Made by a program: the position numbers and the translations under genes. The notes beneath the pieces are model-generated. The model ran no database searches. It saw nothing but the letters and a program-made list of their open reading frames with translations, and was not told the DNA's origin. 64,000 nucleotides of DNA from Antedon mediterranea (Eukaryota > Animalia > Echinodermata): contig NC_092678.1 of assembly GCF_964355755.1 (NCBI RefSeq), positions 9,440,422 to 9,504,421 on the forward strand, given 5' to 3'. Shown piece by piece: positions 1-64,000 of this stretch; within the stretch, counting starts at the first letter, position 1; each line of letters starts with the position of its first letter.

Positions 1-3000
1 CTCTCTCTCGCTGATCTATCTCTCTCTCGCTGATCTATCTCTCTCTCGCTGATCAATCTCTCTCTCGGTGATCTATCTCTCTCTCGTTGATCAATCTCCC
101 TCTCTCGCTGATCAATCTCTCTCTCTCTCACTGATCTATCTATCTCTCGCTGATCTTTATCTCGCTGATCTCTCTCTCTCGCTGGTCTCTCTCTCTCTCG
201 CTGATCTCTCTCTCGCTGATCTCTCTCTCTCTCTCTCTCGCTGATCTCTCTTTCGCTGATCTCTCTATCTCTCGCTGATCTCTCTCTCTCTTTGATCTTT
301 CTTTCTCTCACTGATCTATCTCTCTCTCGCGGATCTATATCTCTCTCACTGATCTATCTCTCTCTCGCTGATCTATCTATCTCTCTCTCGCTGATCTATC
401 TCTCTCTCGCTGATTTATCTCTCTCTCGCTGATCTATCTATCTCTCTCGCTGATCTATCTCTCTCTCGCTGATCTATCTATCTCTCTCTCGCTGATCTAT
501 CTCTCTCTCGCTGATCGATCTATCTATCTCTCTCTCGCTGATCTATATATCTCTCTCTCGCTTATCTATCTCTCTTTCGCTGATCTATCTCCCTCTCGCT
601 GATCTATCTCTCTCTCGCTGATCTATCTATCTCTCTCTCGATGATCTATCTCTCTCGCTGATCTTTCTCTCGCTGATCTCTCTCTCTCTCTCTCTCTCTC
701 GCTGATCTCTCTTTCGCTGATCTCTCTCTCTCTTTGATCTCTCTCTCTCTCTCTCACTGATCTATCTCTCTCTCGCTGATCTATATCTCTGTCATTGATC
801 TATCTCTCTCTCGCTGATCTATCTATCTCTCTCTCGCTGATCTATCTCTCTCTCGCTGATTTATCTCTCTCTCGCTGATCTATCTATCTCTCTCGCTGAT
901 CTATCTCTCTCTCGCTGATCTATCTATCTCTCTCTCGCTGATCTATCTCTCTCTCGCTGATCGATCTATCTATCTCTCTCTCGCTGATCTATATATCTCT
1001 CTCTCATTGATCTATCTCTCTCTCGCTGATCTATCTATCTCTCTCTCGCTGATCTATCTCTCTCTCGCTGATTTATCTCTCTCTCTCGCTGATCTATCTA
1101 TCTCTCTCGCTGATCTATCTCTCTCTCGCTGATCTATCTATCTCTCTCTCGCTGATCTATCTCTCTCTCGCTGATCGATCTATCTATCTCTCTCTCGCTG
1201 ATCTATATATCTCTCTCTCGCTGATCTATCTCTCTTTCGCTGATCTATCTCCCTCTCGCTGATCTATCTCTCTCGCTGATCTATCTATCTCTCTCTCGAT
1301 GATCTATCTCTCTCTCACTGATCTATCTCTCTCTCGCTGATCTATCTCTCTCTCGCTGATCTATCCCTTTCTCGCTGATCTATCCCTCCCTCGCTGATCT
1401 ATCTCTATCTCGCTGATCTATCCCTCTCTCACTGATCTATCTCTCTCTCGCTGATCTATCCCTCTCTCGCTGATCTATCCCTCTATCGCTGATCTATCTC
1501 TCTCTCGCTGATCTATCGCTCTCACGCTGATCTATCTCTCTCTCGCTGATCTATCGCTCTCTCGCTGATCTATCTCTCTCTCGCTGATCTATCTATCTCT
1601 CTCTCGCTGATCTCTCTCTTTCTCTCTCGCTGATCTATCTCTCTCTCGCTGATCTATCGCTCTCTCGCTGATCTATCTCTCTCTCGCTGATCTATCTATC
1701 TCTCTCTCGCTGATCTCTCTCTTTCTCTCTCGCTGATCTATCTCTCTCGCTGATCTATCTATCTCTCTCTCGATGATCTATCTCTCTCTCACTGATCTAT
1801 CTCTCTCTCGCTGATCTATCTCTCTCTCGCTGATCTATCCCTTTCTCGCTGATCTATCCCTCCCTCGCTGATCTATCTCTATCTCGCTGATCTATCCCTC
1901 TCTCACTGATCTATCTCTCTCTCGCTGATCTATCCCTCTCTCGCTCATCTATCCCTCTATCGCTGATCTATCTCTCTCTCGCTGATCTATCGCTCTCACG
2001 CTGATCTATCTCTCTCTCGCTGATCTATCGCTCTCTCGCTGATCTATCTCTCTCTCGCTGATCTATCTATCTCTCTCTCGCTGATCTCTCTCTTTCTCTC
2101 TCGCTGATCTATCTCTCACTCGCTGATCTATCGCTCTCTCGCTGATCTATCTCTCTCTCGCTGATCTATCTATCTCTCTCTCGCTGATCTCTCTCTTTCT
2201 CTCTCGCTGATCTATCTCTCTCTCACTGATCTATCTATCTCTCTCTCGCTGATCTATCTCTCTCTCTCGCTGATCTATCTATCTCTCTCTCGCTGATCTA
2301 TCTCTCTCTCGCTGATCGATCTATCTATCTATCTCGCTCTTGCTGATCTATCTATCTATCTCTCTCTCGCAGATCTATCTCTCTCTCTCGCTTATCTATC
2401 TATCTCTCTCTCGCTGATCCATCTATATTTCTCTCGCTGATCTATCTCTCTCTCGCTGATCTATCTATCTCTCTCGCTGATCTATCTATCTCTCTCTCGC
2501 TGATCTATCTATCTCTCTCTCGCTGATTTATCTCTCTCTCGCTGATCTATCTATTTCTCTCTCACTGATCTATCTCTCTCTCTCGCTGATCTATCTATCT
2601 CGCTGATCTATCTCTCTCTTGCTGATCTATCTCTCACTCTCTCGCTGATCTATCTCTTTCTCGCTGATCTATCTCTCTCTCGCTGATCTATCTCTCTCTC
2701 GCTGATATCTCTCTCTCTCTCTCTCGCTGATCTATATCTCTCTCGCTGATCTATCTCTCTCTCGCTGATCTATCTCTAATTTTTGAATTTAAAAAAGTGG
2801 AAATTTTAGTCATTTTTGGAAAAAATTCCTATGGTCCCCCAAGGGAAATTTTCGCAAAAATGGCCAAATTTTAACCCTTTTATTTTTTGACATAACTAGT
2901 TACTATGGCTCAATAAGATGATGTTAGCACAATATATTTGTAAAAAGGGCAATATTATAGCATAATTATTGAATTTTAAAAAGTGGTGTCTCTATAAGAT

Positions 3001-3711
3001 GATGTTAACACAATATATTTGCATAAATGCCAATATTATAGCATAATTATTGAATATTAAAAAGTGGAGATTTTGGCAATTTTTCGAAAAAATTCCTATG
3101 GTCTCCATTAGGGAAATTTTCAAAAATGTCCAAATTTTGGTCCTTTTATTTTTTGAATAACTAGTTACTATGGCTCTATAAGATGATGTTAACACAATAT
3201 ATGTGCATAAATGGCAATATTATATTCTAATTATTGAATTTAAAAAATTTGAAATTTTGGCCATTTTTCGAAAAATGTCTATAGTCCCCCGCAGGGAAAC
3301 TTTCGCAAAAATTGCCAAATTTCAAACGTTTTATTTTTTGTCATAACTAGTTACTATGGCTCTATAAGATGATGTTAGCTCAATATATTTGCATAAATGG
3401 CAATATTATAGCATAATTTTTTAATTTTAAACAATGGAAATTTTGACGATTTTTCGAGAAAAAAAATCCTATGGTCCCCCGCAGGGAAATTGTTCGAAAA
3501 ATGGCCAAATTTTGACCTTTTATTTCTTGAAATAACTAGTTAGTATGGCTCTATAAGATGATGTTAACACAATATATGCCCATAAATGGCAATATTATAG
3601 CCTAATTATAGAATTTTGAAAATTGGAAATTTTTGCCATTTTTCGAAAAAATTCCTATGGTCCCCCGCAGGGATATTTTCGCAAAAAAATTGCCAAACTT
3701 CAAACCTTTTA

Positions 3712-3910
3712 TTAGTCGCGTGGACGCGACTCTACCGTTCACTATGTCGGTCAGTCTGTCGGTCTGTCTGTCGGTCCGGTATCACTTTGCGTTTTATCGC
3801 TTTTCTGTACTTTTTGAACTGTTTTGATGTACAGAAAAGTTTTCAAGTACATTACTTTTTGAAAGTTCATTTCTTTCTTAGAGCACGCAACTTATTGTTG
3901 TTGGCCTTGT
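3712..3910 (+). mobile_element. Helentron-associated (HINE/DINE-1-like) non-autonomous element, copy 1
   Basis: Inserted in a T run of the satellite monomer without an obvious TSD. 5' palindrome AGTCGCGT-GG-ACGCGACT, an internal (GTCK)n microsatellite, and a 3' sub-terminal inverted copy GCACGCAACT before GGCCTTGTT. This layout matches HINE/DINE-1 elements. Confidence 0.75.
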
Positions 3911-4925
3911 TTTTTGACATAACTAGTTACTATGGCTCTATAAGTTGATGTTTACACAACATATGTGCATAAATGGCAATATTATAGTCTAATTATTGAA
4001 TTTTAAAAGGTGGAAATTTTGGTCATTTTGCGAAAAAATTTCTGTGGTCCCCCGCAGTGAAATTTTCGCAAAAATGGCCAAATTTTAACCCTTTTATTTT
4101 TTGACATAACTAGTTACTATGGCTCAATAAGATGATGTTAGCACAATATATTTGTAAAAAGGGCAATATTATAGCATAATTATTGAATTTTAAAAAGTGG
4201 TGTCTCTATAAGATGATGTTAACACAATATATTTGCATAAATGCCAATATTATAGCATAATTATTGAATATTAAAAAGTGGAGATTTTGGCAATTTTTCG
4301 AAAAAATTCCTATGGTCTCCATTAGGGAAATTTTCAAAAATGTCCAAATTTTGGTCCTTTTATTTTTTGAATAACTAGTTACTATGGCTCTATAAGATGA
4401 TGTTAACACAATATATGTGCATAAATGGCAATATTATATTCTAATTATTGAATTTAAAAAATTTGAAATTTTGGCCATTTTTCGAAAAATGTCTATAGTC
4501 CCCCGCAGGGAAACTTTCGCAAAAATTGCCAAATTTCAAACGTTTTATTTTTTGTCATAACTAGTTACTATGGCTCTATAAGATGATGTTAGCTCAATAT
4601 ATTTGCATAAATGGCAATATTATAGCATAATTTTTTAATTTTAAACAATGGAAATTTTGACGATTTTTCGAGAAAAAAAATCCTATGGTCCCCCGCAGGG
4701 AAATTGTTCGAAAAATGGCCAAATTTTGACCTTTTATTTCTTGAAATAACTAGTTAGTATGGCTCTATAAGATGATGTTAACACAATATATGCCCATAAA
4801 TGGCAATATTATAGCCTAATTATAGAATTTTGAAAATTGGAAATTTTTGCCATTTTTCGAAAAAATTCCTATGGTCCCCCGCAGGGATATTTTCGCAAAA
4901 AAATTGCCAAACTTCAAACCTTTTA

Positions 4926-5124
4926 TTAGTCGCGTGGACGCGACTCTACCGTTCACTATGTCGGTCAGTCTGTCGGTCTGTCTGTCGGTCCGGTATCACT
5001 TTGCGTTTTATCGCTTTTCTGTACTTTTTGAACTGTTTTGATGTACAGAAAAGTTTTCAAGTACATTACTTTTTGAAAGTTCATTTCTTTCTTAGAGCAC
5101 GCAACTTATTGTTGTTGGCCTTGT
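4926..5124 (+). mobile_element. HINE/DINE-1-like element, copy 2 (created by the 1,214-bp duplication)
   Basis: Appears identical to 3712-3910, with the same flanks. Confidence 0.75.
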
Positions 5125-8100
5125 TTTTTGACATAACTAGTTACTATGGCTCTATAAGTTGATGTTTACACAACATATGTGCATAAATGGCAATATTATA
5201 GTCTAATTATTGAATTTTAAAAGGTGGAAATTTTGGTCATTTTGCGAAAAAATTTCTGTGGTCCCCCGCAGTGAAATTTTCGAAAAATAGCAAAATTTCG
5301 ACCCTTTTATTTTTTGACGTAACTAGTTACTCTGGCTGTATAAGATGATGTCAGCACAATATATTTGCATAAATGGCAATATTATAGCATAATTTTCGAA
5401 TTTTAAAAAGTGGAAATTTTGGCCATTTTTCGAAAAAATTCATATAGTCCCCCGTAGGGAAATTTTCGAAAAATGGCCTAATTATTGAATTTTAAACGGT
5501 GGACATTTTGGTTAATGTTAGCAAAATATATCTGTATAAATGGCAACATTATAGCATACTTTTCGAATTCTGAAAAGTGGAAATTTTTGCCCTTTTTCGA
5601 AAAAAATTCCTATGGTCCCCCACAGGAAAATATTCGAAAAATTTCCAAATTTTCACCCTTTTATTTTTTGACATAACTAGTTACTATGGCTCTATAAGAT
5701 GATGTTAGCACAATATATTTGCATAAATGGCAATATTATAGCATAATTATTGAATTTTAAAAAGTGGGAATATTTGCCATTTTTTGAAAAAATTCTTATG
5801 GTCCCCCGTAGAAAAATTTTTCTAAAAATGGCCAAATTTCGACCTTTTTATTTTTTGACATAACTAGTCACTATGGCTCTATAAGATGATGTTAGAAAAA
5901 TATATGTGTATAAATGGCAATATTATAGCATAATTATTTAATTTTAAAAAGTGGAAAATGTTGCCATTTTTCGGAAAAAGTCCTATGGTCCCCACAAGAA
6001 AATTTTCGAAAAATTGCCAAATTTCAACCCTTTTATTTTTCGACATAACTAGTTACCTCTCTCTCGCTGATCTATATCTCTCTCGCTGATCTATCTATCT
6101 CTCTCACGCTGATCTATCTCTCTCTCGCTGATCTATCAATCTCTGTCTCGCTGATCTATCTATCTCTCTCTCTCTCGCTGATCTATCTATCTCTCTCTCG
6201 CTGATCTCTCTCTTTCTCTCGCTGATCTAACTCTCTCTCTCTCTCTGATCTATCTCTCTCTCTCGCTGATCTATCTCTCTCTTGCTGATCTATCTCTCTC
6301 TCTCTTGCTGATCTATCTATCTCTCTCTCGCTGATCTATCTCTCTCTCGCTGATCTATCTCTCTCTCGCTGATCTATCTCTCTCGCGCTGATCTGTCTAT
6401 CTCTCTCACTGATCTATCTCTCTCTCTCGCTGATCTATCTCTCTCTCGCTGATCTATCTATCTCTCTCGCTGATCTATCTATCTGTCTCTCGCTGATCTA
6501 TCTGTGTCTCGCTGATCTGTCTCTCTCTCTCTCGCTGATCTATCTATCTTTCTCTCGCTGATCTATCTCTCTCTCGCTGATCTATCTATCTCTCTCACGC
6601 TGATCTATCTATCTCTCTCTCGCTGATCTATCTCTCTCTCGCTGATCTACCTATCTCTCTCTCGCGGATCTATCTCTCTCTCGCTGATCTATCTCTCTCT
6701 CTCTAGCTGATCTATCTCTCTCTCGCTGATCTATCTCTCTTTCTTTCGCTGATCTATCTCTCTCTCGCTGATCTATCTCTCTCTCTCGCTGATCTATCTC
6801 TCTCTCGCTGATCTATCTCTCTCTCGCTGATCTAACTCTCTCTCTCTGATCTATCTCTCTCTCGCTGATCTATCTCTCTCTCGCTGATCTAACTATCTCT
6901 CTCTCTGATCTATCTCTCTCTCTCTCGCTGATCTATCTCTCTTGCTGATCTATCTCTCTCTCTCTCTCTCGCTGATCTATCTCTCTCTCACTAATCTATC
7001 TCTCTCTCGCTGATCTATCTCTCTCTCGCTGATCTATCTCTCTCTCGCTGATCTATCTCTCTCTCGCTGATCTATCTCTCTTGCGCTGATCTATCTATCT
7101 TTCTCTCGCTGATCTATCTCTCTCTCACTGATCTATCTCTCTCTCGCTGATCTATCTCTCTCTCTTTCGCTGATCTATCTGTGTCTCGCTGATCTGTCTC
7201 TCTCTCGCTGATGTATCTCTCTCTCGCTGATCTATATCTCTCTCACTGATCTATCTCTCTCTCTCGCTGATCTATCTCTCTCTCTCGCTGATCTATCTCT
7301 CTCTCGCTGATCTATCTCTGTCGCTGATCTATCTATCTCTCTCTCTCTCGCTGATCTATCTCTCTCTCGCTGATCGATCTATATATCTCTCTCTCGCTGA
7401 TCTATCTCTCTCTCGCTGATCTTTCTATCTCTCTCACGCTGATCTATCTCTCTCCCGCTGATCTCTCTATCTCTCTCTCGCTGATCTATCTATCTCTCTC
7501 GCCGATCTATCTCTCTCTCGCTGATCTATCTATCTCTCTCGCTGATCTATCTCTCTCTCGCTGGTCTATCTATCTCTCTCTCGCTGATCTATCTCTCTCT
7601 CGCTGATCGATCTATCTATCTCTCTCTCTCGCTGATCTATATATCTCTCTCTCGCTGATCTATCTCTCTCTCGCTGATCTATCTCTCTCTGGCTGATCTA
7701 TCTATCTCACTCTCGATGATCTATCTCTCTCGCTGATCTATCTATCTCTCTCTCGCTGATCTATCTCTCTCTCTCTCGCTGATCTATCTCTCTCGCTGAT
7801 CTATCTCTCTCTCTCTTTCGCTGATCTATCTCTTTCTCTCGCTGATCTATCTCTCTCGCTGATCTATCTCTCTCGCTGATCTATCTCTCTCTCGCTGATC
7901 TATCTCTCTCTCCTCAATCTATCTATCTCACTCTCGCTGATCTATCTATCTCTCTCTCGCTGATCTACCTATCTCTCTCTCGCTGATCTATCTCTCTCTC
8001 GCTGATCTACCTCTCTCTCTCTCTATCTCTCGCTGATCTATCTCTCTCTCTCTCTCTCTCTCTCGCTGATCTAACTCTCTCTTTCTCTCTGATCTATCTC

Positions 8101-10071
8101 TCTCTCTCGCTGATCTATCTCTCTCTTGATGATCTATCTCTCTCTCTATCGCGCTGATCTATCTATCTCTCTCTCGCTGATCTATCTCTCTCTCGATGAT
8201 CTATCTCTCTCTCGCTGATCTATCTATCTCTCTCACGCTGATCTATCTCTCTCTCGCTGATATATCTATCTCTGTCTCGCTGATCTATCTATCTCTCTCT
8301 CGCTTATCTATCTATCTCTCTCTCGCTGATCTCTCTCTCTCGCTGATCTAACTCTCTCTCTCTGATCTATCTCTCTCTCTCGCTGATCTATCTCTCTCTT
8401 GCTGATCTATCTCTCTCTCTCTCTCGCTGATCTATCTATCTCTCTCTCGCTGATCTATCTCTCTCTCGCTGATCTATCTCTCGCGCGCTGATCTATCTAT
8501 CTCTCTCGCTGATCTATCTCTCTCTCGCTGATCTATCTCTCGCGCGCTGATCTATCTATCTCTCTCGCTGATCTATCTCTCTCTCGCTGATCTATCTCTC
8601 TCTCGCTGATCTATCTCTCGCGCGCTGATCTATCTATCTCTCTCGCTGATCTATCTCTCTCTCTCGCTGATCTATCTCTCTCTTGCTGATCTATCTCTCT
8701 CTCTCTCGCTGATCTATCTATCTCTCGCTGATCTATCTCTCGCGCGCTGATCTATCTATCTCTCTCGCTGATCTATCTCTCTCTCGCTGATCTATCTCTC
8801 TCTCGCTGATCTATCTATCTCTCTCGCTGATCTATCTATCTCTCTCTCGCTGATCTATCTGTGTCTCGCTGATCTGTCTCTCTCTCTCTCTCGCTGATCT
8901 ATCTATCTCTCTCTCGCTGATCTATCTCTCTCTCGCTGATCTATCTATCTCTCTTACGCTGATCTATCTATCTCTCTCTCTCGCTGATCTATCTCTCTCT
9001 CGCTGATCGATCTATCTATCTCTCTCTCGCTGATCTATCTATCTCTCTCTCGCTGATCTATCTTTGTCTCGCTGATCTATCTATCTCTCTCATGCTGATC
9101 TATCTCTCTCCCGCTGATCTATCTATCTCTCTCTCGCTGATCGATCTATCTATCTCTGTCTCGCTGATCTATCTATATCTTTCTTGCTGATCTATCTATC
9201 TCTCTCTGATCTATCTATCTCTCTCTCGCTGATCTATCTCTCTCTCGATGATCTATCTCTCTCTCGCTGATCTATCTATCTCTCTCGCTGATCTATCTAT
9301 CTCTCACTGATCTATCTGTGTCTCTCTGATCTGTCTCTCCCTCGCTGATGTATCTCTCTCTCGCTGAACTATATCTCTCTCACTGATCTATCTCTCTCTC
9401 GCTGATCTATCTCTCTCTCGCTGATCTATCTCTCTCTCGCTGATCTATCTCTCTCGCTGATCTATCTATCTCTCTCCCGCTGATCTATCTATATCTCTCT
9501 CGCTGATCTATCTATCTCTCTCGGATCTATCTCTCTCTCGCTGATCTATCTATCTCTCTCGCTGATCTATCTCTCTCTCGCTGGTCTATCTATCTCTCTC
9601 TCGCTGATCTATCTCTCTCTCGCTGATCGATCTATCTATCTCTCTCTCGCTGATCTATATATCTCTCTCTCGCTGATCTATCTCTCTCTCGCTGATCTAT
9701 CTCTCTCTGGCTGATCTATCTATCTCTCTCTCGATGATCTATCTCTCTCGCTGATCTATCTATCTCTCTCTCGCTGATCTATCTCTCTCTCGCTGATCTA
9801 TCTCTCTCTCTCGCTGATCTATCTCTCTCGCTGATCTATCTATCTCTCTCTTTCGCTGATCTATCTCTTTCTCTCGCTGATCTATCTCTCTCGCTGATCT
9901 ATCTCTCTCGCTGATCTATCTCTCTCTCGCTGATCTATCTCTCTCTCCTCGATCTATCTATCTCACTCTCGCTGATCTATCTATCTCTCTCTCGCTGATC
10001 TACCTATCTCTCTCTCGCTGATCTATCTCTCTCTCGCTGATCTACCTCTCTCTCTCTCTATCTCTCGCTGA

Positions 10072-10102
<31 letters not shown>

Positions 10103-11084
10103 TCTAACTCTCTCTCTCTGATCTATCTCTCTCTCTCGCTGATCTATCTCTCTCTTGATGATCTATCTCTCTCTCTCTCTCGCTGATCTATCTATCTCTC
10201 TCTCGCTGATCTATCTCTCTCTCGCTGATTTATCTCTCTCTCGCTGATCTATCTATCTCTCTCACGCTGATCTATCTCTCTCTCGCTGATCTATCTATCT
10301 CTGTCTCGCTGATCTATCTATCTCTCTCTCGCTGATCTATCTATCTCTCTCTCGCTGATCTCTCTCTCGCTGATCTATCTCTCTCTCTCTAGCTGATCTA
10401 TCTCTCTCTCGCTGATCTATCTCTCTTTCTTTCGCTGATCTATCTCTCTCTCGCTGATCTATCTCTCTCTCTCACTGATCTATCTCTCTCTCGCTGATCT
10501 ATCTCTCTCTCGCTGATCTAACTCTCTCTCTCTGATCTATCTCTCTCTCGCTGATCTATCTCTCTCTCGCTGATCTAACTATCTCTCTCTCTGATCTATC
10601 TCTCTCTCTCTCGCTGATCTATCTCTCTCTCGCTGATCTATCTCTCTCTCGCTGATCTATCTCTCTCTCGCTGATCTATCTCTCGCGCGCTGATCTATCT
10701 ATCTCTCTCGCTGATCTATCTCTCTCTCGCTGATCTATCTCTCTCTGGCTGATCTATCTATCTCTCTCTCGATGATCTATCTCTCTCGCTGATCTATCTC
10801 TCTCTCGCTGATCTATCTCTCTCTCTCGCTGATCTATCTCTCTCGCTGATCTATCTATCTCTCTCTTTCGCTGATCTATCTCTTTCTCTCGCTGATCTAT
10901 CTCTCTCGCTGATCTATCTCTCTCGCTGATCTATCTCTCTCTCGCTGATCTATCTCTCTCTCCTCGATCTATCTATCTCACTCTCGCTGATCTATCTATC
11001 TCTCTCTCGCTGATCTACCTATCTCTCTCTCGCTGATCTATCTCTCTCTCGCTGATCTACCTCTCTCTCTCTATCTCTCGCTGA

Positions 11085-11115
<31 letters not shown>

Positions 11116-14100
11116 TCTAACTCTCTCTCTCTCTCTGATCTATCTCTCTCTCTCGCTGATCTATCTCTCTCTTGATGATCTATCTCTCTCTCTCTCGCTG
11201 ATCTATCTATCTCTCTCTCGCTGATCTATCTCTCTCTCGCTGATCTATCTCTCTCTCGCTGATCTATCTATCTCTCTCACGCTGATCTATCTCTCTCTCG
11301 CTGATCTATCTATCTCTGTCTCGCTGATCTATCTATCTCTCTCTCGCTTATCTATCTATCTCTCTCTCGCTGATCTCTCTCTCTCTCGCTGATCTAACTC
11401 TCTCTCTCTGATCTATCTCTCTCTCTCGCTGATCTTTCTCTCTCTTGCTGATCTATCTCTCTCTCTCTCTCGCTGATCTATCTATCTCTCTCTCTCACTG
11501 ATCTATCTCTCTCTCGCTGATCTATCTATCTCTCTCGCTGATCTATCTCTCTCTCGCTGATCTATCTATCTCTCTCTCGCTGATCTATCTCTCTCTCTCG
11601 CTGATCGATCTATCTATCTCTCTCTCGCTGATCTATATATCTCTCTCTCGCTGATCTATCTCTCTTTCGCTGATCTATCTCCCTCTCGCTGATCTATCTC
11701 TCTCGCTGATCTATCTATCTCTCTCTCGATGATCTATCTATCTCTCTCGCTGATCTATCTCTCTCTCGCTGATCTATCTCTCTCTCGCTGATCTATCTAT
11801 CTCTCTCGCTGATCTATCTATCTCTCTCTCGCTGATCTATCTGTGTCTCGCTGATCTGTCTCTCTCTCTCTCGCTGATCTATCTATCTCTCTCTCGCTGA
11901 TCTATCTCTCTCTCGCTGATCTATCTATCTCTCTCACGCTGATCTATCTATCTCTCTCTCTCGCTGATCTATCTCTCTCTCGCTGATCGATCTATCTATC
12001 TCTCTCTCGCTGATCTATCTATCTCTCTCTCGCTGATCTATCTCTGTCTCGCTGATCTATCTATCTCTCTCACGCTGATCTATCTCTCTCCCGCTGATCT
12101 ATCTATTTCTCTATCGCTGATCGATCTATCTATCTCTGTCTCGCTGATCTATCTATCTCTCTCTTGCTGATCTATCTATCTCTCTCTGATCTATCTATCT
12201 CTCTCTCGCTGATCTATCTCTCTCTCGATGATCTATCTCTCTCTCGCTGATCTATCTATCTCTCTCGCTGATCTATCTATCTCTCACTGATCTATCTGTG
12301 TCTCTCTGATCTGTCTCTCCCTCGCTGATGTATCTCTCTCTCGCTGAACTATATCTCTCTCACTGATCTATCTCTCTCTCGCTGATCTATCTCTCTCTCG
12401 CTGATCTATCTCTCTCGCTGATCTATCTATCTCTCTCCCGCTGATCTATCTATATCTCTCTCGCTGATCTATCTATCTCTCTCGGGTCTATCTCTCTCTC
12501 GCTGATCTATCTATCTCTCTCGCTGATCTATCTCTCTCTCGCTGGTCTATCTATCTCTCTCTCGCTGATCTATCTCTCTCTCGCTGATCGATCTATCTAT
12601 CTCTCTCTCTCGCTGATCTATATATCTCTCTCTCGCTGATCTATCTCTCTCTCGCTGATCTATCTCTCTCTGGCTGATCTATCTATCTCTCTCTCGATGA
12701 TCTATCTCTCTCGCTGATCTATCTATCTCTCTCTCGCTGATCTATCTCTCTCTCGCTGATCTATCTCTCTCTCTCGCTGATCTATCTCTCTCGCTGATCT
12801 ATCTATCTTTCTCTTTCGCTGATCTATCTCTTTCTCTCGCTGATCTATCTCTCTCGCTGATCTATCTCTCTCGCTGATCTATCTCTCTCTCGCTGATCTA
12901 TCTCTCTCTCCTCGATCTATCTATCTCACTCTCGCTGATCTATCTATCTCTCTCTCGCTGATCTACCTATCTCTCTCTCGCTGATCTATCTCTCTCTTGC
13001 TGATCTACCTCTCTCTCTCTATCTCACGCTGATCTATCTCTCTCTCTCTCTCTCTCTCGCTGATCTAACTCTCTCTCTCTCTCTCTCTGATCTATCTCTC
13101 TCTCTCGCTGATCTATCTCTCTCTTGATGATCTATCTCTCTCTCTCTCGCTGATCTATCTATCTCTCTCTCGCTGATCTATCTCTCTCTCGCTGATCTAT
13201 CTCTCTCTCGCTGATCTATCTATCTCTCTCACGCTGATCTATCTCTCTCTCGCTGATCTATCTATCTCTGTCTCGCTGATCTATCTATCTCTCTCTCGCT
13301 TATCTATCTATCTCTCTCTCGCTGATCTCTCTCTCTCGCTGATCTAACTCTCTCTCTCTGATCTATCTCTCTCTCTGGCTGATCTTTCTCTCTCTTGCTG
13401 ATCTATCTCTCTCTCTCTCTCGCTGATCTATCTATCTCTCTCTCACTGATCTATCTCTCTCTCGCTGATCTATCTCTCGCGCGCTGATCTATCTATCTCT
13501 CTCGCTGATCTATCTCTCTCTCGCTGATCTATTTCTCTCTCGCTGATCTATCTCTCTCGCTGATCTATCTATCTCTCTCCCGCTGATCTATCTATATCTC
13601 TCTCGCTGATCTATCTATCTCTCTCGGGTCTATCTCTCTCTCGCTGATCTATCTATCTCTCTCGCTGATCTATCTCTCTCTCGCTGGTCTATCTATCTCT
13701 CTCTCGCTGATCTATCTCTCTCTCGCTGATCGATCTATCTATCTCTCTCTCGCTGATCTATATGTCTCTCTCTCGCTGATCTATCTCTCTCTCTCGCTGA
13801 TCTATCTCTCTCTGGCTGATCTATCTATCTCTCTCTCGATGATCTATCTCTCTCTGGCTGATCTATCTATCTCTCTCTCGCTGATCTATCTATCTCTCTC
13901 TCGCTGATCTATCTCTCTCTCTCGCTGATCTTTCTCTCTCTTGCTGATCTATCTCTCTCTCTCTCTCGCTGATCTATCTATCTCTCTCTCTCACTGATCT
14001 ATCTCTCTCTCGCTGATCTATCTATCTCTCTCGCTGATCTATCTCTCTCTCGCTGATCTATCTATCTCTCTCTCGCTGATCTATCTCTCTCTCTCGCTGA

Positions 14101-17100
14101 TCGATCTATCTATCTCTCTCTCGCTGATCTATATATCTCTCTCTCGCTGATCTATCTCTCTTTCGCTGATCTATCTCCCTCTCGCTGATCTATCTCTCTC
14201 GCTGATCTATCTATCTCTCTCTCGATGATCTATCTATCTCTCTCGCTGATCTATCTCTCTCTCGCTGATCTATCTCTCTCTCGCTGATCTATCTATCTCT
14301 CTCGCTGATCTATCTATCTCTCTCTCGCTGATCTATCTGTGTCTCGCTGATCTGTCTCTCTCTCTCTCGCTGATCTATCTATCTCTCTCTCGCTGATCTA
14401 TCTCTCTCTCGCTGATCTATCTATCTCTCTCACGCTGATCTATCTATCTCTCTCTCTCGCTGATCTATCTCTCTCTCGCTGATCGATCTATCTATCTCTC
14501 TCTCGCTGATCTATCTATCTCTCTCTCGCTGATCTATCTCTGTCTCGCTGATCTATCTATCTCTCTCACGCTGATCTATCTCTCTCCCGCTGATCTATCT
14601 ATTTCTCTATCGCTGATCGATCTATCTATCTCTGTCTCGCTGATCTATCTATCTCTCTCTTGCTGATCTATCTATCTCTCTCTGATCTATCTATCTCTCT
14701 CTCGCTGATCTATCTCTCTCTCGATGATCTATCTCTCTCTCGCTGATCTATCTATCTCTCTCGCTGATCTATCTATCTCTCACTGATCTATCTGTGTCTC
14801 TCTGATCTGTCTCTCCCTCGCTGATGTATCTCTCTCTCGCTGAACTATATCTCTCTCACTGATCTATCTCTCTCTCGCTGATCTATCTCTCTCTCGCTGA
14901 TCTATCTCTCTCGCTGATCTATCTATCTCTCTCCCGCTGATCTATCTATATCTCTCTCGCTGATCTATCTATCTCTCTCGGGTCTATCTCTCTCTCGCTG
15001 ATCTATCTATCTCTCTCGCTGATCTATCTCTCTCTCGCTGGTCTATCTATCTCTCTCTCGCTGATCTATCTCTCTCTCGCTGATCGATCTATCTATCTCT
15101 CTCTCTCGCTGATCTATATATCTCTCTCTCGCTGATCTATCTCTCTCTCGCTGATCTATCTCTCTCTGGCTGATCTATCTATCTCTCTCTCGATGATCTA
15201 TCTCTCTCGCTGATCTATCTATCTCTCTCTCGCTGATCTATCTCTCTCTCGCTGATCTATCTCTCTCTCTCGCTGATCTATCTCTCTCGCTGATCTATCT
15301 ATCTTTCTCTTTCGCTGATCTATCTCTTTCTCTCGCTGATCTATCTCTCTCGCTGATCTATCTCTCTCGCTGATCTATCTCTCTCTCGCTGATCTATCTC
15401 TCTCTCCTCGATCTATCTATCTCACTCTCGCTGATCTATCTATCTCTCTCTCGCTGATCTACCTATCTCTCTCTCGCTGATCTATCTCTCTCTTGCTGAT
15501 CTACCTCTCTCTCTCTATCTCACGCTGATCTATCTCTCTCTCTCTCTCTCTCTCGCTGATCTAACTCTCTCTCTCTCTCTCTCTGATCTATCTCTCTCTC
15601 TCGCTGATCTATCTCTCTCTTGATGATCTATCTCTCTCTCTCTCGCTGATCTATCTATCTCTCTCTCGCTGATCTATCTCTCTCTCGCTGATCTATCTCT
15701 CTCTCGCTGATCTATCTATCTCTCTCACGCTGATCTATCTCTCTCTCGCTGATCTATCTATCTCTGTCTCGCTGATCTATCTATCTCTCTCTCGCTTATC
15801 TATCTATCTCTCTCTCGCTGATCTCTCTCTCTCGCTGATCTAACTCTCTCTCTCTGATCTATCTCTCTCTCTGGCTGATCTTTCTCTCTCTTGCTGATCT
15901 ATCTCTCTCTCTCTCTCGCTGATCTATCTATCTCTCTCTCACTGATCTATCTCTCTCTCGCTGATCTATCTCTCGCGCGCTGATCTATCTATCTCTCTCG
16001 CTGATCTATCTCTCTCTCGCTGATCTATTTCTCTCTCGCTGATCTATCTCTCTCGCTGATCTATCTATCTCTCTCCCGCTGATCTATCTATATCTCTCTC
16101 GCTGATCTATCTATCTCTCTCGGGTCTATCTCTCTCTCGCTGATCTATCTATCTCTCTCGCTGATCTATCTCTCTCTCGCTGGTCTATCTATCTCTCTCT
16201 CGCTGATCTATCTCTCTCTCGCTGATCGATCTATCTATCTCTCTCTCGCTGATCTATATGTCTCTCTCTCGCTGATCTATCTCTCTCTCTCGCTGATCTA
16301 TCTCTCTCTGGCTGATCTATCTATCTCTCTCTCGATGATCTATCTCTCTCTCGCTGATCTATCTATCTCTCTCTCGCTGATTTATCTCTCTCTCGCTGAT
16401 CTATCTCTCTCGCTGATCTATCTATCTCTCTCTCGCTGATTTATCTCTCTCTCGCTGATCTATCTCTCTCGCTGATCTATCTATCTCTCTCTTTCGCTGA
16501 TCTATCTCTTTCTCTCGCTGATCTATCTCTCTCGCTGATCTATCTCTCTCGCTGATCTATCTCTCTCTCGCTGATCTATCTCTCTCTCCTCGATCTATCT
16601 ATCTCACTCTCGCTGATCTATCTATCTCTCTCTCGCTGATCTACCTATCTCTCTCTCGCTGATCTATCTCTCTCTCGCTGATCTACCTCTCTCTCTCTCT
16701 ATCTCTCGCTGATCTATCTCTCTCTCTCTCTCTCTCTCGCTGATCTAACTCTCTCTCTCTCTCTCTGATCTATCTCTCTCTCTCGCTGATCTATCTCTCT
16801 CTTGATGATCTATCTCTCTCTCTCTCGCTGATCTATCTATCTCTCTCTCGCTGATCTATCTCTCTCTCGCTGATCTATCTCTCTCTCGCTGATCTATCTA
16901 TCTCTCACGCTGATCTATCTCTCTCTCGCTGATCTATCTATCTCTGTCTCGCTGATCTATCTATCTCTCTCTCGCTGATCTATCTATCTCTCTCTCTCGC
17001 TGATCTCTCTCTCTCTCGCTGATCTAACTCTCTCTCTCTGATCTATCTCTCTCTCTCGCTGATCTATCTCTCTCTTGCTGATCTATCTCTCTCTCTCTCG

Positions 17101-18437
17101 CTGATCTATCTATCTCTCTCTCGCTGATCTATCTCTCTCTCGCTGATCTATCTCTCGCGCGCTGATCTATCTATCTCTCTCGCTGATCTATCTCTCTCTC
17201 GCTGATCTATCTCTCTCTCGCTGATCTATCTATCTCTCTCGCTGATCTATCTATCTCTCTCTCGCTGATCTATCTGTGTCTCGCTGATCTGTCTCTCTCT
17301 CTCGCTGATCTATCTATCTCTCTCTCGCTGATCTATCTCTCTCTCGCTGATCTATCTATCTCTCCCACGCTGATCTATCTATCTCTCTCTCTCGCTGATC
17401 TATCTCTCTCTCGCTGATCGATCTATCTATCTCTCTCTCGCTGATCTATCTATCTCTCTCTCGCTGATCTATCTCTGTCTCGCTGATCTATCTATCTCTC
17501 TCACGCTGATCTATCTCTCTCCCGCTGATCTATCTATCTCTCTCTCGCTGATCGATCTATCTCTGTCTCGCTGATCTATCTATCTCTCTCTTGCTGATCT
17601 ATCTATCTCTCTCTGATCTATCTATCTCTCTCTCGCTGATCTATCTCTCTCTCGATGATCTATCTCTCTCTCGCTGATCTATCTATCTCTCTCGCTGATC
17701 TATCTATCTCTCACTGATCTATCTGTGTCTCTCTGATCTGTCTCTCCCTCGTTGATGTATCTCTCTCTCGCTGAACTATATCTCTCTCACTGATCTATCT
17801 CTCTCTCGCTGATCTATCTCTCTCTCGCTGATCTATCTCTCTCTCGCTGATCTATCTCTCTCGCTGATCTATCTATCTCTCTCTCTCTCGCTGATCTATC
17901 TCTCTCTCGCTGATCGATCTATCTATCTCTCTCTCTCTCTCGCTGATCTATCTCTCTCTCTCGCTGATCTATCTATCTCTCTCACGCTGATCTATCTCTC
18001 TCCCGCTGATCTATCTATCTCTCTCTCGCTGATCTATCTATCTCTCTCGCCGATCTATCTCTCTCTCGCTGATCTATCTATCTCTCTCGCTGATCTATCT
18101 CTCTCTCGCTGATCTATCTATCTCTCTCTCGCTGATCTATCTCTCTCTCGCTGATCTATATCTCTCTCGCTGATCGATCTATCTATCTCTCTCTCTCGCT
18201 GATCTATATATCTCTCTCTCGCTGATCTATCTCTCTCGCTGATCTATCTCTCTCTCGCTGATCTATCTATCTCTCTCTCGATGATCTATCTCTCTCTTGA
18301 TGATCTATCTATCTCTCTCTCGCTGATCTATCTCTCTCTCGCTGATCTATCTCTCTCTCGCTGATCTACCTATCTCTCTCTCGCTGATCTATCTCTCTCT
18401 CGCTGATCTACCTCTCTCTCTCTCTATCTCTCGCTGA

Positions 18438-18474
<37 letters not shown>

Positions 18475-21400
18475 TCTAACTCTCTCTCTCTCTCTGATCT
18501 ATCTCTCTCTCTCGCTGATCTATCTCTCTCTTGATGATCTATCTCTCTCTCTCTCGCTGATCTATCTATCTCTCTCTCGCTGATCTATCTCTCTCTCGCT
18601 GATCTATCTCTCTCTCGCTGATCTATCTATCTCTCACGCTGATCTATCTCTCTCTCGCTGATCTATCTATCTCTGTCTCGCTGATCTATCTATTTCTCTC
18701 TCGCTGATCTATCTATCTCTCTCTCTCGCTGATCTCTCTCTCTCTCGCTGATCTAACTCTCTCTCTCTGATCTATCTCTCTCTCTCGCTGATCTATCTCT
18801 CTCTTGCTGATCTATCTCTCTCTCTCTCTCTCGCTGATCTATCTATCTCTCTCTCGCTGATCTATCTCTCTCTCGCTGATCTATCTCTCGCGCGCTGATC
18901 TATCTATCTCTCTCGCTGATCTATCTCTCTCTCGCTGATCTATCTCTCTCTCGCTGATCTATCTATCTCTCTCGCTGATCTATCTATCTCTCTCTCGCTG
19001 ATCTATCTGTGTCTCGCTGATCTGTCTCTCTCTCTCGCTGATCTATCTATCTCTCTCTCGCTGATCTATCTCTCTCTCGCTGATCTATCTATCTCTCCCA
19101 CGCTGATCTATCTATCTCTCTCTCTCGCTGATCTATCTCTCTCTCGCTGATCGATCTATCTATCTCTCTCTCGCTGATCTATCTATCTCTCTCTCGCTGA
19201 TCTATCTCTGTCTCGCTGATCTATCTATCTCTCTCACGCTGATCTATCTCTCTCCCGCTGATCTATCTATCTCTCTCTCGCTGATCGATCTATCTCTGTC
19301 TCGCTGATCTATCTATCTCTCTCTTGCTGATCTATCTATCTCTCTCTGATCTATCTATCTCTCTCTCGCTGATATATCTCTCTCTCGATGATCTATCTCT
19401 CTCTCGCTGATCTATCTATCTCTCTCGCTGATCTATCTATCTCTCACTGATCTATCTGTGTCTCTCTGATCTGTCTCTCCCTCGTTGATGTATCTCTCTC
19501 TCGCTGAACTATATCTCTCTCACTGATCTATCTCTCTCTCGCTGATCTATCTCTCTCTCGCTGATCTATCTCTCTCTCGCTGATCTATCTCTCTCGCTGA
19601 TCTATCTATCTCTCTGTCTCTCTCGCTGATCTATCTCTCTCTCGCTTATCGATCTATCTATCTCTCTCTCTCTCTCGCTGATCTATCTCTCTCTCTCGCT
19701 GATCTATCTATCTCTCTCACGCTGATCTATCTCTCTCCCGCTGATCTATCTATCTCTCTCTCGCTGATCTATCTATCTCTCTCGCCGATCTATCTCTCTC
19801 TCGCTGATCTATCTATCTCTCTCGCTGATCTATCTCTCTCTCGCTGATCTATCTATCTCTCTCTCGCTGATCTATCTCTCTCTCGCTGATCTATATCTCT
19901 CTCGCTGATCGATATATCTATCTCTCTCTCTCGCTGATCTATATATCTCTCTCTCGCTGATCTATCTCTCTCGCTGATCTATCTCTCTCTCGCTGATCTA
20001 TCTATCTCTCTCTCGATGATCTATCTCTCTCTTGATGATCTATCTATCTCTCTCTCGCTGATCTATCTCTCTCTCGCTGATCTATCTCTCTCTCGCTGAT
20101 CTATCTATCTCTCTCACGCTGATCTATCTCTCTCTCGCTGATCTATCTATCTCTGTCTCGCTGATCTATCTATCTCTCTCTCGCTGATCTATCTATCTCT
20201 CTCTCGCTGATCTCTCTCTCTCTCGCTGATCTATCTCTCTCTCTCTAGCTGATCTATCTCTCTCTCGCTGATCTATCTCTCTTTCTTTCGCTGATCTATC
20301 TCTCTCTCGCTGATCTATCTCTCTCTCTCTCGCTGATCTATCTCTCTCTCGCTGATCTATCTCTCTCTCGCTGATCTAACTCTCTCTCTCTGATCTATCT
20401 CTCTCTCGCTGATCTATCTCTCTCTCTCGCTGATCTAACTATCTCTCTCTCTGATCTATCTCTCTCTCTCTCGCTGATCTATCTCTCTCTCGCTGATCTA
20501 TCTCTCTCTCGCTGATCTATCTCTCTCTCGCTGATCTATCTCTCTTGCGCTGATCTATCTATCTTTCTCTCGCTGATCTATCTCTCTCTCACTGATCTAT
20601 CTCTCTCTCGCTGATCTATCTCTCTCTCTCTTTCGCTGATCTATCTGTGTCTCGCTGATCTGTCTCTCTCTCGCTGATGTATCTCTCTCTTGCTGATCTA
20701 TATCTCTCTCACTGATCTATCTCTCTCTCTCGCTGATCTATCTCTCTCTCTCGCTGATCTATCTCTCTCTCGCTGATCTATCTCTCTCGCTGATCTATCT
20801 ATCTCTCTCTCTCTCGCTGATCTATCTCTCTCTCGCTGATCGATCTATCTATCTCTCTCTCGCTGATCTATCTCTCTCTCGCTGATCTTTCTATCTCTCT
20901 CACGCTGATCTATCTCTCTCCCGCTGATCTATCTATCTCTCTCTCGCTGATCTATCTATCTCTCTCGCCGATCTATCTCTCTCTCGCTGATCTATCTATC
21001 TCTCTCGCTGATCTATCTCTCTCTCGCTGGTCTATCTATCTCTCTCTCGCTGATCTATCTCTCTCTCGCTGATCGATCTATCTATCTCTCTCTCTCGCTG
21101 ATCTATATATCTCTCTCTCGCTGATCTATCTCTCTCTCGCTGATCTATCTCTCTCTGGCTGATCTATCTATCTCTCTCTCGATGATCTATCTCTCTCGCT
21201 GATCTATCTATCTCTCTCTCGCTGATCTATCTCTCTCTCGCTGATCTATCTCTCTCTCTCGCTGATCTATCTCTCTCGCTGATCTATCTATCTCTCTCTT
21301 TCGCTGATCTATCTCTTTCTCTCGCTGATCTATCTCTCTCGCTGATCTATCTCTCTCGCTGATCTATCTCTCTCTCGCTGATCTATCTCTCTCTCCTCGA

Positions 21401-21820
21401 TCTATCTATCTCTCTCTCGCAGATCTATCTCTCTCTCTCGCTGATCTATCTATCTCTCTCTCGCTGATCCATCTATATTTCTCTCGCTGATCTATCTCTC
21501 TCTCGCTGATCTATCTATCTCTCTCGCTGATCTATCTATCTCTCTCTCGCTGATCTATCTATCTCTCTCTCGCTGATTTATCTCTCTCTCGCTGATCTAT
21601 CTATCTCTCTCTCACTGATCTATCTCTCTCTCTCGCTGATCTATCTATCTCGCTGATCTATCTCTCTCTTGCTGATCTATCTCTCACTCTCTCGCTGATC
21701 TATCTCTTTCTCGCTGATCTATCTCTCTCTCGCTGATCTATCTCTCTCTCGCTGATCTATATCTCTCTCGCTGATCTATATCTCTCTCGCTGATCTATCT
21801 CTCTCTCGCTGATCTATCTC

Positions 21821-23887
21821 TAATTTTTGAATTTAAAAAAGTGGAAATTTTAGTCATTTTTGGAAAAAATTCCTATGGTCCCCCCAAGGGAAATTTTCGC
21901 AAAAATGGCCAAATTTTAACCCTTTTATTTTTTGACATAACTAGTTACTATGGCTCAATAAGATGATGTTAGCACAATATATTTGTAAAAAGGGCAATAT
22001 TATAGCATAATTATTGAATTTTAAAAAGTGGTGTCTCTATAAGATGATGTTAACACAATATATTTGCATAAATGCCAATATTATAGCATAATTATTGAAT
22101 ATTAAAAAGTGGAGATTTTGGCAATTTTTCGAAAAAATTCCTATGGTCTCCATTAGGGAAATTTTCAAAAATGTCCAAATTTTGGTCCTTTTATTTTTTG
22201 AATAACTAGTTACTATGGCTCTATAAGATGATGTTAACACAATATATGTGCATAAATGGCAATATTATATTCTAATTATTGAATTTAAAAAATTTGAAAT
22301 TTTGGCCATTTTTCGAAAAATGTCTATAGTCCCCCGCAGGGAAACTTTCGCAAAAATTGCCAAATTTCAAACGTTTTATTTGTTGACATAACTAGTTACT
22401 ATGGCTCTATAAGATGATGTTAGCTCAATATATTTGCATAAATGGCAATATTATAGCATAATTTTTTAATTTTAAACAATGGAAATTTTGACGATTTTTC
22501 GAGAAAAAAAATCCTATGGTCCCCCGCAGGGAAATTGTTCGAAAAATGGCCAAATTTTGACCTTTTATTTCTTGAAATAACTAGTTAGTATGGCTCTATA
22601 AGATGATGTTAACACAATATATGCCCATAAATGGCAATATTATAGCCTAATTATAGAATTTTGAAAATTGGAAATTTTTGCCATTTTTCGAAAAAATTCC
22701 TATGGTCCCCCGCAGGGATATTTTCGCAAAAAAATTGCCAAACTTCAAACCTTTTATTAGTCGCGTGGACGCGACTCTACCGTTCACTATGTCGGTCGGT
22801 CTGTCGGTCTGTCTGTCGGTCCGGTATCACTTTGCGTTTTATCGCTTTTCTGTACTTTTTGAACTGTTTTGATGTACAGAAAAGTTTTCAAGTACATTAC
22901 TTTTTGAAAGTTCATTTCTTTCTTAGAGCACGCAACTTATTGTTGTTGGCCTTGTTTTTTGACATAACTAGTTACTATGGCTCTATAAGTTGATGTTTAC
23001 ACAACATATGTGCATAAATGGCAATATTATAGTCTAATTATTGAATTTTAAAAGGTGGAAATTTTGGTCATTTTGCGAAAAAATTTCTGTGGTCCCCCGC
23101 AGTGAAATTTTCGAAAAATAGCAAAATTTCGACCCTTTTATTTTTTGACGTAACTAGTTACTCTGGCTGTATAAGATGATGTCAGCACAATATATTTGCA
23201 TAAATGGCAATATTATAGCATAATTTTCGAATTTTAAAAAGTGGAAATTTTGGCCATTTTTCGAAAAAATTCATATAGTCCCCCGTAGGGAAATTTTCGA
23301 AAAATGGCCTATTTATTGAATTTTAAACGGTGGACATTTTGGTTAATGTTAGCAAAAAATATCTGTATAAATGGCAACATTATAGCATACTTTTCGAATT
23401 CTGAAAAGTGGAAATTTTTGCCCATTTTCGAAAAAAATTCCTATGGTCCCCCACAGGAAAATATTCGAAAAATTTCCAAATTTTCACCCTTTTATTTTTT
23501 GACATAACTAGTTACTATGGCTCTATAAGATGATGTTAGCACAATATATTTGCATAAATGGCAATATTATAGCATAATTATTGAATTTTAAAAAGTGGGA
23601 ATATTTGCCATTTTTGGAAAAAATTCTTATGGTCCCCCGTAGAAAAATTTTTCTAAAAATGGCCAAATTTCGACCTTTTTATTTTTTGACATAACTAGTC
23701 ACTATGGCTCTATAAGATGATGTTAGAAAAATATATGTGTATAAATGGCAATATTATAGCATAATTATTTAATTTTAAAAAGTGGAAAATGTTGCCATTT
23801 TTCGGAAAAAGTCCTATGGTCCCCACAAGAAAATTTTCGAAAAATGGCCAAATTTCAACCCTTTTATTTTTCGACATAACTAGTTAC
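21821..23887. repeat. Island 2 of the ~186-bp satellite; near-identical to island 1 but lacking the 1,214-bp duplication
   Basis: Same left junction (ATCTCTAATTTTTGAA), same right junction (TAACTAGTTACCTCTC) and same monomer order as island 1. Only a few substitutions differ. Confidence 0.97.
22757..22955 (+). mobile_element. HINE/DINE-1-like element, copy 3 (in island 2)
   Basis: Same insertion site as copy 1; GTCGGTCGGT replaces GTCGGTCAGT. Confidence 0.75.
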
Positions 23888-26800
23888 CTCTCTCTCGCTG
23901 ATCTATATCTCTCTCGCTGATCTATCTATCTCTCTCACGCTGATCTATCTCTCTCTCGCTGATCTATCAATCTCTGTCTCGCTGATCTATCTATCTCTCT
24001 CTCTCTCGCTGATCTATCTATCTCTCTCTCGCTGATCTCTCTCTTTCTCTCGCTGATCTAACTCTCTCTCTCTTTCTGATCTATCTCTCTCTCTCGCTGA
24101 TCTATCTCTCTCTTGCTGATCTATCTCTCTCTCTCTCTTGCTGATCTATCTATCTCTCTCTCGCTGATCTATCTCTCTCTCGCTGATCTATCTCTCTCTC
24201 GCTGATCTATCTCTCTCGCGCTGATCTGTCTATCTCTCTCGCTGATCTATCTCTCTCTCTCGCTGATCTATCTCTCTCTCGCTGATCTATCTATCTCTCT
24301 CGCTGATCTATCTATCTCTCTCTCGCTGATCTATCTGTGTCTCGCTGATCTGTCTCTCTCTCTCTCGCTGATCTATCTATCTTTCTCTCGCTGATCTATC
24401 TCTCTCTCGCTGATCTATCTATCTCTCTCACGCTGATCTATCTATCTCTCTCTCGCTGATCTATCTCTCTCTCGCTGATCTACCTATCTCTCTCTCGCGG
24501 ATCTATCTCTCTCTCGCTGATCTATCTCTCTCTCTCTAGCTGATCTATCTCTCTCTCGCTGATCTATCTCTCTTTCTTTCGCTGATCTATCTCTCTCTCG
24601 CTGATCTATCTCTCTCTCTCGCTGATCTATCTCTCTCTCGCTGATCTATCTCTCTCTCGCTGATCTAACTCTCTCTCTCTGATCTATCTCTCTCTCGCTG
24701 ATCTATCTCTCTCTCGCTGATCTAACTATCTCTCTCTCTGATCTATCTCTCTCTCTCTCGCTGATCTATCTCTCTTGCTGATCTATCTCTCTCTCTCTCT
24801 CGCTGATCTATCTCTCTCTCCCTAATCTATCTCTCTCTCTCGCTGATCTATCTCTCTCTCGCTGATCTATCTCTCTCTCGCTGATCTATCTCTCTCTCGC
24901 TGATCTATCTCTCTTGCGCTGATCTATCTATCTTTCTCTCGCTGATCTATCTCTCTCTCACTGATCTATCTCTCTCTCGCTGATCTATCTCTCTCTCTTT
25001 CGCTGATCTATCTGTGTCTCGCTGATCTGTCTCTCTCTCGCTGATGTATCTCTCTCTCGCTGATCTATATCTCTCTCACTGATCTATCTCTCTCTCTCGC
25101 TGATCTATCTCTCTCTCTCGCTGATCTATCTCTCTCTCGCTGATCTAACTCTCTCTCTCTGATCTATCTCTCTCTCTCGCTGATCTATATCTCTCTTGAT
25201 GATCTATCTCTCTCTCTCTCTCGCTGATCTATCTATCTCTCTCTCGCTGATCTATCTCTCTCTCGCTGATCTATCTCTCTCTCGCTGATCTATCTATCTC
25301 TCTCACGCTGATCTATCTCTCTCTCGCTGATCTATCTATCTCTGTCTCGCTGATCTATCTATCTCTCTCTCGCTTATCTATCTATCTCTCTCTCGCTGAT
25401 CTCTCTCTCTCTCGCTGATCTAACTCTCTCTCTGATCTATCTCTCTCTCTCGCTGATCTATCTCTCTCTTGCTGATCTATCTCTCTCTCTCTCTCTCGCT
25501 GATCTATCTATCTCTCTCTCGCTGATCTATCTCTCTCTCGCTGATCTATCTCTCGCGCGCTGATCTATCTATCTCTCTCGCTGATCTATCTATCTCTCGC
25601 TGATCTATCTCTCTCTCGCTGATCTATCTATCTCTCTCGCTGATCTATCTATCTCTCTCTCGCTGATCTATCTGTGTCTCGCTGATCTGTCTCTCTCTCT
25701 CTCGCTGATCTATCTATCTCTCTCTCGCTGATCTATCTCTCTCTCGCTGATCTATCTATCTCTCTTACGCTGATCTATCTATCTCTCTCTCTCGCTGATC
25801 TATCTCTCTCTCGCTGATCGATCTATCTATCTCTCTCTCGCTGATCTATCTATCTCTCTCTCGCTGATCTATCTCTGTCTCGCTGATCTATCTATCTCTC
25901 TCATGCTGATCTATCTCTCTCCCGCTGATCTATCTATCTCTCTCTCGCTGATCGATCTATCTATCTCTGTCTCGCTGATCTATCTATCTCTTTCTTGCTG
26001 ATCTATCTATCTCTCTCTGATCTATCTATCTCTCTCTCGCTGACCTATCTCTCTCTCGATGATCTATCTCTCTCTCGCTGATCTATCTATCTCTCTCGCT
26101 GATCTATCTATCTCTCACTGATCTATCTGTGTCTCTCTGATCTGTCTCTCCCTCGCTGATGTATCTCTCTCTCGCTGAACTATATCTCTCTCACTGATCT
26201 ATCTCTCTCTCGCTGATCTATCTCTCTCTCGCTGATCTATCTCTCTCTCGCTGATCTATCTCTCTCGCTGATCTATCTATCTCTCTCCCGCTGATCTATC
26301 TATATCTCTCTCGCTGATCTATCTATCTCTCTCGGATCTATCTCTCTCTCGCTGATCTATCTATCTCTCTCGCTGATCTATCTCTCTCTCGCTGGTCTAT
26401 CTATCTCTCTCTCGCTGATCTATCTCTCTCTCGCTGATCGATCTATCTATCTCTCTCTCGCTGATCTATATATCTCTCTCTCGCTGATCTATCTCTCTCT
26501 CGCTGATCTATCTCTCTCTGGCTGATCTATCTATCTCTCTCTCGATGATCTATCTCTCTCGCTGATCTATCTATCTCTCTCTCGCTGATCTATCTCTCTC
26601 TCGCTGATCTATCTCTCTCTCTCTCACTGATCTATCTCTCTCTCGCTGATCTATCTCTCTCTCGCTGATCTAACTCTCTCTCTCTGATCTATCTCTCTCT
26701 CGCTGATCTATCTCTCTCTCGCTGATCTAACTATCTCTCTCTCTGATCTATCTCTCTCTCTCTCGCTGATCTATCTCTCTCTCGCTGATCTATCTCTCTC

Positions 26801-28646
26801 TCGCTGATCTATCTCTCTCTCGCTGATCTATCTCTCTTGCGCTGATCTATCTATCTTTCTCTCGCTGATCTATCTCTCTCTCACTGATCTATCTCTCTCT
26901 CGCTGATCTATCTCTCTCTCTTTCGCTGATCTATCTGTGTCTCGCTGATCTGTCTCTCTCTCGCTGATGTATCTCTCTCTCGCTGATCTATATCTCTCTC
27001 ACTGATCTATCTTTCTCTCTCGCTGATCTATCTCTCTCTCTCGCTGATCTATCTCTCTCTCGCTGATCTATCTCTCTCGCTGATCTATCTATCTCTCTCT
27101 CTCTCGCTGATCTATCTCTCTCTCGCTGATCGATCTATCTATCTCTCTCTCGCTGATCTATCTCTCTCTCGCTGATCTTTCTATCTCTCTCACGCTGATC
27201 TATCTCTCTCCCGCTGATCTATCTATCTCTCTCTCGCTGATCTATCTATCTCTCTCGCCGATCTATCTCTCTCTCGCTGATCTATCTATCTCTCTCGCTG
27301 ATCTATCTCTCTATCGGTGGTCTATCTATCTCTCTCTCGCTGATCTATCTCTCTCTCGCTGATCGATCTATCTATCTCTCTCTCTCGCTGATCTATATAT
27401 CTCTCTCTCGCTGATCTATCTCTCTCTCGCTGATCTATCTCTCTCTGGCTGATCTATCTATCTCTCTCTCGATGATCTATCTCTCTCGCTGATCTATCTA
27501 ACTCTCTCTCGCTGATCTATCTCTCTCTCGCTGATCTATCTCTCTCTCTCACTGATCTATCTCTCTCGCTGATCTATCTATCTCTCTCTTTCGCTGATCT
27601 ATCTCTTTCTCTCGCTGATCTATCTCTCTCGCTGATCTATCTCTCTCGCTGATCTATCTCTCTCTCGCTGATCTATCTCTCTCTCCTCGATCTATCTATC
27701 TCACTCTCGCTGATCTATCTATCTCTCTCTCGCTGATCTACCTATCTTTCTCTCGCTGATCTATCTCTCTCTCGCTGATCTACCTCTCTCTCTCTATCTC
27801 TCGCTGATCTATCTCTCTCTCTCTCTCTCTCTCGCTGATCTAACTCTCTCTCTCTCTGATCTATCTCTCTCTCTCGCTGATCTATCTCTCTCTTGATGAT
27901 CTATCTCTCTCTCTCTCGCTGATCTATCTATCTCTCTCTCGCTGATCTATCTCTCTCTCGCTGATCTATCTATCTCCCTCACGCTGATCTATCTCTCTCT
28001 CGCCGATCTATCTATATCTGTCTCGCTGATCTATCTATCTCTCTCTCGCTTATCTATCTATCTCTCTCTCGCTGATCTCTCTCTCTCTCGCTGATCTAAC
28101 TCTCTCTCTCTGATCTATCTCTCTCTCTCGCTGATCTTTCTCTCTCTTGCTGATCTATCTCTCTCTCTCTCTCGCTGATCTATCTATCTCTCTCTCACTG
28201 ATCTATCTCTCTCTCGCTGATCTATCTCTCGCGCGCTGATCTATCTATCTCTCTCGCTGATCTATCTCTCTCTCGCTGATCTATCTCTCTCTCGCTGATC
28301 TATCTATCTCTCTCGCTGATCTATCTATCTCTCTCTCGCTGATCTATCTGTGTCTCGCTGATCTGTCTCTCTCTCTCTCGCTGATCTATCTATCTCTCTC
28401 TCGCTGATCTATCTCTCTCTCGCTGATCTATCTATCTCTCTCACACTGATCTATCTATCTCTCGCTGATCTATCTCTCTCGCTGATCTATCTATCTCTCT
28501 CTTTCGCTGATCTATCTCTCTCTCCTCGATCTATCTATCTCACTCTCGCTGATCTATCTATCTCTCTCTCTCGCTGATCTACCTATCTCTCTCTCGCTGA
28601 TCTATCTCTCTCTCGCTGATCTACCTCTCTCTCTATCTCTCGCTGG

Positions 28647-28683
<37 letters not shown>

Positions 28684-31600
28684 TCTAACTCTCTCTCTCT
28701 CTGATCTATCTCTCTCTCTCGCTGAACTATATCTCTCTTGATGATCTATCTCTCTCTCTCTCTCGCTGATCTATCTATCTCTCTCTCGCTGATCTATCTC
28801 TCTCTCGCTGATCTATCTCTCTCTCGCTGATCTATCTATCTCTCTCACGCTGATCTATCTCTCTCTCGCTGATCTATCTATCTCTGTCTCGCTGATCTAT
28901 CTATCTCTCTCTCGCTTATCTATCTATCTCTCTCTCGCTGATCTCTCTCTCTCTCGCTGATCTAACTCTCTCTCTCTGATCTATCTCTCTCTCTCGCTGA
29001 TCTATCTCTCTCTTGCTGATCTATCTCTCTCTCTCTCTCGCTGATCTATCTATCTCTCTCTCGCTGATCTATCTCTCTCTCGCTGATCTATCTCTCGCGC
29101 GCTGATCTATCTATCTCTCTCGCTGATCTATCTCTCTCTCGCTGATCTATCTCTCTCTCGCTGATCTATCTATCTCTCTCGCTGTTCTATCTATCTCTCT
29201 CTCGCTGATCTATCTGTGTCTCGCTGATCTGTCTCTCTCTCTCTCGTTGATCTATCTATCTCTCTCTCGCTGATCTATCTCTCTCTCGCTGATCTATCTA
29301 TCTCTCTTACGCTGATCTATCTATCTCTCTCTCTCGCTGATCTATCTCTCTCTCGCTGATCGATCTATCTATCTCTCTCTCGCTGATCTATCTATCTCTC
29401 TCTCGCTGATCTATCTCTGTCTCGCTGATCTATCTATCTCTCTCATGCTGATCTATCTCTCTCCCGCTGATCTATCTATCTCTCTCTCGCTGATCGATCT
29501 ATCTATCTCTGTCTCGCTGATCTATCTATCTCTTTCTTGCTGATCTATCTATCTCTCTCTGATCTATCTATCTCTCTCTCGCTGATCTATCTCTCTCTCG
29601 ATGATCTATCTCTCTCTCGCTGATCTATCTATCTCTCTCGCTGATCTATCTATCTCTCACTGATCTATCTGTGTCTCTCTGATCTGTCTCTCCCTCGCTG
29701 ATGTATCTCTCTCTCGCTGAACTATATCTCTCTCACTGATCTATCTCTCTCTCGCTGATCTATCTCTCTCTCGCTGATCTATCTCTCTCTCGCTGATCTA
29801 TCTCTCTCGCTTATCTATCTATCTCTCTCCCGCTGATCTATCTATATCTCTCTCGCTGATCTATCTATCTCTCTCGGATCTATCTCTCTCTCGCTGATCT
29901 ATCTATCTCTCTCGCTGATCTATCTCTCTCTCGCTGGTCTATCTATCTCTCTCTCGCTGATCTATCTCTCTCTCGCTGATCGATCTATCTATCTCTCTCT
30001 CGCTGATCTATATATCTCTCTCTCGCTGATCTATCTCTCTCTCGCTGATCTATCTCTCTCTGGCTGATCTATCTATCTCTCTCTCGATGATCTATCTCTC
30101 TCGCTGATCTATCTATCTCTCTCTCGCTGATCTATCTCTCTCTCGCTGATCTATCTCTCTCTCTCGCTGATCTATCTCTCTCGCTGATCTATCTATCTCT
30201 CTCTTTCGCTGATCTATCTCTTTCTCTCGCTGATCTATCTCTCTCGCTGATCTATCTCTCTCGCTGATCTATCTCTCTCGCTGATCTATCTCTCTCTCGC
30301 TGATCTATCTCTCTCTCCTCGATCTATCTATCTCACTCTCGCTGATCTATCTATCTCTCTCTCGCTGATCTACCTATCTCTCTCTCGCTGATCTATCTCT
30401 CTCTCGCTGATCTACCTCTCTCTCTCTCTATCTCTCGCTGATCTATCTCTCTCTCTCTCTCTCTCTCGCTGATCTAACTCTCTCTCTCTCTCTCTGATCT
30501 ATCTCTCTCTCGCTGATCTATCTCTCTCTTGATGATCTATCTCTCTCTCTCTCTCGCTGATCTATCTATCTCTCTCTCGCTGATCTATCTCTCTCTCGCT
30601 GATCTATCTCTCTCTCGCTGATCTATCTATCTCTCTCACGCTGATCTATCTCTCTCTCGCTGATCTATCTATCTCTGTCTCGCTGATCTATCTATCTCTC
30701 TCTCGCTGATCTATCTATCTCTCTCTCGCTGATCTCTCTCTCTCTCTCGCTGATCTATCTCTCTCTCTCTAGCTGATCTATCTCTCTCTCGCTGATCTAT
30801 CTCTCTTTCTTTCGCTGATCTATCTCTCTCTCGCTGATCTATCTCTCTCTCTCTCACTGATCTATCTCTCTCTCGCTGATCTATCTCTCTCTTGCTGATC
30901 TAACTCTCTCTCTCTGATCTATCTCTCTCTCGCTGATCTATCTCTCTCTCGCTGATCTAACTATCTCTCTCTCTGATCTATCTCTCTCTCTCTCGCTGAT
31001 CTATCTCTCTCTCGCTGATCTATCTCTCTCTCGCTGATCTATCTCTCTCTCGCTGATCTATCTCTCTCTCGCTGATCTATCTCTCTCGCTGATCTATCTA
31101 TCTCTCTCCCGCTGATCTATCTATATCTCTCTCGCTGATCTATCTATCTCTCTCGGGTCTATCTCTCTCTCGCTGATCTATCTATCTCTCTCGCTGGTCT
31201 ATCTATCTCTCTCTCGCTGGTCTATCTATCTCTCTCTCGCTGATCTATCTCTCTCTCGCTGATCGATCTATCTATCTCTCTCTCGCTGATCTATATGTCT
31301 CTCTCTCGCTGATCTATCTCTCTCTCGCTGATCTATCTCTCTCTGGCTGATCTATCTATCTCTCTCTCGCTGATCTATCTCTCTCTCGCTGATCTATCTA
31401 TCTCTCTCACGCTGATCTATCTCTCTCTCGCTGATCTATCTATCTCTGTCTCGCTGATCTATCTATCTCTCTCTCGCTGATCTATCTATCTCTCTCTCGC
31501 TGATCTCTCTCTCTCTCGCTGATCTATCTCTCTCTCTCTAGCTGATCTATCTCTCTCTCGCTGATCTATCTCTCTTTCTTTCGCTGATCTATCTCTCTCT

Positions 31601-34600
31601 CGCTGATCTATCTCTCTCTCTCTCACTGATCTATCTCTCTCTCGCTGATCTATCTCTCTCTTGCTGATCTAACTCTCTCTCTCTGATCTATCTCTCTCTC
31701 GCTGATCTATCTCTCTCTCGCTGATCTAACTATCTCTCTCTCTGATCTATCTCTCTCTCTCTCGCTGATCTATCTCTCTCTCGCTGATCTATCTCTCTCT
31801 CGCTGATCTATCTCTCTCTCGCTGATCTATCTCTCTCTCGCTGATCTATCTCTCTCGCTGATCTATCTATCTCTCTCCCGCTGATCTATCTATATCTCTC
31901 TCGCTGATCTATCTATCTCTCTCGGGTCTATCTCTCTCTCGCTGATCTATCTATCTCTCTCGCTGATCTATCTCTCTCTCGCTGGTCTATCTATCTCTCT
32001 CTCGCTGATCTATCTCTCTCTCGCTGATCGATCTATCTATCTCTCTCTCGCTGATCTATATGTCTCTCTCTCGCTGATCTATCTCTCTCTCGCTGATCTA
32101 TCTCTCTCTGGCTGATCTATCTATCTCTCTCTCGATGATCTATCTCTCTCGCTGATCTATCTATCTCTCTCTCGCTGATTTATCTCTCTCTCGCTGATCT
32201 ATCTCTCTCTCTCGCTGATCTATCTCTCTCGCTGATCTATCTATCTCTCTCTTTCGCTGATCTATCTCTTTCTCTCGCTGATCTATCTCTCTCGCTGATC
32301 TATCTCTCTCGCTGATCTATCTCTCTCTCGCTGATCTATCTCTCTCTCCTCGATCTATCTATCTCACTCTCGCTGATCTATCTCTCTCTCTCTCGCTGAT
32401 CTACCTATCTCTCTCTCGCTGATCTATCTCTCTCTCGCTGATCTACCTCTCTCTCTCTATCTCTCGCTGATCTATCTCTCTCTCTCTCTCTCTCGCTGAT
32501 CTAACTCTCTCTCTCTCTCTCTCTTATCTATCTCTCTCTCTCTCGCTGATCTATCTCTCTCTTGATGATCTATCTCTCTCTCTCTCGCTGATCTATCTAT
32601 CTCTCTCTCGCTGATCTATCTCTCTCTCGCTGATCTATCTCTCTCTCGCTGATCTATCTATCTCTCACGCTGATCTATCTCTCTCTCGCTGATCTATCTA
32701 TCTCTGTCTCGCTGATCTATCTATCTCTCTCTCGCTGATCTATCTATCTTTCTCTCTCGCTGATCTCTCTCTCTCTCGCTGATCTAACTCTCTCTCTCTG
32801 ATCTATCTCTCTCTCTCGCTGATCTATCTCTCTCTTGCTGATCTATCTCTCTCTCTCTCTCGCTGATCTATCTATCTCTCTCTCGCTGATCTATCTCTCT
32901 CTCGCTGATCTATCTCTCGCGCGCTGATCTATCTATCTCTCTCGCTGATCTATCTCTCTCTCGCTGATCTATCTCTCTCTCGCTGATCTATCTATCTCTC
33001 TCGCTGATCTATCTATCTCTCTCTCGCTGATCTATCTGTGTCTCGCTGATCTGTCTCTCTCTCTCTCGCTGATCTATCTATCTCTCTCTCGCTGATCTAT
33101 CTCTCTCTCGCTGATCTATCTATCTCTCCCACGCTGATCTATCTATCTCTTTCTCTCGCTGATCTATCTCTCTCTCGCTGATCGATCTATCTATCTCTCT
33201 CTCGCTGATCTATCTATCTCTCTCTCGCTGATCTATCTCTGTCTCGCTGATCTATCTATCTCTCTCACGCTGATCTATCTCTCTCCCGCTGATCTATCTA
33301 TCTCTCTCTCGCTGATCGATCTATCTATCTCTGTCTCGCTGATCTATCTATCTCTCTCTTGCTGATCTATCTATCTCTCTCTGATCTATCTATCTCTCTC
33401 TCGCTGATCTATCTCTCTCTCGATGATCTATCTCTCTCTCGCTGATCTATCTATCTCTCTCGCTGATCTATCTATCTCTCACTGATCTATCTGTGTCTCT
33501 CTGATCTGTCTCTCCCTAGTTGATGTATCTCTCTCTCGCTGAACTATATCTCTCTCACTGATCTATCTCTCTCTCGCTGATCTATCTCTCTCTCGCTGAT
33601 CTATCTCTCTCTCGCTGATCTATCTCTCTCGCTGATCTATCTATCTCTCTCTCTCTCTCTCGCTGATCTATCTCTCTCTCGCTGATCGATCTATCTATCT
33701 CTCTCTCTCTCGCTGATCTATCTCTCTCTCTCGCTGATCTATCTATCTCTCTCACGCTGATCTATCTCTCTCCCGCTGATCTATCTATCTCTCTCTCGCT
33801 GATCTATCTATCTCTCTCGCCGATCTATCTCTCTCTCGCTGATCTATCTATCTCTCTCGCTGATCTATCTCTCTCTCGCTGATCTATCTATCTCTCTCTC
33901 GCTGATCTATCTCTCTCTCGCTGATCTATATCTCTCTCGCTGATCGATCTATCTATCTCTCTCTCTCGCTGATCTATATATCTCTCTCTCGCTGATCTAT
34001 CTCTCTCGCTGATCTATCTCTCTCTCGCTGATCTATCTATCTCTCTCTCGATGATCTATCTCTCTCTTGATGATCTATCTATCTCTCTCTCGCTGATCTA
34101 TCTCTCTCTCGCTGATCTATCTCTCTCTCGCTGATCTATCTCTCTCTCGCTGATCTATCTATCTCTCGCTGATCTATCTATCTCTGTCTCGCTGATCTAT
34201 CTATCTCTCTCTCGCTGATCTATCTATCTCTCTCTCGCTGATCTCTCTCTCTCTCGCTGATCTATCTCTCTCTCTCTAGCTGATCTATCTCTCTCTCGCT
34301 GATCTATCTCTCTTTCTTTCGCTGATCTATCTCTCTCTCGCTGATCTATCTCTCTCTCTCTCGCTGATCTATCTCTCTCTCGCTGATCTATCTCTCTCTC
34401 GCTGATCTAACTCTCTCTCTGATCTATCTCTCTCTCGCTGATCTATCTCTCTCTCGCTGATCTAACTATCTCTCTCTCTGATCTATCTCTCTCTCTCTCG
34501 CTGATCTATCTCTCTCTCGCTGATCTATCTCTCTCTCGCTGATCTATCTCTCTCTCGCTGATCTATCTCTCTTGCGCTGATCTATCTATCTTTCTCTCGC

Positions 34601-37297
34601 TGATCTATCTCTCTCTCACTGATCTATCTCTCTCTCGCTGATCTATCTCTCTCTCTTTCGCTGATCTATCTGTGTCTCGCTGATCTGTCTCTCTCTCGCT
34701 GATGTATATCTCTCTCACTGATCTATCTCTCTCTCTCGCTGATCTATCTCTCTCTCTCGCTGATCTATCTCTCTCTCGCTGATCTATCTCTCTCGCTGAT
34801 CTATCTATCTCTCTCTCTCTCGCTGATCTATCTCTCTCTCGCTGATCGATCTATCTATCTCTCTCTCGCTGATCTATCTCTCTCTCGCTGATCTTTCTAT
34901 CTCTCTCACGCTGATCTATCTCTCTCCCACTGATCTATCTATCTCTCTCTCGCTGATCTATCTATCTCTCTCGCCGATCTATCTCTCTCTCTCGCTGATC
35001 TATCTATCTCTCTCGCTGATCTATCTCTCTCTCGCTGGTCTATCTATCTCTCTCTCGCTGATCTATCTCTCTCTCGCTGATCGATCTATCTATCTCTCTC
35101 TCTCGCTGATCTATATATCTCTCTCTCGCTGATCTATCTCTCTCTCGCTGATCTATCTCTCTCTGGCTAATCTATCTATCTCTCTCTCGATGATCTATCT
35201 CTCTCGCTGATCTATCTATCTCTCTCTCGCTGATCTATCTCTCTCTCGCTGATCTATCTCTCTCTCTCGCTGATCTATCTCTCTCGCTGATCTATCTATC
35301 TCTCTCTTTCGCTGATCTATCTCTTTCTCTCGCTGATCTATCTCTCTCGCTGATCTATCTCTCTCGCTGATCTATCTCTCTCTCGCTGATCTATCTCTCT
35401 CTCCTCGATCTATCTATCTCACTCTCGCTGATCTATCTATCTTTCTCTCACTGATCTACCTATCTCTCTCTCGCTGATCTATCTCTCTCTCGCTGATCTA
35501 CCTCTCTCTCTCTATCTCTCGCTGATCTATCTCTCTCTCTCTCTCTCTCTCTCGCTGATCTAACTCTCTCTCTCTCTCTGATCTATCTCTCTCTCTCGCT
35601 GATCTATCTCTCTCTTGATGATCTATCTCTCTCTCTCTCGCTGATCTATCTATCTCTCTCTCGCTGATCTATCTCTCTCTCGCTGATCTATCTCTCTCTC
35701 GCTGATCTATCTATCTCTCTCACGCTGATCTATCTCTCTCTCGCTGATCTATCTATCTCTGTCTCGCTGATCTATCTATCTCTCTCTCGCTTATCTATCT
35801 ATCTCTCTCTCGCTGATCTCTCTCTCTCTCGCTGATCTAACTCTCTCTCTCTGATCTATCTCTCTCTCTCGCTGATCTTTCTCTCTCTTGCTGATCTATC
35901 TCTCTCTCTCTCGCTGATCTATCTATCTCTCTCTCACTGATCTATCTCTCTCGCTGATCTATCTCTCGCGCGCTGATCTATCTATCTCTCTCGCTGATCT
36001 ATCTCTCTCTCGCTGATCTATCTCTCTCTCGCTGATCTATCTATCTCTCTCGCTGATCTATCTATCTCTCTCTCGCTGATCTATCTGTGTCTCGCTGATC
36101 TGTCTCTCTCTCTCTCGCTGATCTATCTATCTCTCTCTCGCTGATCTATCTCTCTCTCGCTGATCTATCTATCTCTCTCACGCTGATCTATCTATCTCTC
36201 TCTCTCGCTGATCTATCTCTCTCTCGCTGATCGATCTATCTATCTCTCTCTCGCTGATCTATCTATCTCTCTCTCGCTGATCTATCTCTATCTCGCTGAT
36301 CTATCTATCTCTCTCACGCTGATCTATCTCTCTCCCGCTGATCTATCTATCTCTCTCTCGCTGATCGATCTATCTATCTCTGTCTCGCTGATCTATCTAT
36401 CTCTCTCTTGCTGATCTATCTATCTCTCTCTGATCTATCTATCTCTCTCTCGCTGATCTATCTCTCTCTCGATGATCTATCTCTCTCTCGTTGATCTATC
36501 TATCTCTCTCGCTGATCTATCTATCTCTCACTGATCTATCTGTGTCTCTCTGATCTGTCTCTCCCTCGCTGATGTATCTCTCTCTCGCTGAACTATATCT
36601 CTCTCACTGATCTATCTCTCTCTCGCTGATCTATCTCTCTCTCGCTGATCTATCTCTCTCTCGCTGATCTATCTCTCTCGCTGATCTATCTATCTCTCTC
36701 CCGCTGATCTATCTATATCTCTCTCGCTGATCTATCTATCTCTCTCGGGTCTATCTCTCTCTCGCTGATCTATCTATCTCTCTCGCTGATCTATCTCTCT
36801 CTCGCTGGTCTATCTATCTCTCTCTCGCTGATCTATCTCTCTCTCGCTGATCGATCTATCTATCTCTCTTTCTCGCTGATCTATATATCTCTCTCTCGCT
36901 GATCTATCTCTCTCTCGCTGATCTATCTCTCTCTGGCTGATCTATCTATCTCTCTCTCGATGATCTATCTCTCTCGCTGATCTATCTATCTCTCTCTCGC
37001 TGATCTATCTCTCTCTCGCTGATCTATCTCTCTCTCTCGCTGATCTATCTCTCTCGCTGATCTATCTATCTTTCTCTTTCGCTGATCTATCTCTTTCTCT
37101 CGCTGATCTATCTCTCTCGCTGATCTATCTCTCTCGCTGATCTATCTCTCTCTCGCTGATCTATCTCTCTCTCCTCGATCTATCTATCTCACTCTCGCTG
37201 ATCTATCTATCTCTCTCTCGCTGATCTACCTATCTCTCTCTCGCTGATCTATCTCTCTCTCGCTGATCTACCTCTCTCTCTCTCTATCTCTCGCTGA

Positions 37298-37330
<33 letters not shown>

Positions 37331-40300
37331 TCTAACTCTCTCTCTCTCTCTCTGATCTATCTCTCTCTCTCGCTGATCTATCTCTCTCTTGATGATCTAT
37401 CTCTCTCTCTCTCGCTGATCTATCTATCTCTCTCTCGCTGATCTATCTCTCTCTCGCTGATCTATCTCTCTCTCGCTGATCTATCTATCTCTCTCACGCT
37501 GATCTATCTCTCTCTCGCTGATCTATCTATCTCTGTCTCGCTGATCTATCTATCTCTCTCTCGCTTATCTATCTATCTCTCTCTCGCTGATCTCTCTCTC
37601 TCTCGCTGATCTAACTCTCTCTCTCTGATCTATCTCTCTCTCTCGCTGATCTTTCTCTCTCTTGCTGATCTATCTCTCTCTCTCTCTCGCTGATCTATCT
37701 ATCTCTCTCTCACTGATCTATCTCTCTCTCGCTGATCTATCTCTCGCGCGCTGATCTATCTATCTCTCTCGCTGATCTATCTCTCTCTCGCTGATCTATC
37801 TCTCTCTCGCTGATCTATCTATCTCTCTCGCTGATCTATCTATCTCTCTCTCGCTGATCTATCTGTGTCTCGCTGATCTGTCTCTCTCTCTCTCGCTGAT
37901 CTATCTATCTCTCTCTCGCTGATCTATCTCTCTCTCGCTGATCTATCTATCTCTCTCACGCTGATCTATCTATCTCTCTCTCTCGCTGATCTATCTCTCT
38001 CTCGCTGATCGATCTATCTATCTCTCTCTCGCTGATCTATCTATCTCTCTCTCGCTGATCTATCTCTGTCTCGCTGATCTATCTATCTCTCTCACGCTGA
38101 TCTATCTCTCTCCCGCTGATCTATCAGTCTCTCTCTCGCTGATCGATCTATCTATCTCTGTCTCGCTGATCTATCTATCTCTCTCTTGCTGATCTATCTA
38201 TCTCTCTCTCATATATCTATCTCTCTCTCGCTGATCTATCTATCTCTCTCGCTGATCTATCTATCTCTCACTGATCTATCTGTGTCTCTCTGATCTGTCC
38301 TTCCCTCGCTGATGTATCTCTCTCTCGCTGAACTATATCTCTCTCACTGATCTATCTCTCTCTCGCTGATCTATCTCTCTCTCGCTGATCTATCTCTCTC
38401 TCGCTGATCTATCTCTCTCGCTGATCTATCTATCTCTCTCCCGCTGATCTATCTATATCTCTCTCGCTGATCTATCTATCTCTCTCGGGTCTATCTCTCT
38501 CTCGCTGATCTATCTATCTCTCTCGCTGATCTATCTCTCTCTCGCTGGTCTATCTATCTCTCTCTCGCTGATCTATCTCTCTCTCGCTGATCGATCTATC
38601 TATCTCTCTCTCGCTGATCTATATATCTCTCTCTCGCTGATCTATCTCTCTCTCGCTGATCTATCTCTCTCTGGCTGATCTATCTATCTCTCTCTCTCGA
38701 TGATCTATCTCTCTCGCTGATCTATCTATCTCTCTCTCGCTGATCTATCTCTCTCTCGCTGATCTATCTCTCTCTCTCGCTGATCTATCTCTCTCGCTGA
38801 TCTATCTATCTCTCTCTTTCGCTGATCTATCTCTTTCTCTCGCTGATCTATCTCTCTCGCTGATCTATCTCTCTCGCTGATCTATCTCTCTCTCGCTGAT
38901 CTATCTCTCTCTCCTCGATCTATCTATCTCACTCTCGCTGATCTATCTATCTCTCTCTCGCTGATCTACCTATCTCTCTCTCGCTGATCTATCTCTCTCT
39001 CGCTGATCTACCTCTCTCTCTCTCTATCTCTCGCTGATCTATCTCTCTCTCTCTCTCTCTCTCTCGCTGATCTAACTCTCTCTCTCTCTCTGATCTATCT
39101 CTCTCTCTCGCTGATCTATCTCTCTCTTGATGATCTATCTCTCTCTCTCTCGCTGATCTATCTATCTCTCTCTCGCTGATCTATCTCTCTCTCGCTGATC
39201 TATCTCTCTCTCGCTGATCTATCTATCTCTCTCACGCTGATCTATCTCTCTCTCGCTGATCTATCTATCTCTGTCTCGCTGATCTATCTATCTCTCTCTC
39301 GCTGATCTATCTATCTCTCTCTCGCTGATCTCTCTCTCTCTCGCTGATCTAACTCTCTCTCTCTGATCTATCTCTCTCTCTCGCTGATCTATCTCTCTCT
39401 TGCTGATCTATCTCTCTCTCTCTCTCTCGCTGATCTATCTATCTCTCTCTCGCTGATCTATCTCTCTCTCGCTGATCTATCTCTCGCGCGCTGATCTATC
39501 TATCTCTCTCGCTGATCTATCTCTCTCTCGCTGATCTATCTCTCTCTCGCTGATCTATCTCTCTCTCTCGCTGATCTATCTATCTCTCTCTCGCTGATCT
39601 ATCTGTGTCTCGCTGATCTGTCTCTCTCTCTCTCGCTGATCTATCTATCTCTCTCTCGCTGATCTATCTCTCTCTCGCTGATCTATCTATCTCTCCCACG
39701 CTGATCTATCTATCTCTCTCTCTCGCTGATCTATCTCTCTCTCGCTGATCGATCTATCTATCTCTCTCTCGCTGATCTATCTATCTCTCTCTCGCTGATC
39801 TATCTCTGTCTCGCTGATCTATCTATCTCTCTCACGCTGATCTATCTCTCTCCCGCTGATCTATCTATCTCTCTCTCGCTGATCGATCTATCTATCTCTC
39901 TCTTGCTGATCTATCTATCTCTCTCTGATCTATCTATCTCTCTCTCGCTGATCTATCTCTCTCTCGATGATCTATCTCTCTCTCGCTGATCTATCTATCT
40001 CTCTCGCTGATCTATCTATCTCTCACTGATCTAACTGTGTCTCTCTGATCTGTCTCTCCCTCGCTGATGTATCTCTCTCTCGCTGAACTATATCTCTCTC
40101 ACTGATCTATCTCTCTCTCGCTGATCTATCTCTCTCTCGCTGATCTATCTCTCTCTCGCTGATCTATCTCTCTCGCTGATCTATCTATCTCTCTCTCTCT
40201 CTCGCTGATCTATCTCTCTCTCGCTGATCGATCTATCTATCTCTCTCTCTCTCGCTGATCTATCTCTCTCTCTCGCTGATCTATCTATCTCTCTCACGCT

Positions 40301-43230
40301 GATCTATCTCTCTCCCGCTGATCTATCTATCTCTCTCTCGCTGATCTATCTATCTCTCTCGCCGATCTATCTCTCTCTCGCTGATCTATCTATCTCTCTC
40401 GCTGATCTATCTCTCTCTCGCTGACCTATCTATCTCTCTCTCGCTGATCTATCTCTCTCTCGCTGATCTATATCTCTCTCGCTGATCGATCTATCTATCT
40501 CTCTCTCTCGCTGATCTATATATCTCTCTCTCGCTGATCTATCTCTCTCGCTGATCTATCTCTCTCTCGCTGATCTATCTATCTCTCTCTCGATGATCTA
40601 TCTCTCTCGCTGATCTATCTATCTCTCTCTCGCTGATCTATCTCTCTCTCGCTGATCTATCTCTCTCTCGCTTATCTATCTCTCTCTCGTTGATCTATCT
40701 CTCTCGCTGATCTACCTATCTCTCTCTCGCTGATCTATTTCTCTCTCGCTGATCTACCTCTCTCTCTCTCTATCTCTCGCTGATCTATCTATCTCTCTCT
40801 CTCTCTCTCGCTGATCTAACTCTCTCTCTCTCTCTGATCTATCTCTCTCTCTCGCTGATCTATCTCTCTCTTGATGATCTATCTCTCTCTCTCTCGCTTA
40901 TCTATCTATCTCTCTCTCGCTGATCTATCTCTCTCTCGCTGATCTATCTCTCTCTCGCTGATCTATCTATCTCTCTCACGCTGATCTATCTCTCTCTCGC
41001 TGATCTATCTATCTCTGTCTCGCTGATCTATCTATCTCTCTCTCGCTGATCTATCTATCTCTCTCTCGCTGATCTCTCTCTCTCTCGCTGATCTAACTCT
41101 CTCTCTCTGATCTATCTCTCTCTCTCGCTGATCTATCTCTCTCTTGCTGATCTATCTCTCTCTCTCTCTCGCTGATCTATCTATCTCTCTCTCGCTGATC
41201 TATCTCTCTCTCGCTGATCTATCTCTCGCGCGCTGATCTATCTATCTCTCTCGCTGATCTATCTCTCTCTCGCTGATCTATCTCTCTCTCGCTGATCTAT
41301 CTATCTCTCTCGCTGATCTATCTATCTCTCTCTCGCTGATCTATCTGTGTCTCGCTGATCTGTCTCTCTCTCTCTCGCTGATCTATCTATCTCTCTCTCG
41401 CTGATCTATCTCTCTCTCGCTGATCTATCTATCTCTCCCACGCTGATCTATCTATCTCTCTCTCTCGCTGATCTATCTCTCTCTCGCTGATCGATCTATC
41501 TATCTCTCTCTCGCTGATCTATCTATCTCTCTCTCGCTGATCTATCTCTGTCTCGCTGATCTATCTATCTCTCTCACGCTGATCTATCTCTCTCCCGCTG
41601 ATCTATCTATCTCTCTCTCGCTGATCGATCTATCTATCTCTGTCTCGCTGATCTATCTATCTCTCTCTTGCTGATCTATCTATCTCTCTCTGATCTATCT
41701 ATCTCTCTCTCGCTGATCTATCTCTCTCTCGATGATCTATCTCTCTCTCGCTGATCTATCTATCTCTCTCGCTGATCTATCTATCTCTCACTGATCTATC
41801 TGTGTCTCTCTGATCTGTCTCTCCCTCGCTGATGTATCTCTCTCTCGCTGAACTATATCTCTCTCACTGATCTATCTCTCTCTCGCTGATCTATCTCTCT
41901 CTCGCTGATCTATCTCTCTCTCGCTGATCTATCTCTCTCGCTGATCTATCTATCTTTCTCTCTCTCGCTGATCTATCTCTCTCTCGCTGATCGATCTATC
42001 TATCTCTCTCTCTCTCGCTGATCTATCTCTCTCTCTCGCTGATCTATCTATCTCTCTCACGCTGATCTATCTCTCTCCCGCTGATCTATCTATCTCTCTC
42101 TCACTGATCTATCTATCTCTCTCGCCGATCTATCTCTCTCTCTCGCTGATCTATCTATCTCTCTCGCTGATCTATCTCTCTCTCACTGACCTATCTATCT
42201 CTCTCTCGCTGATCTATCTCTCTCTCGCTGATCTATATCTCTCTCGCTGATCGATCTATCTATCTCTCTCTCTCTCGCTGATCTATATATCTCTCTCTCG
42301 CTGATCTATCTCTCTCGCTGATCTATCTCTCTCTCGCTGATCTCTCTATCTCTCTCTCGATGATCTATCTCTCTCGCTGATCTATCTATCTCTCTCTTGC
42401 TGATCTATCTCTCTCTCTCGCTGATCTATCTCTCTCTCGCTGATCTATCTCTCTCTCGTTGATCTATCTCTCTCGCTGATCTATCTATCTCTCTCTTTCG
42501 CTGATCTATCTCTCTCTCGCTGATCTATATCTCTCTCACTGATCTATCTCTCTCTCGCTGATCTATCTCTCTCTCGCTGATCTATCTCTCTCTCGCTGAT
42601 CTATCTCTCTAGCTGATCTATCTATCTCTCTCTCTCGCTGATCTATCTTTCTCTCGCTGATCGATCTATCTATCTCTCTCTCGCTGATCTATCTCTCTCT
42701 CTAGCTGATCTATCTATCTCTCTCTCTCGCTGATCTATCTCTCTCTCGCTGATCTATCTATCTCTCACTGATCTATCTGTGTCTCGCTGATCTGTCTCTC
42801 TCTCGCTGATGTATCTCTCTCTCGCTGAACTATATCTCTCTCACTGATCTATCTCTCTCTCGCTGATCTATCTCTCTCTCGCTGATCTATCTCTCTCTCG
42901 CTGATCTATCTCTCTCGCTGATCTATCTATCTCTCTCTCTCTCTGATCTATCTCTCTCTCTCGCTGATCGATCTATCTATCTCTCTCTCGCTGATCTATC
43001 TCTCTCTCTCTCGCTGATCTATCTATCTCTCTCACGCTGATCTATCTCTCTCCCGCTGATCTATCTATATCTCTCTCGCTGATCTATCTATCTCTCTCGC
43101 GGATCTATCTCTCCCTCTTGCTGATCTATCTATCTCTCTTGCTGATCTATCTCTCTCTCGCGGATCTATCTATCTCTCTTTCGCTGATCTATCTCTCTCT
43201 CGCTGATCGATCTATCTATCTCTCTCTCGC

Positions 43231-43521
43231 AGTCTCAGGAGTGCTCGTACTGGAAGATTGCGATCCGCGGCTGCTGACACAAACCGATATCTTTTCTCCT
43301 TTCTGCCCACAGGTATCAGGAGACATCAGCGACATTCATCCAGATGAGCACCATGAAATAATATGTAATAATATGTTCTTGTTGTGAGTTTTTAATATTG
43401 GTATTGTTGTATTGTCATGTTATTTTATATATTGTAATTATGATGTATTTGAAGACGAGCAATGTAAATTTTCTCCTTGTGGGAAAGAAATAAAGATTAT
43501 ACTTGATACTTGATACTTGAT
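43231..43521 (+). mobile_element. 5'-truncated non-LTR retrotransposon 3' end (Rex/Babar or L2/CR1 group)
   Basis: 43231-43347 translates SLRSARTGRLRSAAADTNRYLFSFLPTGIRRHQRHSSR*, resembling the ORF2 C-terminal motif TxRxxxSFxPxxIR. It is followed by an AT-rich 3' UTR, AATAAA at 43489 and a (ACTTGAT)3 tail at 43501-43521. Confidence 0.85.
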
Positions 43522-46500
43522 CTATATATCTCTCTCTCGCTGATCTATCTCTCCCTCGCTGATCTATCTCTCTCTGGCTGATCTATCTATCTCTCTCTCG
43601 ATGATCTATCTCTCTCGCTGATCTATCTATCTCTCTCTCGCTGATCTATCTCTCTCTCGCTGATCTATCTGTTTCTCGCTGATCTATCTCTCTCGCTGAT
43701 CTATCTATCTCTCTCTTTCGCTGATCTATCTCTTTCTCTCGCTGATCTATCTCTCTCGCTGATCTATCTCTCTCTCGCTGATCTATCTCTCTCTCGCTGA
43801 TCTATCTCTCTCTCCTCGATCTATCTATCTCACTCTCGCTGATCGATCTATCTCTCTCTCGCTGATCTACCTATCTCTCTCACGCTGATCTATCTCTCTC
43901 CCGCTGATCTATCTATATCTCTCTCGCTGATCTATCTATCTCTCTCGCGGATCTATCTCTCTCTCTCGCTGATCTATCTATCTCTCTCGCTGATCTATCT
44001 CTCTCTCGCTGATCTATCTATCTCTCTCTCGCTGATCTATCTCTCTCTCGCTGATCGATCTATCTATCTCTCTCGCTGATCTATCTCTCTCTTTCGCTGA
44101 TCTATCTATCTCTCTCACGCTGATCTATCTCTCTCCCGCTGATCTATCTATATCTCTCTCGCTGATCTATCTCTCTCTCACGCTGATCTATCTATCTCTC
44201 TCTCTCTCGCTGATCTATCTCTTTCTCGCTGATCGATCTATCTATCTCTCTCTCGCTGATCTATCTATCTCTCTCTCGCTGATCTATCTCTGTCTCGCTG
44301 ATCTATCTATCTCTCTCACGCTGATCTATCTCTCTCCCGCTGATCTATCTATCTCTCTCTCGCTGATCGATCTATCTATCTCTGTCTCGCTGATCTATCT
44401 ATCTCTCTCTTGCTGATCTATCTATCTCTCTCTGATCTATCTATCTCTCTCTCGCTAATCTATCTCTCTCTCGATGATCTATCTCTCTCTCGCTGATCTA
44501 TCTATCTCTCTCGCTGATCTATCTATCTCTCACTGATCTATCTGTGTCTCTCTGATCTGTCTCTCCCTCGCTGATGTATCTCTCTCTCGCTGAACTATAT
44601 CTCTCTCACTGATCTATCTCTCTCTCGCTGATCTATCTCTCTCTCGCTGATCTATCTCTCTCTCGCTGATCTATCTCTCTCGCTGATCTATCTATCTCTC
44701 TCCCGCTGATCTATCTATATCTCTCTCGCTGATCTATCTATCTCTCTCGGATCTATCTCTCTCTCGCTGATCTATCTATCTCTCTCGCTGATCTATCTCT
44801 CTCTCGCTGGTCTATCTATTTCTCTCTCGCTGATCTATCTCTCTCTCGCTGATCGATCTATCTATCTCTCTCTCGCTGATCTATATATCTCTCTCTCGCT
44901 GATCTATCTCTCTCTGGCTGATCTATCTATCTCTCTCTCGATGATCTATCTCTCTCGCTGATCTATCTATCTCTCTCTCGCTGATCTATCTCTCTCTCGC
45001 TGATCTATCTCTCTCTCTCTCGCTGATCTATCTCTCTCGCTGATCTATCTATCTCTCTCTTTCGCTGATCTATCTCTTTCTCTCGCTGATCTATCTCTCT
45101 CGCTGATCTATCTCTCTCGCTGATCTATCTCTCTCTCGCTGATCTATCTCTCTCTCCTCGATCTATCTATCTCACTCTCGCTGATCTATCTATCTCTCTC
45201 TCGCTGATCTACCTATCTCTCTCTCGCTGATCTATCTCTCTCTCGCTGATCTACCTCTCTCTCTCTATCTCTCGCTGATCTATCTCTCTCTCTCTCTCTC
45301 TCTCGCTGATCTAACTCTCTCTCTCTCTGATCTATCTCTCTCTCTCGCTGATCTATCTCTCTCTTGATGATCTATCTCTCTCTCTCTCTCGCTGATCTAT
45401 CTATCTCTCTCTCGCTGATCTATCTCTCTCTCGCTGATCTATCTCTCTCTCGCTGATCTATCTATCTCTCTCACGCTGATCTATCTCTCTCTCGCTGATC
45501 TATCTATCTCTGTCTCGCTGATCTATCTATCTCTCCCTCCTCAGAGCGCACATGCAAAAATGCACATCGGCCACCTACAGTTTTCAGTGAGAAACATGCA
45601 CATTTGATGATAATCTAGGGGGACTTTCCACAGTAAGACATAGGCACAGGTGCATGTTTGCTCTCCGCGAGACTGTCACTATGAGAATTGCACATATGCT
45701 GATTTACATATAATTATTACTCTTTCTCTACCTATTCAATAAAAAGTCTGTAAAATATCGTTTTTCTGACAGATTATTTAAGTCTCTAATTAACATTCAT
45801 GTCTCTAATGATTTACACGTTATCTTCCTTGTTTTTTATGAAAAATATCGTTTTGGGGAAAAAATTGAGTAATGTTCTAAGAACGATAGGTCGTCATATT
45901 TTTTATTTCACATTCACCAACATCGTCCTTTAAACATTTACTTTACATTGGAAACATATAACGTTTATATTTTTCCTATGTAAAAAAACACCAAAAGATC
46001 GTTTTTCCAGAGTTTCAACCCGATTTGACATCGGGAAAATGGTTTCCGCGGCGATTTTTATGTGTGTACTTAAAGGTGCACATATGCTGATTTTACCAAA
46101 AACACGTTATTTTACACAAAAATTCATCGTTTTGTAAAAATTTTGAGTTTCATACACAATACATTTATATACTCTCTTTTTTTAATGAAGAAAACTAAAA
46201 AAAATATCGTGTCTTTTTTGAAAAAAATGTAAAAAACGCGTAATTTCTCAGACTCGAATGCACTTTTGATGATTTTTGAATTTTTTCATGACTTATAACT
46301 TGGTATGTATTTGATTAAATTGTATGAAGTATGCTTTTCTCTACTCACTTTTCAACAAAGAAAATATTCTCTTCGGTCAAAATCGATAATTTATCGTTTT
46401 TCGGCTATAATTAATTACCTTTTATGTAAAGAGCGCACGTCTAAATTGAGGTCGCCCTTTCACTGGAGGCTCGTTCGTTATTATATTTTTTAAATAGTTT

Positions 46501-49080
46501 TATAACTGTAGTTTGGTTATTTTAATAAAGTAGATTTAATTAATAACTATGCTGATTTTTATTTATTTTTAGGAGTTGTTTGATTAAAATTCGACAATTT
46601 TATGTTGCCTTAATCGAATTTGTTAAAAATTAAACTAGTAAATAAATAAAATTAGCCGTTAGGGTTATGTCAACCCAATGTTTGTGAATGCTAAATTCCG
46701 TAATTTCTTCAAAATTACTACTTTACTTTATATGAAGCAATGCTTTGATTATATTTCTATAACATATCAAAGGGATTTAATTGAAACTGTACAAAAAAGT
46801 GACAATTTATGCGATTTTCTATACCATACAAAAAAATTTGGAACGCGAAATATCCTTTTTGTAACATACAGAACGAAATTGATATTTGTTTGCGGTTCAA
46901 CACACATTGAGGTTATCGCGTCGGTCCGCAGACGTCACGCTATATTGGCAATTAGGTTTAGCGTAATTTCGCTATCGTAAACAGATATTTTTTTCTTATT
47001 TTGCTTCGATTTTATTTTAATTTGGCTGTTACACTTATTCTTTCCTTTTATTGGCGTCAGACACTGTGCATTTGTGAACCAAGGGAGATCAATTTAGTGA
47101 CTTGGGAATGAGTAAATAGTGAATTATTGAGCATTATTCTGCGGACTTCAAATTCAAAAGTGGAACCCGGAGGTTCAGCGTGGATCAATTATCATAATAT
47201 AAACAAACGGGACCAAACAAACATGTAGGATGGCTTTTTTCGGTAAACGATTAAACAAATGACTAGACTATAATATGTAGTACTTTTTATTGTCTTATAA
47301 TAAACAAGGGAGAGGTAGGGATCATAGCTATGTCTACGCTAGGCCGAAGTTTAAGCCAGGCTAGTTAGAGGGCCTCCAGTCGTATTGTAGTACTGTAGTA
47401 GTAGGCCTAGCCTATAGTTATATAGTTAATTGAAGTAGGTAGGCCTAGATAAAGTAGTCTAGGCCTAGTTTGAATGTTCAAGTACTTTAGTAATACTATC
47501 AAAGTATTCACAGCATTTATATTCACAGGCTATCTAGACTAGTTGCTAGCTAGGCGAAAATAACATTATTATTGTTATACTGCCCTTAATAACATGGAGT
47601 AATAATAAGGATAAGGTCTTGTTGGATGAGGCCATCGATCAAGTTTACATTCCGTACAAGTTGTTCTGTTTTTCTGTTGTAAATTAGTATTTTCTATCAA
47701 TCATCAACATTTGGTGTTGCGGCTATCGGGACATCAACCTCATTGGCTAATAAACAGCTCAATAAACAGCTCAGTGAATTTCGGCCACTGATATGTCTGT
47801 TGCCGCATCCCTACTTACCAACAAAAAACACTCTTATAGACAATCGTCAATAAAAACAATTTTCAGAAAAAAATTTACAAATTAGGTCAGCCGAAACCAA
47901 ATCAAATTACTAGAAAAAACTAAAAAATATTCATTTGATGCCAGGTAAACTGTGCCGATAGAAATGGTCCCGATAGAAATGGTCATGGTGTACCCTAATG
48001 TAAAGAACATACTGTAAAGAAAATAATAAATCTTCTGAAACACCATTTTAAAAGCATTACCTTCGATTTCATAAAAGGAAGACACTGTCGTATCTACCAT
48101 AAATATCATTTGAGAGACAAAAAAAATTCAAGAGTGAAACAAAACACAATACAATATTTAAAATTGTATTGATTACATCACACAGAGAGTGTCAATGTTC
48201 CATTACATGAAATGCTTAAATTTGACTGGGAATTATGCAATGAACAATAAATATTTATTTAAATAAGAAATAATAATTAATTTGATTTGAATTTATTAGG
48301 AAAATCATAAAATATACATACAAAGTAATAACATAATGAGGAAACTGGACAATTGACCAATGAAGCTAGGAGGTTTTGAATACCGGCAGACTAAAAACTG
48401 TCCATTTTAGAGGATTATCAAATGATCAATGTATTAAATAAATAAAAATATTAAATAATATTAATATAAAATCCTTTTTTTTAATATGACGAGACATGTT
48501 TATCAAAAATATTAGAATTCGTGGAAGGAAATATTTGATTCATATTAAAATGAATTATAGTGGAATTACTCTTGAAATATAAAATACTCATGACAAGAAT
48601 ATAGAAATCACAATTTAATGTACACATTTCATTGCAAAAGTTTCCCCTCTGCTTTTTTGTAAGGGCTTGGGACCTTCAAATACAAAGTGCAATGAATGAT
48701 TTAATGTAAATTATAATGTAACTATATAAACTTATTGTAATAATATAAAAATTACAAAATAATTCACTACATTAACCATTGCTCTTTGGATTTGGCAGCA
48801 TTAAAAACTTTTTTTTTATTATTATTTTTATTAACTTTATTGCACATTCAGAAAACCATTAGATATGGTGGCCCAATGGCCAAATTGCATAAAATATAAA
48901 ATATTTTGTAAAAAGTGAAAATAAAATAACAGAACAAAACAAAAAATAGAAGATATATATATATATGAAACAGTATAAAAACTCTATCCATGGCTACAAA
49001 AATCATTTGGAATCATTCTTGTTGCTGTTTTTTTTTCCACTCTTGACGATGGTGACGGGTGGCAACCAATAGCCAATTTT

Positions 49081-50091
49081 CATGCTTCATCAGATGTTGC
49101 AGCACAATACCAATTTCCATAGTACTGAGTGTGGTTCTTATTTAACCTTGGTTGCTTACACTTTGAGCACACAATCACAGACATTCTTGATTTGTACATT
49201 TTGATCGGTTTCCAATGTTTTTAGCCACTCGTTTTCTGTACAAGAGGGTAGTTCTAGGAATGCGAGTACTACTAGCCGCAGGGACTGATGGTGGTGGGTT
49301 TGCTATCTCGCCTGGAACTGGGATCGACAGTCTGTTTCCTAGAGTTGCTCGGCCGGAAGTGTTTTTTGGTTGGACAAATGTGAGAGATGGAGCGCTTGCA
49401 GGATCGTTTAGCACCGCTGGATTGGTTAAAGGTTCAAGTAGGGTATTATCAGAGACAAGTTTGGGTATTGTTGCTGAGATGCCAGATTCCAAAACTTGCT
49501 GCTCTTGCTTCTTTGATGTTCTGTTGTACCTGTAATAACATCAATAACAAGTTAAAACTCACCGCTGGATGAGTGTCGTATGATTTATCTCCATCAGCTG
49601 AAGCTTACCAAACAACATCAGGTGTCCATTTGATAGCACTTTCCGACGAATGTTTTTGTAGCCTTTGCCGATTAGCGGCCAGCGCTGGAAATGTTTCCCT
49701 CCGATATATACGGTAGACGGATACTCTTCACATAGTTTTGTAATAAGGCACTCCATATATCGATTGCAGTCCGGCCATTGGGCTGGTCCGGTGTTCTGAC
49801 CTAAGAAGCATCTGTTAACCTACAAAGTGAAAAACGCAGGAAACTGCCTTACTGTCGAGTGCTTTCAACACCAGGTATTACAGCAGTCGTTTTACTTTTC
49901 TTGAACCTGCCTTTTGTGAGGTAATCGTGATGCCGTGCTTTGCGCTTAACGGTTTTGTCATACGCATCCAGGTTGTTCCACAACTTTGTGACATGTTCAG
50001 CATGACTTTGACTTATGACTTCACTGTCTTCCTTAAACTGCATAAGGTAGCAGCCTGGAATGCTGTCTAGTCCAGTGGAATCCTCAAGTTC
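49081..50091 (-). pseudogene. Spliced C-terminal half of a probable Dada-superfamily (DUF6729-family) DDE transposase, degraded
   Basis: Exons 50091-49853, 49811-49563 and 49529-~49081, joined by GT-AG introns of 41 and 33 nt, give ...KLWNNLDAYDK...KGRFKKSK...PGVESTRQ/CFLGQNTGPAQWPDCNRYMECLITKLC...LMEINHTTLIQR/YNR.... After a frameshift near 49200 comes a CCHC finger, CSKCKQPRLNKNHTQYYGNWYC. Family assigned from recalled motifs; no DDE core found upstream. Confidence 0.7.
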
Positions 50092-52314
50092 CTAAATTTT
50101 GTTAAGAAAATATGAAAACAACATAAATAATAAGACTTTATGCATTGTATTGCAAAACAGAAACAAAATTTATGAGGTAAATAATAATAATATTTATTCG
50201 GTCATCAATGTAAAAACAAGCACGAATGTGGGGGTACAGCGAAAGAAGCTGTAATGACGTCCTAAGACCATAAAGAGAAAATGTTTTATAAGGGAAATAA
50301 GAATAAAGGTGGGCGATACCCACAAAAGAGAAGAAAAACAAATGCTTTAAATCTCAACCAAAGTTACATTAAGCAAGTCTTTAATGTATCAATATTTGAT
50401 TTGATCATCGGATGAGTTTTTAATTAATTTAATCCTGAGAATTCCATATAATTTGTAATTCTAACATGAAGCTATAAAATTAGATGATTCTACCATAGCA
50501 TAACATAAATGGAGCACGATTGAGAAGAGACAGCATTATGTTATTATATGACATTTTTTGCTTTAAAAGTGACAATTGCTAGTATACAACAGGGAAGACA
50601 GGCAGGCCCGAGGTGCTCTGAATCTCTGATGTAGAATTACATCTCTGTCGTAGAAAGTTCCAGGAAGACATATGACACTGCACAAGGAAAACCAAAAATA
50701 AAATTGATTATAACGTAATGTGCAGGTGGTAATTGTGTTGCCTTAATAACTTCTGTAGAAACTACCTTTCGATTGATCTGACCTTAGGTAGGTTGTCGGT
50801 GGTCATCTGAAACTAGAATACATCAAAATTGCCAAGTTGAGGAGTGAGGGAGGACGTCCTAATATCTCTGCATGCACACAATGTTCTGAACACAACCTTA
50901 TTTTAAGTATTATGGAATAAAAATTTATTTGATTGATTAATGGATTACCTTGGGAATTACCTGAATACAGTAAATGCAACCAGTTACAATAGTTGTCATC
51001 ATTAATGACTTCAACACCAACCCACATAGATGAAACTGAAAGTATAACAATGTAAATACAGTTGTTCTGAGTTCAGTAATGTGGGGGAAGTTAGTAATAA
51101 CTAGCGTCAGAATAAACAACACAGGTACCAATAATAAAGCAGGAGTTCTCAACAGTTTTCAATCGTACGCCACATTGTAATTTACTAATAATGTTGTGTG
51201 CCAGAGATAGAATGTGAAGTCACAGGTGGGGGAACCAGCCGTGTAACAAGGGTGTTGTGTTGAATTGTGAACAAAGCATTATAGTCAACACTCCTACTAG
51301 TAAACAAAACAGAAACAAAATATTTCATCTCATATTTGATACAACACAGTTCGTTAAGTTGTGCAGTATTATTATTTAATTTGACATTTAATTAAATAAA
51401 ACACATGCATACAAAACATACGTATTGTAAACTCTTACTTTTAAACTGCAAAAGGATGTTATGATGAAGAATATCCAGAATGTTAACAGCAACTAACTGT
51501 TGGTGGAAAATTAATGGCATATTAAAATATTAGAGTTTTCAGTTTATATTTATTAGACAACTGATAGACAAACTATATATAGATAGATATTACCCAAGTA
51601 CAAATAATAATTCACTGTCAATTAATAATTTATAACTTTTTTTTTTTCATTTATAACAATATTTGTAAAAATTATACTAAACCTTTTGTTTAGATCAGCT
51701 TTTTGAAATAATGCCCTGCTATTTTAGGGTATTTAACATTAGCGTATACTCAGAGTATACATACAGAAGAGTTGGTGTTAAAAAGGAGAAAGCAGAAATA
51801 AAAATAACCTATTACAAGTAAAATAGTTTTTGCAAACTAGCTACAGTGTGGTTATAACTTACCAGGTCTAAATGTGTTTGTTGTAATAATGACTGCTAAA
51901 AACCATGACTCTGAAAGAAACTCAAAGTAACTCAAACTACATGTTAATCAACATCAAAACATATGAAAATAATAAGGTAGCATGTTGTGGTGGCTTTATC
52001 ATTAACTAAAATACTGCCATGTTAGGATATGCTTGGGATTGGCTTCACGTTCTATTTCTGCCAATTTTCTGAATAATCTATTAAGCTACAGAATGCTAGA
52101 ATTATGTTTAACCTGTCTGTGATTTGATGATCCATATATAACATCTTGAAAGGTCTTTCCTTGCATAGAAGACAAAACTACTGTTTTCATTAATTACTTT
52201 ATAGAATTTTATTTTTCTTTTTTTGTAACTTAAATTAACATTTCCATTATTAAATCATTTAAAATAGTATAACATTTCAACAATTCATTATTAACACATG
52301 CTATGAATATAATA

Positions 52315-52764
52315 TAGTCGACTCTCCAAATACTGGACTCTGAACTGAAAAAACCGAACACTCTCCCAATACCAGAATTGTCTTGAGGACCAGAAGACCC
52401 CAAATTCCTAAGCTTTTAATATTAAGAGAATTTTCCAAAGCATGTAGGGAAACTCAGAAAACTCAGAAACTGAGCAGACAGGTCTATTTTCAATAAGGTG
52501 ATGGGACCAGGATAGCTTTATTTGCCAAGTCATGCATAACATATCGTTTGAGGGGCTTCATAAGCAGCCGCACATGTGGTTTAATCTTTTGTTTTAATTT
52601 AGCTGACTGAGACAATCACTACATAGTTGCACGCTTATCCACTTTAGCGGACTTCCTGCTATGCGGAACAGGATGTAAACTCGTTAAAAAACACATTCCA
52701 AATACCAAACCGTTACAGAATCCAACATATTCTGCCAGGTGTCCGGTATTAGGAAAGTTGACTG
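52315..52764. mobile_element. pogo/Tigger-like (Tc1-mariner) MITE
   Basis: Imperfect TIRs: TAGTCGACTCTCCAAATACTGGAC on the left and the reverse complement CAGTCAACTTTCCTAATACCGGAC on the right. Flanked by TA at 52313-52314 and 52765-52766. Confidence 0.75.
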
Positions 52765-52884
52765 TACAATAATGAATAATTTATCAACTACATATGTTAT
52801 TAAACCACCACACAAACAATTAATGTTAAATATTAAACGATGAAACATGTTTTGTCTAAATCAACTAACAATTACTTATTAAGG

Positions 52885-53076
52885 GTATGTTCAGACTCTT
52901 GACGTAAAAGTACTACTTCTCCCTACCATCCACAAACCGAGGAATTAGTGGAAAGCTTTAATGGCACCCTTAAGTGTATGGTTTGTTCAGGATGATCCCC
53001 GGGAATGGAATAAATTGCTTCCGTACCTATTATTTGCTTATAGGGAGATACCGCAGGAGTCTACTGGGTTCTCCCC
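52885..53076 (+). pseudogene. Gypsy/Ty3 (Gmr1-like) integrase fragment
   Basis: With frameshifts it reads TSPYHPQT.GLVESFNGTLKCM...VQDDPREWNKLLPYLLFAYREIPQESTGFSP, the conserved end of the integrase core. Confidence 0.88.
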
Positions 53077-54045
53077 ACATGATACGTCCACCTAGGGATA
53101 GTATGACTGATAACCACATCATGGAGGAAATAAAGTTCATCAGTTTTTATATGAGAAAACAAATTTGTTATCCTTACTCTGTAGAGATAGTCAACTGAAG
53201 GCAAACAGACAAAAGTGATTCTGCTAACTTTTCTAATCAGACGATCTATTAATTCTTTATCTTTGTTAAAAGCAATTTCTCCCCATCCCGTTAAGCAATA
53301 ACTCCAAACCCCACAAACAACTGACGTATAAAAGATATTGATGGTTTTGTTACTCACATTAAAAGCATTTACATACGAGTATTTAATTTCTTACTAATAT
53401 ATTCTAAATATTCAGAAAAATTTAATCTATCTCTACATGATTACCATCAATAATGAATGAATAATATCAGTAGATGCCCTAAATTTATTACGAAAATCTA
53501 TTACCATTTCTTTGGTCTTAGAATAGCAGTATTAAGTTTAAGATGGTTTTTATTACAAAAACCTTACAAACCGGTCAATTTCAGCTTTATAATAACCATA
53601 GTTGTCATTTTTGACCCAGGATGGCTGTATCATCAGCTAATTTGATAACAGGACAGTCTGGGTGATCGGACTTAAAGTCTGAAGTGAACACAGTGAATAG
53701 GAAAGGGGCTAAAACTGTGCCCTGTGGGGAACCTGTGTTACTAAACAATAATTTCATATTTAACTTCGCTGTTCAGTTTAATATATTGATATCTATGTGT
53801 CAAAAAAATTAAGTACAAGGCCATTCAACTTATTAGGTACGTTGGCATTTATCAAATTATTTGTCAACAGATGAAGGCCGATGATAGATCAAAATACATT
53901 ATTCTGACACTGTGTTGGTGTTTGTACCCTCTAAATGAGAATAATGTATAACGTCTGTGTAATATTGATCCATTACGATTGATTATTGCGATTAAAATCA
54001 TCATTTATTATAATATAAGCATCAGCGTATTTGGCTTCAATATCT
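53077..54045 (-). pseudogene. Degraded Rex/Babar-like LINE ORF2 (reverse transcriptase plus DUF1891-like region)
   Basis: Minus-strand motifs VRIMYFDLSSAF (~53890), NTGSPQGTVLAPFLFTVFTSDF (~53720), IKLADDTAILG (~53630) and FYTSVVCGVWSYCLTGWG (ORF 53061-53357). Multiple indels; boundaries approximate. Confidence 0.88.
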
Positions 54046-54105
54046 AAGATAACATCATTTATTTCACAAAGGACCTCTTTTCCAAGATTAGTGTGCGGAA
54101 TGTAG

Positions 54106-54440
54106 ATGGAAATGTTCATAGTAACTGAAAATTCGCATGGAAAAACTACTGTAATAAAGCATGACGTACACCCAGTTAGACAAAAAGCTTATCCAATTCA
54201 TCAGGCTAAGTTAGGCAAAGTAAAAGAAGAGTCTCACTGTCCAAAACGCGACGGTACAGCTCGCTTTAACATGAATTACAAAAAAATGCATATCCAATGC
54301 CACGGATAAATGAAATAATAGGCAGGGTTGGTACTACTAAATTTATAACGAAATTAGATTGATGTAGAAGGTTCCTAACTGAACGGTCAAAACCATATAC
54401 AGCTTTTCCAACACCAATGGTTTTGTAACAATTTAAGTGT
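54106..54440 (+). pseudogene. Gypsy/Ty3 reverse transcriptase N-terminal fragment
   Basis: GKTTVIKHD...PVRQKAYPI...PKRDGTARFNMNYKK / AYPMPRINEIIGRVGTTKFITKLD / SKPYTAFPTP. Internal deletions and stops. Confidence 0.85.
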
Positions 54441-54479
54441 TAGGCCAAGAGTCTGGACATACCCTAAATAACCACAGTA

Positions 54480-55781
54480 CATATGTTGTTTAAATCAGTT
54501 CAACAATTCTGATTAAACCATGACACATGTTTTGTTTAAATCAGGTCAGCAATTACTGATTAAACTATGACACATGATTTGTTTAAATCAACTAAGCAAC
54601 TAATGTCTAAAAAACCACACATGATTTGTTTAAACATGGAGTAAATATAACTCTATGGTTTAAATCAGTTCAACAATTACTGATTAAACCAGGACACATG
54701 TTTTGTTTAAATCAACTAAGCAAACTGATTAAACCACCACACATGTTTTGTTTAAATCAGGTCAACAATTACTGATTAAACCACCACACATGTTTTGTTT
54801 AAATCAGGTCAACAATTACTGATTAAACCATGACATATGTTTTGTTTAAATCAGGTCAACAATTACTTATCCATGACACATGTTTTGTTTAAATCAACTA
54901 AGCAACTAATGTCTAAAAAACCACACATGTTTTGTTTAAACATGGAGTAAATATAACTCTATGGTTTAAATCAGTTCAACAATTACTGATTAAACCTTGA
55001 CACATGTTTTGTTTAAATCAACTAAGCAACTAATGTCTAAAAAACCACACATGTTTTGTTTAAACATGGAGTAAATATAACTCCATGGTTTAAATCAGTT
55101 CAACAATTACTGATTAAACCATGACACATGTTTTGTTTAAATCAACTAAGCAAACTGATTAAACCACAACACATGTTTTGTTTAAATCAGGTCAACAATT
55201 AATGATTAAACCATGACATATGTTTTGTTTAAATCAGGTCAACAATTACTGATTAAACCATGACACATGTTTTGTTTAAATCAGTTCAACACTTACTTAT
55301 TAAACCATGACACATGTTTTGTTTAAATCAACTAAGCAACTAATGTCTAAAAAACCACACATGTTTTGTTTAAACATGGAGTAAATATAACTCTATGGTT
55401 TAAATCAGTTCAACAATTACTGATTAAACCTTGACACATGTTTTGTTTAAATCAACTAAGCAACTAATGTCTAAAAAACCACACATGTTTTGTTTAAACA
55501 TGGAGTAAATATAACTCCATGGTTTAAATCAGTTCAACAATTACTGATTAAACCATGACACATGTTTTGTTTAAATCAACTAAGCAAACTGATTAAACCA
55601 CAACACATGTTTTGTTTAAATCAGGTCAACAATTAATGATTAAACCATGACATATGTTTTGTTTAAATCAGGTCAACAATTACTGATTAAACCATGACAC
55701 ATGTTTTGTTTAAATCAGTTCAACACTTACTTATTAAACCATGACACATGTTTTGTTTAAATCAACTAAGCAACTAATGTT
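54480..55781. repeat. ~47-bp tandem repeat (TTAAACCATGACACATGTTTTGTTTAAATCAGGTCAACAATTACTGA) with a 434-bp higher-order duplication
   Basis: AAACC at 54731 and 54778 gives 47 bp. Variant markers recur 434 bp apart (54995/55429; 55161/55595). A degenerate outlier lies at ~52790-52882. Confidence 0.95.
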
Positions 55782-55925
55782 AAGGATTCATCTATTGTTA
55801 TTGCAAAGCCATTAACATATATTATTAACTTATAACTTGTCACAGGTGTTTTTCATGATGACTTGAAGGTGGCACAAGTGACTCCAATTTTTAAAAAGGG
55901 TTATAAGGATATCCTTGGAAATTAT
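55782..55925 (+). pseudogene. CR1/L2-type LINE ORF2 fragment just upstream of the RT domain
   Basis: KDSSIVIAKPLTYIINL*LVTGVFHDDLKVAQVTPIFKKGYKDILGNY matches the IAxPLTxIINxSxxxGxFPxxLKxAxVxPIFKKG...NY motif. Confidence 0.85.
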
Positions 55926-58900
55926 CTAAACTGTTACTGACTACATTTTGACTATACAGTCCATTGATTATTCTACTATGTATTTGCAGTTTAAATTCTC
56001 TAAACTGTTACTGACTAATCAACTACATTTTGACTAGACAATTCACTGATTATTCTACTATGTATTTGGATTTTAAATTCTCTAAACTGTTACTGAATAA
56101 TCAACTGTCTTTTGACTAAACAATTCACTGATTATTCTACTATGTATTTGCAGTTTAAATTCTCTAAACTGTTACTGAATAATAAACGGTCTTTTGACTA
56201 AACAATTCACTGATTATTCTACTATGTATTTACAGTTTAAATTCTCTAAACTGTTACTGACTAATCAACTACATTTTGACTAGACAATTCACTGATTATT
56301 CTACTATGTATTTGCAGTTTAAATTCTCTAAACTGTTACTGACTAATCAACTACATTTTGACTAGACAATTCACTGATTATTCTACTATGTATTTGCAGT
56401 TTAAATTCTCTAAACTGTTACTGAATAATCAACTGTCTTTTGACTAAACAATTCACTGATTATTCTACTATGTATTTTCAGTTTAAATTATCTAAACTTT
56501 TACTGACTAATCAACTACATTTCGACTAGACAATTCACTGATTATTCTAATATGTATTTGCAGTTTAAATTCTCTAAACTGTTACTGAATAATCAACTGT
56601 ATTTTGACTAGACAATTCATTGATTATTGTACTATTTACACATAGTTTAAATTCTCTAAACTGTTACTGAATAATCAACTGTCTTTTGACTAAACAATTC
56701 ACTGATTATTCTACTATGTATTTGCAGTTTAAATTCTCTAAACTGTTACTGAATAATAAACGGTCTTTTGACTAAACAATTCACTGATTATTCTACTATG
56801 TATTTACAGTTTAAATTCTCTAAACTGTTACTGACTAATCAACTACATTTTGACTAGACAATTCACTGATTATTCTACTATGTATTTGCAGTTTAAATTA
56901 TCTAAACTTTTACTGACTAATCAACTACATTTCGACTAGACAATTCACTGATTATTCTAATATGTATTTGCAGTTTAAATTCTCTAAACTGTTACTGAAT
57001 AATCAACTGTATTTTGACTAGACAATTCATTGATTATTGTACTATTTACACATAGTTTAAATTCTCTAAACTGTTACTGAATAATCAACTGTCTTTTGAC
57101 TAAACAATTCACTGATTATTCTACTATGTATTTGCAGTTTAAATTCTCTAAACTGTTACTGAATAATAAACGGTCTTTTGACTAAACAATTCACTGATTA
57201 TTCTACTATGTATTTACAGTTTAAATTCTCTAAACTGTTACTGACTAATCAACTACATTTTGACTAGACAATTCACTGATTATTCTACTATGTATTTGCA
57301 GTTTAAATTCTCTAAACTGTTACTGACTAATCAACTACATTTTGACTAGACAATTCATTGATTATTCTACTATGTATTTGCAGTTTAAATTCTCTAAACT
57401 GTTACTGAATAATCAACTACATTTTGACTAGACAATTCACTGATTATTCTACTATGTATTTGCAGTTTAAATTCTCTAAACTGTTACTGAATAATCAACT
57501 GTCTTTTGACTAAACAATTCACTGATTATTCTACTATGTATTTTCAGTTTAAATTATCTAAACTTTTACTGACTAATCAACTACATTTCGACTAGACAAT
57601 TCACTGATTATTCTAATATGTATTTGCAGTTTAAATTCTCTAAACTTTTACTGAATAATCAACTGTATTTTGACTAGACAATTCATTGATTATTGTACTA
57701 TTTACACATAGTTTAAATTCTCTAAACTGTTACTGAATAATCAACTGTCTTTTGACTAGACAATTCACTGATTATTCTACTATGTATTTGCAGTTTAAAT
57801 TCTCTAAACTGTTACTGAATAATCAACTGTCTTTTGACTAAACAATTCACTGATTATTCTACTATGTATTTGCAGTTTAAATTCTCTAAACTGTTACTGA
57901 ATAATAAACGGTCTTTTGACTAAACAATTCACTGATTATTCTACTATGTATTTACAGTTTAAATTCTCTAAACTGTTACTGACTAATCAACTACATTTCG
58001 ACTAGACAATTCACTGATTATTCTACTATGTATTTGCAGTTTAAATTCCCTAAACTGTTACTGAATAATCAACTGTATTTTGACTAGACAATTCACTGAT
58101 TATTCTAATATGTATTTGCAGTTTAAATTATCTAAACTGTTACTGAATAATAAACGGTCTTTTGACTGGACAATTCATTGATTATTCTACTATTTACACA
58201 CAGTTTAAATTCTCTAAACTGTTACTGACTAATCAACTACTTTTGACTAGACAATTCACTGATTATTCTACTATGTATTTGCAGTTTAAATTCTCTAAAC
58301 TGTTACTGAATAATAAACGGTCTTTTGACTAGACAATTCACTGATTATTCTACTATGTATTTGCAGTTTAAATTATCTAAACTGTTTCTGAATAATCAAC
58401 TACATTTTGACTAGACAATTCACTGATTATTCTACTATGTATTTGCAGTTTAAATTCTCTAAACTGTTACTGAATAATAAACGGTCTTTTGACTAAACAA
58501 TTCACTGATTATTCTACTATGTATTTGCAGTTTAAATTCTATAAACTGTTACTGAATAATAAACGGTCTTTTGACTAAACAATTCACTGATTATTCTACT
58601 ATGTATTTACAGTTTAAATTCTCTAAACTGTTACTGAATAATAAACGGTCTTTTGACTAGACAATTCACTGATTATTCTACTATGTATTTGCAGTTTAAA
58701 TTATCTAAACTTTTACTGACTAATCAACTACATTTCGACTAGACAATTCACTGATTATTCTAATATGTATTTGCAGTTTAAATTCTCTAAACTGTTACTG
58801 AATAATCAACTGTATTTTGACTAGACAATTCATTGATTATTGTACTATTTACACATAGTTTAAATTCTCTAAACTGTTACTGAATAATCAACTGTCTTTT

Positions 58901-60008
58901 GACTAAACAATTCACTGATTATTCTACTATGTATTTGCAGTTTAAATTCTCTAAACTGTTACTGAATAATAAACTACATTTTGACTAGACAATTCACTGA
59001 TTATTCTACTATGTATTTGCAGTTTAAATTATCTAAACTGTTACTGAATAATCAACTGTATTTTGACTAAACAATTCACTGATTATTCTACTATGTATTT
59101 GCAGTTTAAATTCTATAAACTGTTACTGAATAATAAACGGTCTTTTGACTAAACAATTCACTGATTATTCTACTATGTATTTACAGTTTAAATTCTCTAA
59201 ACTGTTACTGAATAATAAACGGTCTTTTGACTAGACAATTCACTGATTATTCTACTATGTATTTGCAGTTTAAATTATCTAAACTGTTACTGATTAATCA
59301 ACTACATTTCGACTAGACAATTCACTGATTATTCTACTATATGTATTTGCAGTTTAAATTATCTAAACTGTTACTGACTAATCAAGTACATTTTGACTAG
59401 ACAATTCACTGATTATTCTACTATGTATTTGCAGTTTAAATTATCTAAACTGTTACTGAATAATAAACGGCCTTTTGACTAGACAATTCACTGATTATTC
59501 TACTATTTACACACAGTTTAAATTCCCTAAACTGTTACTGAATAATCAACTGTATTTTGACTAGACAATTCATTGATTATTCTAATATTTATACACAGTT
59601 TAAATTATCTAAACTGTTACTGACTAATCAACTACTTTTGACTAGACAATTCACTTATTATTCTACTATGTATGTGCAGTTTAAATTCTCTAAACTGTTA
59701 CTGAATAATCAACTGTATTTTGACTAGACAATTCATTGATTTTTCTACTATTTACACACAGTTTAAATTCTCTAAACTGTTACTGACTAATCAACTACTT
59801 TTCGACTAGACAATTCACTGATTATTCTACTATGTATTTGCAGTTTAAATTATCTAAACTGTTACTGAATAATCATTTACATTTTGACTAGACAATTCAC
59901 TGATTATTCTACTATTTACACACAGTTTAAATTATCTAAACTGTTACTGAATAATCAACTACATTTTGACTAGACAATTCACTGATTATTCTACTATTAC
60001 TGAATAAT
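55926..60008. repeat. 82-bp tandem repeat, about 50 copies
   Basis: Unit CTAAACTGTTACTGAATAATCAACTGTCTTTTGACTAAACAATTCACTGATTATTCTACTATGTATTTGCAGTTTAAATTCT; TAAACTG at 56001 and 56083. Confidence 0.98.
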
Positions 60009-60203
60009 ATATACATACAGTTTATTTAGTGATATTTTCCCCGACGATCTATTTCTGTAAATAATAAATAAACATGTATAATTAATTTATGTATGATAGC
60101 ACTGTATTTCACTTACTTTGAAAGAAGACAGGCAAATCTTCATAGTTCTATAGAAAACTTGCAATGCTTTTAAATAATTTCTTGCTACTGCATGCCACTG
60201 AAA

Positions 60204-63200
60204 TTAAAAACATAAACCTACCTTTGGATACATCCTCCTCATTTTGTCATATAACTGTTGAAATTCATAGTAATGGAGAACTGGATTTTTGTTATAGACT
60301 TCTCTTGCCTACAAAAAAAAATAAAAATTGTATTTAATAATGTGATGGTGATTATTACAATTAAATAGATAATACATAAACATTAAACATACTGTTCTTT
60401 TTGGCACATGACCCTCTTCTATTTGTCTGCCAAACAATTTAAATACAGCGTCCATAACGTCTTGGTTGTCGAATTTCGACTTTGGGCCATGTTTGCTTAG
60501 TGGATGGCTTACAGACTAGTTATATTGAAAGTAGAAAAATAATAAAGTCAAATTAATAGGTGAAATAAGTTTTACAGAAAATGTACTTTAGTATTTCAAA
60601 TGAGAATTGTATTGATGTTTTAGATAACAATAATAATGACAATAATACCAGGAGTAATTAAAGTGCTTGTAAGATTATCTGGTGGATGATGTTAATATGA
60701 AATTGTATGCCACATATGGATTTGATTATGGGTGATTAGCATAGATTAAATTAAAATAAAATAAACACATTCTATAAACTCAGTACTACACAAAACTAAA
60801 AATGCATGCAGTTATTTGGTGGTTGATGTTAAAATAAAAGTGTATGCCACATCAGGATTTGAACCCGAGACAAGAGTGTCGATGCTCTACCAGCTGAACT
60901 ATGATAGCATCCTATAAAAGAAATAGATTTTAGTGATTAGCATGGATTAACACATTCTATAAACCACTAAACAAACAAAAAACGTGCATGCAGTTATCTG
61001 GTGGATGATGTTAATATGAAAGTGTATGGCACATCAGGATTTGAACCCGAGACCAGAATGCCGATGCTCTACAAGCTGAGCTATGATAGCATCCTATAAA
61101 AGAAATAGATTTTAGTGATTAGCATGGATTAACACATTCTATAAACCACTAAACAAACAAAAAACGTGCATGCAGTTATCTGGTGGATGATGTTAATATG
61201 AAGGTGTATGCCACATCAGGATTTGAATCTGAAAAATTAGCATAGATTAAACTAAAATAAAACAAACACACAAACACATTCTATAAACTACTAAGCTACC
61301 AACTGAGCTATGATAGCATTCTATAACAGAAGAAGATGTTGATATTTAGTATGGAAAAATCATTCTGAAAACTACTACATTTAAACAGTATACAACTGCA
61401 AAGTGAGGATTTGAACAATTACTTTAGAAACTACAGAAGTTATCTTGGGGAGGCCTCAAATTAGTTTGTATAAATAAATTAACTAAGCATACAAACTAGA
61501 GAATACAAAGAGTAATGTGCAAATTTAAAAAGTAAACATTTTCCTGTTTTTTGAGATACCAAGACCTGATAAAAACAGTTAAAGAATGTCCATACAAGTA
61601 CAAGGGACATTTTGCTGACCTGAAATAAAAACTAATTAAACAAGTACAGTAAAGCAAAATATACCAGGAAACTTTGCTGACCTGGTAAAAACATTAGTGC
61701 AATATATTGGGAGACTCAAAATCCTACCATCACCCAAGGAATCATACTGCAGTACTAAAACGATAATGTACAGTACTCATACAAATTGTTTAAAAATACT
61801 ACATCAACGTTGACCATATATTGCAGTACCAATTAAAAAGAGTGTGGTCTGGCAATATTAGTTTGATGCTTTACAAATGTGTCCTTATTAACAATTATTG
61901 AATACTTACAGATGATGGCGCTTCATTCGCATGTGCTTGAGAAATTTCCTGGTGAATGTAAAATAATATTGTACATAATACCATTACTTGTTTCATTATT
62001 CGTAAAGAGGTATACAAGATAATAATAATGATTACATAGAATTCAGTCCTGTAAATAAATGGACACTGGAAAAATATATATTTATGTGAAAATTGTATCT
62101 TACCAGCATTTCATCTATGGTGTCCTCCACACTTGAAAATGCAACCTAGAAAAGATATACCTTAAAGTGAAGTATGTATTGCATTTGGGATAATAAAAGC
62201 TTAACATTAAAATGATTTAAGATGCGAAATTGTTTTCCTTTAATTGGTAGTTATACAGCATTTATAAAACACATAAATTATACAGTTTGCATTCTTTTGT
62301 TTTTTATATGAAAGTAATGACCATCCTTACCTGGACATCAGCAGTTTCATTTATATTCTGAAAGAGTGTACATAGCACATTAAAAAAAGTAAAGTAAAAT
62401 TTTAGTTAATAGATGCAATGTTTGTTTTCTTGTTGATTGCTAATTATTAAAGTGTTAGATATATTCTTTATATTATGTTATGTTTCAATACAAAATAAAC
62501 ATCTTTCGGGATACAAACATTTTAGACAGAAATTAAATCTTACCCCACTTCTCCCGAGTTGACGGTTTGCAGCTATAAGATTGTGGGCTCTTACAGCCGT
62601 CTCCCGGGACTGCGTGGCCTTATAGTACGCCTCTTGCGTTGATAATGTGTGGGCCATATGGTCAGCAACCACAACTCTTTCCCTTTCGTCGCAGTGACCC
62701 CAGGACTGATGAAATTATTTAAAGAGAAGGTAATATGTAATGAATTATTCTACACTTACAAATTGTGTCCCACATAATTCCCAAAACATGGTTTATCACT
62801 TGAAAATAATATTTCTCATCTATTGATAGGTTTAAAGCAATTTAAGTAACAATAATAATAATAATAATAATAAACAGTATTTATATAGCGCCTAATGGAT
62901 CACTGACCCCTCTAGGTGCTTTACATAGGACCTTAAATAATGGTAATAAACTATCCCCCGCCGGACACCATTCCGGTATTTCTTAGTCGAGCTTTCGGGG
63001 ATGGAGACAATCAATAATGTGAGGAAAAAAAATGTAATAAAGCTTAACTATGTTTAACTAAGGTAAAACAATCACATACTAGAGTGGCTGCTGCCTTTCT
63101 TAAATTGGTGGGATTGATGGGCCTGGTGCTGTGTGTTACTTCCGCCCAGTGGCGGGTCATTTCCTGAGCGCATCTAATTGATGCCCCTGTGCAACTCAGG

Positions 63201-63924
63201 AACAGGTGGTCGGTTGCCGATTGTATTGGCCTACAGTACTTTATGTAAATCTCTATTAATTCAGCCAGCTCTTCAGTTATCACTAAATTTGCTGCACCAA
63301 ATTTACAAGATGTTTTATGCTTTGAAACCTGCAAAATCACTTAATGATTATTAACATATAACATATAGACAACATAACAAAATTGGTTGCTAATGATGTT
63401 TTATAATTCACAATACTCTTACTGTTCTGTAGCTTACTTCATCGACTTCATCATATTTCTGTAGCTGTTGATTTGTGTAATGATAGCCCACTGAACAACT
63501 TAAACTGTGTACAACAACCAAAACATGTAAACTGTTAATTCATATATTCAAGAATACATTAAAAAATGTATATTGTACTCACTTTCATAACTGACATGCC
63601 ATTTGTGGCTGCTGTTCTTTTATAATACTGCTCCAAAGTAGCATTCGCCAGAACACCAGTCCTACAACCATTATTCATGGCCAGAAGTAGCATAATATGA
63701 ATGCGGAGGAACCGCTTAGATGGGTTTTCCATATTCTCCCCGTTTTTTATCCTTTCTGAAAGTTTGATAAACAGTTTTTTTAATAAAAACTAAATTTGGT
63801 TGAGGAACCACTTTAGTACTAAAAATCTGTTGAATCAAACTTATACATCAGTAGATTTGTATAAGTGAAGGAGCAAGACCGAAAAAAACCCCATAAAATA
63901 TGGATTTCTTACCAATAGCATTTT
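60204..63924 (-). CDS. Multi-exon tyrosine recombinase (lambda-integrase fold) gene; 5' end lies beyond the window
   Basis: GT-AG exons 63924-63913, 63755-63583, 63328-63080, 62705-62544, 62357-62331, 62145-62104, 61948-61910, 60515-60393 and 60308-60222 join in frame without stops: ...IMLLLAMNNGCRTGVLANATLEQY...VMK/VSKHKTSCKFGAANLVI...YIKYCRP...LFLSCTG...INPTNLRKAAATL/SWGH...VADHMAHTLSTQEAYYK...VFKLFGRQIEEGHVPKRT/AREVYNKNPVLHYYEFQQLYDKMRRMYPK. The 3' end is uncertain: read-through stop at 60204-60206, or further exons. Confidence 0.88.
60680..61320 (-). repeat. 182-bp tandem repeat containing tRNA-derived heads (Pol III A and B boxes), in a recombinase intron
   Basis: Minus strand 60908-60846 reads GCTATCATAGTTCAGCTGGTAGAGCATCGACACTCTTGTCTCGGGTTCAAATCCTGATGTGGC. 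A second copy is at 61090-61028, with partial copies at ~60709 and ~61210. Only 63 nt, with a defective anticodon arm. Confidence 0.75.
62851..62925 (-). mobile_element. L2-type LINE/SINE 3' tail in a recombinase intron
   Basis: Minus strand TGTAAAGCACCTAGAG...AGGCGCTATATAAATACTGTT(TAT)n, resembling the L2-clade 3' stem-loop plus short-repeat tail. Confidence 0.7.
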
Positions 63925-64000
63925 CTAAAAGAAATACATTTTTATGATCAGCACAAATTAAAAATAAAATGAAATAAAAGAAATAACATGTGCATGTCAG

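What the first reader, a model, noticed from the sequence alone, without database searches (positions are those of the whole stretch)
60204..63924. Apparently intact intron-rich tyrosine recombinase amid decayed repeats
Seen: nine exons with canonical splice sites join in frame. They give the catalytic order R (NGCRTG), K (KHKT), TxxR in place of HxxR (PTNLRK), H (HMAH) and Y (EAYY). Established: in animals, tyrosine recombinases belong to mobile elements (Cryptons, DIRS-type retroelements, integrases of some endogenous large DNA viruses) or to domesticated derivatives, which usually lose catalytic residues. No RT/RNase H is fused here, so it is not DIRS-like. Inference: a catalytically competent integrase of a poorly characterised animal YR family, much better preserved than every neighbouring TE fragment.
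Basis: partly seen in the sequence, partly recalled or inferred. Interest (0 to 1): 0.85.

Follow-up and report, generated by a model that had tools for sequence, protein, structure and literature searches.

The report
Spliced animal tyrosine recombinase among satellites
This is the back half of a real, intron-split animal gene for a DNA cut-and-rejoin enzyme that keeps its key cutting residues and is likely the moving enzyme of a large, little-studied jumping element that probably lands in repetitive DNA.

Summary
Observation confirmed. Nine exons plus a tenth, 6-nt terminal exon (minus strand, all GT-AG) give 305 codons without a stop. The spliced model matches uncharacterised crinoid and brittle-star proteins end to end (183 bits; best shuffle 8). 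Exon 3 weakly hits XerD (E 9e-4), and predicted homologue structures rank Cre/Xer first, though none reach E 0.001. R, K, R, H and Y are present; Thr for His is family-wide. The gene occurs in three coded organisms with dN/dS about 0.2 on the listed differences. The N-terminal part (zinc fingers and core-binding domain in the crinoid homologue) lies beyond base 64,000, so 'intact' is unproven. No transcript, second end or copy number was obtained. DNA down to about 45,540 occurs in the same runs as the gene and ends at a CT-rich satellite that a second organism lacks there. Best reading (0.55): recombinase of a large, low-copy, repeat-associated Crypton-like element, similar in design to nimaviral integrases and possibly CryptonV. 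Rivals: domesticated gene, viral integrase. Not DIRS-like; not CryptonA.

The parts
63913..63924 (-). Exon 1 of the visible model, 12-nt micro-exon (phase 1 at both ends); more exons expected beyond 64,000
   Evidence: splice signals and phase only, weak homology
63583..63755 (-). Exon 2: start of the catalytic domain, catalytic Arg35 (63663-63661)
63080..63328 (-). Exon 3 (83 codons): Lys66 (63316-63314), Thr135-x-x-Arg138 (63109-63098)
   Evidence: XerD HMM E 9.4e-4; homologues; same 83-residue unit repeated in a scallop gene model
62544..62705 (-). Exon 4: His163 (62651-62649) and likely nucleophile Tyr172 (62624-62622)
62331..62357 (-). Exon 5, 27-nt linker micro-exon
   Evidence: splice signals and phase
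62104..62145 (-). Exon 6, 42-nt acidic linker micro-exon
   Evidence: splice signals and phase
61910..61948 (-). Exon 7, 39-nt linker micro-exon
   Evidence: splice signals and phase
60393..60515 (-). Exon 8: first half of the C-terminal helical (Myb/SANT-like lead) domain
   Evidence: Myb/SANT only as a weak lead
60222..60308 (-). Exon 9: second half of the C-terminal helical domain
60049..60054 (-).
60021..60026 (-). AATAAA poly(A) signal just after the stop
62839..63066 (.). High-copy repeat inserted in intron 3; one contig of another organism-A sample joins across without it
   Evidence: depth up to about 100x the exons; X5 record 13
60675..61377 (-). Tandem 182-bp tRNA-like (SINE-head-like) repeats in intron 7
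   Evidence: weak Rfam tRNA match E 0.43; high depth
55945..59997 (.). 82-bp satellite, about 49 units, starting directly behind the poly(A) signal; candidate internal satellite of the element
   Evidence: related to the 47-bp unit
54479..55780 (.). 47-bp satellite array, homologous to the 82-bp unit (11 of 2000 shuffles score as high)
45536..54450 (.). Downstream DNA held by the same runs as the gene: unique non-coding stretches plus decayed TE remains; candidate element body
   Evidence: contigs of organisms A, B, C; inference that it is element cargo
45530..45581 (.). Candidate element end: junction with the CT-rich satellite; contigs of A start at 45530-45542 and of B at 45581
   Evidence: inference, the other end was not seen
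1..45535 (.). CT-rich 19-bp satellite flanking the block; candidate target in this genome
   Evidence: first-bin depth 137,673 in A (X1) against 383 in B (X6)

Best explanation
This is the C-terminal 305 codons of a spliced animal tyrosine recombinase gene that keeps Arg, Lys, Arg, His and Tyr of the active site, and it is likely the recombinase of a large (probably at least 18.5 kb), low-copy, Crypton-like DNA element that probably inserts into simple repeats. Shown: exon structure, residues, homology, presence in three organisms, purifying selection on the listed differences. Inferred from homologue P0010: upstream exons encode C2H2-type fingers and a core-binding (SAM-like) domain. Inferred from Cre/lambda chemistry: four subunits would bind the two element ends, Tyr172 would form a 3'-phosphotyrosine, and two rounds of strand exchange through a Holliday junction would excise a circle that re-inserts by the reverse reaction, leaving no transposase-type target duplication. 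Inferred, weakest step: the fingers and the C-terminal helical domain choose repetitive target DNA, here the CT-rich satellite at 45,535, and the element carries its own satellites and TE debris.
For: Recombinase; Foldseek ranks 1-12 all Cre/Tre for the P0010 model and ranks 1-11 all tyrosine recombinases for the P0003 model; Atlas look-alikes are unnamed arthropod and chordate clusters, then Preplasmiviricota clusters, one with PF00589 on 16% of members. Selection: 12 synonymous and 8 non-synonymous among the 20 exonic rows listed (dN/dS 0.18-0.25, P 0.0002-0.002); 8 and 3 among rows shared only by B and C; 12 of 12 listed indels intronic. Family of copies: organism B shows parallel variant contigs of unequal depth in exon 2, around exon 6 (352 and 147) and at the candidate end (295 and 210, the second with 60-110-bp gaps). 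The exon 2-3 zone differs from B and C by 8.5% and 9.0%, the downstream non-coding DNA by only 2.5% and 2.6%, as expected from exchange between paralogous subfamilies. Homologues occur at two loci in Anneissia, one with two YR copies, and as tandem exon copies in a scallop. Left flank differs: no B contig runs over the CT satellite. Precedents: nimaviral YRs have C2H2 plus SAM-like domains, five of seven key residues, multi-exon members and telomere or rDNA targets (PMC10871703); some CryptonV families target microsatellites (PMC8869645).
Against: Only one candidate end is in the window; no terminal repeat, junction circle or empty site was seen, and the hairpin near the end is not significant (z 0.10). 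Contig depth is low and even (X1 61-163 over the gene, 132-173 downstream), with half-depth contigs that fit a single heterozygous locus equally well; the tool states that depth is no copy number, and B's variants could be alleles or pooled animals. An orthologous locus in three close species with an A-specific satellite beside it explains the co-occurrence too. Nine introns, micro-exons and dN/dS about 0.2 fit a host gene. Two of seven Cre active-site positions deviate, and Val at the Glu176 position is very weak in Cre. Both structure models are poor (mean pLDDT 52 and 54), no Foldseek match reaches E 0.001, and VIA Z for Cre (6.5-6.9) does not exceed unrelated helical bundles. The substitution counts use 40 displayed rows of 205. 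No telomere repeats in the window.
Confidence: 0.55

Rival explanations
1. A domesticated or immobilised single-copy host gene derived from a YR element. It would work as a nuclear DNA-binding protein or a site-specific recombinase/resolvase of the host, and the surrounding block would be an ordinary orthologous repeat-rich locus.
For: Purifying selection and no listed exonic indel across three organisms; even, low depth with half-depth variants in X1; ten exons with micro-exons and a poly(A) signal; decayed LINE and Gypsy-like fragments shared by A and B at about 2.7% divergence. Domestication of YRs is known (PMC3212892 abstract); an earlier scan note reports a dead domesticated YR in sea urchins (e1-9885390, unchecked).
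Against: Known domesticated DUF3504 genes lack most of the R-H-R-Y tetrad, whereas this one keeps R, K, R, H, Y. Closest annotated homologues are only about 28-41% identical and are duplicated or rearranged. The catalytic exons are three times more diverged than nearby non-coding DNA, the reverse of what a conserved host gene should show.
Confidence: 0.25
2. The integrase at one end of an endogenous large DNA virus (nimavirus-like or Polinton-like) whose viral genes lie beyond base 64,000.
For: Domain order of homologue P0010 and the five-of-seven residue count match the description of nimaviral YRs, some of which are multi-exon and repeat-targeted. Nearest named Atlas clusters are Preplasmiviricota proteins at 0.93.
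Against: The 14.5 kb downstream holds satellites, AT-rich non-coding DNA and TE remains, with no long ORF (longest stop-free stretch 121 codons in 45,500-55,950). No relative was found in IMG/VR, GenBank phages or BFVD at E 0.001. Kawato et al. also found such YRs in decapods outside nimaviruses. Nimaviral sequences were not compared directly.
Confidence: 0.12
3. A recently dead copy: the visible half is still open because little time has passed, but the gene is broken upstream or silent, like the other TE remains in this heterochromatic block.
For: It sits between satellites; introns 3 and 7 have taken repeat insertions; differences private to the window copy (other letter shared by A and B, or by all three) are 3 synonymous and 3 non-synonymous of 6 listed; the 5' half is unseen.
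Against: 915 coding bases without a stop or frameshift, 9 of 9 splice pairs canonical, whereas the neighbouring DDE-type gene copy has a 22-bp deletion against other copies and a premature stop.
Confidence: 0.08

Closest known systems
Nimaviral telomere- and 28S-rDNA-associated tyrosine recombinases (Kawato et al. 2023, PMC10871703; passages read)
   Same: C2H2 finger plus SAM-like domain plus YR (seen here in homologue P0010); five of seven key residues; some multi-exon; repeat-associated; related YRs exist outside viruses.
   Different: No viral genes and no telomere or rDNA repeat in the window; an extra linker and C-terminal helical domain. The paper's text does not say which five residues are kept, and no sequence comparison was possible.
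CryptonV (Kapitonov and Jurka 2012, Repbase Reports; not read, known only from one sentence and the citation in PMC8869645)
   Same: Animal YR-only DNA element; some families insert in microsatellites, and this block abuts a (CT)n-rich satellite.
   Different: Its sequences, domain structure and ends were not available, so membership is open. A body of 18 kb or more with internal satellites is not mentioned in what I could read.
CryptonA / DUF3504 and CryptonI (Kojima and Jurka 2011, PMC3212892, abstract and sections 5 and 8; Glomhopper paper PMC13465315, abstract and sections 3 and 6)
   Same: YR without reverse transcriptase, in animals, intron-bearing copies known.
   Different: No DUF3504 match in 7 of 7 aligned members. 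[quoted passage not shown]
Cre, XerD/XerH, Tn1549 integrase (solved tyrosine recombinases)
   Same: Fold ranking, order and spacing of R..K..xxxR..H..Y (His to Tyr nine residues), XerD HMM hit on exon 3.
   Different: Thr for His289, Val for Glu176, 11-17% identity, eukaryotic introns, extra terminal domains.
Starship captains (DUF3435) of fungi (search listing and background of PMC13465315)
   Same: Intron-bearing YR at one side of a possibly large cargo-carrying element (an analogy).
   Different: No DUF3435 match except E 0.029 on the repetitive scallop model; animal host; no cargo genes shown.
DIRS/Ngaro/VIPER YR retrotransposons (PMC13465315 section 3; PMC6681497 passages)
   Same: YR as integrase.
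   Different: No RT/RNase H linked to the gene in the window or in the homologues; intron-rich.

Membership tests
Tyrosine recombinase superfamily | Catalytic Arg, Lys, second Arg, His/Trp and Tyr in order | tested here: met
   R35, K66, R138, H163, Y172, aligned with homologues
Tyrosine recombinase superfamily | His of HxxR and acidic residue at first Arg +3 | tested here: not met
   Thr135 and Val38; T/S and V/A in all homologues that cover the sites. Both positions tolerate substitution in Cre, Val only very weakly
Tyrosine recombinase superfamily | Integrase catalytic fold | tested here: inconclusive
   Top Foldseek ranks are all YRs for two homologue models but E is 0.03-0.97 and pLDDT 52-54; XerD HMM E 9.4e-4, far under its cut-off. 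Taken with the residues, the assignment is very likely
Tyrosine recombinase superfamily | Core-binding domain N-terminal to the catalytic domain | tested here: inconclusive
   Outside the window; in homologue P0010 residues 141-237 align to Cre 32-128 (Z 6.9, rmsd 3.5, 87 aligned)
Tyrosine recombinase superfamily | Phosphotyrosine cleavage and strand exchange | not testable with these tools
   Needs a biochemical assay
Crypton (broad sense: eukaryotic DNA transposon with a YR) | YR is the only mobilising enzyme, no RT | tested here: inconclusive
   None linked inside the window or in P0010; DNA beyond 64,000 unseen. The RT fragment at 53608-53772 is a decayed LINE piece
Crypton (broad sense) | Dispersed copies with defined ends and short direct repeats or empty sites | tested here: inconclusive
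   One candidate end, variant contigs in B, no whole genome held
CryptonA / DUF3504 | DUF3504 domain | tested here: not met
   0 of 7 members match at E up to 10 (HMMER filters drop weak matches); 0 of 5 exons
CryptonA and CryptonI | No C-terminal domain after the YR | tested here: not met
   A conserved C-terminal domain follows the linker (0, 0 and 2 of 2000 shuffles reach the scores with three homologues); feature
CryptonV | YR clusters with CryptonV sequences | not testable with these tools
   Repbase sequences and report not available; review not held
CryptonV | Specific insertion in microsatellites | tested here: inconclusive
   One junction with a CT-rich satellite; a single site cannot show specificity
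Nimaviral-type YR | C2H2 plus SAM-like plus YR architecture, five of seven residues | tested here: inconclusive
   Met by homologue P0010 and by the residue count; N-terminus of this gene unseen
Nimaviral-type YR | Clusters with nimaviral YRs in a tree | not testable with these tools
   No nimaviral YR was returned by any search; the paper's supplements held as text gave no YR passages outside the review file
Endogenous nimavirus | Viral core genes, and telomere or 28S rDNA flanks | tested here: inconclusive
   None in the window; upstream unseen
DIRS/Ngaro/VIPER | Linked gag, RT and RNase H; split or inverted terminal repeats | tested here: not met
   None downstream in the window; homologue carries fingers and core-binding domain upstream of the YR; nine introns
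Domesticated Crypton genes (ZMYM, KCTD1, KIAA1958 type) | Loss of most of R-H-R-Y | tested here: not met
   R, R and Y kept, plus K and H/W

The most novel reading that the evidence does not exclude
An undescribed class of large (18 kb or more), repeat-homing animal DNA elements, a counterpart of fungal Starships: mobilised by an intron-rich zinc-finger / recombinase / Myb-like protein with a TxxR active site, carrying and seeding their own satellites, swapping the catalytic exons between subfamilies, and possibly the pool from which nimaviruses took their telomere- and rDNA-targeting integrases.
Probability: 0.3. Interest if true: 0.75.

Novelty: new variant of a known kind. Interest (0 to 1): 0.45.

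Why it matters
Animal YR-only elements are thinly described: in the ten paper searches run here CryptonV appears in only three papers, as a name or one sentence, and this protein family is annotated as 'uncharacterized' or 'hypothetical' in echinoderms, arthropods and chordates. If it is the recombinase of a large repeat-homing element, it gives a testable eukaryotic site-specific integrase, a route by which satellites move and grow, and a cellular source for nimaviral integrases. If it is CryptonV or a relative already in Repbase, it is one more well-kept copy.

Tried and rejected
No whole genome is held, so copies and the upstream exons could not be read. No RNA holder listed; X5, guessed as RNA, keeps introns and shows no splice joint: no evidence either way on expression. 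Word-index homologue searches found nothing new: exon 3 against longer proteins 0 of 29 candidates; alignment A2 1 of 6534 and P0010 275-445 1 of 210, both only P0002 itself; these searches missed even known homologues, so they say nothing on family size. Three of the 7 phmmer hits (two Mycena, one Algoriphagus) are repeat artefacts and were dropped. PHROGs and PDB sequence searches gave nothing relevant. VIA-align wide search was filled by the C-terminal helices and listed no YR in 50 rows; the C-terminal domain's fold stays a Myb/SANT lead only. Hairpin at the candidate end z 0.10 and a CATGCAC inverted pair (chosen after the fact) rejected as evidence for an end. No telomere repeats, tRNA genes or Rfam match above threshold. 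A splice-site scan for a second gene at 45,540-48,200 and 50,290-52,900 gave scattered candidates and no model. No tree was built: only four homologue loci and no Crypton, DIRS or nimaviral reference sequences were in hand. Earlier-finding look-ups by sequence or place were empty. Paper searches for a description of this family; none listed one beyond the nimavirus paper, but Repbase Reports and most subscription journals are not held.
Full report
Observation. The minus strand of 63,924-60,049 carries ten exons joined by nine GT-AG introns of 84-1,394 nt. Joined by coordinates they give 305 codons and a stop, while the other frames hold 21 stops each; exons are 43% GC, introns 29%. Eight of nine introns are phase 0. 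The model begins mid-protein, so the gene continues past the window edge. No whole genome is held.

Homologues. phmmer with exon 3 against 1.84 billion representatives gave 7 hits at E up to 0.001. Four are real: two loci of the crinoid Anneissia japonica, one of the brittle star Amphiura filiformis, one of the scallop Argopecten irradians, all 'uncharacterized'; three are repeat artefacts. A profile made from homologues alone aligns to residues 4-301 of the model at 182.8 bits, best of 999 shuffles 8.2, and the C-terminal domain aligns on its own (0, 0 and 2 of 2000 shuffles). Homologues also back the borders of exon 3: the scallop model repeats an 83-residue unit with the same start and end, one Anneissia YR copy breaks off at the exon 3/4 position, and another begins at the exon 2/3 position (inference from protein models). 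The fullest homologue, P0010 (572 aa), reads C2H2-like fingers, helical core-binding domain, YR catalytic domain, acidic linker, helical C-terminal domain. About 270 of its residues lie N-terminal to what the window shows. The ESM Atlas puts P0010 next to unnamed arthropod and chordate clusters (0.93-0.97) and then Preplasmiviricota clusters (0.93), one with Phage_integrase on 16% of members; the family is therefore probably widespread in animals. The host is not known; the nearest annotated homologues are echinoderm.

Is it a tyrosine recombinase? Exon 3 alone hits XerD (E 9.4e-4) and Phage_integrase (E 0.17), both far below cut-off. AlphaFold models of two homologues are poor (pLDDT 52, 54), yet Foldseek ranks 1-12 are all Cre/Tre and ranks 1-11 all Xer, Tn1549, Cre or staphylococcal integrase, with E 0.03-0.97. 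VIA-align adds little. The residues are R35, K66, T135-x-x-R138, H163 and Y172, nine after the His. Five of Cre's seven active-site positions are kept. Thr for His289 and Val for Glu176 are family-wide. In Cre, His289 accepts all but D, E, K, R, W; Val at 176 is active but very weak (PMC2943603, abstract and sections 23-24). Activity is therefore plausible but not shown.

Selection. Nine runs of three coded organisms hold the stretch. Four were laid, all contigs with introns, none with a splice joint. Of 205 differences 40 were displayed; 20 are exonic: 12 synonymous, 8 not (dN/dS 0.18-0.25; P 0.0002-0.002 against neutrality), and 8 against 3 among those shared only by B and C (8 displayed rows in intron 7 were left out of the script). 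All 12 displayed indels of 45 are intronic. The display favours well-supported rows, so these are indicative figures.

Surroundings. Behind the poly(A) signal come an 82-bp satellite (about 49 units), a 47-bp satellite homologous to it (11 of 2000 shuffles as high), decayed LINE and Gypsy-like pieces, the decayed 3' part of a high-copy DDE-type gene (Dada/Zisupton-like by a recalled motif, untested), 2.3 kb of AT-rich unique DNA, and at 45,535 a CT-rich 19-bp satellite that fills the first 45 kb. Earlier scan notes describe the same protein design in 14-23 kb elements embedded in telomere repeats, with internal satellites (unchecked leads). To test for such a unit I laid the same four runs on 45,505-54,450. 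The unique parts are held by all four runs at depths similar to the gene (X1 132-173 against 61-163; X6 256-300 against 275 to about 860; X9 2.6-6 against 4-7.7). In B no contig runs over the CT satellite (first-bin depth 383 against 137,673 in A), and two variant contigs cover the candidate end region. On the longest listed contig pieces, leaving out high-copy repeats and three short pieces, the exon 2-3 zone differs from B by 71 of 840 and from C by 63 of 703 bases, the downstream unique DNA by 123 of 4,981 and 43 of 1,641. Coding DNA three times more diverged than non-coding DNA points to exchange between paralogous subfamilies. Against this, depth is not copy number, half-depth contigs in X1 fit one heterozygous locus, the second end is unseen, and no terminal structure passed a control.

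Mechanism. Shown: gene structure, residues, homology, selection signal, co-occurrence of the block. Inferred from known YR chemistry: synapsis of the two ends, phosphotyrosine strand exchange through a Holliday junction, excision as a circle and reinsertion. Inferred and weakest: targeting of simple repeats by the fingers and C-terminal domain, and carriage of satellites. I give the mobile-element reading 0.55, a domesticated gene 0.25, a viral integrase 0.12, a freshly dead copy 0.08.

Comparison. It is not CryptonA (no DUF3504), and unlike CryptonA/I it has a C-terminal domain (PMC3212892 sections 5 and 8). It is not DIRS-like as far as visible. It resembles the nimaviral YRs of Kawato et al. 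(PMC10871703, passages) in domain order, residue count, introns and repeat association, and CryptonV in possible microsatellite targeting (PMC8869645, passages), but neither could be compared by sequence. Also seen: PMC13465315 (abstract, sections 3 and 6), PMC4455052, PMC5753468, PMC6681497, PMC12130899 and PMC4157794 (passages only). Figure 7 and the YR alignment of the nimavirus paper were not visible to me and bear on membership.

Verdict. A real, well-kept animal tyrosine recombinase gene of a family that annotation leaves unnamed, most likely from a Crypton-like element, with mobility, intactness and activity unproven and possible prior cataloguing in Repbase. New variant of a known kind; interest 0.45.

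Noticed in passing
window 1-45535: About 45 kb of a CT-rich 19-bp satellite, interrupted by blocks of a 186-189-bp repeat at about 2778-6056 and 21830-23880 with the same junctions, and by a 300-bp insert at about 43230-43520; abundant in organism A, apparently rare in B.
   Followed up: partly
window 48200-50290 (-): Decayed 3' exons of a high-copy DDE-type transposase-like gene (GPAQWP motif, Dada/Zisupton-like from recall, no Pfam hit); 22-bp deletion against other copies and a premature stop; far deeper in organism B than in A.
   Followed up: partly
window 54479-55780 and 55945-59997: The 47-bp and 82-bp satellites share one motif and are probably of common origin; a degenerate unit lies at 52767-52884.
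   Followed up: partly
window 52876-54471: LINE (RT, endonuclease) and Gypsy-integrase-like fragments lie between 32-bp inverted repeats, 88% complementary, like a small composite element; shared with organism B.
   Followed up: no
window 62839-63066: Polymorphic high-copy insertion in intron 3 with an (AAT)n tract; resembles a Penelope-like end with hammerhead-type motifs from recall, but no Rfam match.
   Followed up: partly
window 60675-61377 and 63915-63961: tRNA-like 182-bp tandem repeats in intron 7; the acceptor region of micro-exon 1 resembles the repeat's upstream part (79% over 47 nt, E 1e-4), and each repeat could itself read as a 21-nt phase-0 micro-exon.
   Followed up: no
window 50780-52100 (-) and 47330-47560 (+): Exon-like segments with good splice signals and unusually low divergence (2 of 287 bases in organism C at 51120-51405), and a TAGGCCTA-rich stretch like an invertebrate first intron (recall): possibly a second, unmodelled transcript.
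   Followed up: partly
P0013 / P0014: The Anneissia model holds two YR copies in one protein and the scallop model three tandem copies of the exon-3 unit: these gene models look like fused tandem or fragmented element copies.
   Followed up: partly
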